From an uncultured Chloroflexia bacterium (GTDB taxonomy: Bacteria > Chloroflexota > Limnocylindria > Limnocylindrales > CSP1-4), in the NCBI GenBank assembly GCA_963766735.1, contig CAVYBU010000008.1, forward strand, positions 319,744 to 383,743: a stretch of DNA of 64,000 bases. The letters are read 5' to 3'. The notes below the pieces were generated by a model, which did not search any database, was not told where the DNA came from, and saw only the letters and a list, made by a program, of their open reading frames with translations. Positions 1 through 64,000 of this stretch are shown one piece after another. Positions within the stretch are counted from its first letter, which is position 1. The number at the start of each line of letters is the position of its first letter. Position numbers and translations under genes: made by a program.

Positions 1-126
1 GATGACGGCGAGGCGGTCGCGGTCGCCGCCCACCAGCGGGGTCTCGTGCCCGAGACGGTGCTCGTGCGGCGCAGCTCGCTGGAGGACGTGTTCCTGCGGC
101 TCACCGGCCGCAGCCTGGTGGACTGA
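1..126 (+). CDS. ABC transporter ATP-binding protein (NodI/DrrA-like), 3' end only
   Basis: Frame 1 reads ...VLVRRSSLEDVFLRLTGRSLVD*, the typical C-terminus of ABC-2 ATPases; TGATG overlap with the next permease. Confidence 0.8.
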   Translation, partial: DDGEAVAVAAHQRGLVPETVLVRRSSLEDVFLRLTGRSLVD

Positions 127-974
127 TGGCCGTCGCGGAGGTCCCGGGGCGACCGCAGGCACCGGGCACCGGGGCGTCCATCCCCCGCCCGAGCCGCCTC
201 GCCGGCCTGCGCGCCACGTATGAGCACCAGTGGCTGCTCTACGTGCGGACCTGGCGCGGATCGATCTTCGGCAACTTCGCCCAGCCGGTCCTGTTCCTGG
301 TCGCGATGGGCATGGGCCTGGGCTCCTACGTGGACGCCGCGGGCAGCGACGCGATGGGCGGCGTGCCGTACCTGCAGTTCCTGGCGCCGGCCCTGCTCGT
401 CTCCACGGTCATGCAGGGCTCGGTGTTCGAGGCCACCTTCCCTGTCCTCTCCGGGTTCACCTGGGTTCGCCGCTACCACGCGATGTACGCGACCCCGCTG
501 ACCCCATACGCGATCGCGTTCGGCCAGCTGGCCTGGATCGCCACGCGAGCAACGCTCGTGGGCTCGATCTTCCTGGTGGTCATCCTGCTGTTCGGGGCCG
601 CCGCGACGCCCGGGATCATCCTCGCGGTGCCGGTGGGGACGTTGACGGCGCTCGCTTTCGCCGGGCCGATCGCCGCGTTCATGTCCTCGCAGCGCGACAC
701 GTCCGCCTTCAACGTGATCTGGCGTTTCGGGATCACGCCGCTGTTCCTGTTCTCGGGCACCTTCTTCCCGATCGAGCAACTACCGGAGCAGATCCGCTGG
801 ATGGCGTGGCTGCTGCCTCTGTGGCACGGCGTGGACCTCGCCCGGGCGCTCGCGCTGGGGACGGTGGCCGAGGATCCTCTCGTGCAGCTGGCCCACCTGG
901 TGATCCTGGGCTCGTGCGCGATCGGGGGGTCAATCGCGATGTTCGTCATGTTCCGTCGCCGGCTGGAGCGCTGA
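126..974 (+). CDS. ABC-2 type transporter permease
   Basis: About 6 TM helices; YLQFLAPALL and PLFLFSGTFFPI motifs. Confidence 0.9.
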   Translation: MAVAEVPGRPQAPGTGASIPRPSRLAGLRATYEHQWLLYVRTWRGSIFGNFAQPVLFLVAMGMGLGSYVDAAGSDAMGGVPYLQFLAPALLVSTVMQGSVFEATFPVLSGFTWVRRYHAMYATPLTPYAIAFGQLAWIATRATLVGSIFLVVILLFGAAATPGIILAVPVGTLTALAFAGPIAAFMSSQRDTSAFNVIWRFGITPLFLFSGTFFPIEQLPEQIRWMAWLLPLWHGVDLARALALGTVAEDPLVQLAHLVILGSCAIGGSIAMFVMFRRRLER

Positions 975-976
975 CG

Positions 977-1786
977 ATGCTGCAGCTGGCCGCCCTCGGG
1001 CGCGTCCTCCCGTTCGGCATCGGTGGGCGTCGGGCGCTGCTCCTGGTCGAGCGCAACGTCCTCGTCTACAGGAACAGCTGGATGATCATCCTGTCCGGCT
1101 TCTTCGAGCCGCTGTTCTACCTGCTCGCGATCGGCCTGGGGATCGGTGGGATCGTGGGGGACATCCCCGGGCCCGACGGCACGATGATCCCGTATCCGGT
1201 CTTCGTGGCGCCGGCGCTGCTGGCGTCGGCGTCGATGAACGGGGCGATCGCCGAATCCACCTTCAACGTGTTCTTCAAGCTCAAGTTCCAGAAGACGTAC
1301 GACGCCGTCCTGGCGACGCCGCTGGGCCCCGGCGACGTGGCGCTGGGCGAGATCGGCTGGGCGGTGATCCGGGCGACCCTGTACGCGTTGGGGTTCATCG
1401 TCGTGATCGTCCTCATGGGGCTCGTCGGGTCTCCGTGGGCGGTGTTCGCGGTCCCGGCAGCGACGCTGCTGGCATTCGCGTTCGCGGCGACCGGGATGGC
1501 GGCGACCACCTACATGCGCTCGTGGCAGGACTTCGACCTGATCAGCCTTGTCGTGCTGCCGCTGTTCCTGTTCAGCGGCACGTTCTACCCGCTCACGGCC
1601 TACCCGGAGCCCCTGCGCGTCCTCATCATGCTCACCCCGCTGTGGCAGGGGACCGACATGATCCGCGCGCTGGTCACGGGCTACGTGGAGCCGTCGATCC
1701 TGTGGCACGTGGCGTATCTCGGGACGATGGGGCTGGTCGGCCTGTCGATCGTGGGGCGCCGGCTCGACCGGCTGCTGCTCAAGTAG
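977..1786 (+). CDS. ABC-2 type transporter permease
   Basis: C-terminal part of ORF 230..1786; GFFEPLFYL and PLFLFSGTFYPL; ATG 2 nt after the previous stop. Confidence 0.9.
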   Translation: MLQLAALGRVLPFGIGGRRALLLVERNVLVYRNSWMIILSGFFEPLFYLLAIGLGIGGIVGDIPGPDGTMIPYPVFVAPALLASASMNGAIAESTFNVFFKLKFQKTYDAVLATPLGPGDVALGEIGWAVIRATLYALGFIVVIVLMGLVGSPWAVFAVPAATLLAFAFAATGMAATTYMRSWQDFDLISLVVLPLFLFSGTFYPLTAYPEPLRVLIMLTPLWQGTDMIRALVTGYVEPSILWHVAYLGTMGLVGLSIVGRRLDRLLLK

Positions 1787-1887
1787 GGGCGAGGGCGCGG
1801 CGACGGATCGGGGCGCTGCGTTCTTCATCGTGGCTCCCCGTCGCGGCTCCCGACCACGTTCGCCGTCGGGGCCGGTAGCATCCGTCG

Positions 1888-2628
1888 ATGCCCGCCACCG
1901 ATCCGTCCGAAGTCCTTGCCGAGGCGCGCTCGGCCTCTGGCCCCGCAGCCCTCGGCGCCGCGATCCGCGATTGCCGCGCATGCCCCCGCCTGGTCGAGTG
2001 GCGCGAGGACCAGGCGAGGATCAAGGTCGCCCGCTTCCGCGACGAGACCTACTGGGGTCGCCCCGTCCCGGGTTTCGGTCCCGCCGACGCCCGGATCCTC
2101 CTCGTCGGCCTTGCCCCGGCGGCGCACGGCGCCAACCGCACGGGCCGCGTGTTCACGGGCGATGCCTCCGGGGACTTCCTCTGGCGCGCGCTCCATGCCG
2201 CCGGCCTCGCCAGCCAGCCCGATGGCCGCCGTGCAGGCGACGGGCTCGAGCTGCGCGGCACCCGTGTCGTCGCGGCGGTCCGGTGTGCGCCCCCGGCCAA
2301 CAAGCCCACCCCGCTGGAGCAGGCAACCTGCCGACCATGGCTCATCCGAGAGCTGGAGGTCATGGCGGAGCTCGCGGTCATCATTCCGCTCGGCGCCATC
2401 GGCTGGGCTGCATCCCTGCGGACCCTGGCCGCCCTCGGCCACGCGACCCCGACACCGGGACCGCGCTTCGGCCACGGCGCAGAGGCGCGGATCGGCCCGT
2501 ACGCACTGGTTGGCTCCTATCACCCGAGCCAGCAGAACACGTTCACCGGTGTCCTGACCCCGCCGATGCTGGGTGACGTCCTGGAGCGGGCGAAGGCGCT
2601 GGCCGGGCTCGCGCCCCGGAGCCGATAG
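1888..2628 (+). CDS. udgB: Uracil-DNA glycosylase, family 5 (UdgB-like, Fe-S)
   Basis: CRACPRL, GLAPAAHGANRTGRVFTGD, RCAPPANKP and HPSQQN motifs. Confidence 0.9.
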   Translation: MPATDPSEVLAEARSASGPAALGAAIRDCRACPRLVEWREDQARIKVARFRDETYWGRPVPGFGPADARILLVGLAPAAHGANRTGRVFTGDASGDFLWRALHAAGLASQPDGRRAGDGLELRGTRVVAAVRCAPPANKPTPLEQATCRPWLIRELEVMAELAVIIPLGAIGWAASLRTLAALGHATPTPGPRFGHGAEARIGPYALVGSYHPSQQNTFTGVLTPPMLGDVLERAKALAGLAPRSR

Positions 2629-2641
2629 ACTCTCCTTGCCC

Positions 2642-3766
2642 ATGGCAGCAGAGCGCGATTTCTACGAAGTGCTCGGCGTCGAGCGTACGGCCAACGACGC
2701 CGAGATCAAGCGCGCCTACCGCAAGCTCGCCCAGCAGTGGCACCCCGACGTCAACAAGGAAGCCGCGGCGCAGGATCGCTTCAAGGAGGTCAACGAGGCC
2801 TACCAGGTCCTGGGCGATCCGCAGCGCCGGCAGACCTACGACATGTTCGGCCGGGCGGGCCTCGGTGCTGCTGGGGGAGCGGGCGGAGACCCCGGCTTCG
2901 GCACTGCGGGCTTCGGCGGCTTCTCGGACATCTTTGACGCGTTCTTCGGCGGCGCGGCGGCCGGTGGCGCAAGGCGGGGACGGCCAACCACGGGCTCGGA
3001 CCTCCGCTATGACCTGCGCATCTCATTTGTCGAGGCCGTGCTGGGCACCGAGAAGGAGATCGAGTTCCCGGTCCTCGGCGCCTGCGACACGTGCGGCGGC
3101 ACCGGTGCGAAGGCGGGAACGTCGCCCGTCCAGTGCACGCAGTGCAACGGGCGCGGCGAGGTCCGCTCCATCCGCAACACGATGCTGGGCCAGATGGTCA
3201 GCGCATCCCCGTGCCCCCGCTGTCGTGGTGAGGGCAGGATCGTGGAGTCGCCGTGCGACGGCTGCCGTGGCGAGGGCCGCACCGAGCGCCGTCGGAGCCT
3301 GCGCGTGACGATCCCGGCCGGTATCGACGAGGGTCACCAGATCCGTCTCTCCAACGAGGGCGAGACGGGGCCGCGGGGCGGCGCGCCGGGGAGCCTGTAC
3401 GTCGCCGTGCACGTCGCAGATCACCCGTCCCTCACCCGAGAGGGCACGGAGCTCATCTACGAGGCCGAGATCTCGATCGCCCAGGCCGCGCTGGGGACGA
3501 AGCTGAACGTGCCCACGGTCGAGGGCGACGGCACGGAGGTCGAGATCAAGGCCGGCACCCAGCCCGGGACGGAGATCCGGCTCCGTGGCCGCGGCGTGCC
3601 GCACCTGCGGCGCCAGTCGGTGCGCGGCGACCTCCACGTCGTCGTCAACGTCAGCGTCCCGACGAAGCTGTCGAAGCGCGAGCGCGAGCTGCTGGAGGCA
3701 TACGCGAAGGAGGCCGGCGAGGGCGTCTCTGCCGGTGGCGGGCTGCGCGAGAAGCTGGGCCTGTGA
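2642..3766 (+). CDS. dnaJ: Molecular chaperone DnaJ
   Basis: J domain with HPD, G/F-rich region, four CxxCxGxG repeats. Confidence 0.97.
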   Translation: MAAERDFYEVLGVERTANDAEIKRAYRKLAQQWHPDVNKEAAAQDRFKEVNEAYQVLGDPQRRQTYDMFGRAGLGAAGGAGGDPGFGTAGFGGFSDIFDAFFGGAAAGGARRGRPTTGSDLRYDLRISFVEAVLGTEKEIEFPVLGACDTCGGTGAKAGTSPVQCTQCNGRGEVRSIRNTMLGQMVSASPCPRCRGEGRIVESPCDGCRGEGRTERRRSLRVTIPAGIDEGHQIRLSNEGETGPRGGAPGSLYVAVHVADHPSLTREGTELIYEAEISIAQAALGTKLNVPTVEGDGTEVEIKAGTQPGTEIRLRGRGVPHLRRQSVRGDLHVVVNVSVPTKLSKRERELLEAYAKEAGEGVSAGGGLREKLGL

Positions 3767-4815
3767 GCGCGAGGCCCCCGGCCTCGGCCGAGTCCGGGGC
3801 CGAGGCGATCGCGGATCCGCTCGCCGGCATCGATCTCGCCGCTGCTGCGGCCATGCCGGGCACCTGGCTGGAGCTCTCCGTTGCCGCCGACCACGAGGCC
3901 GTCGAGGCAGTCTCCGAGATCCTGTCCCGGGCCGCGCCCGGAGGGACCAGCGTGGAGCCCGCGTTCGAGCTGGTCGAAGAGGGCCTCGCCGCCCGCGTGG
4001 ACCTCGCCCGGCCGGCGATGGTCCGCGCCCATCTCCCGATCCTGGACGTCGGAGCGATCCGCGCGGCCGTCTCACGGGCGGACCGGGAGCTCGGCCACCT
4101 CCAGGCGTTCGGCATGCGGCCGATCGGCGACCTGGCCGCGGCCATCGTCCTGGAGGCCGACTGGGCCAACGCCTGGAAGGCGCACTTCCCCGTGCTCCGC
4201 GTGGGCCGGCGCATCGTCATCCGGCCCACCTGGCGGCGTCACCGGCGGCAGCCGGACGACGTCGTGCTCGCCCTGGACCCCGGCATGGCGTTCGGCACCG
4301 GGCTCCACCCGACCACCCGCCTCTGCCTCGCCGCGCTCGAGTCGCTGGCGGACCGAGGGGTCCTGGAGCGCGGCGGGGCGGACGGTGGGCCCTCGCGCGT
4401 CCTGGACGTTGGATCCGGATCCGGGATCCTGTCGATCGCGGCGGCCAGGCTCGGTGCGCGGAGCGTCCTGGCGGTGGACGTGGACCCGATCGCGGTGGCG
4501 GCGAGCACGGCCAATGCGCGGCGCAACCGCCTGGCGCGCGTGATCCGCGCCCGCGAGGGGAGCGCGCCGAGCGGCGAGGGCCCGTTCGACGTGGTCCTGG
4601 CGAACCTCATCGCGTCGCTGCTGATAACGCTTGCGGACGGCCTGGCGGCGGACCTGGGGCCGGGCGGCACCCTGATCGCGTCCGGGATCTTCCTGACCCG
4701 CGAGGCGGACGTCGTCGAGGCTCTCGCCGCCCGCGGCCTGGATGTCGCCAACCGGTGGGCCGAAGGCGACTGGGTCGCACTCGAGCTCCACGGCCCTTCG
4801 GCGGATTCCGCCTGA
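3763..4815 (+). CDS. prmA: Ribosomal protein L11 methyltransferase
   Basis: LDPGMAFGTGLHPTT, VLDVGSGSGIL, ANLI; GTGA overlap with dnaJ. Confidence 0.93.
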   Translation: MSARPPASAESGAEAIADPLAGIDLAAAAAMPGTWLELSVAADHEAVEAVSEILSRAAPGGTSVEPAFELVEEGLAARVDLARPAMVRAHLPILDVGAIRAAVSRADRELGHLQAFGMRPIGDLAAAIVLEADWANAWKAHFPVLRVGRRIVIRPTWRRHRRQPDDVVLALDPGMAFGTGLHPTTRLCLAALESLADRGVLERGGADGGPSRVLDVGSGSGILSIAAARLGARSVLAVDVDPIAVAASTANARRNRLARVIRAREGSAPSGEGPFDVVLANLIASLLITLADGLAADLGPGGTLIASGIFLTREADVVEALAARGLDVANRWAEGDWVALELHGPSADSA

Positions 4816-4901
4816 CCGGAGGGGCGGCTGCAGGCGTGACGGCGCTGCGCGGATGCCCGCACAAGTGCTCCCCGCGGTCCCTGCGCTACGATCCGGCCCC
4901 A

Positions 4902-5390
4902 ATGCCGGACCTGTCCTTCCTGTTCCCGTACATCCTTGCGACGCACATCAGCCTGGCGATCGCGCTGTTCGTGCCCAGCCTGCTTCTGCCGTTCACGCTC
5001 CGCAACCGCCTCGTCAACCGCGGCTACGACGCGCCGCAGTCCGGCCGTTTCGTGGGGCTGATGCTCGCGATGCAGGCGCGTGGAGGGATCGTCATCGGCG
5101 CGGGCCTTGCGCTGACCGGCCTCGCGATGGTCGCGGTTCTCGGGACGCGCATCCTGGAGCAGCCGTGGCTGATGGTCAGCCTCGCGATGTATGCGGCCAC
5201 GGCGGTCGTCGCCTTCGCGATCCAGCGGCCGACGTTGCGCCGCCTCGTCCGCCGTGACGGGATCGAGACCGACGAGGAGCGCGAGGCCTGGCGCGCAAAG
5301 GCCCGGGGTCAGCGATACATCGCCTACGCGATCACCACCGCCGTGGGGCTCATCGCGTTCCTGATGTCCACGAAGCCCGTCCTGTGGTGA
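4902..5390 (+). CDS. Four-TM membrane protein (DUF2269-like)
   Basis: 4 hydrophobic segments with an early His; ends FLMSTKPVLW. Confidence 0.7.
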   Translation: MPDLSFLFPYILATHISLAIALFVPSLLLPFTLRNRLVNRGYDAPQSGRFVGLMLAMQARGGIVIGAGLALTGLAMVAVLGTRILEQPWLMVSLAMYAATAVVAFAIQRPTLRRLVRRDGIETDEEREAWRAKARGQRYIAYAITTAVGLIAFLMSTKPVLW

Positions 5391-6928
5391 GCGCCGGCCG
5401 CGCGGTTCGAGCAGCAGCCCCGGACGCGGCGGATGGCGCGCGTCCCCGGTCCGCCGCCATCGTCAACCTCGGCTGCAAGGTCAACCAGTCCGAGATGGAG
5501 GCCGCGGCCCGGCTCCTGCGCGAGGCGGGCGTCCCGCTCGTGGACCCGCACGATGCCGCGGACCTGTACCTCGTGAACACCTGCACCGTCACCTCCACCG
5601 CGGACGAGAAGTCCCGAGCCGCCGTCCGGCGTGCGCGTCGCGCGAACCCGGAGGCACAGGTCGTCGTGACCGGCTGCTCCGTCGCGGTGGACCCGGCGGT
5701 CTTCGCCGCCGTGGACGCCCGCGCCCGCCTGGTGGGCAACGATGACAAGGCCGCATTCCTGGCGGAGCTGGAGACGCTGCTGCGGATCGGCGGAGCCCCG
5801 GACGTGGGTGATCAGCCGGGCTCACCGCTTGATGCCGCCCTGCCCACCCTGTCCGGCGTGGAAGCGGTCAGCGCCGGCCGCATCGACGGCATCGCGGACG
5901 ATCGCGCGTCGGTCGAGCGCACCCGCGCCTTCGTCAAGGTCCAGGACGGATGCTCGTTCCACTGCACGTACTGCATCATCCCGCGAGCCCGCGGCGACGA
6001 ACGATCCCTCTCCCCGGAGGTCGTGCTGGCGGACGTGCGGCGCGCGCTGGCGGCCGGACACCGGGAGATCGTGCTGACCGGGATCAACATCGGCACGTAC
6101 GACGGGGGCTGGTCGGAGCGAGGTGCACGCGGCTCCCACGTGCGCGCCGCGCTGACCCTGGCCGGCCTGGTCCGGCGGATCCTGGCCGAGACGCCCGCGG
6201 AGCGGATCCGTCTCAGCTCGATCGAGCCCCAGCACGTGGACGAGGAGCTCCTCGCCGCCTGGGTCGACGGCGCGCCACGCACGCTCCCGCACCTGCACCT
6301 GCCGCTCCAGTCCGGCGACGACGGGGTGCTGCGCCGCATGGGCCGCCGCTACGGTTCCGACGACTACGCGCGCGTCGTGGAGCGCGTCCGGGACGCGATC
6401 CCCGGCGTGGCGATCCACGCGGACGTCATCGCGGGCTTCCCGACTGAGGACGAGGCGGCGTTCGCGCGGTCCATCGCGTTCATCCGGGGGCTGGACCCGG
6501 CCGGGCTGCACGTCTTCCGGTACTCGGCGCGGCCGGGGACACCCGCGACCCGGATGGAGGGCGCGGTGGACGAGAGGACGAAGAAGGTGCGCGCGGGCGA
6601 GCTGCTGGCGGTGGCCGCGGACGCGCGCGCCGGGTTCGCACGGCGGGGGCTGGGGACGGAGACGCGTGTCCTGGTCGAGACCCGGCTGCCGGATGGCCGA
6701 TGGGTGGGCCACGCCGAGGACCACGTGCTGGTGGCGGTGACGAGGCGTCCGCGCGATCCGGCCGACCTCGAGAATGCGATCCTGACGGTGCGCCGGGCGG
6801 CGATCGACCCCGACGTCGCCGAGCGCGTCACGGGTGCGATGCTCCACGTTGACCCGGCGCCGCGTACCCTGCGGGCGACGCTGCCCGTGCTCGCCGGCTC
6901 GCCGGCCCAGATCGGAGGAGACGCATGA
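5387..6928 (+). CDS. mtaB: tRNA methylthiotransferase, MtaB-type radical SAM
   Basis: LGCKVNQSE, VNTCTVT, KVQDGCSFHCTYC (CxxxCxxC); lies after prmA. Confidence 0.88.
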   Translation: MSAGRAVRAAAPDAADGARPRSAAIVNLGCKVNQSEMEAAARLLREAGVPLVDPHDAADLYLVNTCTVTSTADEKSRAAVRRARRANPEAQVVVTGCSVAVDPAVFAAVDARARLVGNDDKAAFLAELETLLRIGGAPDVGDQPGSPLDAALPTLSGVEAVSAGRIDGIADDRASVERTRAFVKVQDGCSFHCTYCIIPRARGDERSLSPEVVLADVRRALAAGHREIVLTGINIGTYDGGWSERGARGSHVRAALTLAGLVRRILAETPAERIRLSSIEPQHVDEELLAAWVDGAPRTLPHLHLPLQSGDDGVLRRMGRRYGSDDYARVVERVRDAIPGVAIHADVIAGFPTEDEAAFARSIAFIRGLDPAGLHVFRYSARPGTPATRMEGAVDERTKKVRAGELLAVAADARAGFARRGLGTETRVLVETRLPDGRWVGHAEDHVLVAVTRRPRDPADLENAILTVRRAAIDPDVAERVTGAMLHVDPAPRTLRATLPVLAGSPAQIGGDA

Positions 6929-7269
6929 GTGATGACTGCCTGTTCTGCAGGATGGCCACCGGCCAGATCCAGGTCGCGCGCCTCCACGAGGACGGCCTCG
7001 TGTTCGCCATCCGCGACATCAATCCGCAGGCACCCACCCACGTCCTCGTCGTGCCCAGGGCCCACATCGTGTCGGCGGCCGAGCTGACGGACGAGTCCGG
7101 GCCGCTCCTGGGGCGGCTGTTCGCCGTCGCGGCCGAGATCGCTGCACGCGAGGGCCTCGATGGCGGCTGGAGGCTCGTGAGCAACGTCGGCGCGGACGCC
7201 GGGCAGTCCGTGGCGCATCTCCACGTCCACCTGCTCGGCGGGCGCGCGATGGGCTGGCCGCCCGGATGA
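6925..7269 (+). CDS. Histidine triad (HIT) nucleotide-binding protein
   Basis: DCLFC, DINPQAPTHVLVVP, HLHVHLLGGR. Confidence 0.95.
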   Translation: MSDDCLFCRMATGQIQVARLHEDGLVFAIRDINPQAPTHVLVVPRAHIVSAAELTDESGPLLGRLFAVAAEIAAREGLDGGWRLVSNVGADAGQSVAHLHVHLLGGRAMGWPPG

Positions 7270-7856
7270 CGGGTTCGCCCGACCACGGCGGCACCGATGC
7301 CACCACACCGTCCCGCCGTGGCGGCGGTCCGCCGCTCGTGATCGCGGGGCTCGCCATCGGCAGCCTCGCACTGGGCGTGTTGCTGATGATCGTCTCGGCG
7401 CTGGGCCTCGGTACCGGAACCGGCGCCACGCCCACCACGGTGCCCGACGGCGAGGCCGCGCGGCTCACCCACGCTCTCGTCGTCAAGGCGCTCGGGGATG
7501 CGTCGTTCCAGGTCCAGGACCCGCCCAACGACTACCGCCCGGGCGAGAGCCCGGAGCTGTACTCCGTGCCGCGCGGCCTCGTCCAGGTGATCGTCCCGTC
7601 CGAGCCCGAGGGCGAGCACGTCGTGATCTACGAGCTCCCGTCCGCCAACGAGGCGGACCGCGTGGGGCGCGAGTTCGCGGCGTACCTGGCCAGCGGGACA
7701 GGTGCCATCCAGTACCCACGCGATTCGCGGTTCGTCATCCGGCGGGTCGGCCAGACGCTGGTGTTCTTCCCGTGGTCGCCGTCGGCCTCCGCGGACCCAC
7801 GTGTCGCGGAGCTGGCGGCCGTTCTGGAGACGGTGGGGACGGCGGTCGGGCCGTGA
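7266..7856 (+). CDS. Hypothetical membrane-anchored protein
   Basis: One N-terminal TM helix; ATGA-coupled to the HIT gene; GC-rich codon pattern. Confidence 0.7.
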   Translation: MTGSPDHGGTDATTPSRRGGGPPLVIAGLAIGSLALGVLLMIVSALGLGTGTGATPTTVPDGEAARLTHALVVKALGDASFQVQDPPNDYRPGESPELYSVPRGLVQVIVPSEPEGEHVVIYELPSANEADRVGREFAAYLASGTGAIQYPRDSRFVIRRVGQTLVFFPWSPSASADPRVAELAAVLETVGTAVGP

Positions 7857-7908
7857 GTGAGGGCCGCGAACCCCGGGCGATGGCGGGATCCTGCCACACG
7901 GCGCGGAC

Positions 7909-8364
7909 GTGATCCAGACGTTCCGCGCCACGATCCAGCAGACCGGCAAGACCGCGTGCGGTATCCAGGTGCCCGAGGAGGTCGTCGTGGGCTTGGGTGG
8001 GAGCAAGCGCCCGGCCGTCGTGGTCAGCCTGGATGGCTATACCTACCGGTCCACCGTCGCGCCGATGGGGGACGAGTGGTGGGTGGGCGTCAACTCCGAC
8101 CACCGCGCCGCGTCCGGCCTCAAGGCCGGCGACGAGGTCCAGGCGATTCTCGACCTGGACACGGCGCCCCGCGAGCTTGCGGTTCCTCCGGAGCTGGCTG
8201 CTGCCCTCGAGGCGGATCCGGTCGCGAAGGCGTTCTTCGACGGGCTCTCGTACAGCAACAAGCGGGTGTTCACGCTCAGCGTGGAGGGGACGAACAACCC
8301 GGAGACGAAGGCCCGACGGGTCGAGAAGGCAATCGCCCTGATGCGCGAGGGCCGCGTCCGCTAG
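7909..8364 (+). CDS. DUF1905 / YdeI-OmpD-associated family protein
   Basis: GYTYRSTVAPMG, VPPELAAAL, ETKARRVEKAI. Confidence 0.85.
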   Translation: MIQTFRATIQQTGKTACGIQVPEEVVVGLGGSKRPAVVVSLDGYTYRSTVAPMGDEWWVGVNSDHRAASGLKAGDEVQAILDLDTAPRELAVPPELAAALEADPVAKAFFDGLSYSNKRVFTLSVEGTNNPETKARRVEKAIALMREGRVR

Positions 8365-10034
8365 GCGGCTGGCCCGTCGTCGTCCACCGGCAGCGGAGCG
8401 TCGACCGCAGCCCACGAGCGGACGGGTTCGCGCTTCACCTTGAACGTGTGCGTGCGCGGGAAGTCCACCTCCGGCCAGAGCCGCCAGCCGGCGATGCGCT
8501 GGTTGGGGCCCAGCGCCGCGTTCGCCCGCTTGACGGCCGCCTCGATCGCCGTCCGGACCTCCTCCGGCGACGAGACTTCGAGCGGCGGCGTGGCGCGCGC
8601 GTCGCCCGGCGAAGCGTGCGACTGCGGTGCCAGCACGACGGCCTCGATCCGCCCGGGCCTCGTCTCGAGCACGACGGAATCGCGGATCCCGGCCACACGC
8701 AGCGCGTTCTCGAGGTCTTCGGGGTACACGTTGAACCCGTTGGGCAGGACGATGATGTCCTTCTTGCGCCCCTGCAGGTGGAGCCGGCCCTTCTCGTCGA
8801 GCCGGCCGAGGTCGCCGGACTTGTACCAGCCGTCTTCCGTGAAGGCCGCGGCCGTCGCCTCTGGGTTGTTCCAGTAGGCCTTGAACACGTTGGGGCCCCT
8901 GAACTGGATCTCACCGTCCTCCGCGATCCGCAGCTCGATGGGCTTTGGAGGCCAGCCCACGCAACCGGTCGGGTGGTCGTCCATCGTTGTGCAGCAGCCC
9001 GCCGCGGTCTCCGTGGAGCCGTATCCCTGGAGGACGATGACGCCCATGTCCTCCCACGCCTGCTGGAGCGCGGGCGGCAGGAACGCGCCGGCCGCGACGA
9101 ACAGGCGCACGCCGCCGCCGAGCTGCGTGTGGACGCTCCGGAACAGCAGGCGCCGGGCGCGGTACGGCAGCCGCCGCGCAACTGCCCGCATCCGGTTGAA
9201 CGTCGCCGTCCGGCCCTGTTTCTCCACCTCGCGCTCGACCGCGCTCCAGAACAGGTCCAGCAGCTGCGGCACGAGCAGCATCGAGGTGACGCGGTGCTCC
9301 CGCAGCGAGTCGAAGATGACCCGCGGGTTCCGGCTCCGGACATACAGGATGTCGGCGCCGACGTCCATCCCGTAGAACAGCGAGACCGCCTGCTCCAGCG
9401 AGTGCGAGAGTGGGAGCAGCGAGACGATCCGGTGTTCTATCGGGTTGATGATCCGGTGGAAGGAGCTCACGCCGGCCAGGACGCTGCCGTGGGTGAGCAT
9501 CACGCCCTTGGGTTTGCCGGTGGTGCCCGAGGTGAACACCAGCTGGAACGTGTCGTCGGTGGCCGGACGTTCCCAGCCGGCGACCTGCGCCTCCCAGTCG
9601 GCCGGGAAGGTCTCGTCCGGATCCGCAGACAGCTCCTCGATGATCGTGGTCGGGAACGTCTCCAGCCCTACCTCGCCGGGATCCGGCGCGTCCCGCCCGG
9701 AGCCCACCAGGAGCCGGACGGCGCCCGACGCCGAGATGATGTTCGTGATCGCGTCGGTGGACATGCGCGAATCGAGCGGCACGTAGATCAGCCGTGCGTA
9801 CATCGCGCCGTAGTAGGCGGCCGGCAGGGCCGGCGTGGACGGAGACCAGGTCAGGACCCGGTCACCGGGCTGCAGACCCAGTGCCCGGAGCCGCCAGCCG
9901 GCGATCCGGCCGCGGCGCAGCACCTCGCGATAGCTCCAGTGGAACGTGGTGCCGTCGTCACGGCGGAGGCCGAGCGCGTCGCGGTCCCCGAACCGCGCGG
10001 CGCTGCCCTCGAGGAGATCGAGCAACGTCTCCAT
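8361..10034 (-). CDS. AMP-binding enzyme, long-chain acyl-CoA synthetase-like
   Basis: FTSGTTGKPKG, QGYGSTE, WYKSGDLG, GRKKDII. Confidence 0.9.
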   Translation of the reverse strand: METLLDLLEGSAARFGDRDALGLRRDDGTTFHWSYREVLRRGRIAGWRLRALGLQPGDRVLTWSPSTPALPAAYYGAMYARLIYVPLDSRMSTDAITNIISASGAVRLLVGSGRDAPDPGEVGLETFPTTIIEELSADPDETFPADWEAQVAGWERPATDDTFQLVFTSGTTGKPKGVMLTHGSVLAGVSSFHRIINPIEHRIVSLLPLSHSLEQAVSLFYGMDVGADILYVRSRNPRVIFDSLREHRVTSMLLVPQLLDLFWSAVEREVEKQGRTATFNRMRAVARRLPYRARRLLFRSVHTQLGGGVRLFVAAGAFLPPALQQAWEDMGVIVLQGYGSTETAAGCCTTMDDHPTGCVGWPPKPIELRIAEDGEIQFRGPNVFKAYWNNPEATAAAFTEDGWYKSGDLGRLDEKGRLHLQGRKKDIIVLPNGFNVYPEDLENALRVAGIRDSVVLETRPGRIEAVVLAPQSHASPGDARATPPLEVSSPEEVRTAIEAAVKRANAALGPNQRIAGWRLWPEVDFPRTHTFKVKREPVRSWAAVDAPLPVDDDGPAA

Positions 10035-10125
10035 GATCGGCCGATCCTAGTCGGAACCGCGGCAGCGGGGAAGGGGCGAATGTCATTCGGCTGCCCGGTC
10101 AGGCCAGCCAGGCCGGCCGCGCCGG

Positions 10126-11373
10126 TCAGGCCGTGGCGCCGCTCACGTGGCGAGTCTCCGGCAGCAGCGCGATGAACGGGAGCGCGAGGAGCGCGGCGGC
10201 GGCCGAGATCATCAGGGCCGGCTGCAGGCCGATCACGTCGCCCAGCGCACCGACCACGACCGTCCCGAGCGCGCTCGTCATCGTGATGGCGAAGATCGTC
10301 AGGCCAACAGCGGCGCCGCGATTCTCGGGCATCAGCTCCTGCATGACCACCAGCTGGACGGGCCCGGCACTGAGGAGCGCCATGCCGGCCAGGCCCAGCA
10401 AGGCCAGCATCGCCGGCCCGATGGGCATCGCGAGGGCGAGGATCAGGAGCGGGGACCCGACGGCGCACGAGATCGCGAGCATCCGCCGCCGTCCGATGCG
10501 GTCCGACAGGGTGCCGCCCATGAACGCTCCGACCGCCCCGCCGATCGAGAACGCGGTGACCGCCAGCCCGGCCAGGAGGATGTCCGCGCCGGCTCCGGTG
10601 AGATACGTCGGCACGAACACGAGCAGGCCGACGCTGGCCAGCGACAGCATCGCGCTCGCTCCGGCCAGGAGCAGGAACCCGCGTCCGGCCGTGCGCAGGG
10701 CCGCCAGGGTGGAGCCCGCCGGGTGGGTGAGGTGGACGCTCGGACGGTGGGCCAGGCGGAGGTACAGGACGGCCGACGCGACGATGCCCGGGACGATGGC
10801 GACCCAGCTCCAGCCGAGACCGACCACGGCGAGGACCGCGGCGATCACCACCGGACCGAGCGCCCGCCCCGACTCGCCCCCGGCCATGAAGATCGATGTC
10901 CCACGGCCCCACTCCGTACCGGAGGCGCGGGTGACCAGCACGGCGGCCGCGGGATGGAAGACCGATGAGCTGATCCCAGCCACCACCAGCAGCACGGCGA
11001 CGATGCCCACGGCCGGAGCCACGCCGAGCAGCCCGATCGCGAGCGCCGTGACCGCCGGCGCCAGGATGATCCAGGAGCGGGTGTCCGCTCGATCGGCGAT
11101 GTGACCCAGGATGGGCTGGACCGCTGTCGCGAGGCGGAACGTCGCCGCCAGCAACCCGGCCACCGCCAGGCTGATCCCCAGCTTCGGGATCAGGAGCGGG
11201 AGCAGCACGCCGACGAACGCCGGGTAGCTGTCGTGGATCAGGTGCGCGGCCGAGACGGCCAGGATCGTCGGGGTCTCGAACCGGCGATTGACGGTCGGGA
11301 TCGACGGAGCTGCAGGGCTGGGCGATGCGGCCGCCTCGGACGGCGCAGGCGAGTCTGTGACGGGGGCGGTCAT
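10126..11373 (-). CDS. MFS transporter (Fsr-like)
   Basis: About 12 TM; HLIHDSY, SSVFHP, GTLSDRIGRR. Confidence 0.88.
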   Translation of the reverse strand: MTAPVTDSPAPSEAAASPSPAAPSIPTVNRRFETPTILAVSAAHLIHDSYPAFVGVLLPLLIPKLGISLAVAGLLAATFRLATAVQPILGHIADRADTRSWIILAPAVTALAIGLLGVAPAVGIVAVLLVVAGISSSVFHPAAAVLVTRASGTEWGRGTSIFMAGGESGRALGPVVIAAVLAVVGLGWSWVAIVPGIVASAVLYLRLAHRPSVHLTHPAGSTLAALRTAGRGFLLLAGASAMLSLASVGLLVFVPTYLTGAGADILLAGLAVTAFSIGGAVGAFMGGTLSDRIGRRRMLAISCAVGSPLLILALAMPIGPAMLALLGLAGMALLSAGPVQLVVMQELMPENRGAAVGLTIFAITMTSALGTVVVGALGDVIGLQPALMISAAAALLALPFIALLPETRHVSGATA

Positions 11374-11419
11374 GGGCGGATCGATTATCGCCCGGATCCG
11401 ATCGGCGCAGGGGCGAGCA

Positions 11420-11599
11420 TTCGGGCCGCGAGGTCCGAAAAGGGAGTTCCCGGATGGCACCGAAAGGAGTACCGTCTGCGCGCGACGACCGCCGCCTCGT
11501 TGTGACCGCTCACGGAGTCCGGGCAGCTTCCCGATCACCCGGCTTCGTCCCGTCGCCCGGCGCTGGTCCCGTGCGGGTGTGGACCGTCTGGGGACGGGA
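11420..11599 (+). ncRNA. Candidate structured cis-regulatory RNA (unassigned) in the leader of the SARP-type regulator
   Basis: GCGA-capped 8-bp hairpin 11420-11439; 13-bp closing stem 11442-11454/11518-11532 enclosing a GAAA hairpin and a long hairpin; further stem 11548-11560/11588-11599 covering part of the SD. Confidence 0.45.
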
Positions 11600-11609
11600 G
11601 GGGCCGGCG

Positions 11610-13621
11610 ATGGTGGACGTACCGACGACGCTGGAAGTCGCGGCGCAGGCGCTGTCCGCGCTCCTCGCCGTGTGGCTCGGCCTGACCGTCGCGACGCGCT
11701 CCAGGCTGCCAATCGCCCGCGTGTTCACGTTTCTCGCGATCGTGGTCGCCTCATGGAGCACGAGCATCCTCATCCAGCGGCTGACCACATCGGTTGAGGT
11801 CTCGGAGGTCAGCCGTTCGATCGAGGACCTCGCGGCGGCCCTCGCCCTCGGGGGCCTGGCCCACTTCGCCCTGACGGTCTCGACCGATGGGCACCCCTCG
11901 CGCCGGCAGATGACCGTGATCGGCGTGAACTACGCGATCCTCCTCGCTTTCGCGCTGCCGACCATCCTCCATTTCGAGACCACGGTGGACGTCACGCCGC
12001 CCCACTTCTCGCTGGGTCCGATCCCGGGCGCGCTGCTCGGCTGGGGATGGGTCGTCGCGCGCCTCGCGGCGATCGCACTCGGCGCGGGCTGGCTGCTGCG
12101 GGCCATGCGCGTCCAGGGTGCCAGCCCGCTCCGCCGGCGCCAGCTCGGGGCGGCGCTGGCCACGATCGGGATGGCCGGGCTCGGCGCCAGCCTGCGCTTC
12201 CTCCCCGTGATCCAGGATGCGGATCGCTGGATCGGCACCTCGTTCGTCACGCTCTCCGTCGTGTTCGCGTCGTATGCGGTCTTCGCTGCCGGACTCTTCT
12301 TCGGCCCCGCGGTGGCGTCCCGCGCCTTCCGGACCTCGGTCGTCGGCGCCGCCGCCGTGGGCGCGCTGATCATCGTGCTGCTCGGCCTCAATGTCCTCAG
12401 CACGAACCTTCTCGGCCTCGCCGGTCCGTTCCTCCCGGCTGTGGGGCTGGTCGTCATCGCGGCCATCTACGGACCCCTCGGCTCGCGTCTCCGGGTGAGG
12501 GTCTCGGGTGGCGGCTCCCGGGCGGTCGCGCGGGACCGGTTGCTGCGCGCCCTCGGCGAACGGGAGCTTGCGGTGAGCCCGGCCTCTGCGGGCGTCCAGC
12601 CCGCGCTCGCCTACGTCATGAGGGCGCTCGACGTGACGGGGCTCACGGTCTCTGCGCCCGACGGCTCCCTCGTCGCGTCCAAGGGCGCGCCGCCGGCCCC
12701 GGACTCGGTCACGCCCATCCTGCTCATGGATGGCGGCGAGCTGGTTGGGGAGATGCGCGTGGGCGAGACGGCCTCCGGTGCTCCGCTCGATACGCGCGAT
12801 CTGCGCCTCCTCGAACTGTCGGCGTCCTACGTTGCCAGCGCCTTGCGGACGGGCCGCCGGGAGGATGAGCAGGCGACCGAGCTCGACCGCCTCGCGGAGG
12901 CTCGCGCCGCCGTCGACACCCACGCGGAGGCACTCCACACCGCGCTGGTCAAGCGAAGCGATGTGGCTCCGGGCGTGCGCGTCTTTGCCCTGGGCCCGCT
13001 CCGGGTCGAGCGCGACGGGACGCGCATCGAGCACTGGGGTGGTGACAAGGCGGGCAGCCGCCAGGCGCAAGGGATGTTCGCGTTCCTCTACGATCGCGGC
13101 GAGCATGGCGTGGCCAAGGACGAGGTCCTCGAGCTCATCTGGCCGGACGTCGACCTCGAGCGCGCGGACCTCGCGTTCCATCGGACGATGGGCGGGCTGC
13201 GATCCACCCTGGACCCTGACCACCGGAAAGGCGATGGCTCGGCGGTCCGCTTCGCCCACGATCGCTACCGGCTCGCGGATCCGGTGGTCGCCTGGTCCGA
13301 CGTGGACGCCTTCCTCGGGGCGCTCGACGACGCCGCCACCAGCCGGATCGTGCGGACAGGATCCGGCTCCTCGAGACGGCACGCCGACTGTACCGGGGCG
13401 AGTATCTCGACGACTGCCCCTACTACGGCGACAGCGTCTTCGTCGAAGATCGTCGGGCCCACCTGCGGGGCAGGTTCGTCGATCTCGCCGTCGCCCTCGG
13501 GGAGGCCTACGAGGTGGGCGGCGATCGGATGTCGGCGGCGGCAGCCTTCCGGGATGCCGTCATGCGGGCGCCGGATGGGTGTCCACCCGCCACGGAGGGT
13601 CTTGCGCGCCTGGGGTTCTGA
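11610..13621 (+). CDS. Membrane-bound SARP-type transcriptional activator (multi-TM + GAF-like + wHTH + BTAD), with a single-base frameshift near 13342
   Basis: About 8 TM N-terminus; VRVFALGPLRVERDG, LELIWPD, FHRTMGGLRSTLDP, WSDVDAF. The -1 frame continues ARRLYRGEYLDDCPYYG...AAAAFRDA...EGLARLGF* (BTAD-like), stop at 13619-13621. Confidence 0.75.
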
Positions 13622-13623
13622 CA

Positions 13624-13662
13624 CCGCAGGATCACCGCAGTCCGGCCGCAGTCGTTCCGGGG
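13624..13662 (+). promoter_or_regulatory. Direct repeats with 11-bp period (CCGCAG x3 plus CCGGGG), candidate SARP-binding site upstream of the ECF sigma gene
   Basis: CCGCAG at 13624, 13635 and 13646, CCGGGG at 13657; possible -10 CAAGGT at 13674. Confidence 0.6.
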
Positions 13663-13713
13663 TGGTCGTCGTTCAAGGTGCACTTGTCAACACCACGCAC
13701 CAGAGCGACCGCC

Positions 13714-14271
13714 ATGTCCGCCCACGTCTCGCCTGCTCCGCTCGGACGAATCACTCCTCCCGCGTCCGGCCTCCCGGCCGGTGAGCCGGCCCGCGCCCTC
13801 GCCAGCTCCACGTTCGAGCAGTACCACGATGAGCTCTATCGCTCCGCGCTCCGCGCATGTCGCGACCCCGAGACCGCGGAGGACCTGGTCCAGGAGGCGC
13901 TGCTCCGGCTGATGGTCGAGGTCGACACGAGGGGTGCGCCAAGGAACGTTCGAGCGTGGCTCCACCGGGTGATCGCGAATCTGGCCGTCTCGCTCGGGCG
14001 GCGGTCCACGGTGAGCCGGCGGCACGCCAGCGCCCTCGTGAACCGCGAGGAGCCGGCCACGCCCGAGGGGATCGTGCTGGAGGGCGAGGCCCGCTCGACG
14101 CTTGCCTCGGCCCTGCAGACGTTGCCCCAGAAGGCGCGAACGGCGCTGCTGCTGGCCGCGAGCGGCTACCGCGGGGCGGAGATCGCGGCGATGATCGGCA
14201 GCTCGGACTGCGCGACCCGCACGATGATGAGCCGGGCCCGGCTCAAGCTCCGCGACCAGGTCGCCGCATGA
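13714..14271 (+). CDS. ECF-type sigma-70 factor
   Basis: Region 2 AEDLVQEALLRL / RAWLHRVIANL; region 4 LPQKARTALLL...EIAAMIG...SRARLKLR. Confidence 0.9.
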   Translation: MSAHVSPAPLGRITPPASGLPAGEPARALASSTFEQYHDELYRSALRACRDPETAEDLVQEALLRLMVEVDTRGAPRNVRAWLHRVIANLAVSLGRRSTVSRRHASALVNREEPATPEGIVLEGEARSTLASALQTLPQKARTALLLAASGYRGAEIAAMIGSSDCATRTMMSRARLKLRDQVAA

Positions 14272-14370
14272 CCTCGCGGCGCGCCGATGGCCCTGGGGCG
14301 ACAGCGCTGCCCCCGGGCCTGGCAGTGCCGCCAAGCCCGGTTGCAGGGTGACATCGGCCGCCACGCAGGT

Positions 14371-14399
14371 TTGACCCGTGCCGGGACCGCGCGTACACT
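14371..14399 (+). promoter_or_regulatory. Housekeeping sigma-70 promoter of the rpsU operon
   Basis: TTGACC-17 bp-TACACT. Confidence 0.75.
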
Positions 14400-14524
14400 C
14401 CGGCGGCCTGCCGGCTGGCTTTGCGCGCCTCGTGCGCGCCCGGTTGCCGGGACGCCCCCTGCGCCGTCGGGCATCGCGTGCGGGAGGCGGGTGCGAGACC
14501 CCTGCCCGAGGAGGTGAACCGGGA

Positions 14525-14710
14525 TTGGCCGAAGTCCGAGTGGGTGAAAACGAGACGTTCGAGAGCGCGCTCCGCCGCTTCAACAAGAAGATCCAGCAGA
14601 GTGGCATCCTCGCCGAGGCTCGCCGACGCGAGCACTACGAGAAGCCCTCTGTGAAGCGGAAGCGGAAGGAAGCGAAGCGCAAGAAGAACGCGCGCGCGAG
14701 CAACGGCTGA
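14525..14710 (+). CDS. rpsU: 30S ribosomal protein S21
   Basis: TTG start after GAGGAGGT; [15 protein letters not shown]...[16 protein letters not shown]. Confidence 0.97.
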
Positions 14711-14878
14711 GCCTCGAGGGGTTCGGCGGCCGGTCCAGCTGACCGCGTCGCCGCCCCCACGGCCCACCTGAAGCGTCGACCCGGGAACCCGTCCCGGATC
14801 CCACCATCGGCGCAGCTCGCGGGCACGGCACACCGTCGGGGCACATCGACGACGCCGTGACGCCCGAGGAGCCATCCG

Positions 14879-15355
14879 GTGACCCTTCGCGAACGACTCC
14901 AGGCCGACACGACCGCAGCCATGCGGTCGGGTGACGCGCTGCGCCGCGACGTGCTGCGAATGGTCCAGAACACCATCTACAACACGGAGAAGGCGAAGAA
15001 GGTCACCCTGTCCGAGGACGAGATCCTGGGTGTCGTCGTGCGCGAGGTGAAGACCCGCCGCGAGAGCGTCGAGGCCTTCCGCACGGGTGGCCGCGAGGAC
15101 CTTGCCGCGAAGGAGGAGGCGGAGATCGCCATCCTCGCCGACTACCTCCCCCAGGCCCTGACCGACGACGAGCTGGGCGCCCTTGTGGCCGAGGCCGTGA
15201 CTGCCACCGGCGCCGCCTCTGCCCGCGACATGGGCAAGGTCATGGGCTGGCTTTCCCCGAGGATCCGCGGCCGCGCCGACGGAAAGGTCGCGTCCGGCCT
15301 GGTGGCCCAGGCGCTCGCCCGCGCAGATGTGTCCGCGCACGAGGCGGGGCACTAG
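14879..15355 (+). CDS. yqeY: GatB/YqeY domain protein
   Basis: REVKTRRESVEAF, YLPQAL, DMGKVMG, ADGKVAS; follows rpsU. Confidence 0.92.
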   Translation: MTLRERLQADTTAAMRSGDALRRDVLRMVQNTIYNTEKAKKVTLSEDEILGVVVREVKTRRESVEAFRTGGREDLAAKEEAEIAILADYLPQALTDDELGALVAEAVTATGAASARDMGKVMGWLSPRIRGRADGKVASGLVAQALARADVSAHEAGH

Positions 15356-15377
15356 CCCCAGCGGCAGGACCAGCACG

Positions 15378-17522
15378 ATGCTCTCCCGGACCGAAGGATC
15401 GACGATCCCCTTCAACCGCCGCGACGCGGGCCGCCTGATCGCGGCTTCCATCGTGCTGATCGTCGCGATGTCCGTGATCCTGGGCTTGGACATCCTGCCG
15501 GCCCAGACACAGCTCGAGGTGGGCAGGCCGGCCCCGGAGAACGTCTTCGCCCCGCGCGGAGGCCAGTACGACAGTGCCATCCTGACCGATGCCGCGCGCC
15601 AGGATGCCCGGGACGGGGTCGGGCCGCAGTACGACTTCACCGCCGCCCAGGCCGAGGCGATCGCCGTACAGCAGGCGCAGGCCTTCGAGCGGTTCGTCAA
15701 GCCGATCGACGACGCCTTCGCCGACGACGTGACCCCCGACGACCGCATGGTGCTCCTGGTGACGGCCATGCCGTCCCTGTCGACGGATCAGCTGGCCACG
15801 CTCGGGACCCTCCCCGAGGACCGCTGGACGGCAGTCCGCACGGAGGCCGCACGCGTCCTGGACACCCTCGAGCGCACGGAGCTGAAGGACACGCAGGTCG
15901 CCGAGGCCCGCGCCAACCTGCCGGGCCGGATGGCGGGCGACCTGACCTCCGATGAGCGTGCCCTGGCGGCGGCGCTGATCGCGCCGCTGGTCGTCGCCAA
16001 CTCCTCCTACGATCCGCAACTCACCGAGACCCGCCGGGAGCAGGCGGCTGACGCCGTCGAGCCGGTCGAGAAGGGCTGGGAGAAGAGCGACATCATCGTC
16101 CGCTCCGGCGACCGGGTGACGCCCGAGGCATTCGAGGCGATCGAGTACTTCAACCTCAACAGGGGCGGCCTCGACGTCGCGCGCCTGGCCGGGTTCGTCC
16201 TTCTGTCGCTCCTCGTGATCGGCCTGCTGCTGACGTGGACCTGGCGGTTCCGGAGAGAGTTCTGGCACCGCAACAACGTCGTGCTGCTGCTCAGCCTGCT
16301 CCTCCTGGTCGCCGTGCTTGCGCTGAAGCTGACCGCCGGGCGCACGTGGCTGCCATACGCGCTGCCCCTCGCGGCGATCGGGATGCTGGTGACCGTGCTC
16401 CTCGACGCGGGTGCAGCCATGGTCATGACCGCGCTGATCGCGGTGCTCGCGGCTGCGGTCAACGGAGCTGGGCTGGAGCTCGCCGCCTACGTGATGCTGG
16501 GTGGCATCGCGGGCATCGTCTCGGTTCGCCGGGGGGACCGGCTCATCGTCTTCGTCCAGGCCGGCTTCGCCGTGCTCATCGTCAACGCGCTCGTGGTCAC
16601 GACGTTTGCGCTGCTGGGGGACCAGGATATTCGCGGCGTTCTCGAGCTGCTCGTTGCGTCGGCCGTCTCGGCCGGTGGTTCGACCATCGTCGCCGTCGGC
16701 AGCTTCGCCGCGATCGGCTCGGTCTTCGGCATCCTGACCGTGTTCCAGCTCCTGGAGCTGGCAAACCCGTCGCAGACCCTGCTCCGCCGGCTCCTGGTGG
16801 AAACGCCGGGCACGTACCACCACTCGCTCATGGTCGGGAACCTGGCGGAGCGTGCCGCAGAGTCCATCGGCGGTGACCCCCTCCTGGCCCGCGTGGCGGC
16901 CTACTACCACGACATCGGCAAGCTTTCGAACCCGGCCGCGTTCATCGAGAACCAGGCCGGCGGCGACAACCTGCACGACGAGCTGGACCCAACGGCCTCC
17001 GCCCAGCTGCTCAAGAGCCACGTGAGCGCGGGCATCGACATTGCGTACAAGTCGGGGCTGCCGAAGGCGCTGATCGCGTTCATCCCACAGCACCACGGGA
17101 CGGCGATCATGTCCTACTTCTACGCCCGGGCGAGGGAGGCTGCTGCAGCGCCGTTCGGTGGCCTGGATACCGCTGAGGGGCGGAAGGCGGCCGAGGCGGT
17201 GGATGCCCGCAAGTTCCGCCACGGAGGCCCCAAGCCCCAGACCCGCGAGGCGGCGATCATCATGCTGGCCGACTCGGTCGAGGCGTCGGTGCGGTCCCTT
17301 TCCGCGCGCGACGAGGCCGCGATCCGCGCGATGGTGGCCCGGATCTTCGACGAGCGGATCAGCGACAACCAGTTCAACGAGTGCGACCTGACGCTCCGCG
17401 ACATCGAGACGATCCGCGAGGCCTTCGTGGAGCAGCTGCTGGGCATGTACCACCAGCGGGTTGCCTACCCGCAGAGCAAGGCCGTCGAGCAGGAGTCCCG
17501 TCGCGCCACGGACGGCACGTAG
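15378..17522 (+). CDS. pgpH: 7TM-HD (HDIG) phosphohydrolase, PgpH-like putative cyclic-di-AMP phosphodiesterase
   Basis: Extracellular domain + 7TM + PGTYHHS, YYHDIGK, QHHGT, MLADSVEA. Confidence 0.85.
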   Translation: MLSRTEGSTIPFNRRDAGRLIAASIVLIVAMSVILGLDILPAQTQLEVGRPAPENVFAPRGGQYDSAILTDAARQDARDGVGPQYDFTAAQAEAIAVQQAQAFERFVKPIDDAFADDVTPDDRMVLLVTAMPSLSTDQLATLGTLPEDRWTAVRTEAARVLDTLERTELKDTQVAEARANLPGRMAGDLTSDERALAAALIAPLVVANSSYDPQLTETRREQAADAVEPVEKGWEKSDIIVRSGDRVTPEAFEAIEYFNLNRGGLDVARLAGFVLLSLLVIGLLLTWTWRFRREFWHRNNVVLLLSLLLLVAVLALKLTAGRTWLPYALPLAAIGMLVTVLLDAGAAMVMTALIAVLAAAVNGAGLELAAYVMLGGIAGIVSVRRGDRLIVFVQAGFAVLIVNALVVTTFALLGDQDIRGVLELLVASAVSAGGSTIVAVGSFAAIGSVFGILTVFQLLELANPSQTLLRRLLVETPGTYHHSLMVGNLAERAAESIGGDPLLARVAAYYHDIGKLSNPAAFIENQAGGDNLHDELDPTASAQLLKSHVSAGIDIAYKSGLPKALIAFIPQHHGTAIMSYFYARAREAAAAPFGGLDTAEGRKAAEAVDARKFRHGGPKPQTREAAIIMLADSVEASVRSLSARDEAAIRAMVARIFDERISDNQFNECDLTLRDIETIREAFVEQLLGMYHQRVAYPQSKAVEQESRRATDGT

Positions 17523-17534
17523 GGACGCCCGGGA

Positions 17535-18152
17535 TTGCGCAGCCTCTACCTCGGCCCGTGGCGGATCGACGTCGAGTGGCGCGACGACGTTCCGCGGCTG
17601 CTCCCGGCCACCGTCATTGCGCGAACTGCGGCCGCCGCCCTGGATGTCGCGGGCGCGCCCGGCCCCGCGTCGCTGGGCCTGATCCTCACGGACGACGCGG
17701 AGCTGGCGGAGCTCAACGCGGCCCACATGGGCAAGGATGGCCCGACGGACGTGCTGTCGTTTCCGCTCCTGCCGCCGGCGACGTACCCGCCGCATCCCGG
17801 CAGGGCAGCGGCCGGCGCGGCTGCCGACGAGGCCGGTGACGCGTTCGATGACGAGGCCGACGCCGATCCATCGGTGGCTTTCCGGCTCCCGCCCGGCGCG
17901 CGCACGCACCTGGGCGACATCGTGGTGTCCGTGGAGCGGGCGGTCGACCAGGCGGAAGCAGGCCGCGGCGGCCAGACTGGCGACGTGCTCTGGGGGGCCC
18001 GCGATGAGCTGCGCCTGCTCGTGACCCACGGCACGCTCCACGTCTGCGGCTGGGACCACGCGGAACCGGACGAGGAGGCGGCGATGCGCGCGCTCGAACG
18101 CGGTCTCCTGGACGGCGGCGAGCTGCCGATGAGAGAGCCGCTCCGGCCCTGA
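17535..18152 (+). CDS. ybeY: rRNA maturation endoribonuclease YbeY
   Basis: PTDVLSFP, LGDIVVS, HGTLHVCGWDH. Confidence 0.92.
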   Translation: MRSLYLGPWRIDVEWRDDVPRLLPATVIARTAAAALDVAGAPGPASLGLILTDDAELAELNAAHMGKDGPTDVLSFPLLPPATYPPHPGRAAAGAAADEAGDAFDDEADADPSVAFRLPPGARTHLGDIVVSVERAVDQAEAGRGGQTGDVLWGARDELRLLVTHGTLHVCGWDHAEPDEEAAMRALERGLLDGGELPMREPLRP

Positions 18153-18384
18153 CGCCACCGTTCTTCTTGTTGCCGCGGCCACTGGGTCCGCTCGCGATCC
18201 GGGCTTGTGGGGTCGTGCGCGATGCCCGGGAGCGGCGGACGCCCCCCTGCCCCGGCAACTGCACGTGCCGCGCGCCTGGTCAGCGGTACCATGTCTCCTG
18301 AGCCCCGTCGGACCAGGTCCCGGGGCCGTTCGCCGTGTCCGGACGGGGTGTCCGGGTCACGGCCATCGAGGTGGGATCCGGATC

Positions 18385-19134
18385 GTGAAGCTCGTCATCG
18401 GCCTGGGGAACCCGGGCAGCCAGTACGCGGAGACGCGGCACAACATCGGCTGGATGGTCCTGGACCGGCTGGCGGACCGCGCCGGTCGGTCCGGACGCGG
18501 TCGCCAGCGCGACGCGTCCGAGAGCCTGCAGATCCGGTACAAGGGCATGGACCTGGTTCTCGCCAAGCCGCTCACGTACATGAACGACTCCGGGATCGCG
18601 GTCCGAAAGCTGCTGGCCCGGGAGCGCGCTCCGCTGGCCGAGGTGCTGGTGATCGCGGACGACTTCGCGCTCCCGTTCGGGAAGCTTCGGTTCCGAGAGG
18701 CCGGGTCGCACGGCGGGCACAACGGGCTGCGCTCGATCATCGAGGAGCTGGAGTCCGAGAAGTTCAGCCGGCTTCGGGTGGGGATCGGAGAGCCGGGACG
18801 CGGGGCGATCGACCACGTCCTCTCGAAGTTCGCCGCCGACGAGCGGGCGCGCCTGCCGATCCTCCTGGACGCGGCGGCCGATGCCGTTGAGGCGTGGGCG
18901 CGCGACGGGACGTCGAAGGCGGCGAACCGCTTCAACAGCTTCGAGCTGCAGGCGCCGGCGGCTCCCGGCGAGGGCGATGGCGCGGCGCCGAAACCGGGCG
19001 AGGTTGGCGGTCCGGCCGACGAGACGGGCGTGCGGCGGACGAAGACGGGATGGCGTCGGATCCTGGGCGGGGACAAGGGCGCGGGCGACGAGGGAGGTTC
19101 GGACGGCGGTCGGGACGGCGGCGGCCGACGGTGA
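18385..19134 (+). CDS. pth: Peptidyl-tRNA hydrolase with C-terminal extension
   Basis: LVIGLGNPG, TRHNIGW, KPLTYMNDSG, GGHNGLRSII. Confidence 0.95.
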   Translation: MKLVIGLGNPGSQYAETRHNIGWMVLDRLADRAGRSGRGRQRDASESLQIRYKGMDLVLAKPLTYMNDSGIAVRKLLARERAPLAEVLVIADDFALPFGKLRFREAGSHGGHNGLRSIIEELESEKFSRLRVGIGEPGRGAIDHVLSKFAADERARLPILLDAAADAVEAWARDGTSKAANRFNSFELQAPAAPGEGDGAAPKPGEVGGPADETGVRRTKTGWRRILGGDKGAGDEGGSDGGRDGGGRR

Positions 19135-22100
19135 CGGACCGGTACCGCGGGCGGACGACCCGGGAGCGGAAGCTCGCCGAGAAGGTCGCGCGCGAGTGGG
19201 CGGAGCGGCGCGCCGCAGCGGAGGTCGCGGAGCAGGAGGTGGACCTGGACCGCGCGTCGGTCGAGGCCGAGGTGGAGCTGCTCGATCCTGCGGCGCGACG
19301 CGCTGAGCCGGACAGGCCTGGCGCTGCCGGGGCCGCGGGTGCGACGGCCGCGTCCTCTGCGGCACGCGCCCGGCGGGCGGCGGCACATGCGCGGGGGGAC
19401 CGCGCCGGCACGGCGTCCCGCGGCGGCGCCGGACGTCGTGTGCCGGATCTCGCGGTGCTGCCGCGCCTCCTCCACGCAACGGGTTCGTTCGAGACGCTGC
19501 GGGAGCGACTCGGGCCTGCCGCGGCCCCGGCGGCCGGCATCCACGGGCGCCACGTGGGCTTGACGACGGTCCCGCACGGGGCGAAGTCCTACCTCGCGGC
19601 GGCGATCGCCCTGGCGGAGGGTGGCGAGCGGATCTGCTGGGTGGCGAGGGATGCGGAGATCGGCGACCGCGTGGCCGAGGAGCTGGGTGCCTGGCTGGGC
19701 GACCCGTCGCTCGTGGCGGTGCTGGAGCCCCGGACCTCGCTTGCCTACGAGCGCTCGGAGCTGGTCCCCGACGAGACGGCCGCACGCGTTGCGGCGCTGG
19801 CGGCGTGGCGCGGGGGACGAGCGAAGGTAATGGTCGCCAGCGTCCAGGCACTGCTCCAGGCGACGCTCGCCCCGGACGACCTGCCGGCCTCGATCCGGAC
19901 CCTGCGGCCCGGATCGAGGGTGATCCTGGACACGCTCCTCGCGGAGCTCCTCGACCATGGCTACGCACCCGTCCTCGAAGTCGCGGGGAGGGGAGAGTTC
20001 GCGCGGCGCGGCGGCATCGTGGACGTGTTCCCGCCCTCGGCGCCGCTCCCCGTCCGGATCGAGCTGTTCGGCGACGAGATCGACTCGCTCCGCGCCTTCG
20101 ACCCGACCGACCAGCGGAGCGTCGGAACCGTCACGGAGGTCGCGCTCCTGCCCGCGACGGAGTTCCTGCTCCCCCCGGGCGGTGCGGACGAGATCCGGGC
20201 GCGGCTGGGGCGGATGGCGGCCAGGCTCCCGGAGCGGCTGACGCTGGACCTGGCGCGGTTTTCGGGCGACGCCGTGACGGAGGGCGCGGCCCACGCGTCC
20301 TCCGGTCGCGCGCTCCCCGCGGGGGACGCTGCGGAGGTCTGGTGCCGGGTCGTTGCTCCCCACACCGGCCTCGACCACCTCGACCCCTCGACCCTCTTCG
20401 TCCTGGACGAGCCCGGTGACCTCGCCGACGCCGCCGAGTTCCTGTGGCGCCAGGCCGAGGAACGGCACGCGGAGCTGGTGGAGGGCGGCGAGCTGCCGAA
20501 GGACTGGCCCACTGCCTACCTCCCGCCGCGCGACTGGAAGGCGCGCCTCCACGGCGCGCGGACCCTGGAGCTCACCTGGCAGTCCGAGGCGGGCACCGCG
20601 GACGGCATGGCCCACGCTTCGAAGGGCCTGACGTCGGGCGACCTGTTCGGCTGGCGTGATCCGGTCCTGCCGCCGGGCCGCACGGAGCGGCTGGTCGATG
20701 GCGTGGAGCACTGGCTCTCCGAGCGGGCGCGCGTCGTGCTCGTGTCGGACCAGGCGCCTCGCCTGGCGGAGCTGCTGGGTGAGGCCGGGCACCCCGTCGG
20801 CATCGTCAGCCGCGTCGCGGAGGCGCCGCCGCCCGGGGCGATCGCGCTGGTGGAGCGGAGCCTCAACGGCGGCTTCGAGGGTGGCCCGGACGGACTCGCG
20901 GTCGTCACGGATCGCGAGCTGTTCGGGACCGTCCGCGTCCGGCGGCCGAAGGCGATGCGGCGCGTCGTCCCGCGCGACATCCTGGAGCGACTGACGGCCG
21001 GGGACCTCGTCGTCCACATCGATCATGGCATCGCGCGCTACGAGCAGATGCTGCGGCGCGGGGAGGCGGGCCAGGAGCGGGACTACCTGGAGCTCTCGTT
21101 CGCGGCAGGGGACCGGATCTTCGTCCCCGTGGAACAGATCAACCGGATCTCGCGGTACTCGGGCGGGGAATCGCCGCAGCTCTCGCGCCTGGGCGGGACG
21201 GACTGGCTGCGGGCCAAGCAGCGGGTCCGCAAGGCGGTCACCGACCTGGCGGAGGAGCTGCTCAGGCTCTACGCCAGGCGGGAGGCGGCGGAAGGGTTCG
21301 CGTTCAGCTTCGACTCGCCCTGGCAGGGGGAGATGGAGGCGTCGTTCCCGTACGAGGAGACGCCGGACCAGCTCCGTGCCGCGGTCGAGGTCAAGGCGGA
21401 CATGGAGACACGGCGACCGATGGACCGCCTGGTCGTCGGCGACGTGGGTTACGGCAAGACCGAGGTGGCCCTGCGGGCCGCGTTCAAGGCCACGCAGGAC
21501 GGCAAGCAGGTGGCAGTGCTCGTCCCTACTACCGTGTTAGCAGGGCAGCACTTCACCACGTTCTCACAGCGGTTCGCGGCGTTCCCGATCACGGTCAAGC
21601 TGCTGTCACGGTTCGTCGGGGCGAAGGACCAGGACGCGGCTATCTCCGGCCTCGCGAGTGGCGGCGTGGACATCGTCATCGGGACCCACCGCCTTCTGAG
21701 CAAGGACGTGGCGTTCCGGGACCTGGGCCTGGTGGTGGTGGACGAGGAGCAGCGGTTCGGGGTCGCGGCGAAGGAGCGGCTCAAGCAGCTGCGGTCCGCC
21801 GTGGACGTGCTGACGCTGTCCGCCACGCCGATCCCCCGGACGCTCAACCTGGCCCTGGCCGGGATCCGGGACATGTCGGTCATCGAGACCCCGCCGGAGG
21901 ACCGCCTGCCGATCCAGACCCGCGTGGCGGAGGCGTCCGCCGGCCTCGTCCGGGACGCGATCCTGCGCGAGCTCGACCGCGGCGGCCAGGTGTTCTACGT
22001 CCACAACCGGGTCGAGACGATCGAGGCCCAGGCCGAGCAGCTGCGACGGCTCCTGCCCGGGGCGCGGATCCTCGTCGGGCACGGGCAGATGGGCGCGGAC

Positions 22101-23042
22101 CGGCTCGAGAAGGTGATGCTCGCGTTCGCCGACGGCGCCGCGGACGTCCTCGTGTGCACCACCATCATCGAGTCCGGCCTGGACATCCCGAACGCGAACA
22201 CCATCGTCATCGACCGCGCGGACACGCTGGGTCTCGCGCAGCTCTACCAGCTCCGCGGGCGCGTGGGCCGGTCATCGCGCCGCGCGTACGCCTATCTGCT
22301 CTACCGCCGCCGCGAGCGCATGAGCGAGGAGGCCCGCAAGCGCCTCCAGGCGATCTTCAATGCGTCCGAGCTGGGCGCCGGGTTCCAGATCGCGCTGGCG
22401 GACCTCGAGATCCGCGGGGCGGGCAACATCCTGGGCGGCGAGCAGTCCGGGCACATGGCGGCGGTCGGGTTCGACCTGTACAGCCGGCTCCTGGCCGAGG
22501 CCGTCGAGGAGGCGAAGGCGCGACGCGAGTTCCGCGAGCCGGTCCGCGAGGCCGTGCAGGCCGTGGTTGACCTGCCGGTGGATGCGCACCTGCCCGACGA
22601 TTACGTGCCCGAGGTCGCCCAGAAGCTGGAGCTGTACCGGCGGCTGGCACGGACGCGGACAGTGGGCGACGTGGCGGCATTCCGGCAGGAGGTGCTGGAC
22701 CGTTACGGCCCGATGCCCGCGCCGGTCCTGCGGCTGGCCGAGGTGGCGGAGCTGCGGCTGTCGGCTGAGTCCGCCGGCGTGGCCTCCCTGGCGCGCGAGG
22801 AGGGCTGGCTGGTCGTCCGGTTCGGGGCGTCGCTCTCCCGGGCGACCGCGATGCAGCTGCTGTCACCGTCGTTCGGGGCGCCGCTGCCGGGGGTGCGGGC
22901 CGGGGACATGACGTTCGCGTCGAACCAGGTCCGGATCCGTCTGCCGAAGGACGCGCTCAAGGGCTGGGTGCTGACGCAGGCAGTGGTCTCGCGGCTGGTG
23001 GCGGCCGCGGGTGCGACCGGAGGATCGGAGGCAGGGGCATGA
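19131..23042 (+). CDS. mfd: Transcription-repair coupling factor Mfd (start could alternatively be ~19440)
   Basis: RGGIVDVF, GDLVVHIDHGIARY, GDVGYGKTEVA, DEEQRFGV, QLRGRVGRS, TRCF C-terminus; GTGA overlap with pth. Confidence 0.96.
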   Translation: MTDRYRGRTTRERKLAEKVAREWAERRAAAEVAEQEVDLDRASVEAEVELLDPAARRAEPDRPGAAGAAGATAASSAARARRAAAHARGDRAGTASRGGAGRRVPDLAVLPRLLHATGSFETLRERLGPAAAPAAGIHGRHVGLTTVPHGAKSYLAAAIALAEGGERICWVARDAEIGDRVAEELGAWLGDPSLVAVLEPRTSLAYERSELVPDETAARVAALAAWRGGRAKVMVASVQALLQATLAPDDLPASIRTLRPGSRVILDTLLAELLDHGYAPVLEVAGRGEFARRGGIVDVFPPSAPLPVRIELFGDEIDSLRAFDPTDQRSVGTVTEVALLPATEFLLPPGGADEIRARLGRMAARLPERLTLDLARFSGDAVTEGAAHASSGRALPAGDAAEVWCRVVAPHTGLDHLDPSTLFVLDEPGDLADAAEFLWRQAEERHAELVEGGELPKDWPTAYLPPRDWKARLHGARTLELTWQSEAGTADGMAHASKGLTSGDLFGWRDPVLPPGRTERLVDGVEHWLSERARVVLVSDQAPRLAELLGEAGHPVGIVSRVAEAPPPGAIALVERSLNGGFEGGPDGLAVVTDRELFGTVRVRRPKAMRRVVPRDILERLTAGDLVVHIDHGIARYEQMLRRGEAGQERDYLELSFAAGDRIFVPVEQINRISRYSGGESPQLSRLGGTDWLRAKQRVRKAVTDLAEELLRLYARREAAEGFAFSFDSPWQGEMEASFPYEETPDQLRAAVEVKADMETRRPMDRLVVGDVGYGKTEVALRAAFKATQDGKQVAVLVPTTVLAGQHFTTFSQRFAAFPITVKLLSRFVGAKDQDAAISGLASGGVDIVIGTHRLLSKDVAFRDLGLVVVDEEQRFGVAAKERLKQLRSAVDVLTLSATPIPRTLNLALAGIRDMSVIETPPEDRLPIQTRVAEASAGLVRDAILRELDRGGQVFYVHNRVETIEAQAEQLRRLLPGARILVGHGQMGADRLEKVMLAFADGAADVLVCTTIIESGLDIPNANTIVIDRADTLGLAQLYQLRGRVGRSSRRAYAYLLYRRRERMSEEARKRLQAIFNASELGAGFQIALADLEIRGAGNILGGEQSGHMAAVGFDLYSRLLAEAVEEAKARREFREPVREAVQAVVDLPVDAHLPDDYVPEVAQKLELYRRLARTRTVGDVAAFRQEVLDRYGPMPAPVLRLAEVAELRLSAESAGVASLAREEGWLVVRFGASLSRATAMQLLSPSFGAPLPGVRAGDMTFASNQVRIRLPKDALKGWVLTQAVVSRLVAAAGATGGSEAGA

Positions 23043-23512
23043 CGTGGCGGTGGAGCCGCCGACGCCGAGCGGCCCGGGTCGTCCTCCTCGATCCGGCGGG
23101 TCGCGTCCTGCTCTTCCGCCTGGCGCCGGAGCGCGATCCGGCCGGTCGCGGCTACTGGTACCTGCCCGGCGGCGGCATCCAGCCGCGCGAGTCGATCGAG
23201 GCAGCCGCCCTGCGCGAGCTGCGCGAGGAGACCGGCATCCGAGACGTGACCCTGGGGGCGATCCTCTCGGAGCGGGCCGGGGTGCGGTTCAACTTTGGCG
23301 GCCGTGACATCGTCCAGGACGAGTGGTACGTGGCAGCACACGTGGTGACTGCGCGGGTCGGCACCGGCCGCCGCGGCGACGGGGAGCGCCGGGCGATCGA
23401 GGCGCACCGATGGTGGTCGATCGCCGAGCTTGCCGCGAGCGACGAGGTCGTGCACCCGCCCGGGCTCGTCGATCTCATCGCGGCCGCGGGGCGGAGCAGC
23501 CAGAACAGATGA
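23039..23512 (+). CDS. NUDIX hydrolase
   Basis: Nudix box GGGIQPRESIEAAALRELREETG; ATGA-coupled to mfd. Confidence 0.92.
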   Translation: MTWRWSRRRRAARVVLLDPAGRVLLFRLAPERDPAGRGYWYLPGGGIQPRESIEAAALRELREETGIRDVTLGAILSERAGVRFNFGGRDIVQDEWYVAAHVVTARVGTGRRGDGERRAIEAHRWWSIAELAASDEVVHPPGLVDLIAAAGRSSQNR

Positions 23513-23618
23513 GGTGACCTGGCAGCCGCGGTCCTGCCTCGTCGCGCTGGGCTCGCCCCTGGACGGCGGCGTCGGAGCGGCTCCTAGCACTGACCATCCC
23601 ATCTGCTAGGGTGCGGTC

Positions 23619-24026
23619 ATGGTGAGCAAGCGGCTCGACGCGATGATCCACGGCTGGGTCGAGCGGAGCTACCTCAAGGGCATCAACGGCTACTGGGCCG
23701 ATCTCGTCCTTTCGGAGTTCGCGTTCCTCGAAGAATGCGGCGGCACGGTCGAAGACGTGAGCTTCCACCAGAAGGGCGACTACATCCGCTACGTCGGACC
23801 CTGGGGCACGGTATTGCTCGAATTCGAGCCTGACTCGAATTGGATCGGCGGCGGTGCGCGGCTGTCGGGTGAGAGCGCGACGTTCGAGGGCGAACTCGAC
23901 CGTCTCGTGCGCGAGCGGATGCCAGACAAGGTCCTCCCGCCGAAGTTGCCGCTGGACCGCGAGAACATCGCCGCGAACTTGTCCGTGTGGGCCGCGGCGC
24001 TGCGAGACTCGCCGGACCTGTTCTGA
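23619..24026 (+). CDS. Hypothetical protein
   Basis: 135-aa ORF with protein-like composition; TAGGGT 6 nt before ATG. Confidence 0.65.
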   Translation: MVSKRLDAMIHGWVERSYLKGINGYWADLVLSEFAFLEECGGTVEDVSFHQKGDYIRYVGPWGTVLLEFEPDSNWIGGGARLSGESATFEGELDRLVRERMPDKVLPPKLPLDRENIAANLSVWAAALRDSPDLF

Positions 24027-24181
24027 TTCGAGGCCGGACCAGCCTTAAGGCAAGGTCCACGCCATGTGACATTCCCGCACGCTGGCTGACCACGGGGGTG
24101 GCCTCGCGCGGGCTCGAGGGAGCGGGCCACCGGGTCGTCCGACTCTGGCTGTCGCCCCCCGTGCGATGCATGCTCACCGCT

Positions 24182-24245
24182 GAGCGAGAGGCTCCGACGC
24201 GCGGCCCACGCTGCTGGCCGCCGGGACCGCGCCGAGCTACTGGCG
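24182..24245 (+). ncRNA. Degenerate, 3'-truncated copy of the c-di-GMP-II-like variant riboswitch
   Basis: GAGCGAGAGGCTCCGACGCGCGGCCCA...GGCCGCCGGGACCGCGCCGAGCTACTGGCG, nearly identical to 25966-26030 but lacking the 3' AGACCGACC. Confidence 0.5.
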
Positions 24246-24266
24246 GCCTGCGGGAGGTGGCGGGAC

Positions 24267-24767
24267 ATGCCAGAGACCGATCTGTTGCTTTCGCTGGCGG
24301 AGATCGCCGGCGTGTTCCTCGGCTTCGGGGCGCTGATCAGCATCAGGAGCGCCGGCACGAGCGACGCGTATGAACTGACGTACATCCGCGGCGTGGTCTC
24401 GATGGGGACCTATGTGATCGTGGCCGCCCTCGTCCCGGTGACGCTCGGCTACTACGGCATCACCGGTCACGAGCTCTGGCTGCTGAGCAGTCTCGTGTTC
24501 GTCGCGGTCTTCTGGGGAACGTTCGCGGTGGAGGTCGTGCGAGTGCCCGAATCACGGGTAGTCGGTCTCGCCACGCCGTGGGCGCGGCGGGTGGTCTCGG
24601 GGCTGCTGTACGTCCCCATGAACGTCGCGCTGGTCCTCGTCGTGCTCGGCCTGTTTCCGGACCAGGAGCCCGCCCTCTATCTCACGGCCCTCGGGCTCCT
24701 CCTGGTCTTCGCCGCATCCTTCCTGCTGAGCCTCGCGTACTCGTTCGGACGCCCGCAGACCGCCTGA
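24267..24767 (+). CDS. Hypothetical integral membrane protein (~5 TM)
   Basis: LLSLAEIAGVFLGFGALI N-terminus; GGAGG SD. Confidence 0.75.
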   Translation: MPETDLLLSLAEIAGVFLGFGALISIRSAGTSDAYELTYIRGVVSMGTYVIVAALVPVTLGYYGITGHELWLLSSLVFVAVFWGTFAVEVVRVPESRVVGLATPWARRVVSGLLYVPMNVALVLVVLGLFPDQEPALYLTALGLLLVFAASFLLSLAYSFGRPQTA

Positions 24768-24906
24768 GACGACCCGCCGCGCCCGGTTCACCCGTCGGCT
24801 CCGATTGCCGACCAGCCGGGTGACGCTCGCGGACGCGACCGGCATCTTGCGGGCCGGCAAACCCGCCCCGCGCTAGCCTTGGGTCACCAGTGCATGGAGA
24901 CGCGCG

Positions 24907-25569
24907 TTGAAACTCCTTCTCACGTCCGCCGGGATCACGAACTCGAGCATTCGAGCCGCCCTGCTTGACATCCTGGGCAAGCCGATCGAGGCGTGCACCG
25001 CCCTCGCCAACTCCACGGCGAGCTATCCGCTCCGGCGCGGCCCGCAGCTCGCGTGGAACTTCATCGCCGGCGAGCAGCCCCAGACCCCGATGGCCGAGCT
25101 CGGCTGGAAGTCTGTCGGCGTCCTCGAGCTCACGGCGCTGCCCAGCATCGCGCGAGCCGTCTGGCTCCCCCGTGTCGAGGAGGCCGACGTTCTGCTCGTG
25201 AACGGCGGCGACACGATCTACCTCGACCGCTGGATGCGCGCGTCCGGGCTGGCAGAGCTCCTGCCTTCGCTCGATCTCGTGTACGTGGGACTCAGCGCCG
25301 GGAGCCTGGTCATGTCGCCATCCGTCGCGGACGACTTCGCTTCCTGGACCCGCCCTGTCGGGGGCGAAGGGCTGGGCCTCGTCGACTTCGAGATCTTCCC
25401 GCACCTCGACAACCCCGATCTACCGGAGAACACCATGGCCGATGCGGAGCGGTGGGCGGCCAGCCTGACAGGGCCCGGCTACGCGATCGACGACGAGACC
25501 GCGATCAAGGTGGTCGATGGGGTCGCCGACGTGATCTCGGAGGGGCACTGGCGGCTGTTCGAGGCGTAG
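24907..25569 (+). CDS. Peptidase E (S51)-like, type 1 glutamine amidotransferase-like protein
   Basis: KLLLTSAG, VNGGDT, YVGLSAGS, FPHL, YAIDDETA. Confidence 0.88.
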   Translation: MKLLLTSAGITNSSIRAALLDILGKPIEACTALANSTASYPLRRGPQLAWNFIAGEQPQTPMAELGWKSVGVLELTALPSIARAVWLPRVEEADVLLVNGGDTIYLDRWMRASGLAELLPSLDLVYVGLSAGSLVMSPSVADDFASWTRPVGGEGLGLVDFEIFPHLDNPDLPENTMADAERWAASLTGPGYAIDDETAIKVVDGVADVISEGHWRLFEA

Positions 25570-25965
25570 TGCCGTCCCGCGCCGGTTGACGCGTCAGCCG
25601 ACACCGGCGCTCACGACCGCCAGCGCGGCGGCGCTGGTCCTCGTGTCGCCCGTGGGAACCATCGCCAACCTCGCTCGTCTCGATCGCTTGGGACACGTGA
25701 TCTGGACCGGCGAACCACCGACCACGACCTCGGGCGATCAATGCGTCGGCTCCGTAGCGGGTGATCCGCTGGTGGTGTCCAGCTTCTCCGGCTTGGAAGG
25801 AGCCATCAGTCCGTTGACAGGCAGCGTGCTTTCGCCGGTCCTTCCGAGCGACATCCGCTCACGCTCGCGGACCTCGGGGTGGCCTCTCGTGCGGTCGGAT
25901 CCGCTTCGACGACCGAGCCGTTTGCCTCTAGCGCTCGACACCGGCTCGCCCGAGCCTTCGCAGCG

Positions 25966-26042
25966 GAGCGGGAGGCTCAGACGCGCGGCCCATCACCCAC
26001 GGCCGCCGGGACCGCGCCGAGCCACTGGCGAGACCGACCCGA
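25966..26042 (+). ncRNA. c-di-GMP-II-like variant riboswitch (GAG-type 3' segment)
   Basis: GGAGG...AGAC-GCGCGG (pseudoknot partner CCGCGC)...GGC-CGCC...GAGCCACTGGCG-AG-ACCGACC. It parallels the canonical GGGCAC...GAGYYAGUAGUGCAACCGACC layout and lies ~25 nt upstream of an ATG. Confidence 0.65.
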
Positions 26043-26066
26043 CTGTCCTCTGCAGGAGGGTTTCAC

Positions 26067-26423
26067 ATGGCCGAGTTCGCGTTGTTCATCGGCTGGGGCG
26101 CGACAAACCCGGGTCGCGAGATTGCAGCGACGAAGGTGTTCGGCGAGGCCGTCGCCTACTGGACCGGGCTCGAGGCGGCGGGCGAGATCGAGAGTTACGA
26201 GACCGTCATCCTCGGGTACCACGGAGGAGACCTGGCTGGCTTCGCCCTGTTGCGCGGTGACCCGGAGCGGCTGGGGCGGCTCAGCATGTCGCCCGAGTTC
26301 CAGCGCCTCACCAGGCGTGCCGCTGCCGTCGTCAAGAATGTGGGCGTCGTCAACGCCGCCCTCGATACCCAGGCGTTGCGCTGGGTGGGTGAGACCAACC
26401 AGGCGCTTGCCGACCTGATCTGA
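26067..26423 (+). CDS. Conserved-looking hypothetical protein
   Basis: AGGAGG SD; LFIGWG...GRE...GEIESYETV...HGGDLAGFALLRG. Confidence 0.8.
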   Translation: MAEFALFIGWGATNPGREIAATKVFGEAVAYWTGLEAAGEIESYETVILGYHGGDLAGFALLRGDPERLGRLSMSPEFQRLTRRAAAVVKNVGVVNAALDTQALRWVGETNQALADLI

Positions 26424-26676
26424 CGCTGGTCACCGCCTCCCGGCGGTGCACCGACACCCGGCCCCCGGGTTCGCTCCCGGCGACGAGCTCTCCTCGGAGG
26501 GTCGGACGCGCACCGGGCGTCCGGGGGCCGTCTGCCTCTGGTGTCTGCGCGCACGCGGGCGGACGCCGGCGTGGCCTTGTGCGAGCGTGATGCACCGGGT
26601 GACCGGAGCGGGGGAGCCCCTGCGCCCGGCGCCGGACGCTCCTCGCCGGGGCTCAGGGCGTTCGGGGCTCCGAGGA

Positions 26677-27669
26677 TCAGGTGATCGCCCGGTGGAGCCG
26701 CCGGAACGTCGGCCGGAAGCCGAGCCCGCGCCACGCTCGGTCGGCCTCGAGATTGGTGGACCGCCAGTCGGTCGTGATCGTCTCGTAGCCCGCGTCCCGG
26801 CCCCAGGCGAGGATCGTCTCGCCGAGCGCCCGACCGACGCCGAGGCCGCGCGCCTCGGGCAGCACCGCGGCGTAGCCGAGAAACCCCGCCCGAGCCGGAC
26901 GGATGAGGCTCGTGTTCGCGCTCGACTCCTCGATCGAACAGCCGGTCGCGGTGCCGACGACGCGGCCGCCGGCCTCGGCCACGAACGTCGTGAACCGCGG
27001 ATCGTCGAAGTCCTGCTCCAGCTCGGCCCGGACCTCCTCGATGGGCTGGATGGGGAAGTGCGAGAACACCGGTGCGAGCCGGCTGTGGCGAGGCAGGACG
27101 AGGTCGAGCTCGGCCAGCGCGGGCAGGTCGGCCCGCTTCGCGCGCCGGATGACCAGTGCGGACTGGGACACGACGCCGAACGAGGCGGGCGGCGGTTCGC
27201 GAACGGCGTGGAGGTGCTGCTGCCCGAAGTCGAGGCTGAACCAGGCCTCCACCAGGTCCTCGTCCGCGGCCGGCACCAGGACGTGCTGGTTCGCCCGACC
27301 CGCGTCCACCCACGCCTCCGCAGCAACGGCGTACAGCGCCCGGACGACGGCTGGACCGGTCGCGGCGTGTCCTGCCGCCTCGACCCAGACGTTGCCGCCC
27401 CATGTCGCCGGATCCTTCGAGATCCCGATGAGGAACCCGACGAGCGATCCACCCGCCGACGCGGCCCAGGCCGTGGCCGAGTCGGCCGCGAGCAGCGATT
27501 CGATCTCGAGCCGCGCCGCGGCGGGCGTCTCGTAGGCCGGGTCGAGCAGTGGCTCTGCCAGCCGGTGCCGGCGGTGCCGCGCGGCGAGGAGCCCTGCGGC
27601 CCCATCGAGATCCCTCTCCTCGAAGGGACGGATCTGCACGGGTCGGGAGTGTGGTTCGGCCGTCGCCAT
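26677..27669 (-). CDS. Tandem-domain GNAT N-acetyltransferase
   Basis: C-terminal AVLPEARGLGVGRAL acetyl-CoA motif; TDWRSTNLEA...GLGFRP. Confidence 0.85.
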   Translation of the reverse strand: MATAEPHSRPVQIRPFEERDLDGAAGLLAARHRRHRLAEPLLDPAYETPAAARLEIESLLAADSATAWAASAGGSLVGFLIGISKDPATWGGNVWVEAAGHAATGPAVVRALYAVAAEAWVDAGRANQHVLVPAADEDLVEAWFSLDFGQQHLHAVREPPPASFGVVSQSALVIRRAKRADLPALAELDLVLPRHSRLAPVFSHFPIQPIEEVRAELEQDFDDPRFTTFVAEAGGRVVGTATGCSIEESSANTSLIRPARAGFLGYAAVLPEARGLGVGRALGETILAWGRDAGYETITTDWRSTNLEADRAWRGLGFRPTFRRLHRAIT

Positions 27670-27782
27670 GGCCGATAGCGTAGATCCTCTGGTCGGTGTC
27701 TCGCGTGCAGCGGGGCGACTTGGGCCGTCTGCCTCTTGAGTCCGGCAGCCGTAACGCAGAGCCTTCGCTGCGTGAGGAGCAG

Positions 27783-28232
27783 ATGACCGGGGCTGAGCTG
27801 GCCTTCGCGGCGTTCGGAGTGGCCACGCAGGCGTTGCTGCTGTGCTTCTTCGCGGCGCGTCGCTGGGCGCCCCGGCTTGCGGCGCGTTTCGGCTGGGTGG
27901 CCTACGCCTTCTCCGGCCTCGGGCTGCCGCTGGGCCTGGGGCTGCTCCTCGACGGACAGACCTGGAGATTGTTCGTCGGCCCGTTGCTGATGGCCCTGTG
28001 GGCCCTCTTCGGGGCGATCGTCGACCTGTGGCGTCAGCGCCAATGGCGTGGCCCACCGGTGGTCTGGACTGTCCTCATCCCGTACGTGGCTCTCTACTTC
28101 TCGGCCCAGATGTTCCTGTGGTGGCCCCTGTGGAACATCGAGCGCGCCGCCTGGGTGCTCTTCCTCATCCTGTTCGTCGCGAGCACTGCCATCAACTTCC
28201 GCGGGCATTTCGGCGACGGGGCGGACGGCTAG
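27783..28232 (+). CDS. Hypothetical membrane protein
   Basis: About 5 Trp-rich TM segments; GAGGAG SD. Confidence 0.75.
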   Translation: MTGAELAFAAFGVATQALLLCFFAARRWAPRLAARFGWVAYAFSGLGLPLGLGLLLDGQTWRLFVGPLLMALWALFGAIVDLWRQRQWRGPPVVWTVLIPYVALYFSAQMFLWWPLWNIERAAWVLFLILFVASTAINFRGHFGDGADG

Positions 28233-28418
28233 GGACGGGGATCCACGCCGCGCCGGTCTTGAGGATCACCACCGCCCTCTCGCGGAGCGCGGTTCGCGGC
28301 GTTCGGTGGTTGCCGTACGCTGCAGGCACACGAGTGAACCGACCCGCGTCCACCACCAGCGGGGTCTCGAGCCCATGCACGATCCGGGAGCGGGAGGCTC
28401 GTTGAGCGAGGACGGCAG

Positions 28419-29231
28419 TTGAAGCGAGTGGCGAGGACCGGTGGACGAGCGCGGGTCCGCTTCGTCCGCCTCCTCATCGTCGCGCTGGCGGGCCTGCTGA
28501 TCGGGATCGGCCTGTTCTGGGTCGTCAGTGCCGCAATGCAGCCGCGGCGCACGACCCAGGTGTATGACCCGCCGGTCCTCGCTGGGCAGCAGCTCTGGGG
28601 GGCGTGTGCCGGTGGGTTCTACGCCCGCCACGGGGACACGATCGTGCTCACCTCCACCGGCCACTGCACCCGCGAGGGCACCGTGGCCTACGACCCGGAC
28701 GGCACAACCGTGCGCGGCGTCTTCGGCCCGGCCGCCCGGGATGACACGTGCCCATACCCCGGGCACAGCTGTGCGTCGTCCGACATCAACTACCTGGTGG
28801 TCGCGTCAGACCGCATCCCGTGGGGCCACCTCAACGTCGTGGACCTGGGCACGGCGGGCTACCGGGTCATCGAGCCCGGGACGCGACCGCTCGCCTGCTC
28901 CGACGTTGCGATCGGCGACCTGGTCGAGATCGACGGCCGCAACGTGTACCGGAGCGGGACGGTGGTCGAGAAGGGCGAGAACCTCCACCCGGAAGACGGC
29001 TCCTACTTCCCGTGCATGATCGCCGCGGACATCAAGGTCGGCGTCGGAGACTCCGGCGGCGCGGTCCTCGTGCGAGGCATCCCGGCGGGGGTCACGAGTC
29101 GCGCCTTCGGAGGCTGGCTCGGGTTCACGCCCCTGGCCGAGGGGCTGGAGCAGCTTGGGCTGGAGCTCTGCACCACGCCCGACTGCGGGCTCGAGCCGCC
29201 CGCGGCCGAGCCTGCGGGAGTGGACCAGTGA
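28419..29231 (+). CDS. Membrane-anchored or secreted S1 (chymotrypsin-like) serine protease
   Basis: N-terminal TM; C...TSTGHC (His), SDINY (Asp), GDSGG (Ser); several Cys. Confidence 0.8.
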   Translation: MKRVARTGGRARVRFVRLLIVALAGLLIGIGLFWVVSAAMQPRRTTQVYDPPVLAGQQLWGACAGGFYARHGDTIVLTSTGHCTREGTVAYDPDGTTVRGVFGPAARDDTCPYPGHSCASSDINYLVVASDRIPWGHLNVVDLGTAGYRVIEPGTRPLACSDVAIGDLVEIDGRNVYRSGTVVEKGENLHPEDGSYFPCMIAADIKVGVGDSGGAVLVRGIPAGVTSRAFGGWLGFTPLAEGLEQLGLELCTTPDCGLEPPAAEPAGVDQ

Positions 29232-29306
29232 CCACGTCGTCCGTCGGCCACGGCGCCCTCCGTGGGATGATCCCCGCACGTTCGTCCCCAGCGGCAGGAG
29301 GTCTGC

Positions 29307-29669
29307 ATGCCCAAGCACGACACCGTCGAGGCGTACCTGGCCGCGCTCCCGGCCGACCAGCGCACGGTCCTCGAGGCGCTTCGCGCGACGATCCGGGCCG
29401 CCGCACCCCAGGCGACCGAGCAGATCTCGTACGACATGCCCGCGTTCAAGGCCAACGGCCGGCTCCTCGTCTCCTACGCGGCGTTCACACGCCACTTCAG
29501 CCTGTTTCCCGCGAGTGGGGCAGTGCTGGATGCGCTCGGTGACGAGATCGCGCCGTATCACACGGGCAAGGGCACGATCCGGTTCACGGCCGACAGGCCG
29601 CTGCCCGAGGACCTCGTGAGCAGGATCGTCAGGGTTCGCCTGGAGGAGAACGCAGGGCCCCGTGGCTGA
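29307..29669 (+). CDS. DUF1801 (YdhG-like) protein
   Basis: VEAYLAALP, ISYDMPAFK, KGTIRF...PLP. Confidence 0.88.
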   Translation: MPKHDTVEAYLAALPADQRTVLEALRATIRAAAPQATEQISYDMPAFKANGRLLVSYAAFTRHFSLFPASGAVLDALGDEIAPYHTGKGTIRFTADRPLPEDLVSRIVRVRLEENAGPRG

Positions 29670-30207
29670 TCGGGTCCAGCTCAGGCGCATCGTCTCGGGG
29701 GAGCTCACGCCAGCCGAGCTCGCACAGATGCTGGACCTGTTCGCGGCGGCCTGGCCCGCGGCGGACTTCACGCCCGATGACGTCGACCACGCGATTGGCG
29801 GCGTGCACTGGGTGGCCGAGGCCGACGGGCGGATCATCGGGCACGCGTCGGTGGTTGAGCGCCTGCTCGAGGCTGACGGACAGCCGATCCGGACGGGCTA
29901 CGTCGAGGCGGTGGCGACGCTGCCGGCGTGGCAGGGGCGAGGGATCGCGACGCAGCTGATGGAGGCAGCCGGCGAGCACATCCGGGCCGAGTTCGAGCTG
30001 GGTGCCCTGAGCACAGCCGCCCACCGGTTGTATGAGGGGCTTGGCTGGGAGCGGTGGAATGGGCCGACGTTCGTACGCACGGCCGCTGGCTCGGCCCGCA
30101 CCGCGGATGAGGACGGCGGGATCATGATCCTCCGCACCTCACGGACGCCGACCCTTGCCCTGACCGAAGCGCTCAGCTGTGACTGGCGCGCGGGCGACGT
30201 CTGGTAG
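29662..30207 (+). CDS. AAC(2')-I-like aminoglycoside 2'-N-acetyltransferase (GNAT)
   Basis: DFTPDDVDHAIGGVH, GYVEAVAT, LGALS, RTADEDG, CDWRAGDVW C-terminus as in mycobacterial AAC(2')-I. Confidence 0.8.
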   Translation: MADRVQLRRIVSGELTPAELAQMLDLFAAAWPAADFTPDDVDHAIGGVHWVAEADGRIIGHASVVERLLEADGQPIRTGYVEAVATLPAWQGRGIATQLMEAAGEHIRAEFELGALSTAAHRLYEGLGWERWNGPTFVRTAAGSARTADEDGGIMILRTSRTPTLALTEALSCDWRAGDVW

Positions 30208-30220
30208 CGGTTCCCGACCC

Positions 30221-30787
30221 TCAGGCTCTCCTGATCACGTCGCCCACCCGCAGGGTGCCACCCGTCACGACGCGCACGTACATCCCGCGCATTCGCATCG
30301 CGCGCCCGGCCGGGGTGCTGATCCAGCGCAGCGCGTCAGCCCCGAACCGGGCGCTGAACTGGGCGCAGCCGGTATGCGGCAGCTCGCTCACCTCGAGCAC
30401 GACGCTCCCCACCGTCAGTCGGGATCCGGCGGGCAGGTTCTGCTCCGAGAGGTCGAGATCCAGGTAGAGCTGGTCACCGGCGAGGGGCCAGCGCGATCGA
30501 TCGGGCTCGATGGCTGCGAGGACGCGCGTGCTCATGAGGGTGATCTGGGCGGACGGGTCCGCGGACTTGTCCGGCATCGATCGGCTACCGCGCGTGAGCC
30601 AGGTGTCGCCGACCAGGCCGTTCGCCGCGTCCAGGACGGCGATCTCGAGGGTCTCCCGCTCGCCTGGGCCCGGCCGACCGACGATGAGCTCCAGCGGGGC
30701 GGCGTCCCGGGGCGAGGAGCGGACGTGCTCGAGATGGCGGTCCAGGTCGCGGGGCGGAGCCTGGGGGGGCGCGGGCGTCGGTTCCAT
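30221..30787 (-). CDS. MOSC domain protein
   Basis: GLVGD, LAGDQLYLDLDLS, PHTGCAQF, RGMYVRVVTGG. Confidence 0.88.
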   Translation of the reverse strand: MEPTPAPPQAPPRDLDRHLEHVRSSPRDAAPLELIVGRPGPGERETLEIAVLDAANGLVGDTWLTRGSRSMPDKSADPSAQITLMSTRVLAAIEPDRSRWPLAGDQLYLDLDLSEQNLPAGSRLTVGSVVLEVSELPHTGCAQFSARFGADALRWISTPAGRAMRMRGMYVRVVTGGTLRVGDVIRRA

Positions 30788-30853
30788 GGGGCAAGTGTCG
30801 CCGATCGCGGGGTGAGGCGTCCTGCGCGACCTTCGCCCTCGTTCGTCCCGACT

Positions 30854-31480
30854 ATGATCGACATCGTGAGCGATCCCACCCGGGTTCCCGTGGCCGTGCG
30901 GCCGGCGACGGTGGCGGACGTCCCCGCGCTGGCCGGCGTGCTGGCACGGGCGTTTGCGCGGGACCCCATGGTCACCTGGCCGATGGTCACGGACGATGAC
31001 CTGGTCCCGCGGATCCGTGCCATGTTCGAGGCGGTGGACACCGTGTTCGCCGTCGAGGGCTGGTTGTTCGAGGCGGGGGGCGGGCTTGGCGTGATGACGC
31101 TCCTCCCGCCCGACAGCGAGGCGCGCCAGGCGGAGCTGGAGGAGGCCGCCGCCGCGGCGATCGACGCTCTGGCGCCGGATGGCGGGGAGCGGTACGGGCG
31201 GATGTGGGGCTGGATCGCGGAGACGCTCCCGGTGGAACGGCACTGGCTGCTGGACCAGCTGGCGGTGGAGCCGGCAGCGCAGGGGCGGGGGATCGGTGAC
31301 GCGATGATCAGGTTCGCGATCGAGCGGGCCCGTGCCGACGGGCTGCCGCTCTACCTTGAGACGGGTGTCACCGGGAACGTGGCGCTGTACGAGAGGTACG
31401 GGTTCCGGGTGGTTCTCGAGGGGGACGCTCCCGGAGACGGACCGCACATCTGGTTCATGCGGCGTGACCCGGCGGTGTGA
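30854..31480 (+). CDS. GNAT N-acetyltransferase (puromycin acetyltransferase-like); start may be GTG 30866
   Basis: LARAFARDP, HWLLDQLAVEPAAQGRGIG, YLET...NVALYERYGF. Confidence 0.88.
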   Translation: MIDIVSDPTRVPVAVRPATVADVPALAGVLARAFARDPMVTWPMVTDDDLVPRIRAMFEAVDTVFAVEGWLFEAGGGLGVMTLLPPDSEARQAELEEAAAAAIDALAPDGGERYGRMWGWIAETLPVERHWLLDQLAVEPAAQGRGIGDAMIRFAIERARADGLPLYLETGVTGNVALYERYGFRVVLEGDAPGDGPHIWFMRRDPAV

Positions 31481-31586
31481 CCCGGCGGCCTGAACCCTGG
31501 CGGCGGTGTGACCCGGCGGCCTGAACCCTGGCGGCGGTCTGACCCGGCGGCCTGAACCCTGGCGGCGGTCTGACCCCTGGCGGCGG
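31478..31586 (+). repeat. Intergenic tandem repeat, 31-bp unit x3 plus a partial copy
   Basis: TGACCCGGCGGCCTGAACCCTGGCGGCGGT(G/C) at 31478, 31509 and 31540; partial copy at 31571. Confidence 0.9.
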
Positions 31587-31620
31587 CCGGGCCCCGCCGG
31601 GCGCCCGCTAGACTGCCACG

Positions 31621-32454
31621 ATGGACGATGCCCTCCGCGCCAACCGCGAGCTGTGGGACGCCTGGACCGGGATCCACACTGCCTCGGAGTTCTACGACGC
31701 TCAAGGCTTCCGTGACGGCCGCGACCCGATCCGCATCCGCGAGTACGAGCGGGCGGAGGTCGGCCCGGTTGCCGGCAAGTCCCTGCTCCACCTGCAGTGC
31801 CACTTCGGCCTGGACACCCTCTCGTGGGCCCGACTCGGGGCCAACGTCACAGGCGCGGACTTCAGCGAGAAGGCGATCGAGGCGGCCCGCGCGCTCGCCC
31901 AGGACGTGGGCCTGCCGGCCTCCTTCGTGGTGTCGAACCTGTACGACCTGCCCGACGCCCTCGCGGGAGAGTTCGACATCGTCTACACCTCCCGCGGCGT
32001 CCTCGGCTGGCTCCCGGACATCGTCGGCTGGGCCCGCGTGGCGGCGCACTTCGTCAAGCCCGGTGGGATCCTCTACGTCACCGAGATCCACCCCGTCGCC
32101 CAGGCGTTCGAGAACGAGGGCGTGGCGCCCGGCGAGCTGCGCCTGACCTACCCCTACTGGTCGCACGAGGAGCCATTGACCTTCGACGTCAAGGGCTCCT
32201 ATGCAGACCCCGCTGCGCCCACGGACCCTGGCCTCGTGGAGCACGGATGGGACCACTCGCTGGGCGAGATCGTGACCGCGCTGATCGATGCCGGTCTGCG
32301 GATCGAGTTCCTGCACGAGTTCGACCACTGCGAATGGGCCCTGGACTTCCTCGTCGAGGGCGAGGACGGCCGGTGGCGCCTGCCGGCCGGTGTGAAGGGT
32401 CAGCTGCCGCTCTTCTTCTCGCTCCGCGCCACCAGGCCGACCAAGGTCGGCTGA
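31621..32454 (+). CDS. Class I SAM-dependent methyltransferase
   Basis: LLHLQCHFGLDTLSWAR, GADFS, FDIVYTSRGVLGWLPD. Confidence 0.9.
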   Translation: MDDALRANRELWDAWTGIHTASEFYDAQGFRDGRDPIRIREYERAEVGPVAGKSLLHLQCHFGLDTLSWARLGANVTGADFSEKAIEAARALAQDVGLPASFVVSNLYDLPDALAGEFDIVYTSRGVLGWLPDIVGWARVAAHFVKPGGILYVTEIHPVAQAFENEGVAPGELRLTYPYWSHEEPLTFDVKGSYADPAAPTDPGLVEHGWDHSLGEIVTALIDAGLRIEFLHEFDHCEWALDFLVEGEDGRWRLPAGVKGQLPLFFSLRATRPTKVG

Positions 32455-32559
32455 ACGATGCGCCGGCGTCAGGCTGGCTCGCGTCGCGCAAGACAAGGGG
32501 GGCCAGAGGACCGCGGCCTGTCGCCGCCCTCGTTGTCCCGGACCGGGCATCATGGGTCC

Positions 32560-34017
32560 GTGCCCGCGCCCTCGATCCCACCCACCCTCCCCGAAGCGCG
32601 GACCGCCGAGCTGTTCGCGCCGGGCCTGCGCGGGCTGACGCTCGGTCTCATCCTCACGATCACGCTGGCGGCGCTCGAGTCGCTCGCCATCGGCACGGTC
32701 ATGGCCGTGGTCGCAGAGGACCTCGGCAACATCGAGCTCTACGGCTGGGTCTACTCGGCGTTCTTCCTCGGCAGCCTGCTGGGGATCGTGGTCACGGGTG
32801 GCGCCCTGGACCGGATGCCGCTCTGGCGGCCGTTCGCGGTCGGCCTCGGGCTGTTCGCGCTGGGGCTGACGATCGGCGGCCTCGCCCCAACCATGCTGAT
32901 CCTGGTCGCTGCCCGGTTCATCCAGGGCCTGGGCGCGGGCTCCGTGGGACCCACGGCCTACACCGCCATCGGACGATGCATGCCGGAGCGCCTCCAGCCG
33001 CGGATGTTCGCCATGCTCTCGACGGCCTGGGTGGTGCCGGGGATCATCGGACCGTCGCTCGCCGCGGTCGTCGGCGAGGCGTTCGGCTGGCGCTGGGTGT
33101 TCCTGGGCCTGCTGCCGTTCCTGGCGCTGGCCGGGGGCCTGGCGCTCTCGGCCCTGCGCAATGTGCCGGCGGCCATTCCGGCCACCGGCGACGAGGCGGC
33201 CTCCGCGAGGGTGCGCCGGCTGCCCAACGCCCTGCTGGCGGCCGCGGGTGCCGGCCTGCTGGTGGCCTCCCTCACCGCACAGCACCTGGGGCTGGTGCTG
33301 GCTGGTTCTGCCCTGGGCGTGGCCCTGCTGGTGCCTGCGTTCCGGCGCCTGACACCCCCCGGGACGCTGCGGCTGACCGTCGGCGTCCCGGCGGCGATCC
33401 TCCTGCGTGGCGTGATGACCTTCGCGTTCTTCGCGGGGGACGCGTACATCCCGCTGCTGATCCAGACCTGGAGGGGTTCCTCCCTCGTGCTCATCGGCGT
33501 GGTGTTCACCGTCACGACGATCGCCTGGACCGCTGGCACCTGGCTTCAGGCACGGTGGATCGAGGCTTGGGGGCCGCGGCGATTCGTGACGCTCGGCTTC
33601 GTCCTGATTGCCGTGGGCTCCGCGCTGACGCTGCTGGCCGTGCTGCCGGGCGTGCCGCCGGAGATCACGATCCTCACCTGGACCCTGCCCGGCATCGGCA
33701 TGGGGTTCATGTACTCCGCCGTCACGCTCGTGGTGCTCCGTGGCGTGGCCAAGTCCGAGCAGGGATCCGCGACATCCGCGCTGCAGCTCTCCGACATCCT
33801 GGGCATCGCCCTCGGGACGGGCGTGGCAGGGGCGATCATCGCCTTCGGGGAGAGAGCCGGCGGCGACGGGCTGGGTGTCGCGCTCGCCGGCGTCTTCGCG
33901 CTGGCTCTGGTGGTGGCGGTCGGCGGCGCGCTCGCATCGGGGCGAATCGGGGCCGTGCGAGCCTCGCGGAGCACTCTCATTGTCCCGCGGAACCTCCCGA
34001 CGGCTGCGGTAGACTAG
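32560..34017 (+). CDS. MFS transporter (start uncertain, 32458-32560)
   Basis: About 14 TM; ARFIQGLGAG, WRWVFLG. Confidence 0.88.
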   Translation: MPAPSIPPTLPEARTAELFAPGLRGLTLGLILTITLAALESLAIGTVMAVVAEDLGNIELYGWVYSAFFLGSLLGIVVTGGALDRMPLWRPFAVGLGLFALGLTIGGLAPTMLILVAARFIQGLGAGSVGPTAYTAIGRCMPERLQPRMFAMLSTAWVVPGIIGPSLAAVVGEAFGWRWVFLGLLPFLALAGGLALSALRNVPAAIPATGDEAASARVRRLPNALLAAAGAGLLVASLTAQHLGLVLAGSALGVALLVPAFRRLTPPGTLRLTVGVPAAILLRGVMTFAFFAGDAYIPLLIQTWRGSSLVLIGVVFTVTTIAWTAGTWLQARWIEAWGPRRFVTLGFVLIAVGSALTLLAVLPGVPPEITILTWTLPGIGMGFMYSAVTLVVLRGVAKSEQGSATSALQLSDILGIALGTGVAGAIIAFGERAGGDGLGVALAGVFALALVVAVGGALASGRIGAVRASRSTLIVPRNLPTAAVD

Positions 34018-34102
34018 CGGCCCGGCCCGGCTGCACGCCCACGCCGCGACTCGCCCGCCAGCGCCGCAACCGTTGCGCCACCTCCGGAGGTTTCCGAAGC
34101 CC

Positions 34103-34624
34103 ATGTCCGCCGAGACGCTTCGCGCGAAGGTCCGCGAGATCCCCGACTTTCCGAAGCCCGGCATCCTGTTCTACGACATCACGACGGTCCTCAAGGACCC
34201 CGCGTCCTACAAGGATGCGATCGATTTGATGCTCGAGCCGTACAGGGACGAGCAGATCGACATCGTGGTGGGCATGGAATCGCGCGGCTTCATCTTCTCG
34301 GCGCCGATGGCGTACCAGCTGGGCACGGGCCTGGTCCCGGTCCGCAAGCTGGGCAAGCTGCCGGCCGAGACGCTGACCGTGGAGTACGCGCTGGAGTACG
34401 GGTCCAACACGCTCGAGATCCACCGGGATGCCATCCAGCCCGGTCAGCGGGTGCTGATCGTGGACGACCTCCTGGCGACCGGCGGCACCGTGCGCGGCAC
34501 GATCGAGCTGGTCGAGCGCCTCCAGGGTGTCGTCGTGGGCCTGGCCTTCCTCGTCGAGCTCGACTTCCTCAAGGGTCGAGAGCGCCTCGAGGACCGCAAG
34601 GTCACCAGCGTCATCCAGTATTGA
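34103..34624 (+). CDS. apt: Adenine phosphoribosyltransferase
   Basis: PDFPKPGILFYDIT, ESRGF, YALEYG, VDDLLATGGT. Confidence 0.96.
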   Translation: MSAETLRAKVREIPDFPKPGILFYDITTVLKDPASYKDAIDLMLEPYRDEQIDIVVGMESRGFIFSAPMAYQLGTGLVPVRKLGKLPAETLTVEYALEYGSNTLEIHRDAIQPGQRVLIVDDLLATGGTVRGTIELVERLQGVVVGLAFLVELDFLKGRERLEDRKVTSVIQY

Positions 34625-34686
34625 CGGCCGCGGCTCCGCGCCATGCGGCCTGAGCGGTCCCGTCCCGTGACCGACCAGCCGGCGCC

Positions 34687-36027
34687 ATGACCGACGGTCC
34701 CGAGCAGCCACCCGATCTCGCCCGGCGCCGGTTCTTCCGGCAGTTTGCGGGCGACGTCGTCACGTCCGTCGGATCGGTGCTGGGCGCGGCCCAGCTGCTC
34801 CAGCAGGAGTCCGCGGAGGCCGCGCGCGACATCCTGGGCACCACCGAGGCAACGGGAGGAGCGCCCGGCTCCACCGTGCGGGAGGAGGACGCCACGGGTG
34901 CCGGCTTCCGCGCCCCGTTCCGCTGGGACGGCGACGTCTGTCGCGTGGTGGACCAGCGCCGGCTCCCGGACGTGCTCACGGACCTGGAGGTGCGTGGGGC
35001 GGCAGATGCGGTCACCGCCATCAACGACGGGGCGCTGATCGGTTCCGCGGTCCAGGCGCAGGTCGCAGCCGTGACGGTGGCCCTGGTCGCCGGGCGCGCG
35101 ACGAAATCCCGCCCGTTCGCCCGCCGGGCCACGATCCGCGGCGCTGCCAACGCTTTGCGGATCACGCGGCCGGGGTCCGCGGCCCTCGCCGCGGCCGTGG
35201 ACCGGCAGCTGGCGCTCGTGGAGCAGCTGGGGGTGGAGGCCGACGGCGTGGCAGTGGCCGCGGCCATCCGAACCGAGGCGGAGGCGATCCTGGCCGAGGC
35301 CCAGGCGGAGCACGGGGCCTTGGTCGAGCATGGTGTCTCGGCCCTTCCCGGTGCACCGGATGAGGCGATCCACCTGCTCACGATCGGCAGCAGCGGGGCG
35401 ATGGCAGGTGGGCAGTTCGGGACCGCGCTGTCCGTCATCATGACGCTCCATCACGCCGGTCGGCCCGTGCACGCGCTGGTCGCGGAGACGCGCCCGCTGT
35501 TCGAAGGTTCCCGGGTGGCCGCGTGGGAGCTGCGCCAGGCGGGTGTCCCGTATGCCGTGGTGACGGACGCCGCAGGCCCCGGCTGTATCGCCGCGGGTGA
35601 GGTGGGCGCGGTGCTCGTGGCGGCGGACCGCGTGGCTGCCAACGGCGACGTCATCGCGATCTCCGGCTCGTATCCTCTTGCGCTGGCAGCCTCCGCAGCC
35701 GGCATACCGTTCCTGGTCTGCGCGCCGCTGACGGCACTGGACCTGGCGACCGAGGACGGCGCGGCAGCCACGATCGAGGAGGGCCGGCCCAGTCCGGTGT
35801 TGTGGGCCGCCGGGACGAGGATCGCTCCTGCCGGCAGCCAGATCCGGAACCCCCTCCAGGACCTCACGCCCGCGGCGCTGGTCACCGCGATCGTCACCGG
35901 TGAGGGCGTGCTGCGGGCGCCGTACGCGCCCGCGATCGCGGCGGCGGTTGCGGCGGCCGACGCGCGCCGGACATCGGCGGGCTTCCTGGCGCTGGTCGCG
36001 CAACGAGCCGCCGAGGCGGTCACCTGA
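34687..36027 (+). CDS. MtnA/eIF2B-family protein with a degenerate active site and an N-terminal extension
   Basis: VDQRRLP, GTALSVI, ETRPLFEGSRVAAWEL and ADRVAANGD retained; VRGAPAI, HCN and NKIG motifs not conserved. Confidence 0.8.
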   Translation: MTDGPEQPPDLARRRFFRQFAGDVVTSVGSVLGAAQLLQQESAEAARDILGTTEATGGAPGSTVREEDATGAGFRAPFRWDGDVCRVVDQRRLPDVLTDLEVRGAADAVTAINDGALIGSAVQAQVAAVTVALVAGRATKSRPFARRATIRGAANALRITRPGSAALAAAVDRQLALVEQLGVEADGVAVAAAIRTEAEAILAEAQAEHGALVEHGVSALPGAPDEAIHLLTIGSSGAMAGGQFGTALSVIMTLHHAGRPVHALVAETRPLFEGSRVAAWELRQAGVPYAVVTDAAGPGCIAAGEVGAVLVAADRVAANGDVIAISGSYPLALAASAAGIPFLVCAPLTALDLATEDGAAATIEEGRPSPVLWAAGTRIAPAGSQIRNPLQDLTPAALVTAIVTGEGVLRAPYAPAIAAAVAAADARRTSAGFLALVAQRAAEAVT

Positions 36028-36962
36028 TGGCCACGGCCGCCGTCGGCCGACGGAGCGGCATCATTGCCCGGACGACCCGGGATCGAGAAGTCCTGCGTGC
36101 ATTCCTGGAGCGGGATCGGCTGTTCTCGGCCTACGCCCTGTGCGACCTGGAGGAGCGGGAGTTCGGGCGGACCCGGTGGGGGATCGCCGCGGAGGACGAC
36201 GAGATCGTGGCGCTGGGCATGGAGTACAGCGGGCCCACGCCCCAGCCCCTGTTCCTCATGGGCCGCAGCGACGGCATCGCCGCCCTGCTCAAGGACGTCG
36301 TCCGGCCACGCGTGGCCTACGTCTCGGCCAACGAGGAGCTCCTTCCCGCGGTGACCCGTCACTACCGGGTGGACCCCGGTCCGCCAATGGTCCGGATGTG
36401 GGTCGACCGCGCCAGCTTCCAGCCGTTCCCGGCCACCGTGGAGCGACTCCTGCCGGTGGAGATCAACGACCTCAATCGCCTGTACCAGTTGGGCTTTGCC
36501 GCCTGGCTTCCGTCCACGGCCGTCGCCGAGGGTGTCTATTTCGGCATCCGGGTGAACGGGAAGCTGGTCTCCGCCGCCGGAACGCACGTCATCTCGCGGG
36601 ACGCTCGCCTCGCGGTCGTCGGCAATGTCCTGACCCACACCGAGCACCGCGGCCGCGGCTATGCCAAGGCCGTGACCTCCGCGGTGACCGGGGAGCTGCT
36701 GCGATCGTGCGACCAGGTCGCGCTCAACGTGCGGTCGGACAATCCACCCGCGATGGCTGTCTACCGGAGCCTCGGGTACGTTGAGCACTGCCGGTACGAG
36801 GAGAGGCTCATTCGCCGGAACAGCTCGACGCTGGCCGACCTCACCGCCCCGATCCGCCGCTTCTTCGCGCCGCGCCGGTCCGGCAATCCCTCTCCGGCGA
36901 CCCTCGTCACCCACGCTCACCCCATCGATCCGCCGGCGGCCGGCCCAACCGAGGAACCCTGA
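36027..36962 (+). CDS. GNAT N-acetyltransferase (FR47-like C-terminal domain)
   Basis: [34 protein letters not shown]; TGATG overlaps at both ends. Confidence 0.88.
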
Positions 36963-38239
36963 TGACAGACCCCACGCCCACCGTCCCCTTCGACGTGACG
37001 GACCTCTCGCTCGCGGACGAGGGCGTCCGCCGCATCGAATGGGCCGAGCGGGAGATGCCCGTCCTGCGCCTCATCCGCGAGCGTTTCGAGCAGGAGAAGC
37101 CGCTGGCCGGTCTGAGGATCGGGGCGTGCCTCCACGTCACCACCGAGACGGCGAACCTGATGCGCACGCTCAAGGCAGGCGGCGCCGAGGTCCACCTCGC
37201 GGCCTCGAACCCGCTGTCCACGCAGGACGTGACCGCGGCGGCACTGGTCGCCGAGTATGGGATCGCCACCTACGCGCGCCGGGGCGAGGACAACGACCTC
37301 TACTACGCCCACCTCCGGACGGTCGCGGACACGCACCCCCAGATCACGATGGACGACGGCTGCGACCTCGTCTCGCTGCTCCACAAGGAGCGCCGCGACC
37401 AGCTGGCCGAGGTCCTCGCCGGCACCGAGGAGACCACCACCGGGGTCATCCGGCTTCGTGCCATGGCCGCGGACGGCGCGCTCTCCTTCCCGGTCGTGGC
37501 GGTGAACGAGGCCCTGACCAAGCACCTGTTCGACAACCGCTACGGCACGGGCCAGTCCACGATCGACGGGATCCTTCGGGCCACCAACATCCTGATCGCG
37601 GGCCGGAACGTGGTCGTGGCCGGGTACGGCTGGGTGGGGCGCGGGATCGCGTCCCGCATGTCCGGGCACGGGGCCCACGTGGCAGTGGTCGAGATCGATC
37701 CGGTCCGCGCCCTCGAAGCGCTCATGGACGGCTACCAGGTGATGACCGTCGGGCAGGCGGCGCCGTGGGGCGACCTGTTCGTGACGGCCACCGGCAACGT
37801 CAACGTCTTCCGTCGCGAGCACTTCTCCTCGATGAAGGATGGCGCGATCATGGCCAACTCCGGGCACTTCGACGCGGAGCTGGACCTCGCGGCCCTGCGC
37901 GAGATGGCCGAGGGCCACATCCGCGAGGTCCGCCAGAACGTCCAGGAGTTCGACATCGGCGGGAAGCGGCTCAACCTGATTGCCGAGGGTCGGCTGGTGA
38001 ACCTGGGCGCGGCCGAGGGGCACCCGGCGGCGGTGATGGACATGAGCTTCGCGAACCAGGCGCTGGCGGCGGAGTACGTTGCCAGGCACCACGGGGAGCT
38101 CGAGGCGAAGGTGTACGTCGTGCCGGAGGCGATCGACGCCGAGGTGGCGCGCCTGAAGCTGGCGGCCATGGGGATCACGCTGGACGCGATGACGGCCGAC
38201 CAGCTGGAGTACGTGTCCAGCTGGCAGCACGGGACCTGA
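36962..38239 (+). CDS. ahcY: Adenosylhomocysteinase
   Basis: [47 protein letters not shown]. Confidence 0.97.
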
Positions 38240-38242
38240 CCC

Positions 38243-40264
38243 GTGGGACCCGCCGGGGCCGGCCGTATCTCCGCGCCGTTCGGGAGCTGGCCCTCGCCGA
38301 TCGACGTCGACCTGGTCGCGGGTGCCGCGATCGCGTTGGCCGAGCCGCAGCTGGACGGTGACGACGCCTTCTGGCTGGAGGGCCGCTCCACCGAGGGGGG
38401 CCGGCGAACGCTCATCCGGCACACACCGGACGGCGCGGCCCGGGAGCTGACCCCCGCGCCGTTCAACGTACGCAACGGCGTGCACGAGTACGGCGGCGGC
38501 TCGTACGCCGCGGACGGCGGGCGCATCGTGGCGTCCTCATTCGTTGACGGCCGGCTGTGGTCCATCGACCCCGATTGCGTGCGGCCCCCGGTGGCGATCA
38601 CGCCGGAAGGGCCGTGGCGGTACGCAGACCTGCGCTTCGACCCCGTCCGACCCGTGCTCTACGCGGTGCGTGAGACGCATGATCCCGCGCACGGCCACCC
38701 GTCCACGGTGCGGAACGACGTGGTGGCGATCGCGCTCGACGACCCGGCCTTGGACCCGGCCGACGGCGGCGGTTCCGGCGGCGCTGGATCCGGTGTCGTC
38801 CGCGTGCTCGTGGAGGGGCCCGACTTCGTGGCCTCACCCCGGACCTCGCCGGACGGCCTGCAGCTCGCCTGGCTGGAGTGGGACCACCCCGACATGCCGT
38901 GGGATGCGACGCGCCTGCGGGTCGCCGCGATCGCCGAGGATGGCTCGCTCGGCGAGGCGCGCACCGTCGCCGGCGGCCCCGGGACCTCCATCGTGCAGCC
39001 CGAGTGGTCGCGAGACGGCATTCTGCATTTCGTCTCCGACGAGTCGGCGTGGTGGAACCTGTACGCGTTCGACGGACCCGATCGCCTGGACGGCCCGGCC
39101 CGGAACCTTGCCCCGATGGACGCGGAGCTCGGCGACCCTGCGTGGGTCTTCGACCGGTCCTCGTACGCGTTCGCGGACAACGGCGAGATCCTGGCAATCG
39201 CGAGGGCAGACGGCGGCGATGGCCTGGTCCGCATTGCTCGCGACGGAGCCGTCACCAGGATCGACCTGCCGGCCACGGAGCTGGAGGGTCTCCGGGTTGC
39301 CGGCAGCCAGGCCCTGGTGGTGGCCGCCGGCCCGCACGATGGGGCCGTTCTCCTCCGCCTGGAGCCCGCGACGGGCGAGCCATCCGGCGTGCTCGCGCGC
39401 TCGATCTCGGCGTCTCTGGACACGGACGCGCTGCCGGCCGCCGAGCCGATCACGTTCCCAACGACCGGCGACGCCATCGCGCGCGCCCTCTTCTTCCCGC
39501 CGACCAGCGGTTCCTGCCGGGGCCTCGAGGGGGAGAGGCCGCCGCTCATCGTCCTGTCGCATGGCGGTCCGACATCGTCCGCCTCGTCTGCCCTGTCGCT
39601 GGACCGTGCGTTCTTCACGTCTCGCGGGATCGCCGTGGTGGACGTGGACTACCGCGGGTCCAACGGCTACGGGCGCCCATACCGGGACGCCCTCAAGGGA
39701 CAGTGGGGGATCGCGGACGTCGACGACTGCGTCGCGGCCGCCCGGTTCCTGGCCGACCGGGGCTCAGTGGACCCTGCCCGCATGGCGATCCGCGGCGGCA
39801 GCGCCGGCGGCTACACCACCCTTGCCGCGCTCACCTTCCGTCCCGAGGTCTTCGCCGCGGGGATCAGCCACTACGGGATCGCGGACCTGGAGCTCATCCA
39901 CGCCGACAGCCACAAGTTCGAGGCGCGCTACGAGGAGTCGCTCGTGGCGCCGTGGGACACGGGCCGGCAGGTCTACCGGGACCGCTCGCCGATCCACTTC
40001 CTTCATCGCGTGCGTGCCCCGATGCTCCTGTGCCAGGGCCTGGACGACAAGGTGGTCCCGCCGACGCAGTTGGACGCGATGGTCGCCGCGTTCACCGCGC
40101 GCGGCCTGCCCCACGTTGCCCTCACCTTCCAGGGCGAGGGTCATGGCTTCCGGCGGGCCGAGACGAAGCGTGCCGTCTACCGCGCCGAGCTCGCGTTCCT
40201 GGGCCGCGTCTTCGGCTTCACGCCGGCGGACGACATCGAGCCGATGGAGATTCCCGGCCTCTGA
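38243..40264 (+). CDS. S9 family (prolyl oligopeptidase-like) peptidase
   Basis: APFGSWPSPI, HGGPT, GGSAGG, DDKVVP, EGHGFRR. Confidence 0.92.
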   Translation: MGPAGAGRISAPFGSWPSPIDVDLVAGAAIALAEPQLDGDDAFWLEGRSTEGGRRTLIRHTPDGAARELTPAPFNVRNGVHEYGGGSYAADGGRIVASSFVDGRLWSIDPDCVRPPVAITPEGPWRYADLRFDPVRPVLYAVRETHDPAHGHPSTVRNDVVAIALDDPALDPADGGGSGGAGSGVVRVLVEGPDFVASPRTSPDGLQLAWLEWDHPDMPWDATRLRVAAIAEDGSLGEARTVAGGPGTSIVQPEWSRDGILHFVSDESAWWNLYAFDGPDRLDGPARNLAPMDAELGDPAWVFDRSSYAFADNGEILAIARADGGDGLVRIARDGAVTRIDLPATELEGLRVAGSQALVVAAGPHDGAVLLRLEPATGEPSGVLARSISASLDTDALPAAEPITFPTTGDAIARALFFPPTSGSCRGLEGERPPLIVLSHGGPTSSASSALSLDRAFFTSRGIAVVDVDYRGSNGYGRPYRDALKGQWGIADVDDCVAAARFLADRGSVDPARMAIRGGSAGGYTTLAALTFRPEVFAAGISHYGIADLELIHADSHKFEARYEESLVAPWDTGRQVYRDRSPIHFLHRVRAPMLLCQGLDDKVVPPTQLDAMVAAFTARGLPHVALTFQGEGHGFRRAETKRAVYRAELAFLGRVFGFTPADDIEPMEIPGL

Positions 40265-40345
40265 CGACACGCTCGATCTGATCCTGCGCACATGAAGCAG
40301 ATGGGCGAGTGGGCTATCGTCTCCCAGCTCGCGTAGGCGCGGCGA

Positions 40346-41551
40346 TCAGGGAGCGAGCAGGTCCCGAAGCGTATCAACGCCCCGCCGCACATCCGCGAAC
40401 GACGTCGTCAGCGGCGACAGGCCGAAGCGGATCACGTCGGGCTCGCGGAAGTCGGGGACCACGCCGCGTGCGATGAGCCGGGCGGTGAGCTCCCTGGCGT
40501 CCTGGTGGCGGATCGACACGTGTCCGCCACGCCGGTCTGGATCGCGCGGGCTGCCCAGCGAGCAGCCCAGGGGTGCGAGCTCGGCGTCCAGGAGCGCGAC
40601 CGCGTAGCCGGTGAGGGCCACGGACTTGGCACGGATCGACTCGATGCCGGCCTCCGCCGTGAGCGCGACGCCTTCGTCGACGCCCACGAGCGACAGGACG
40701 GGCGGCGACCCCACCAGCCAGCCTCCGATGCCGTCGCTCGGTTCGAACGTCGGGCCCATCAGGAACTGCTCGCGCTGGGCGAACCAGCCCCGGATGGGCG
40801 GGCGCAGCCGGCCCTGCAGCCGCGGCGCGACATACAGGAACGCCGGCGACCCCGGGCCACCGTTGAGGTACTTGTAGGTGCACCCAACCGCGAGGCCGAC
40901 GTCGCGCGCGCCCAGGTTCACCGGGATCGCGCCGGCCGCGTGTGACAGGTCCCAGACGACGTGCGCTCCGGCGTGCCGCGCCGCCGCTTCCACGCTGTCC
41001 AGGTCCACGATCGCGGCAGACCGGTAGTTGACCAGCGACAGCAGCACGAGCGCGACGTCGCCGTCGAGCGCCTCCTCCACCTCGCGGGCCGACACGCCGT
41101 CCACCGGGTCGCCGTCCAGCCAGCGGATCGACAGGTCCCGGGCCGCCGCCAATCCCTCGAGGACGTACCGGTCGGTGGGGAAGTCGTCCCGTGCGGCGAT
41201 GATCACCCGGCGCCCCGGCCGGTCGTCGAGTGCGGCGGTCGCGACCCGGTACAGGTTGACGGTGGTGGAATCGGTCACGGCCACGGTGCCCGGCTCCGCT
41301 CCCAGCACGCCCTTGGCCAGGGCATCGCCAAGGCGCAGGGGAAGGTCCAGCCAGTGGTCCCACGCGCCGACCAGCTCGCCGGCCCACTCGCCGGCGGTGC
41401 GTGCCAGGCGCTCCAGCGACCGTTTCGATGGTCGTCCCAGGGAGTTCCCGTCCAGGTACACGAGATCCGGATCGTTCACGACGAAGCGCTCGCGGAACGG
41501 GGCCAGGGGGTCGGCGGCGTCGAGCGGCGCCGGGTCGAACAAGGTCTGCAT
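40346..41551 (-). CDS. kynU: Kynureninase
   Basis: YLDGNSLG, DFPTDRY, WDLSHAAG, GCTYKYLNGGPGSP. Confidence 0.9.
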   Translation of the reverse strand: MQTLFDPAPLDAADPLAPFRERFVVNDPDLVYLDGNSLGRPSKRSLERLARTAGEWAGELVGAWDHWLDLPLRLGDALAKGVLGAEPGTVAVTDSTTVNLYRVATAALDDRPGRRVIIAARDDFPTDRYVLEGLAAARDLSIRWLDGDPVDGVSAREVEEALDGDVALVLLSLVNYRSAAIVDLDSVEAAARHAGAHVVWDLSHAAGAIPVNLGARDVGLAVGCTYKYLNGGPGSPAFLYVAPRLQGRLRPPIRGWFAQREQFLMGPTFEPSDGIGGWLVGSPPVLSLVGVDEGVALTAEAGIESIRAKSVALTGYAVALLDAELAPLGCSLGSPRDPDRRGGHVSIRHQDARELTARLIARGVVPDFREPDVIRFGLSPLTTSFADVRRGVDTLRDLLAP

Positions 41552-41637
41552 GGTCACCGCATCGTACCCGGCTTGGGGGCGGGAGCCGGTGGTAACCTCG
41601 CCCGGACCAGCCCGATCCGCCAACTTCCCGGAGCACC

Positions 41638-42816
41638 ATGAGCATCGTCGACTCGGACCGATACCTGTTCACCTCGGAGTCGGTCACCGAGGGCCACCCG
41701 GACAAGATGTGCGACCAGATCTCGGACGCCATCCTGGATCGGATCCTCGAGGATGATCCCGACGCCCGCGTGGCCTGCGAGACCGCGACGACCACGGGCC
41801 TGGTGCTGGTCCTGGGCGAGATCACCACCTCGACCTACGTGGACTTCCAGGAGGTGGTCCGCAACACGGTGCGCGACATCGGCTACACGAAGGCCGACTA
41901 CGGGTTCGACTACCTGACCTGCGGCACCCTGGTCAGCGTCAAGGAGCAGTCGCCGGACATCGCGCAGGGCGTGGACGGCTCGGAGCTGGGCGCCGGCGAC
42001 CAGGGGATGATGTTCGGGTACGCGTGCCGCGAGACTCCCGAGCTGATGCCGCTCCCCATCGCGCTGGCGCACCGGATGGCCCGCCGCATGGCCGAGGCCC
42101 GCAAGTCCGGCCAGCTCCCGTACCTGCGCCCGGACGGCAAGACCCAGGTCACCGTGGAGTACGAGCGCGGCGTGCCGAAGCGCGTGCAGACGGTCGTCGC
42201 CTCCGCGCAGCACGATCCGGACGTCCGCCACGAGCGGATCGAGTCCGACCTCATCGAGTGCGTGATCCTGCCGGTGATCCCGGCCGAGCTCCGGATCGAG
42301 GATCCGGTCATGCATGTGAACCCGACCGGCCGGTTCGTGACGGGCGGGCCGATGGGCGACGCGGGGCTCACGGGTCGCAAGATCATCGTCGACTCGTATG
42401 GCGGCATGGCCCGCCACGGCGGCGGCGCGTTCTCCGGCAAGGACCCGACGAAGGTCGATCGCTCGGCGGCCTACGCGGCACGCTGGGTGGCCAAGAACGT
42501 CGTGGCCGCCGGGATCGCGGACCGGTTCGAGCTCGAGCTGGCCTACGGGATCGGCATCGCGAAGCCCATCTCGCTCTCGATCGAGACGTTCGGGACGGGC
42601 GCAATCGATGACGAGCGCATCCAGGCGCTGGTGGAGGCACATTTCGACCTCCGCCCGGCCTCGATCATCGAGGCGCTGGACCTCCGCCGTCCGATCTACC
42701 GGCAGACGGCTGCGTACGGGCACTTCGGCCGCGAGGACCTCGACGTGCCGTGGGAGCGGACCGACAAGGCCGCGGCGCTCGCCGCCGACGCGGGGCTGCC
42801 GGTCCCGGAGCTCTAG
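41638..42816 (+). CDS. metK: S-adenosylmethionine synthetase
   Basis: [35 protein letters not shown]. Confidence 0.98.
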
Positions 42817-42818
42817 GA

Positions 42819-42836
42819 CCGGGGTTCCTGCCCCGG
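42819..42836. terminator. Possible hairpin terminator between convergent metK and potC
   Basis: CCGGGG-ttcctg-CCCCGG; no U-tract. Confidence 0.3.
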
Positions 42837-42858
42837 CCCCTCCACGCCGGTCCGGCCG

Positions 42859-43800
42859 CTAGGTCCGCTCCGCGATCATCCCCGCCATGCCGCCGGTCTG
42901 GCCGCCGCCGCTCCGGCGGGAGCTCCACGTCAGCAGGACCTGCCCGATCACGAGCATGGCCAGGGTCACCGCCAGCATCATCGTGGCCACCGCGTTTGTC
43001 TCGGGGGATACCCCGCGCTTCACCTGGCCGAAGACGAAGATCGGCAGGGTGGACGAGCCGGGCCCAGAGACGAACGAGGTGATCACGTAGTCGTCGAAGC
43101 TGAAGGTGAACGACAGGAGGAACCCGGCCACGATCGCCGGCAGCAGCTGGGGGAACGTGATCTGCCTGAAGGTCCGCCAGGGCGTGGCGTAGAGGTCGAA
43201 GGACGCCTCGACGTGGGTCCGGTCCATACCCGACAGCCGCGCGCGGACCAGGAGCAGCACGATGCTGATGTTGAACAGCATGTGCGCCGCGATGATCGTC
43301 GGGATCCCCATCTGCAGCCGCAGGTCGGTCGCGTCGTTGATGATCCCGAACGTGGACGCGAACAGGATCAGCGTGGACAGGGCGATGACGATCTCGGGAA
43401 CGATGATCGACGTGTACGTGAGGGCGTCGAAGCCGATGCGCATCCGCTTCCCGACCCGCTGGAGGCCGAGAGCCGCCATCGTCCCGAAGGCCGTTGAGAG
43501 GATCGCGGTGGGCAGGGCGACCGAGAAGCTGTTCTGGAGGGCCCCGATGACCACCTGGTCGCCGAGCGCCTTGGCATACCAGTCAAGGGAGAACCCGGTC
43601 CAGATCGTCGCCAGGCGGTTGGCGTTGAAGCTGAACAGGACGACGACGATCACGGGGAGGTAGAGGAACGTGTACACGAGCGTGGTATGGATCCGCAGCC
43701 ACGCCTCGACCACACCGCCCCAGTGATCCACCCCGGACCGTGCCCGCGGGGGACGAGCGGCGGCCTTTGCGCCGGAGACGGGGACGGCAGGCGCCGTCAA
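42859..43800 (-). CDS. potC: Polyamine ABC transporter permease PotC-like
   Basis: FLYLP...SFN, VPEIV, FTFSFDDYVIT. Confidence 0.88.
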   Translation of the reverse strand: MTAPAVPVSGAKAAARPPRARSGVDHWGGVVEAWLRIHTTLVYTFLYLPVIVVVLFSFNANRLATIWTGFSLDWYAKALGDQVVIGALQNSFSVALPTAILSTAFGTMAALGLQRVGKRMRIGFDALTYTSIIVPEIVIALSTLILFASTFGIINDATDLRLQMGIPTIIAAHMLFNISIVLLLVRARLSGMDRTHVEASFDLYATPWRTFRQITFPQLLPAIVAGFLLSFTFSFDDYVITSFVSGPGSSTLPIFVFGQVKRGVSPETNAVATMMLAVTLAMLVIGQVLLTWSSRRSGGGQTGGMAGMIAERT

Positions 43801-43810
43801 AGCCGGGCCC

Positions 43811-44725
43811 TCACAGGACGCTCACCTCGCGGCCCTGCCGGCCGCGGTTCATGAACCAGACGTAGGAGGCCACGGTGACCAGCATCATGAGGATCAGGGC
43901 GACTGCCATCGCGGACCCGAACGGCCAGTTGCGCGTCTGGATGAACGCGTCCACGAGGGCGTTGCCCATGAGGAACGTCCGTCCGTAGCCCAGGATGGCG
44001 GGGATGACGTACTCGCCCATCATCGGGATGAACACGAGGATGCTGCCGGTGATCAGGCCGGGCAGCGCGATAGGCAGGGTGATCTGCCGGAAGGTCGCCC
44101 AGCGGGCCGCCCCGAGATCCTTGGACGCCTCGACGAGCGTCCGGTCCATCCGCTCCAGGGTGACGTAGAGCGGGAAGACCATCAACGGCAGGTAGCCGTA
44201 GACGAGGCCCAGGAGGACGGCGAACGGGGTCCCGAGGATACGGAAGTCCGGGTCACCGATGACCGTGCCGATCAGCCCGCCGATGTTGTCCTTGCCCAGG
44301 ATGATCAACCAGGAGTAGGTGCGGATCAGGAAGCTCGTCCAGAACGGGATCACGAGCATCAGGATCAGCAGGCCCTTGCGCTTCCGCGCCCGGGTGGCGA
44401 TGAAGTACGCCAGCGGCAGCCCCACCAGGAGGCAGCCGACGGTGCCCGCGACCGCCATCCAGAGCGAGGTGATGAGCGGCTCGAGACGCTGCGGCTGGGT
44501 GACCAGCTTGATGTAGTTGTCAAAGGTGAATGCGGGGTCGTAGCCGCCGTTCTTGGCCCGGACCCCGAAGCTGAACACCGTTACGAGGACGAGAGGCGCG
44601 ACGAGCAGCACGAAGTACCACAGGCCCGCCGGGAGGACGAGCACGGTGGTCAGGAGGGTGGACGCGCCGCGCCGCCCTCCTGCCGTGGCTGCCTCGGGCT
44701 TCTCCGTCGCCGTCGCCGTCGCCAT
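43811..44725 (-). CDS. potB: Polyamine ABC transporter permease PotB-like
   Basis: PFWTSFLIRTYSW, EASKDLGA, NWPFGSA. Confidence 0.88.
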   Translation of the reverse strand: MATATATEKPEAATAGGRRGASTLLTTVLVLPAGLWYFVLLVAPLVLVTVFSFGVRAKNGGYDPAFTFDNYIKLVTQPQRLEPLITSLWMAVAGTVGCLLVGLPLAYFIATRARKRKGLLILMLVIPFWTSFLIRTYSWLIILGKDNIGGLIGTVIGDPDFRILGTPFAVLLGLVYGYLPLMVFPLYVTLERMDRTLVEASKDLGAARWATFRQITLPIALPGLITGSILVFIPMMGEYVIPAILGYGRTFLMGNALVDAFIQTRNWPFGSAMAVALILMMLVTVASYVWFMNRGRQGREVSVL

Positions 44726-44748
44726 CGTCGCTGTCGATCAGGTGTGCG

Positions 44749-45948
44749 TCAGCCGCCGATCTTGGACTTGAACTCCTGCCAGATCTCGATTCGCTGCTCG
44801 TTGCTGGAGGTGTCCACGGCGCCTTCGAGGTTCTGCATCGCCGCCTCCGAGGGGAAGTACGCCTCGTCGGCCAGGATCTCCGGGTCGATGTACTTCTTGG
44901 CCTCGTCGTTGGGCGTGCCGTAGCCGTTGTAGTTGGTCTCTTCAGCCTGGATCTCGGGCTCATGGATGAAGTTCAGGAAGGCATAGGCGGCGTTCGGGTT
45001 GGGTGCGTCCTTCAGCATGACCCAGGTGTCGAGCCAGAACAGGGTTCCCTCGGACGGGACCGCATAGGCGACGTCGGCCGTGGCGGGATCATCCCGTAGC
45101 TCCGTCATGCCGCCCGTCCAGGACAGGGCCATCACGGCCTCCTCGCTGGCGAGCTTGAGCTGGTACGTGTCGGAGTCCAGGGCCAGGACGTGGGGTGCCA
45201 GGTCCAGGAGGATCTTGCGCGCCTCTTCGAGGTCCGCCGGATCGGTGGAGTTGAGCGACTTGCCCATCATCTTGAGCGGCATCACGAACACGTCGCCCAT
45301 CGAGTCCACGACGACGACCTTGCCCGAGTACTTGCCTGTCGCGAGGTCGAAGAACTCCTTCCAGGAGGTCAGCGGTTCCTCGACCAGCTTGCTCCGATAG
45401 AGGATGCCGGTGGTGCCGTAGTTCTTGGGCAGCTGGTACTCGTCGTTCGGGTCCCACGCGAGGCCCTTGAACGCGGACTCGATGTACTTCTGGTTCGGGA
45501 TCCGGCTCCAGTCCAGCTTCTGGAGGTAGCCACCCTCGACCATCGCGGGAACGTACTCCGCGGTCGGCACCGCGATGTCGTAGCCGCCGGCTCCGGCCTG
45601 CAGCTTGGCGAGAAGCTCCTCGTTGTTGGCGAACGTGTCGTACTGGAACTTCTCCACCCCGAAGTCCTGCTTGAACTTCTCGATGTTGTCCGGGGCGATG
45701 TAGTCGGACCAGTTGTAGACGTACAGCTCCTTCTCGATGTCGCCGACCGGAGCTGCGGTCGGGCCGTCGCCGGCGCTCGGTGCAGCCGTCGCCGCACCAG
45801 CCGTCGCGGCGGCCGTGGCTCCGCTGCTCCCACCGCAGGCCGCGAGCGCCGCGCTGCCGCCGACCAGCCCCGCGGCCGCCATGAAGCCGCGCCGCGACAC
45901 CCGTGTCTGGGTCGCCCGCCGCAGGATGTCGTCCAGGTTCTCTGCCAT
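44749..45948 (-). CDS. potD: Polyamine ABC transporter substrate-binding lipoprotein (Tat signal)
   Basis: SRRGFM...LAAC; YNWSDYI, NEELLAKL; AGGAGGAG SD. Confidence 0.88.
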   Translation of the reverse strand: MAENLDDILRRATQTRVSRRGFMAAAGLVGGSAALAACGGSSGATAAATAGAATAAPSAGDGPTAAPVGDIEKELYVYNWSDYIAPDNIEKFKQDFGVEKFQYDTFANNEELLAKLQAGAGGYDIAVPTAEYVPAMVEGGYLQKLDWSRIPNQKYIESAFKGLAWDPNDEYQLPKNYGTTGILYRSKLVEEPLTSWKEFFDLATGKYSGKVVVVDSMGDVFVMPLKMMGKSLNSTDPADLEEARKILLDLAPHVLALDSDTYQLKLASEEAVMALSWTGGMTELRDDPATADVAYAVPSEGTLFWLDTWVMLKDAPNPNAAYAFLNFIHEPEIQAEETNYNGYGTPNDEAKKYIDPEILADEAYFPSEAAMQNLEGAVDTSSNEQRIEIWQEFKSKIGG

Positions 45949-45986
45949 GTCTCCTCCTCCAGGTGTCCGGCCGTGGGGTGAGCTCG

Positions 45987-47144
45987 TCACGCGACGAGGA
46001 TGAGGTTCGCTGAATCCTCCCAGCGGATGACGACGGGATCGCCGGGACCGATCCCGGCCACACCGGTGGCACCGTCCGAGTTCTGGCGCCGCGAGACCAC
46101 CTCGCCGGCCACGTCGGTGGCGATCCGGAACTCGGTCTCGTCGCCGAGATACGTTCCCTGGTGGACACGCCCCTCGATGCTCGTCCAGCCGTCCCCGACG
46201 GGCTGCGCGTGCGCCGCGGCCTCCACCCGCATCCGCTCGGGGCGGATCGCGATGACGACCCGGGCGCCCGGCGCGGGCCGTGCGGCAGGGTCGGTGACCA
46301 CGCCCGCGAGCCGGAGCCCGGTGTCGGCCTGGACGAGGCCCCGGCCGGTGGCCGGGTCGTGCTCGAGGAGGGCGCCCTCGATCGGGTTCGAGACGCCGAT
46401 GAAGTCGGCCACGAACCGGTTGATCGGCCGCTCGTAGAGCTCCGTCGGCCGGCCCTGCTGCTGGATGCGGCCGTGCTGCATGACCACGATGGTGTCGCTC
46501 ATGGTCAGGGCCTCCTCCTGGTCGTGGGTCACGTACACGAACGTGATCCCGACCTCCTGCTGGAGGGCCTTGAGCTCGAGCTGCATCTCCTTGCGGAGCT
46601 TGAGGTCGAGCGCCCCGAGGGGCTCGTCGAGGAGCAGCACGGTCGGGTGGTTGATCAGGGCCCGGGCAAGCGCGACGCGCTGCTGCTGGCCACCCGACAT
46701 CTCCCAGGTGCGGCGCTGCTCGTAGCCCGCGAGGCGGACGAGCTCGAGGGCCTCGCCCACGCGGCGGGTCTCGTCCGCCTTGGTGGAGCCCTTCCTCTGG
46801 CGCAGGCCGTAGCCCACGTTCTGGGCCACGTTCATGTGCGGGAACAGGGCGTAGTGCTGGAAGACCGTGTTGACGCTCCGGCGGTAGGGCGGCACGCCGG
46901 CGACCGGCTCGCCCGCGAGGTAGATCTCGCCGCTGGTGGGCTGCTCGAAGCCCGCGATCATCCGCAGGGTCGTGGTCTTGCCGCAGCCCGACGGGCCCAG
47001 GAAGGAGTAGAAGGATCCGCGCTCGACCGAGAGGTCCATCGCGTCCACCGCGGTCACCGCGCCGAACCGCTTGGTGACGTTCGCGATCCGGACGTCCGGG
47101 ACATCGGCCACCGGCTGCGGCTGGGAGATCGTTGAATCCGTCAT
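45987..47144 (-). CDS. potA: Polyamine ABC transporter ATPase PotA-like (possible TTG start at 47159)
   Basis: GPSGCGKTT, MSGGQQQR, LLLDEPLGALD, TOBE C-terminus. Confidence 0.92.
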   Translation of the reverse strand: MTDSTISQPQPVADVPDVRIANVTKRFGAVTAVDAMDLSVERGSFYSFLGPSGCGKTTTLRMIAGFEQPTSGEIYLAGEPVAGVPPYRRSVNTVFQHYALFPHMNVAQNVGYGLRQRKGSTKADETRRVGEALELVRLAGYEQRRTWEMSGGQQQRVALARALINHPTVLLLDEPLGALDLKLRKEMQLELKALQQEVGITFVYVTHDQEEALTMSDTIVVMQHGRIQQQGRPTELYERPINRFVADFIGVSNPIEGALLEHDPATGRGLVQADTGLRLAGVVTDPAARPAPGARVVIAIRPERMRVEAAAHAQPVGDGWTSIEGRVHQGTYLGDETEFRIATDVAGEVVSRRQNSDGATGVAGIGPGDPVVIRWEDSANLILVA

Positions 47145-47217
47145 GGTCGACGTCGTCAAACGTGAGTCCTCGTCTCGGCGCGTGATCCGCGGCGGCGCTC
47201 CTCCGCCCGATTGCCGG

Positions 47218-47246
47218 ATGGTACGTAGCCCGGCCACTCGCGTCAA
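47218..47246 (-). promoter_or_regulatory. Sigma-70 promoter of the pot operon
   Basis: Minus strand TTGACG-17 bp-TACCAT. Confidence 0.7.
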
Positions 47247-47266
47247 CGCAGGATTGGCTCTTGAGC

Positions 47267-47310
47267 TGCGAAGTTCGCACCCAGATGGGGCGCCAACCGC
47301 GAGATTCGCA
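47267..47310. promoter_or_regulatory. Candidate operator palindromes upstream of the pot promoter
   Basis: TGCGAA-G-TTCGCA (47267-47279) and the related CGCGAG-A-TTCGCA (47298-47310), 31 bp apart. Confidence 0.5.
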
Positions 47311-47397
47311 GATTGCACGAAACCGCCACGCGCGAGATGTGGCCCGCCCAAAGCTGGTGCTCCCGGGTGGCGTGCGTCGCAACCTACAATGCGCGCG

Positions 47398-48483
47398 ATG
47401 TACGTCGTGATCATGGCCGGCGGAGGCGGGACCCGCCTGCGTCCGCTCAGCACAGCCGCCCGTCCGAAGCCCTTCCAGCCCCTCCTCCCGACCGGCGAGA
47501 CGCTGCTCCAGCGCACCATCGCCCGCCTCCGAGGGCCGGAGATGGACCTCGGGGACAGGGACATCTTCGTGGTGGCATCGGCGGCCTATGCGCCCCTCGT
47601 CCGGGCGCAGGCACCGGGCGTCACCCTGGTGGTCGAGCCCGAGGGGCGGAACACGGCCGCGGCGATCGCGCTGGCTGCGCTGGCGGTGGACCGCGACGCG
47701 GACGACGTGATGGTCGTTCTTCCGGCCGACCACCGGATCGACCCGGACCGGGAGGCGCTCTTCCGGTCCGTCCTGCGCGCGGCCGCGGAGGGCCTGTCGA
47801 CCGGGGTGTTCGGCGTCGAGTCGCCGCTCGTCACCCTCGGCATCCGGCCCACGCACCCGTCCACGCAGTACGGCTACCTTGTCCCGCGCCTGGAAGCGGG
47901 CGAGGACATCGGGGGCCTTCGCGCCTACCCCCTGGCCGCCTTCCGGGAGAAGCCTGGCCCGGCCGACGCGGCCGCGCTGGTCGCCTCCCCCGGCGTCGCC
48001 TGGAACGCGGGCATGTTCCTGTGGCGGCGGCGGGCGATCCGGGCGGCGCTGGAGCGTCATGCGCCGGACGTTCTCGATGGCGTGGCGGCCGGGCTCGCGG
48101 CCGGCAACCTGGCCGCGGCGTATCCCCTCCTGCCCTCCCGCTCCATCGACTACGCGGTGATGGAGCCCGCCGGCGCCGCGGGCGCGGTGGTGATGGCCGG
48201 CCTGGACGTCGGCTGGAGCGACATCGGTACCTGGCCGGCGCTGCTGGACGCGCTGGGTGCGCCCGGCATGGACGGCGCCGTCGTCGAGGGCGGCGAGACG
48301 GTCGGGACGTCCGACGGCGACCTGCTGGTGGAGCGCGGGCCCCACGGCCTTTCCGTCCGCGAGACGGCGGCGGGTACGATCACCCTCGACGATCCCACCG
48401 CCCTGCTGCGGGGGGCGAGCGACGCACGACCGGTCGTGCAGGCGCTCCTGGATCGATGCTCTGAAGCGGAGGCCCGTGCGTGA
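47398..48483 (+). CDS. manC: Mannose-1-phosphate guanylyltransferase-like sugar-phosphate nucleotidyltransferase
   Basis: VIMAGGGGTRLRPLS...PKPF, EPEGRNTA, PADH, FREKP, WNAGMF, SIDYAVME, WSDIGTW. Confidence 0.88.
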   Translation: MYVVIMAGGGGTRLRPLSTAARPKPFQPLLPTGETLLQRTIARLRGPEMDLGDRDIFVVASAAYAPLVRAQAPGVTLVVEPEGRNTAAAIALAALAVDRDADDVMVVLPADHRIDPDREALFRSVLRAAAEGLSTGVFGVESPLVTLGIRPTHPSTQYGYLVPRLEAGEDIGGLRAYPLAAFREKPGPADAAALVASPGVAWNAGMFLWRRRAIRAALERHAPDVLDGVAAGLAAGNLAAAYPLLPSRSIDYAVMEPAGAAGAVVMAGLDVGWSDIGTWPALLDALGAPGMDGAVVEGGETVGTSDGDLLVERGPHGLSVRETAAGTITLDDPTALLRGASDARPVVQALLDRCSEAEARA

Positions 48484-49961
48484 CGAACCTGGCGGAGGCA
48501 CCCACCCCCACTCGTATCGTGTTTGGCACGGACGGGTGGCGCGCTCGCGTCGCGGACGAGTACACCTTCGAGAACGTGCGCCGCTGCGCAGACGGAGTCG
48601 CCCGCTACGTGATCGGGCGCGGGGAACAGGCGAAGGGCGTCGTCCTGGCGTACGACCGCCGGTTCGCCTCGGAGCACTTCGCCGCGGCCACGGCCGAGGT
48701 CCTGCTGGCCCACGACATCCCGGTGGCGATCAGCCGCACGGCTGTCCCCACCCAGCTGTGCTCCTTCGAGGTGGTCCAGCGGGGAGCGGCGGCGGGCGTG
48801 GTGATCACGGCCTCGCACAACCCCTGGACGGATAACGGGTTCAAGGTCAAGGCGCCGTCGGGTGCAGCCGCCGGCGCCGACATCCTCTCGGTCATCGAGG
48901 CGGGGATCGCCGTCAATGGAGGGACGGCGATCGAGCGTCGGCCGCTCGCGGACGCGGAGGCCGCGGGAATGGTCGAGTGGTTCGATCCCTTCGACGGGTA
49001 CGAGCAGTTCGTGCGGCGCACGATCGACCTGGACGCCATCAAGGCCGCGGACGTCTCGGTGCTGGTCGAGCCCCTCTACGGCTCGGGCTCGGGCTGGATC
49101 CCACGCCTGCTGGCCGGCGGTCGGATCCGCGTCACCGAGATCCACAACGAGCGCAACCCGTTCTTCGGCGGTGTCAACCCGGAGCCCATCCGCCCGCACG
49201 TGGACGAGGCGCTGGCGATGATGGCCGGCGGCGGGTACGACCTGGGCCTGCTGCTGGACGGCGATGCGGACCGGGCCGGTGCGGCCGACGAGCGGGGCAC
49301 GTTCCTCCACCAGCTGGAGGTCACGGGCCTGCTGATGTACTACATGGCCGAACACCGGGGCATGCGCGACCCGGTGGTCGTGTCGGTCAACAACACGTCG
49401 ACGGCGGCACATCTCGGCCAGCACTACGGGATCGAGACCCACGAGGTCCCGGTCGGGTTCAAGTTCATCGGCCCGCGGATGATCGAGACCGGGGCGATGC
49501 TGGGCGCAGAGGAGTCCGGCGGCTACGGCTTCGGGATGCACCTGCCGGAACGCGACGGCATCTACTCGGACCTGATGCTGCTGGACCTGTTCCTGCGGGA
49601 GAAGGCGCGCGGCAACTGGCCCGTCTCCCGCGCCGTCGAGCTCTTCCACGAGCTGGCCGGACCGTCGTTCTACCGGCGGATCGACGTGCACTTCGACCGG
49701 CCCACCTACGACGCCGTGAAGGCGCGGGTCCTGGTGGAGCTGCGCCGCCAGCCCCCCGCGGAGCTGGCCGGCGAGGCGGTGGTGAGGACCCAGGTCCTCG
49801 AGACGGGGGACGGTTTCAAGTGGTTCCTCGCCGACGGGTCCTGGCTCCTCGTCCGCGCAAGCGGCACGGAGCCCCTGGTCCGGGTCTACACGGAGGCGAG
49901 CACGCCGGCGCTCCGCGACGAGCTCGTCGTCACGGGCGAGAGCCTGGTGCGCGGCGGCTGA
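48480..49961 (+). CDS. Phosphoglucomutase/phosphomannomutase
   Basis: FGTDGWR, TASHNP, DGDADR, EESGG, RASGTEP. Confidence 0.93.
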   Translation: MTNLAEAPTPTRIVFGTDGWRARVADEYTFENVRRCADGVARYVIGRGEQAKGVVLAYDRRFASEHFAAATAEVLLAHDIPVAISRTAVPTQLCSFEVVQRGAAAGVVITASHNPWTDNGFKVKAPSGAAAGADILSVIEAGIAVNGGTAIERRPLADAEAAGMVEWFDPFDGYEQFVRRTIDLDAIKAADVSVLVEPLYGSGSGWIPRLLAGGRIRVTEIHNERNPFFGGVNPEPIRPHVDEALAMMAGGGYDLGLLLDGDADRAGAADERGTFLHQLEVTGLLMYYMAEHRGMRDPVVVSVNNTSTAAHLGQHYGIETHEVPVGFKFIGPRMIETGAMLGAEESGGYGFGMHLPERDGIYSDLMLLDLFLREKARGNWPVSRAVELFHELAGPSFYRRIDVHFDRPTYDAVKARVLVELRRQPPAELAGEAVVRTQVLETGDGFKWFLADGSWLLVRASGTEPLVRVYTEASTPALRDELVVTGESLVRGG

Positions 49962-50171
49962 CGGCCGGGCGACCCGCCTCCGAGCGATCTCCCGAGGGGC
50001 GGTCGACAGGGCCGCACGGCCCAGGACGATCGTGCCGATTCTGGGGCTGACCCGGGGGCGTCGACGGGTGTAGGCTACGTGCAGTGACCGCTGTCTCCGG
50101 TCTCGTGGGTCCGACCGGACGGCTGGCCCTCGTGGACGCCCTGCGCAAGGGTGACTGGAGGTAGATCGGCG

Positions 50172-50450
50172 ATGCACTCCTCTCTCATCGGCAAGGTCGA
50201 GAAGGCGAATCGCTATGCTCGCGAGTTGGATCGCATCTCGATCGAGCGCGTCGCCCTGACGTTCCGCGGTGACAACGACACCCATCACGTCAGCCTCGAC
50301 GCCGGCCAGTGGCACTGCACGTGCCACTACTTCGAGAGTTGGGGATCCTGTGTCCATCTCCTGGCGCTGGAGAAGATATTCGGGGTCATGCTCCCGGAGG
50401 AGGCCCAGGTCTCGATCTTCAACGCCACCCCGGCGGGCGCGCTCGCCTGA
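50172..50450 (+). CDS. Small SWIM zinc-finger protein
   Basis: WHCTC...CVH (CxC..CxH); GGAGG SD. Confidence 0.85.
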   Translation: MHSSLIGKVEKANRYARELDRISIERVALTFRGDNDTHHVSLDAGQWHCTCHYFESWGSCVHLLALEKIFGVMLPEEAQVSIFNATPAGALA

Positions 50451-50545
50451 CCGCCGACGGCCGGAGGGCCGGTCGCTCAACCCGGGTTGCAGGGAACGCC
50501 GCCGCGCCTGAGCACGGCGGCGTTCGGTTGAGCTGACCCCAGACG

Positions 50546-51109
50546 CTACGGCACCACGTCGATCCTCCAGTAGAAGGCTGTCCTCTCGCCGGACGGGAAG
50601 TGCAGCTCGACTTGCACACCCCACGGGCCAGCCTCGACCGGTGCCCTGAATGTGATCGGGTTCCGGGCCTGTGCGCTCCGATCGACGATGCGACCAGCCG
50701 TCCCGTCCCGGATCTGGGTCCAGGCGACGGTCCACTGCTCGGGCATGACGGCCGGGTCCAGGGTGACCAGAAGCGGCGTCCCCGCCCGCGCGTGCGCCGC
50801 GCTCGTGGGCACGATCCAGGGCGAGTCCGAGCCGAGCCCGTTCCAGAAGAACGCCCCCAGCTCGCCGGCCACCGGGCCGACCAGGCCGCCGGCGAGGGAT
50901 GCGGACGGCGGGCCCGGCACCTCCGTCGGGCGGGGAGATGGGATCGGGGTGGCGTCCGGCGCCGCGGAGCCCGGAGCCGGAGCAGAGGCGTTCGCCGATG
51001 GCCCGGGCGATTGCGGGCCGCCGACCGAGCAGGCGGCCGCCGTCAAGGCGACTGCGGTGGCCAGGATGGCGGTGGTGATGCTCGACATGAGGGCCTCCAC
51101 CAGGCTCAC
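50546..51109 (-). CDS. Hypothetical lipoprotein
   Basis: ALTAAAC lipobox, Pro-rich linker; 4-nt overlap with the upstream gene. Confidence 0.7.
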   Translation of the reverse strand: MSLVEALMSSITTAILATAVALTAAACSVGGPQSPGPSANASAPAPGSAAPDATPIPSPRPTEVPGPPSASLAGGLVGPVAGELGAFFWNGLGSDSPWIVPTSAAHARAGTPLLVTLDPAVMPEQWTVAWTQIRDGTAGRIVDRSAQARNPITFRAPVEAGPWGVQVELHFPSGERTAFYWRIDVVP

Positions 51110-52167
51110 TGGCCTGCGGCCTGGACGGACAGCGGGCAGATCTTCTGGGTGCAGCCCGCCGCCACCGCGATCCTGACAGCGGCGGAGGTCGACGTTCGTG
51201 TGCCCTCCGTCGACGTCGTGCGGTAGGCCGCGCGGTAGTCGCCGCTGCCGCGCATCGTGATGCTCGTGACGTAGGACCCCGCCGTGGCTCCCGACTTGAG
51301 GGTCAGTGCGTCCGTCCAGCTGCCCCCGCTGAGTCGCTGGAGGACGACCACCCGCCCGGCCATGGGGTTGTTCGACAGGCGTCCGCCGCCGGCGCTGGTC
51401 AAGGTGGCGGTGAAGGTGACCGTGGATCCGGCGACCACGCTTGTGGGTGCCGCGGCGAGCGTGGTCCGGGTCGGGACGTCCAGGCAGGTGCTGTAGGGGG
51501 TGGTCCAGGTGGCGACGTCGTACTGCTGCTGGAGGGTCGCCACGTCGCAGCGACCGAACACGTGGGCGTTCCAGCCGACTTTGGCCTTGGCGTGCGTGTA
51601 GGTCTGGACGACGGCGTCCTTGTAGTCGCTGTCGTCTGCGAAGTTGACGTGGTGGTCCAGGCCTAGCACATGCCCCAGCTCGTCCAGCATCACGTTCTCA
51701 GCGTCGTAGCATCCGGTCGGGTCGCCGTTCATCTCGCACCACCGGAGGGTGCCCCAGTCGAAGCGGTGCCCGTTCTCCCGCAACGAGATGGCGAACCAGG
51801 TCGGCGCGTCGCGGCGGAAGCAGGCCAGCCCGTTGACCCCGCACGGGACGTCGACGCCGTAGTAGACGGTGTTGCTGCCGGCCGTGTCGTAGGTGAACGT
51901 GGGCGCCTTCGACTTGCGCGACGCGTTCGAGTCTGCGGCGGCATCGTTGATCGCCGTGCGCATTGCGGCTGGCGGGGTGCCGCCGGTGGCCCACTTGAAG
52001 CGCAGGTTCGCGTTCTGGGCGAAGAGCCCGCCGGCCAGCACCGGATCCGGGCTGTGAGCGCCGGCCGGACCGGGCGCCCCGGCCACGAGGCCAAACAGGG
52101 TGATTGCCGACAGGCCCGCCGCGGCGAGGCGCCGCACGGCGCTGGACGTCGCTCGTCCCGTGATCAC
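51106..52167 (-). CDS. Secreted metzincin/matrixin-like protein with DExxHxxGxxH motif and C-terminal Ig-like domain
   Basis: Signal peptide; MLDELGHVLGLDH; T-rich beta domain; several Cys. Confidence 0.7.
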   Translation of the reverse strand: MITGRATSSAVRRLAAAGLSAITLFGLVAGAPGPAGAHSPDPVLAGGLFAQNANLRFKWATGGTPPAAMRTAINDAAADSNASRKSKAPTFTYDTAGSNTVYYGVDVPCGVNGLACFRRDAPTWFAISLRENGHRFDWGTLRWCEMNGDPTGCYDAENVMLDELGHVLGLDHHVNFADDSDYKDAVVQTYTHAKAKVGWNAHVFGRCDVATLQQQYDVATWTTPYSTCLDVPTRTTLAAAPTSVVAGSTVTFTATLTSAGGGRLSNNPMAGRVVVLQRLSGGSWTDALTLKSGATAGSYVTSITMRGSGDYRAAYRTTSTEGTRTSTSAAVRIAVAAGCTQKICPLSVQAAGQ

Positions 52168-53267
52168 GGAAGCACCTCCCCGAGGTTGAGGGCGGCATGG
52201 GTTGAAGGATCAAGGTGACGGGCGGCCGAGGGCTGTCCGACACGTCCGCGCGGAGCGACAAGCACCGCCCCTCCGGGCGTCTCGGCCCCGCTGGTGGCTG
52301 CCGAGGTCCGACGCAGGGGCATGAGCCCGCCGTCTGCGACGACCGTCGACCGCCGTCCGGTGCCCAGGTCCAGGACGGTGAGCCGGCCCGCCGCCGCCTC
52401 GAACACCAGCGACCCCGAACCCGAGCCATCGACCGAGGCCATCCCGGCCTCCTCGACCAGCACGGCCCGCCGGCCCGTCCGGAGATCCACCGCCTCGATC
52501 GGGCACGGCAGACCCGCACACGCGCCGTGGACGACGGCGCGATCCTCGTGGACGCCGACGAGTGGTCCCGTTCCCTCGAACGCGTCCACGCGCCCGGTGG
52601 AGGGATCGAGCACCCGCGTCCGACAGGCGCGTTCTCCGCAGGACGACACGCCGAGCCGACCGTCCGCAGCCCACGAGAGCTCCGTGACGAACGTCGGCCC
52701 GAACTCGCCATCCTCGGGCAGGCCGGCGAGCACGCGCGCGGAAGGCCCGCCTGCGACCGACCGCTGCCAGACGCCCTCATCCACGCGTGTCACCCGGTTC
52801 ACGCGGTGCTCCCAGACGGCCGAGCCGTCCGGCGCGAGGAGCGCGCCGCGGACCACCGCCCCGGCCTCCTGTCCCAGGGCCGTCTCGCATTCGCGCGCCA
52901 CGTCCAGCAGCCGGAGGCGCGAACCGGTCCCGTCGTCCTCGCCGACGAGCACCACGCCGTCCACCGGGCCCGAGGCGAAGGACTCCGGCTCCAGGACCAG
53001 GTGACGGGTTGGCCCCCCGACCAGCCCGATCGCCAGGTGCTGCCCGGCGAGCGACCCGCTCTCGTCCAGCGTTGGGTCCAGCCGGTACCACGCCGTTCTG
53101 GTCTCCACGCCGATGGGCATATCGCCGGCCCGGGCCTCCCCGCACGGCGGTGGCTGCCAGGGCGGATCCTCGGCGGCCAGGACCGGCGGCCGCCCGGCAC
53201 CGAGGATGCCGGCCAGCACCACCGTTGCGAGGGTCCCGGTTCCGACCAGGCATCGCACGATCTCCAC
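52164..53267 (-). CDS. Secreted beta-propeller-like hypothetical protein
   Basis: GTG after GAGGAGG; signal peptide; APDGSAVW, WAADGRL and LDPSTG blade-like repeats; CxxxxC pairs. Confidence 0.65.
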   Translation of the reverse strand: MEIVRCLVGTGTLATVVLAGILGAGRPPVLAAEDPPWQPPPCGEARAGDMPIGVETRTAWYRLDPTLDESGSLAGQHLAIGLVGGPTRHLVLEPESFASGPVDGVVLVGEDDGTGSRLRLLDVARECETALGQEAGAVVRGALLAPDGSAVWEHRVNRVTRVDEGVWQRSVAGGPSARVLAGLPEDGEFGPTFVTELSWAADGRLGVSSCGERACRTRVLDPSTGRVDAFEGTGPLVGVHEDRAVVHGACAGLPCPIEAVDLRTGRRAVLVEEAGMASVDGSGSGSLVFEAAAGRLTVLDLGTGRRSTVVADGGLMPLRRTSAATSGAETPGGAVLVAPRGRVGQPSAARHLDPSTHAALNLGEVLP

Positions 53268-53469
53268 GAGGGACCTCCTCCGGCGGGGTGAACGTGGTGG
53301 CGGGAGGAGGGCGAGGGGGCCATGGTGACCCTGTCGGATCACCTGCCACTTATGTCGGGCGAGTGGCCTGGCCTCTGTCGAGCCCACCGCACGCCTGGCC
53401 GGAAGGTTGGGCGCAGGGCCGCTGGAGGTTGACTCTGCACGGCGAGCGTCCTGCCGGTACGCTTCGTCC

Positions 53470-54198
53470 ATGTCCGGTCCCCGGCCGCTCATCGCCCTCG
53501 CCCTCGCGCTGACCCTCGCCGCCTGTGGCACGGCCGTGCCCTCGAGCGGGGCGTCGACGAGTTCCGAACCGCCCGCGCCTTCCGCCGCGCCGGCCACGGA
53601 CGCACCCGACGTCACCGCGGAGCCCGCCGACACGGAGGAGCCGATCGAGACGGAGCCCGCCGACACGGAGGAGCCCGTCGACACCGAGGAGCCCGCCGAC
53701 ACGGAGGAGCCGATCGAGACGGAGCCCTCCGAGACCATCGACCCGTCCGCATCTCCTGGTGCCTCCGACGGGCCGGCTGCAGAGTGCTCCGGCAGCGAGG
53801 CCAACCGGGAGTTCTACGATGGTGTGGCCGCAGCAGTCGACTGGACGGTCCTGTGCGCGGTCCTGCCCAAGGGCTGGTACGTATCGACCGGTTCGTACCG
53901 CCTCGCCAACGGCGGCAAGCTGGTGATCGGCTACAAGGGTCCCGGTGTTTCGACGCTGCAGCTGTCCGAAGGCGCCTTCTGCACGGACGGATCCGGCTGC
54001 GTGCCGGCCGGCACGGTGGGTGGCGAGGTCCCGTTGGGCCCGATGACCGGCACTCTTGTACGCCAGACCGACGGCGGGTTCTCCATCGTGGTCGACAGGG
54101 GCCTCAACCCGAGCTGGCTGCTGGAAACGCACGGCCAGGACGAGGCTGCCACGCTGGCCATTGGGGCCGCGCTCGCGGTGGTGACGCCGCAGGAGTAG
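53470..54198 (+). CDS. Lipoprotein with an acidic Pro-rich repeat linker
   Basis: LALTLAAC lipobox; EPADTEEP x3; Cys-containing C-terminal domain. Confidence 0.75.
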   Translation: MSGPRPLIALALALTLAACGTAVPSSGASTSSEPPAPSAAPATDAPDVTAEPADTEEPIETEPADTEEPVDTEEPADTEEPIETEPSETIDPSASPGASDGPAAECSGSEANREFYDGVAAAVDWTVLCAVLPKGWYVSTGSYRLANGGKLVIGYKGPGVSTLQLSEGAFCTDGSGCVPAGTVGGEVPLGPMTGTLVRQTDGGFSIVVDRGLNPSWLLETHGQDEAATLAIGAALAVVTPQE

Positions 54199-54257
54199 GC
54201 ACGCCAGGCGGGTCCCGCGGCTGGTCAGGGCGCCACCGCATCGGCGATGATGGCGTC

Positions 54258-55388
54258 ATGCGGATCGAAGACTTCGAGCTTGAGCGGTTCTTCGCACGGC
54301 ACGAGTTCGCCGTGCGCCACCTGCTCTGTGCCTCGGACGTGGAGGCATGGCCGATGGCGGACCTCCTCGCCCTCGCGGACCCGGAGGCGGCAGCCCTGTG
54401 GCACGGCCTCCGGCTGGGCTACACCGAGGCACCCGGGCACCCGCTCCTCCGGGCGGAGATCGCAACCCTCTACGAGTCCATCACCCCGGACGAGGTTGTC
54501 GTGTTCAGCGGCGCGGAAGAGGCGATCTTCGCGATCTCGAACGTCCTGCTGGGCCCGGGAGACCACGCGATCGTTGTCTGGCCGTCCTACCAGAGCCTGC
54601 ATTCGATCGCGCGGGCGGCGGGCGCGGACGTGACGCTGCACGAGCTGCACGCGGCCGATGGCTGGGCAATCGACATCGAGTTGCTGCGTCGCCAGGTGAC
54701 CCCGAAGACGAAGCTGATCGTCGTCAACGTGCCGCACAATCCGACGGGCGCGCTGCCGGACACCGCCACGTACCGGGCCGTTGCCGGGATCGCGGCAGAG
54801 GCCGGCGCCACGCTCCTCTCCGACGAGGTGTACCGGTTCCTGGAGTTCGATCCGACCGACCGTCTCCCGGCGGGTGCCGACGTCGGCCCGCACGGCGTCT
54901 CGGTGGGGGTGATGTCGAAGTCGTTCGCGCTCGCCGGCCTGCGGATCGGGTGGCTGGCGACCCACGACGGCCGGATCCTCGACGCCGCGGCCAGGTTCAA
55001 GGACTACACGACGATCTGCGCCTCGGCCCCCGCGGAGATCCTCTCCCTGGTCGCCCTGCGGGCACGGGACGTCGTGCTCGCCCGCTCACGGTCCATCGTG
55101 GGCGCGAACCTGGCGCTGCTGGACGGGTTCTTCGCCCGGCGCCCGGAGCAGTTCGCCTGGGTTCGGCCGCGGGGCGGCTCCATCGGCTTCCCCGAGCTCC
55201 GCGCAGGCGTCCCCATCGACCGGTTCACGGAGGACCTGATCGCCGCCGAGGGCGTGTTGCTGGCGCCGGGCTCCATCTTCGGGCACCCGGGCAACCACTT
55301 CCGCCTGGGTTTCGGGCGGACGGACATGCCCACGGCGTTGTCAGGGCTGGAGGCCTTTGCCGACCGGACGCTCGGCCGTCGCGGCTGA
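54258..55388 (+). CDS. PLP-dependent aminotransferase class I/II
   Basis: VNVPHNPTG, SDEVY, MSKSFALAGLRIGW. Confidence 0.92.
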   Translation: MRIEDFELERFFARHEFAVRHLLCASDVEAWPMADLLALADPEAAALWHGLRLGYTEAPGHPLLRAEIATLYESITPDEVVVFSGAEEAIFAISNVLLGPGDHAIVVWPSYQSLHSIARAAGADVTLHELHAADGWAIDIELLRRQVTPKTKLIVVNVPHNPTGALPDTATYRAVAGIAAEAGATLLSDEVYRFLEFDPTDRLPAGADVGPHGVSVGVMSKSFALAGLRIGWLATHDGRILDAAARFKDYTTICASAPAEILSLVALRARDVVLARSRSIVGANLALLDGFFARRPEQFAWVRPRGGSIGFPELRAGVPIDRFTEDLIAAEGVLLAPGSIFGHPGNHFRLGFGRTDMPTALSGLEAFADRTLGRRG

Positions 55389-55565
55389 CCGGCCCGACCC
55401 CGCCTCCACCCCGACGCCGGCCCCGACTCTGCGGGGGTCCTGCTCGCGGAGCCGTTGCGCCCCCGCTCCGGGACCACCGGTCCCGAGGAAGCGCCCCGTC
55501 CGGCCCTCCGGCGATCGGTGCCGCCGGAGCATGCTCTTCGTGACCAACTTGTCGGAGCTTTCACC

Positions 55566-56267
55566 ATGCCTTCTCGCGCGCCCCGTCGCGCCTTGATCCT
55601 TCTCGCCCTGGCCGCGGCATCGACCGTCGTGCTCGCGATGACCGTTGCCGCCTGCGGCCTGGCGCCGACCTCCCCGCAGGGGGGGGCGGTCCAGGGGGAG
55701 GGCCAGGTCACCTCGGAGGACCGCACCACGACCGCCTTCAGCCACGTGAGCGTCGGTGCCGGCATGCACGTGATCGTCCGGACCGGTGCCGAGATCTCCG
55801 TGACGCTGGCGGCCCAGGAGAACCTGCTGCCGCTGATCACCACGGACGTCCAGGGCGATCAGCTGGTGGTGGAGGTCGCCGCCCCGGGCATCTCCAGCAC
55901 GGAGCCGATCACGCTCACGATCCACCTCCCCGAGCTCGCGTCGATCGCGCTCAGCGCGGGCGCCAACGGCACCGCCGAGATCGTCGGCAGTGCGCTCACA
56001 GTGGATGTCTCCGCCGGCGCCACCATCAAGGCGATCGGCGAGGTGGACGCCCTCAAGTTGACTGCGTCGAGCGGTGCCAACGCAGCGCTGGGCGAGGTCG
56101 CGGCAGGGTCTGCCAGCGTGAACCTCACCGGCGGCAGCACGGCGGAGCTTCACGTCACGGGCGCGGTCACCGGCACTGCGGATGACGGCTCGACGCTCGT
56201 GCTCAGGGAGAAGCCGGCAAGTGTGGACGTTGTGACCAGCGGCGGCGCGAGCGTCCAGGGCGGCTGA
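55566..56267 (+). CDS. DUF2807 / head-GIN-domain lipoprotein
   Basis: TVAAC lipobox; AQENLLPLITT; repeated S(A/S)GA beta-solenoid motifs. Confidence 0.8.
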   Translation: MPSRAPRRALILLALAAASTVVLAMTVAACGLAPTSPQGGAVQGEGQVTSEDRTTTAFSHVSVGAGMHVIVRTGAEISVTLAAQENLLPLITTDVQGDQLVVEVAAPGISSTEPITLTIHLPELASIALSAGANGTAEIVGSALTVDVSAGATIKAIGEVDALKLTASSGANAALGEVAAGSASVNLTGGSTAELHVTGAVTGTADDGSTLVLREKPASVDVVTSGGASVQGG

Positions 56268-56288
56268 CGCCGCAGGGCGTGCCGAGCG

Positions 56289-57479
56289 TCAGGCGCGCTT
56301 GCGATCCAGGTCCAGGAACGGCAGTTCCACGACCTTGGCACCGACGCGGCCGCGACGTCCCTCGACGGTCCACTCCACCTGCAGCTTCGTGCCGACGCGC
56401 TCGTGGCGGGCCGGAACGTACGCGAGCGCGAGCGCCTGCTTGAGGATCGGGCTCCAGCCGTGCGAGGTGGCCTTGCCGACCTGGCGGCCGTTCGCGAAGA
56501 CCGGGACTGGGGAGCGGTCGACGTACGGAGAGATCCCCGGCGGCAGGCCCTGGTCGTCGAACAGCTTCTCGATGTCGTACCAGTCCAGCAGCAGGCCCAC
56601 GAGCCGACGATCAGGTCCCCCCGCCGCCACTTCAGCCTGGAGCGCGCGGCGGCCGACGTAGTCCGCCTTGTCGAAGCTCACGAGTTGGCCCAGGCCGATC
56701 TCGTAGGGGCTGTAGTTCTGCTCCGGGTTCATGGCGTGCCGGGCGGACGTGTAGTCCACCTCCAGCATGATCAGCCCGGCCTCGAGGCGCGTGACGTCCA
56801 GCGCCACGATCCCGGCCGGTCGGATCGCCCACGGCTTGCCGAGCTCGAACAGGGCGTCCCAGACCGCAGGCGCACCATCGGCCGGGATCCACAGCTCGTA
56901 GCCAAGGTCGCCCGTGTATCCGGTCCGGCTGACGTCGACGGTCACGCCGGCGATCGTCGTCGTTCGGCAGCGGAAGTACCGGAGGTCCGCGAAGTCCTCG
57001 CCGCTGGCCGCCTCCAGGACTGCGCGGCTGAACGGGCCCTGCAGGGCGAGGGCCGCGAGGGACTCCGTGACGTCCTCGATCATCACGTCCAGGCCCGCGG
57101 CGTTCTGGCTCAGCCAGCGGTACTGCGCGTCCGCCGCGGTCCATCGCAGCTCGTGCTCGCCCACGCGGTGGACGGTGCCATCATCGATGACCTTGCCGTG
57201 CTCGTCGCACCAGGGCGTGTAGAAGACCTGCCCCACCTTGAGCTTCGTCGCGTCGCGGGTGATGACGCGGTCGGCGAGGCGGATCACGTCCGGGCCGGTG
57301 AGCCGGTACTTGTACAGCGGGCTCACGTCGATGACCGCGGCCGTCTCCCGGATCGCGTTGTACTCGATGTCGTGGAAGTCCGCGTACACGGAGGAGGCGT
57401 AGTAGCCCGCCCACTCTCGCCACTGCATCTTCCGGTTCAGGGGCGCAGTGCGCGGATGGAATGCGGTACCGACGCTCAC
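56289..57479 (-). CDS. GcvT-family aminomethyltransferase (folate-binding)
   Basis: IDVSPL, GKVIDDG, LQGP, SRTGYTGDLGYE, RLEAG. Confidence 0.9.
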   Translation of the reverse strand: MSVGTAFHPRTAPLNRKMQWREWAGYYASSVYADFHDIEYNAIRETAAVIDVSPLYKYRLTGPDVIRLADRVITRDATKLKVGQVFYTPWCDEHGKVIDDGTVHRVGEHELRWTAADAQYRWLSQNAAGLDVMIEDVTESLAALALQGPFSRAVLEAASGEDFADLRYFRCRTTTIAGVTVDVSRTGYTGDLGYELWIPADGAPAVWDALFELGKPWAIRPAGIVALDVTRLEAGLIMLEVDYTSARHAMNPEQNYSPYEIGLGQLVSFDKADYVGRRALQAEVAAGGPDRRLVGLLLDWYDIEKLFDDQGLPPGISPYVDRSPVPVFANGRQVGKATSHGWSPILKQALALAYVPARHERVGTKLQVEWTVEGRRGRVGAKVVELPFLDLDRKRA

Positions 57480-57631
57480 GAGGCTCCTCCAGGGACGATG
57501 ACCGGGAGAGTATGCAGGAGATCAATGCAGGCTGGAGATGAGCCGTTCCCGGAGGTGGGCCGGCTGGCGACGCCGCGACCGGCGGGATCCGTGCAGCCCC
57601 ATCGATCCGGGACGACAGCAGGTCTGCAACC

Positions 57632-60579
57632 ATGTTCCGCATGAGCGAGAACCCGTTCCTTGGTCACGAGCACCGCCGGCCTGAGGTGGGTGCGACCGAA
57701 GCCGCCCGCATGCTGGAGGCTGCCTTTGGGATTCGCGGGCGTCTGACCGAGCTGGGCAGCCACCAGGACCGGAACTACCTGGTCGCGACGGACGGAGGTG
57801 GACGGTTCGTGCTCAAGGTCGCCCGGCAGGGGACGGGTCGCGCGGAGCTTGAGGCCGAGAACGCCGCGATCCTGCATGCGGCGGCGGCCGCCCTGCCGTT
57901 CGAGCTGCCGATCCCGCAGCCCGCACTGGACGGGGCGCTCATCACCGCCGCCACCACCGCAGGCGGCACCGTGCACGACCTGCGGCTGGTCACCTGGATC
58001 GACGGCGAGCCGATGGACACGGTCGCGTACCTGGCGCCGGCGGTGCTGCGTGCCCACGGCGAGATGGCGGCGCGGATCGCGATCGCCCTGGAGGGCTTCG
58101 ACCATCCCGGGCTGGACCGGGTGCTGCAGTGGGACATCCGCCATGCCGGTGCCGTCGTGGACGCGCTGGCCCACTTCTCGACGACGCCCGCGCGGCGCGT
58201 GCTGGCGCAGGCCGAGATGGCGCGGGCAGCCGAGGCCCTGGTACGCCTGGAACCGGATCTCCGGATCAGGACGATCCACGCCGACGTGACGGACCTCAAC
58301 ACGGTGGCTCGCCGGGACACCGCCGGGCGGCCGATCCCCGCGGGACTCATCGACTTCGGGGACCTGTCGCGGACGTGGCTCGCCGCGGAGCTGGCGGTGA
58401 CGATCGCAGCCGACGCCTTCCACGACCTGGCCCGTCCGCTGCAGGTCGCACGCGATGTGGCCCGGGGCTTCCTGCCCCTGCTGCCGCTGAGGGACGCGGA
58501 GCTGGCTGCGGTCTGGCCGATGGTGGTCGCGAGGAGCGCGGCCGTGGCCATCAGCGGCGACCAGCAGGCGACGCTGGAGTCGGACAACGCCTACGTCCAC
58601 CAGACGCGCGATGAGGAGTGGGCGGCGCTCGAGGCCGTGGCGGCGGTGCCGTTCGCCCTGGCAACGGCGGTGCTGCGCCAGGCAGCCGGCCTCGCGCCCG
58701 CGGTGCTGTCACCCGCCAGGCTGGCGGCTGCTCCGGTGTTCGAGCCGGTCGCGGATCCGTGGGCCATCGACCTGTCGACGACCAGCGACGCCCTCCCCGG
58801 CGCGGCGATCGGCGACCCGGGCAGTGCGGCCGGCCTCATCACCCGCGCGGGTGCCGTGGGGCGCTGGGGCGAGGCACGCCTGGTGGACACGGTCCTCGAC
58901 GCCGCCGGTGAAGCGCCGACCATCCACCTCGGGATCGACCTGTTTGCGGCGCCGGGCACCCCGGTTCACGCGCCCGTCGGTGGAGCGGTCACCCCGGGCG
59001 ACGTCGGGCTCGTCATCGGCGCCGGCCTCGTCGACCTGCGGCTTGACGGCGTGGATCCGACCGCGGGCACCAGCGGGCAGGGCGGTCGAGGCGGGCGACG
59101 TCGTCGGCCACGTCGCGGCCATCGGACCGGACGGCCTTCCGCCCCACGTCCATGTCCAGCTGGTTGCCGATCCCGGCCTGGCCGCCCCGCATTCGGCCGT
59201 GCCGTCCCTCGCGGACGCGTGGCTGGCGCTCTGCCCGGACCCATCGGACATCCTCGGTCTGCCGCCGGGCCTTGCCGTCGCGCCAGGTGACGACGCCCCC
59301 GATCTCCTCGCGCGTCGCTCGCGAGTCCTCGCGGACGTCCAGGTCCACTACTTCGATGCCCCTCCCCGCATCGAGCGGGGATGGCGCCAGCACCTCGTCG
59401 ACACGCGCGGCCAGGCGCTTGTCGACGTCGTCAACAACATCGCCGTCCTGGGCCACAGCCATCCGGCCATCGAGGCAGCGGTCGCCGCGCCAGCTCCGGC
59501 GGCTCAACACCAACTCGCGCTTCCTGTATGGCGCGATTGTCGAGTTCGCGGAGGCGCTCGCCGCCCGTTTCCCGCCCCCGCTCGACACCGTCTTCCTCGT
59601 CAACACCGGCAGCGAGGCGAACGAGCTGGCCCTGCGCCTCGCCCGCATCGCGACCGGCAACGACGACGTGCTCGTCGTTCGCGGCGCCTACCACGGCTGG
59701 ACCGGGGCGACGGACGCGATCACGACGTCCCTCCTGGACAACCCGCGGGCGATCGGGTCACGCCCGGCGTGGGTGCATCCGGTCGAGGCGCCCAACGCGT
59801 ACCGCGGCCTCCATCGCGGGCCGGACGCCGGGACCCGCTACGCGGACGACGTGCGGGCGACGATCGCTGCGCTGGCGGGAGGGAGCCGCTCGCCCGCCGC
59901 GTTCATCGCGGAACCGCTGTTCGGCAACGCCGGGGGCGTCGTCCTCCCGGACGGCTACCTCTCCGAGGTCTACACCGCGGTCCGCGCGGCCGGCGGCCTG
60001 GCAATCGCGGACGAGGTCCAGACCGGCTACGCCCGGCTGGGCGAGCACCAGTGGGCGTTCGAGCAGCAGCGGGTGGTCCCGGACGTGGTCACCGTGGCCA
60101 AGGCGGCCGGCAACGGAATGGCGGTGGGCGCAGTGGTCACCACCAGGGCCATCGCGGAGGCGTTCGCGGCCGAGGGCTCGTTCTTCTCCAGCATCGGCGG
60201 CTCACCGGTGGCCTGCGCGGCTGGCCTCGCCGTCCTCGAGACGATCGACCGCGAGGGGCTCCAGGCCAACGCCCGTGACGTCGGCGCGCACCTGAAGGCC
60301 GGGCTGGAGGAGGTGGCGGGCCGCCACGAGCTGATCGGCGCCGTCCACGGCATGGGCCTCTACCTGGGCGTGGAGCTGGTCCGGGACAGGGCGACGCTGG
60401 AGCCGGCCGCAGGCGAGGCCCTCGCGATCTGCGAGCGGATGCTGGAGCTGGGCGTGGTGATCCAGCCGACCGGTGACGGCAACAACGTGCTCAAGGTGAA
60501 GCCGCCGCTGTGCATCACCCGCGAGAGCGCGGACGCCGTCGTTGCCGCCCTGGAGCGGACCCTGGGCGAGGGCTGGTGA
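57632..60579 (+). CDS. Fusion of APH-like kinase + M23-like domain + class III aminotransferase (hydroxylysine kinase/phospho-lyase-like), with two single-base frameshifts (~59067 and ~59487)
   Basis: Frame A: HADVTDLN, IDFGD, HLGIDLF...APV. Frame B: AVEAGDVVG...PPHVHVQ...NNIAVLGHSHP. Frame C: LNTNSRFLY, GSEANE, DEVQTG, VAKAAGNG, LKVKPP. Confidence 0.85.
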
Positions 60580-60657
60580 CCGTGGCCCAGGCGGAGGTCT
60601 GCCCATAGGCGAGGACGGGGATGCCGTCCTCCGCCCGATCAGGCCCTCTCCCGTAGA

Positions 60658-60677
60658 CTGCATCAGCACCAATGCAG
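60658..60677. promoter_or_regulatory. Inverted repeat overlapping a TAGACT -10 box, candidate repressor site
   Basis: CTGCAT-N8-ATGCAG; TAGACT at 60654-60659. Confidence 0.5.
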
Positions 60678-60753
60678 CGTGAATAGCGGTCGGCCGCGCC
60701 CGGGGAGGACCCGGCAGAGCGCACCCGGTCGCCGGTCCAACCAGGAGGGTCGC

Positions 60754-62376
60754 GTGCCGCAGCGCTACGACGCGGTGATCATCGGCGGAGGCCACAACGG
60801 CCTCATCTCGGCCGCCTACCTCGCCCGGGCCGGCCTCAAGACGCTGGTCCTGGAGCGGCGCTACGTGCTCGGTGGCGCGGCCGTCACCGAGGAGATCATC
60901 CCGGGCTTCAAGTTCTCGGTCGCGAGCTACGTGGTCAGCCTGCTGCGGCCCGAGATCATCCGGGACCTGGACCTGCCCAGGTACGGCCTGGACATCCTCC
61001 CGCTGGACGGCACCTTCACCCCGCTCCGGCCGGGCGAGGGCCCGAAGGGTGGCGGCGGTGACTACCTGTGGCGGTCGAACGACCACGGCCGCACCGTCCG
61101 CGAGCTGCGGCGCTGGAGCAAGAGCGACGCCGAGGCGTACGAGGAGTACGGCCAGCTCATGGTGGAGATGGCCCGCTTCATCAAGCCGATCCTGGGGATG
61201 GTGCCCGGCGATCCCACCGAGAACGATCCGCGCCCGCTGATGCCGATCGCCTCGCTCGCCCGCCGCTTCGCGCAGCTGCCGGAGCGCCAGCAGGCCGTCT
61301 TCGTCCAGCTGATGACGATGTCGGCCAAGGACTTCCTGGACCAGTGGTTCGAGACGGACCCGCTCAAGGCCACGATGTCCGCCTCGGGGATCATCGGCAC
61401 CTACCAGGGCATTCGGTCGCCGGGCACGGCCTACGTGCTCCTGCACCACTACATGGGCGAGATCGACGGTGCCTTCCGCGCCTGGGGCATCCCCAAGGGC
61501 GGCACCGGCGGCGTCTCCTACTCGATCGCCCGCGCCGCGCAGGCCCTCGGCGCCGAGATCCGCACCGAGGCGCCGGTCAAGCAGATCATCACCCGCCACG
61601 GTCGCGCGACCGGCGTCCTGCTGGAGAGCGGCGAGGAGATCGAGGCGTCCGTCGTCCTCGCCTCGACCGATGCCAAGGTCACCTTCCTCGACCTCCTGGA
61701 GCCCGGCACGCTGCCGGCCGACTTCGAGCAGGAGGTGCGCCGCTTCAAGTTCCGCGGCAGCTCCGGCAAGGTCAACATGGCCGTGGACCGCCTGCCGGAC
61801 TTCACCTGCCTGCCGGGCGAGGGCGAGCACCTCCGCGGTGCCATCTCCTTCAGCCCCACGACGCGGGAGATGGAGCAGGCCTACGACGACGCGAAGTACG
61901 GCCACTGGAGCAAGCGGCCGTATGTCGACATGATCATCCCCACCCTGGTGGATCCCGGGATGGCGCCTCCAGGCAAGCACGTCATCAGCTGCTTCGTCCA
62001 GTACGCGCCGTACAAGCTGGCGCCCGAGCTGGGCACCTGGGACGACAACCGGGAGGCGTTCGGGGACGCGGTCATCGACCGGATCGCGGAGTTCGCGCCC
62101 AACATCAGGGACATCATCATCGGCCGCCAGGTCCTCACCCCGCTCGACATCGAGCGCCAGATGGGCCTCACCGAAGGGAACATCTTCCAGGGCGAGCTGT
62201 CCCTGGAGCAGCTGTTCTTCAACCGGCCCGTTCCCGGGTACGCCCGCTTCAGGACCCCGGTCCAGAACCTCTGGCTGTCCGGTTCCTCCACCCACCCGGG
62301 CGGCGGCCTGATGGGCGCGAACGGACGCCTGGCCGCGCTCGAGGTCCTCAAGGCCCGCGGCCGGAAGGTGGCCTGA
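60754..62376 (+). CDS. FAD-dependent oxidoreductase, phytoene-dehydrogenase-like (PYROXD2-type)
   Basis: IIGGGHNGL, SYVVSLLRP, LTPLDIE...GNIFQGE, THPGGG. Confidence 0.9.
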   Translation: MPQRYDAVIIGGGHNGLISAAYLARAGLKTLVLERRYVLGGAAVTEEIIPGFKFSVASYVVSLLRPEIIRDLDLPRYGLDILPLDGTFTPLRPGEGPKGGGGDYLWRSNDHGRTVRELRRWSKSDAEAYEEYGQLMVEMARFIKPILGMVPGDPTENDPRPLMPIASLARRFAQLPERQQAVFVQLMTMSAKDFLDQWFETDPLKATMSASGIIGTYQGIRSPGTAYVLLHHYMGEIDGAFRAWGIPKGGTGGVSYSIARAAQALGAEIRTEAPVKQIITRHGRATGVLLESGEEIEASVVLASTDAKVTFLDLLEPGTLPADFEQEVRRFKFRGSSGKVNMAVDRLPDFTCLPGEGEHLRGAISFSPTTREMEQAYDDAKYGHWSKRPYVDMIIPTLVDPGMAPPGKHVISCFVQYAPYKLAPELGTWDDNREAFGDAVIDRIAEFAPNIRDIIIGRQVLTPLDIERQMGLTEGNIFQGELSLEQLFFNRPVPGYARFRTPVQNLWLSGSSTHPGGGLMGANGRLAALEVLKARGRKVA

Positions 62377-62378
62377 CG

Positions 62379-63992
62379 ATGACGACGACGATGGACACCT
62401 ACGACGCGATCGTCATCGGCGCCGGGCATAACGGCCTGACGGCGGCCGCCTATCTCGCCCGCGGCGGGCTCAGCGTGCTGGTGCTCGAGGCGCGCGATGT
62501 CGTCGGCGGCGCCGCGGTGACCGAGACGCTCGGCGGCGCCCGCGTCCCGACGCTCGCCCACACCGTGGGGCGGCTCCGGCCGGCCGTCGCGAGGGAGCTG
62601 GAGCTCTCGAAGCACGGTCTCGCCCTGGTGGCGCCGGAGGTTCGCGTCTTCGCGCCCCAACCGGACGGACGTGCCGTGACCCTGTGGGCGGACCTCGGCA
62701 GGAGCGTTGATGCGCTCCGGGAGTGGTCCGACGACGACGCCACGTCCTTCGTCGAGTTCGACCGGTCGGTTCGCTCGCTGTCGAAGTTCCTCGCGGACCT
62801 CGGCGACGAGGCTCCCCCGGAGGTCAAGGCCCCCGGCTTCGGGGATGCGTTGCTGGGGCTCCGGCTCGGGCGCGCGTTCCGTGGCCTGGGCAGGGAGGAC
62901 GGGCGCACGATCCTGCGCGTCCTCGCGATGGCGGCCGCGGACTTCGTGGCGGAGTCGTTCTCCTCCGAGGCGGTCCGGGCGACGATCGCCTGGCGCGGCG
63001 TCCGCTACACCGCGATGGGCCCCTGGTCCGCGGGCACCACGCAGGTGCTCCTGGCCGACGCCGCCGGCAACGACGGCGGGGCCGCGGGCGAGACCATCTT
63101 CGCGAAGGGCGGCCCGTCCGCCCTGTCCGAGGCGTTGGCCTCGGCGGCCCGCGCGGCCGGCGCCGAGATCCGCACGGGTGCCAGGGTCGTCGCCGTCACC
63201 ACGGCCGATGGCGTCGTCACCGGCGTCGCGCTCGCGTCGGGCGAGGAGATCACGACGCGTGCGGTCGTCTCCGGCCTGGACCCGAAGCAGCTGCTCACGA
63301 AGCTCGTGGACCCGGTGACGGTCGGGCCCTCGATGCGCTGGCGGGCCGGCAACATCCGGACCCCGGGCTCGGTGGCCAAGGTCAACCTCGTCCTGGACGG
63401 GCTGCCGGAGTTCCCGGCGACCGGCGGCGACGCTCGCGTCCTGCGGGGCCGGATCCAGGTGAACACCACCTCGATCGACGCGATGGAGCACGCCTTCGAC
63501 GCGTCCAAGTACGGAGGCATCCCGGACGCGCCCGTCCTCGAGGCGACGATCCCGTCCCTGGTGGACCCGTCGCTCGTCGCCGATGCACCCCAGGGGACGC
63601 AGGTGATGAGCGTGCTCATGCAGTGGATGCCCGGCTCGCCCGCGGACGGCGGCTGGGAATCACAGCGGGAGGCAGTGGGCGATCTCGCCATCCGCACGCT
63701 GGAGACCGTGGCCCCGGGCCTGGGCTCACGCGTCACTGCCCGGCAGGTGCTGACGCCCGCGGACCTGGAGGCCGAATACGGCCTGCCCGGCGGTCACCCG
63801 CTCCACGCGGAACCGGCCCTCGACTCGTTCTTCCTGTGGCGGCCGCTTCTCGGCTGGGCGCGCTACCGGATGCCGGTCGAGGGGCTCTACCTCGCGGGCT
63901 CCGGAGCACACCCGGGCGGTGGCGTAACCGGCGCTCCGGGCCGCAACGCCGCCGTGGAGGTCATCGCTGACCGGAAGAGGCGCCGCAGGTAG
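62379..63992 (+). CDS. FAD-dependent oxidoreductase, phytoene-dehydrogenase-like (paralogue)
   Basis: VIGAGHNGL, LTPADLE, AHPGGGVTGAPGRNAA. Confidence 0.9.
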   Translation: MTTTMDTYDAIVIGAGHNGLTAAAYLARGGLSVLVLEARDVVGGAAVTETLGGARVPTLAHTVGRLRPAVARELELSKHGLALVAPEVRVFAPQPDGRAVTLWADLGRSVDALREWSDDDATSFVEFDRSVRSLSKFLADLGDEAPPEVKAPGFGDALLGLRLGRAFRGLGREDGRTILRVLAMAAADFVAESFSSEAVRATIAWRGVRYTAMGPWSAGTTQVLLADAAGNDGGAAGETIFAKGGPSALSEALASAARAAGAEIRTGARVVAVTTADGVVTGVALASGEEITTRAVVSGLDPKQLLTKLVDPVTVGPSMRWRAGNIRTPGSVAKVNLVLDGLPEFPATGGDARVLRGRIQVNTTSIDAMEHAFDASKYGGIPDAPVLEATIPSLVDPSLVADAPQGTQVMSVLMQWMPGSPADGGWESQREAVGDLAIRTLETVAPGLGSRVTARQVLTPADLEAEYGLPGGHPLHAEPALDSFFLWRPLLGWARYRMPVEGLYLAGSGAHPGGGVTGAPGRNAAVEVIADRKRRRR

Positions 63993-64000
63993 GCAGCCCC

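Follow-up and report, generated by a model that had tools for sequence, protein, structure and literature searches.

The c-di-GMP-II-GAG RNAs (RF03169) were reportedly put forward as a candidate variant riboswitch class by Weinberg et al. in PNAS in 2017, and are said to have been set apart precisely for differences at ligand-contacting positions. Canonical c-di-GMP-II riboswitches of clostridia act on their genes through a terminator or a ribozyme. By the account that a 2026 structural paper gives of the canonical scaffold (clan CL00127; PDB 3Q3Z), its aptamer is a three-way junction of P1, P2 and the pseudoknot P4, in which A69 reads G-alpha through three hydrogen bonds, A70 intercalates and G73 reads G-beta (PMC13715770). 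The last two of these bases bracket a conserved A-C-C-G run in the 3' strand of the pseudoknot. The same paper describes c-di-GMP-II-Bh, a laboratory single-nucleotide deletion of the Bacillus halodurans aptamer that keeps A64 (the equivalent of A69) and binds 3',3'-cGAMP with a Kd of 11.1 nM and 2',3'-cGAMP with one of 460 nM. Very small changes can therefore retune the shared scaffold to other cyclic dinucleotides, and the authors explicitly invite others to look for natural aptamers of the c-di-GMP-II type that are specific for other cyclic dinucleotides (PMC13715770). The GAG class differs from c-di-GMP-II-Bh in that it is natural and changes the A69-equivalent position itself. The c-di-GMP-I to c-AMP-GMP ('snuggler') variants are a precedent: rare variants concealed within a riboswitch class for a cyclic dinucleotide, they respond to another messenger and govern other genes, although their fold (GEMM-I) is unrelated and their ligand is known (PMC7266159).

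The window analyzed here, a 64,000-nucleotide stretch from an uncultured Chloroflexia bacterium, contains a genuine member of the already catalogued c-di-GMP-II-GAG class; the element is not new. When the entire window was searched with cmscan against 4227 Rfam families, RF03169 (c-di-GMP-II-GAG riboswitch aptamer) matched the plus strand over model positions 1-86 of 86; the match scored 64.2 bits (E 1.8e-10), where the gathering score is 40. This was the sole gathering-level match in the 64 kb, and a local scan returned it again (E 8.4e-13). In the competition within clan CL00127 the GAG model was retained as best and lower-scoring overlapping clan matches were dropped; the canonical model was not best. 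The best and only match is thus the model for exactly the 'GAG' variant that the first-pass annotation had named. That annotation overrated the novelty of the element, since the class is curated and published, and it set the start at 25966, 4 nt inside the Rfam match. As an object the window copy is ordinary, and a standard Rfam scan labels it. Its score is mid-range for the class (42.5-83.2 bits at the 40 loci scanned, with the top score at L031 1608-1692), and it shares with the class its helices, its pseudoknot, the GGCGAGACCGACC tail and a position in a 5' UTR. Nothing sets it apart from other members; its P1 has an internal mismatch.

Coordinates of the aptamer, its strands and the downstream features in the window.
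Feature	Coordinates	Strand	Basis or detail
Aptamer, full-length RF03169	25962..26047	+	Rfam covariance-model match
P1 5' strand	25963..25972	+	Rfam alignment with NC marks; P1 columns of 98 relatives
P2a 5' strand GGC	25974..25976	+	Pairs with GCC 26021-26023; Rfam consensus structure
P2b 5' strand GCGCGGCC	25983..25990	+	Pairs with GACCGCGC 26010-26017; C25989/A26011 mismatch
Pseudoknot 5' strand, P2b loop CGGCCGCC	26000..26007	+	CGG 26000-02 and CGCC 26004-07
Pseudoknot 3' strand GGCGAGACCG	26027..26036	+	GGCG 26027-30 and CCG 26034-36; contains GAG 26030-26032
Anti-SD GUCCUC	26045..26050	+	Directly 3' of P1; UCCU 26046-49 with AGGA 26054-57
Shine-Dalgarno AGGAGGG	26054..26060	+	7 nt (counted from GGAGG) before ATG 26067
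Candidate regulated gene, 118-aa protein of an uncharacterized family, predicted dimeric alpha/beta-barrel	26067..26423	+	Homologues, fold prediction

Like c-di-GMP-II, the RNA is expected to fold into a three-way junction of P1, P2 and a pseudoknot, the last formed by the P2b loop and the 3' tail. Ligand held between P1 and the pseudoknot would fix this fold. All motifs named in the first-pass annotation are present in the sequence (GCGCGG 25983-25988, CCGCGC 26012-26017, CGCC 26004-26007, GGCG 26027-26030), as is its 3' segment GCGAGACCGACC at 26028-26039, with ACCGACC at 26033-26039. Its assignment of the helices was wrong, however: in the Rfam consensus structure GCGCGG/CCGCGC is an ordinary hairpin, P2b, while CGCC/GGCG is the pseudoknot. 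The class pseudoknot joins the loop CGGNCGCC to a GGCG..CCG tail, and the window contains both blocks of complementarity, 26000-02 with 26034-36 and 26004-07 with 26027-30. P1 is short in the window. Four proximal pairs (CGGG 25969-72 with CCCG 26038-41) are followed by a G25968/A26042 mismatch, with A25967 bulged, and then by four weak distal pairs (GCGG 25963-66 with CUGU 26043-46), two of them G-U.

Comparison with 98 aligned short-type copies supports these helices. Standard pairs fill 82.2% of the pair cells, compared with 31-41% when the partners are slid, and changes on both sides occur at 12 of 27 pairs. P2a is paired in 93.5% of cells and P2b in 87.6%, with both-side changes at five of the seven P2b pairs, and the inner five pairs of P1 are paired in 63-96 of the 98 rows. 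CGCC/GGCG is paired in 91-98 of the 98 relatives, a figure that comes without covariation and with the 3' side fixed by the search pattern; the 21 nt at the 3' end are invariant among relatives because the pattern imposed those positions.

One could envision that the element at this locus is no working ligand sensor, being instead a decaying copy or an RNA bound by protein. The interrupted P1 fits such a view. A scan of 25500-26600 found no sigma-70-like promoter upstream of the aptamer, and the -10-like box that lies about 17 nt before the P1 GGG in 39 of 98 relatives is absent from the window. Incomplete copies also exist in the class: one (L060) is truncated and matches model positions 13-75 only, and another (L070:1438-1532, minus strand) is a 3' half only. 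We nevertheless regard this explanation as very improbable. The core positions that are nearly invariant in the 98 relatives are all intact in the window, the score is unremarkable for the class, and the aptamer precedes a gene of the same 118-aa family in three other genomes (L010, L104 and L122, with Rfam matches), whose proteins are only 52-61% identical (one unscored).

Related copies occur at no fewer than 124 genome loci. By record title, 90 of these lie in Chloroflexota metagenome-assembled genomes (MAGs) and 28 in Actinomycetota MAGs; a single genome often carries several copies. RF03169 was confirmed at 36 of the 40 loci scanned with Rfam. A short architecture of about 85 nt, to which the window copy belongs, dominates the Chloroflexota MAGs; the Actinomycetota architecture spans 99-122 nt and has an extra hairpin. 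Pattern matches in Bradyrhizobium (L019) and Acidoferrum (L029) have no Rfam match, were judged to be chance and were excluded from gene counts. The locus with a serpin gene (L059) did not reach the RF03169 gathering score. A guanylate/adenylate-cyclase gene at L071 was considered as a clue to the ligand and dropped, because that locus lies below the gathering score and the gene starts 88 nt away.

In the tabulation of downstream genes that the first-pass annotation had proposed, small secreted proteins and small folds of ligand-binding type (SRPBCC, SnoaL and the 118-aa family) predominate. The gene table is approximate: calls of open-reading frames (ORFs) in these high-GC loci are heuristic, and several first-ORF calls, among them those at L013, L040, L047, L097, L108, L121 and L124, are suspected of a wrong frame. 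By a heuristic measure, the N-termini of 76 of 123 downstream ORFs look like signal peptides, and two ORFs contain collagen repeats. GGDEF, EAL, HD-GYP and PilZ domains were found in none of 78 first genes and none of 52 second ORFs, which may distinguish the class from canonical c-di-GMP-II. At two Nitriliruptoraceae loci (L036 and L066) the first gene overlaps bldD by 4 nt, placing bldD in the same operon. The product is a BldD orthologue (PDB 2ewt, E 2.9e-23; 4oaz, E 4.4e-9) whose RGD-x8-RAGD aligns to RGD-x8-RQDD. In L027, a third copy of bldD is located about 370 nt past the first gene. The 118-aa gene, offered in the first-pass annotation as the clue to the ligand, is a weak one when taken alone, because it is one of many gene families behind the class (4 of 125 downstream ORFs called). 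What our survey adds is that Limnocylindria-type Chloroflexota MAGs commonly carry the class, in multiple copies, that its output is apparently translational, and that c-di-GMP turnover enzymes are absent from the targets counted.

The GAG that defines the class is G26030, A26031 and G26032 in the window, in agreement with the upper-case consensus of the model, GGCGAGACCG. By register, G26032 appears to correspond to A69, A26033 to A70 and G26036 to G73. The matching register of the window reads G-A-C-C-G, and the base preceding the A69 position also differs from the canonical class. Because the reader of G-alpha thus appears to be replaced by G, we think that the ligand of the GAG class is probably not plain c-di-GMP. 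The first-pass annotation had inferred a possibly unknown ligand; we found no report naming one in the literature searched, and no binding or expression experiment on c-di-GMP-II-GAG in print. The presence of several copies per genome before disparate genes, together with bldD in the operon at two loci, suggests a signaling-type ligand. We infer that this is most likely a c-di-GMP-related purine dinucleotide that serves as a second messenger.

A more specific proposal can be made only tentatively. The GAG class may sense a messenger other than c-di-GMP, and the likeliest would be a purine dinucleotide that is mixed or contains adenine, such as 3',3'-cGAMP, since the G-alpha reader A69 appears to have become G while the G-beta reader was kept. 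Such a messenger could control a sizeable regulon of secreted and small hydrophobic-ligand-binding proteins (SRPBCC, SnoaL-like and 118-aa alpha/beta-barrel proteins) in uncultured Limnocylindria and Nitriliruptoria, and could feed into the circuit by which c-di-GMP and BldD act on development in Actinomycetota. If the ligand is not c-di-GMP, these RNAs would define a new signaling regulon in two little-studied lineages of soil and soda lakes, and the 118-aa family would gain a function.

Alternatively, the same class could work by the same mechanism with ordinary c-di-GMP as its ligand, in which case GAG would be a structural variant of the pocket and nothing new would be sensed. BldD is a c-di-GMP receptor, and its gene lies behind a riboswitch-controlled first gene at L036 and L066. 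The equivalents of G73 and of the intercalating A70 are both retained, and the secreted and surface-rich regulon resembles the canonical c-di-GMP-II targets described in C. difficile, a collagen-binding protein and a pilin (PMC11477304). However, genes of the GGDEF/EAL type, which c-di-GMP riboswitches are described as commonly preceding (PMC7266159), are missing from the downstream genes counted above. The apparent change of A69 to G, which is of the kind for which the class was reportedly separated, and the outcome of the clan competition also argue against plain c-di-GMP. We consider this alternative less likely, and favor a different messenger.

With good though not high confidence, we propose that the window element is a functional c-di-GMP-II-GAG riboswitch that controls translation initiation from the 5' UTR of the monocistronic 118-aa gene, in a genome that most likely belongs to a Limnocylindria-type Chloroflexota bacterium. 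The aptamer lies on the coding strand, and 19 nt separate its 3' end from the ATG. The downstream motifs are as the first-pass annotation described them (TCCT 26046-49, CTGC 26050-53, AGGA 26054-57, AGGAGG 26054-59), and its assignment of a translational platform agrees with our analysis. A Shine-Dalgarno (SD) sequence with an adjacent anti-SD, and no terminator-like site in a scan of 25500-26600, suggest translational control, a sequence-based view that differs from the output of the canonical clostridial riboswitches. Of the 98 aligned copies, 84 have an ORF with an SD-like site that begins 12-75 nt past the tail. The hairpin proposed to mask the SD does exist, with outer ACU/GGU pairs and a predicted energy of -6.9 kcal/mol. 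This energy is unexceptional (115 of 200 shuffles reach an equal or greater stability, z 0.30), so the hairpin is backed by its recurrence in relatives rather than by stability. The linker motif GUCC occurs in 41 of 84 relatives compared with 11.5 in shuffles, GCGUCC in 30 of 84 compared with 1.5, and UCC[CU] no more than 6 nt from the SD in 34 of 84 compared with 1.8.

As to the direction of switching, we slightly favor a switch that ligand turns off. In the ligand-free state, G-rich strands of the aptamer (GGGAGGC 25970-76 or GGGAC 26008-12) would hold the anti-SD; in the bound state, the locked aptamer would let go of it, leaving it free to mask the SD. Of 41 GUCC-type sequences, 27 pair their anti-SD with the SD side once the aptamer fold is enforced, and the best partner of the anti-SD within the aptamer is the 5' strand of P1/P2a in 25 of 40. 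Duplexes with that strand average -10.4 kcal/mol, and those with the SD side -6.6 kcal/mol. In the window, the unpaired probability of the SD is 0.14 with the aptamer enforced and 0.40 unconstrained. Against the OFF model, the anti-SD is no more complementary to the aptamer than its shuffled versions are (mean z -0.42), and the aptamer helices are predicted to be stabler than the proposed ligand-free pairing.

Conversely, ligand could turn translation on, which we rate as plausible but short of an even chance. In this model, GACCC 26036-40 and CUGU 26043-46 in the 3' strand of P1 and the pseudoknot would pair, without ligand, with GCAG and GGGUU (26052-62) and bury the SD; ligand binding would draw the strand into the aptamer and free the SD. 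The unconstrained minimum free energy structure of the window is exactly this SD-burying hairpin, and 26032-26072 folds at -13.1 kcal/mol, but 31 of 200 shuffles equal that energy (z -0.98). Over 84 relatives, the SD is unpaired at 0.55 with the aptamer enforced and 0.45 without (Wilcoxon p 2e-4; 29 up, 11 down, 44 within 0.2), a figure biased upward because the enforced fold removes pairing partners; the window itself shows the opposite shift. The P1 3' strand is clearly complementary to the SD region at three loci (L014, L057 and L104), and among 27 copies of the long type or partial ones there are 6 in which the tail has a downstream complement with z below -1.5. For short-type copies, in contrast, the tail matches the downstream 65 nt no better than it matches shuffles of them (mean z 0.04, n 97; window +0.94). 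An ON switch would also leave the conserved anti-SD GCGUCC without a role, and the anti-SD would still mask the SD in the bound state. Thermodynamics was rejected as an arbiter of polarity, as the ensembles, partner statistics, duplexes and local folds conflict or are non-significant.

The 118-aa gene stands alone in its transcription unit and faces a convergent GNAT gene on the minus strand (26677-28056). Its product has 237 close homologues, and the family comprises 860 cluster representatives. The protein matched no Pfam or NCBIfam family, a PDB profile search gave no sequence match better than E 0.24, and the ESM Atlas returned only clusters labeled 'hypothetical protein'. An AF2 model (pLDDT 87.1, pTM 0.76) predicts a beta-alpha-beta-beta-alpha-beta ferredoxin-like, dimeric alpha/beta-barrel (Dabb) fold. 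Foldseek gave 31 PDB matches at E 0.001 or below, and of those listed practically every one is a Dabb, ABM, EthD or NIPSNAP protein, among them 3fmb, 3bn7, 3bgu, 2ftr and 3kg0 (E 1.6e-5 to 1e-3, TM 0.5-0.66). The predicted fold thus resembles that of EthD (2ftr), SnoaB (3kg0), methylmuconolactone isomerase (3hf5) and the uncharacterized Dabb proteins 3fmb, 3bn7 and 3bgu, whereas the 118-aa protein lacks membership in a named family at the sequence level and has its own invariant motif, H52-G-G-(D55), plus E42, E45, R63 and R84. In one homologue (P0050), the mis-called N-terminus is the translated 3' half of an aptamer. Such an aptamer-derived peptide is present in this one of the 23 proteins of at least 135 aa, of 270 family members, a count too coarse for estimating how much of the family is preceded by the riboswitch.

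The element upstream of the 118-aa gene is genuine, far beyond chance, and already bears a curated name. When both strands of the 64-kb window were searched with all 4227 Rfam families, the sole match at gathering level was RF03169, the 'c-di-GMP-II-GAG riboswitch aptamer', which covers the full model (1-86/86) at 64.2 bits (E 1.8e-10) against a curated threshold of 40 bits. A permissive scan of 25850-26150 returned the same match (E 8.4e-13), two weaker and suppressed matches to sister families of the clan, and otherwise noise above E 3; the canonical c-di-GMP-II model was not the top scorer of its clan. Every sequence and structure feature of RF03169 testable in this analysis is present. The covariance-model search thus bears out the first-pass annotation, which had placed a c-di-GMP-II-like variant at 25966..26066. 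Its sequence is as described there and its overall interpretation is supported, apart from two interchanged helix labels and an overrated novelty: RF03169 is a curated, known class, and routine Rfam annotation would name the element. What keeps it of interest is that the class is still an orphan, together with the gene associations and taxonomic distribution gathered here.

Features of the riboswitch, its surroundings and the BldD-linked loci (window positions unless a locus is named)
Feature	Position	Strand	Remark
RF03169 aptamer	25962-26047	+	Rfam match
P1, outer part	25963-66 / 26043-46	+	GCGG/CUGU, two G-U pairs
P1, interruption	25967, 25968 / 26042	+	G25968/A26042 mismatch, A25967 bulged
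P1, inner part	25969-72 / 26038-41	+	CGGG/CCCG; sequence and Rfam alignment
P2a	25974-76 / 26021-23	+	GGC/GCC
P2b	25983-90 / 26010-17	+	GCGCGGCC/GACCGCGC, one C/A mismatch
Pseudoknot, P2b loop with tail	26000-02 / 26034-36	+	CGG/CCG
Pseudoknot, P2b loop with tail	26004-07 / 26027-30	+	CGCC/GGCG
3' tail	26027-39	+	GGCGAGACCGACC; bears pseudoknot 3' strands CCG and GGCG
Anti-SD	26045-50	+	GUCCUC, directly 3' of P1
SD	26054-60	+	AGGAGGG; sequence
ATG of 118-aa gene	26067	+	sequence
118-aa ORF	26067-26423	+	monocistronic
GNAT-domain gene	26677-28056	-	converges on 118-aa ORF
GNAT-domain genes	29662-30204, 30179-31477, 36027-36959	+
7TMR-HDED / 7TM-7TMR_HD / HD membrane protein	15327-17519	+	adjoins ybeY, 17535-18149
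Long ORFs	11454-13781 (+), 34447-36003 (-), 51109-53804 (-)		gene-like codon GC pattern
Long-type GAG aptamer, secreted-protein gene, BldD orthologue	L036:1422-3337 (+), L066:1641-3096 (-), L027:2910-4616 (+)		Nitriliruptoraceae MAGs

Relatives were collected by one exact-pattern scan for a 21-nt tail motif in GTDB species-representative genomes, which yielded at least 124 stretches (loci, numbered L); it misses copies with a differing tail, such as the second copies in L018 and L061, seen by Rfam only. RF03169 was found in 36 of the 40 listed loci scanned with Rfam (42.5-83.2 bits); L059 and L071 were too divergent for the model. L019 and L029, with no Rfam match, were rejected as chance pattern matches. 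Going by record titles, 90 of the 124 loci listed belong to Chloroflexota, many of them to Limnocylindria or Limnocylindrales by name, 28 to Actinomycetota (Nitriliruptoraceae, Mycobacteriales, Frankiales) and 6 to other groups, and nearly all the genomes are MAGs. The short aptamer form of the window (~85 nt) occurs there mainly in Chloroflexota, and a long form of 99-122 nt, with an extra loop hairpin, in Actinomycetota.

Pairing in the window separates P2b from the loop/tail pseudoknot: GCGCGG/CCGCGC, earlier labelled the pseudoknot, is an ordinary hairpin, and CGCC/GGCG, labelled a stem, is the pseudoknot. Both motifs are present, and the rest of that structural description stands on the window sequence and the Rfam match. 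When 98 short-type copies were aligned with MAFFT, L059 and L071 included although both fail Rfam, 82.2% of pair cells, pseudoknot included, were formed, compared with 31-41% when partners were slid by 1-3 columns. Both sides changed in 12 of 27 pairs, and none of 500 shuffles reached the observed values. Because the 3' 21 nt of the relatives are fixed by the search pattern, the predicted pseudoknot is backed by conservation and not by covariation.

Enrichment of linker motifs across relatives supports the translational control proposed in the first-pass annotation. Among 84 relatives with an SD-preceded start no more than 75 nt away, GUCC occurs in the linker of 41 (shuffles 11.5, maximum 23) and GCGUCC in 30 (shuffles 1.5, maximum 6), and UCC[CU] lies within 6 nt of the SD core in 34 (shuffles 1.8). 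The SD-sequestering hairpin proposed for the window (TCCT-CTGC-AGGA) is indeed predicted, with UCCU/AGGA and outer ACU/GGU pairs in the isolated 26042-26072 segment, but its -6.9 kcal/mol is matched by 115 of 200 shuffles. Neither a terminator-like nor a sigma-70-like site was found in window 25500-26600. As far as can be inferred, the element operates like other pseudoknotted translational riboswitches.

We lean slightly towards a ligand that lowers translation (OFF). Enforcing the aptamer leaves the anti-SD paired with the SD side in 27 of 41 relatives and the window SD unpaired at 0.14, compared with 0.40 when free. The G-rich 5' strand of P1/P2a is the best intra-aptamer partner of the anti-SD in 25 of 40 relatives; the anti-SD duplex has -10.4 kcal/mol with the aptamer partner and -6.6 kcal/mol with the SD. 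The tests conflict, however, and the alternative is that ligand raises translation (ON). Across the family the mean unpaired value of the SD is 0.55 with the aptamer enforced and 0.45 free (it rises in 29, falls in 11 and is unchanged in 44), a comparison biased upward because enforcing the aptamer removes pairing partners. The P1 3' strand also buries the SD in the free minimum-energy fold of the window, yet in the short type the complementarity of the tail to the sequence downstream does not exceed that to shuffles (mean z 0.04, n=97; window z +0.94).

Among Actinomycetota-type loci (e.g. L027, L036, L041, L049, L112), a CGGGUCG-like stretch ~35 nt 3' of the aptamer is complementary to the tail and P1 3' strand (CGACCCG), and in L112 the two sides covary (CCCU with AGGG). 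This pairing looks like an alternative, aptamer-excluding helix. The downstream-complement test gave z < -1.5 in 6 of 27 long-type or partial copies. Separately, 39 of 98 short-type copies carry a -10-like box (TANNNT or GA[GC]AAT, e.g. GGGACAAT or TACGGT), with a peak 17 nt 5' of P1's GGG, so that transcripts would begin right at the aptamer; the same rule found none in window 25925-25969.

No ligand report for the natural GAG class turned up in a literature search that included work from 2021 onward. The founding study reportedly proposed c-di-GMP-I and -II variants 'that might recognize different bacterial signaling molecules'. Cyclic-dinucleotide riboswitch classes are still counted as four in a 2026 paper (PMC13715770). 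The same paper describes, for canonical c-di-GMP-II, the A69 sugar edge reading G-alpha through three hydrogen bonds, A70 intercalating and G73 reading G-beta, all three in the pseudoknot strand, and an engineered one-nucleotide-deletion variant that bound 3',3'-cGAMP at 11.1 nM. With A26033-C-C-G26036 set in register with A70..G73, the counterpart of A69 would be G26032, the last G of 'GAG', which would fit an altered alpha-base preference. The ligand is probably something other than plain c-di-GMP.

The first ORF called after each of 128 pattern occurrences, window included, gave 125 ORFs; these calls are heuristic and some are in the wrong frame. With the chance loci left out, a simple rule assigns signal-peptide-like N-termini to 76 of 123. 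Among 78 first ORFs, each 60 aa or longer, from the window and loci with 3-kb flanks, 49 have no Pfam family; the others include SRPBCC/Polyketide_cyc2 (7), SnoaL-like (5), alpha/beta hydrolase (3) and collagen-repeat (2) proteins, subtilase, solute-binding protein, methyltransferase, GT2, DUF4331 and DUF2339. Recurring sequence clusters comprise SRPBCC (7), the 118-aa family (4) and several secreted families. Pfam found GGDEF, EAL, HD-GYP or PilZ in none of these 78 first ORFs or 52 next ORFs.

That c-di-GMP itself is the ligand seems less likely to us. The one link to c-di-GMP signalling that appeared is with BldD genes. In L036 and L066 (Nitriliruptoraceae) the aptamer-headed secreted-protein gene overlaps an HTH_31 and BldD-like_C gene by 4 nt, and in L027 a homologue of this gene lies ~370 nt downstream of the first gene. 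Comparison of the L036 protein with the PDB gave matches to both domains of BldD, DNA-binding (2ewt, E 2.9e-23) and C-terminal (4oaz, E 4.4e-9), and its RGD-x8-RAGD aligns with RGD-x8-RQDD of BldD. The C-terminal RGD-x8-RxxD stretch, which we take to bind c-di-GMP, is preserved in the Nitriliruptoraceae orthologues.

The 118-aa protein has 237 homologues at E <=0.001, almost all of 118 aa and all 'hypothetical', and a profile search with the family reached 860 cluster representatives (443 at E <=1e-10). It has no Pfam or NCBIfam family and no sequence relative in the PDB, and in Atlas it matched only hypothetical-protein clusters. Its AlphaFold model is confident (pLDDT 87.1, pTM 0.76), with a beta-alpha-beta-beta-alpha-beta core followed by a C-terminal helix. 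Foldseek matches (E 1.6e-5 to 1e-3) are dimeric alpha/beta-barrel proteins: 3fmb, 3bn7, 3bgu, EthD 2ftr, SnoaB 3kg0 and methylmuconolactone isomerase 3hf5. H52, G53, G54, E42, E45, R63 and R84 are invariant in 28 family sequences, and D55 nearly so (>=90%). Among the matches listed, family genes also stand 3' of an RF03169 aptamer in L010, L104 and L122; the over-long ORF call of one homologue (P0050) opens with translated aptamer tail.

The window is a housekeeping stretch with dnaJ, a radical-SAM/UPF0004 (MiaB-like) gene, ybeY, pth, mfd, metK and others; no cyclase gene was found in its 64 kb. The 7TMR-HDED/HD gene, whose architecture is presumably that of PgpH-type c-di-AMP phosphodiesterases, lies 8 kb from the riboswitch, and a link between them is not evident. 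Within 10 kb, the riboswitch gene has four neighbours with GNAT acetyltransferase domains. The three long ORFs have no Pfam family at E <=1e-5.

Several genomes hold at least three copies (at least 3-6 in several MAGs), some in tandem with one aptamer per gene: three in L015 (2989-4457), three spaced 1.9-2.0 kb on one contig (L049-L051), and three within 2.5 kb in L114-L116. Two copies are partial: L070:1438-1532 (-) has only the aptamer 3' half, from GGGACCGCGCC on, with an SRPBCC gene 159 nt further, and L060:3003-3064 (-) matches model 13-75 only, without P1. Eight tRNA genes occur in 7 of the 40 Rfam-scanned riboswitch loci (177 kb; L007, L013, L015, L020 with two, L060, L070, L071), a density perhaps three to four times that expected from even spread. 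This excess may be chance, or may hint that some copies sit in tRNA-adjoining islands.
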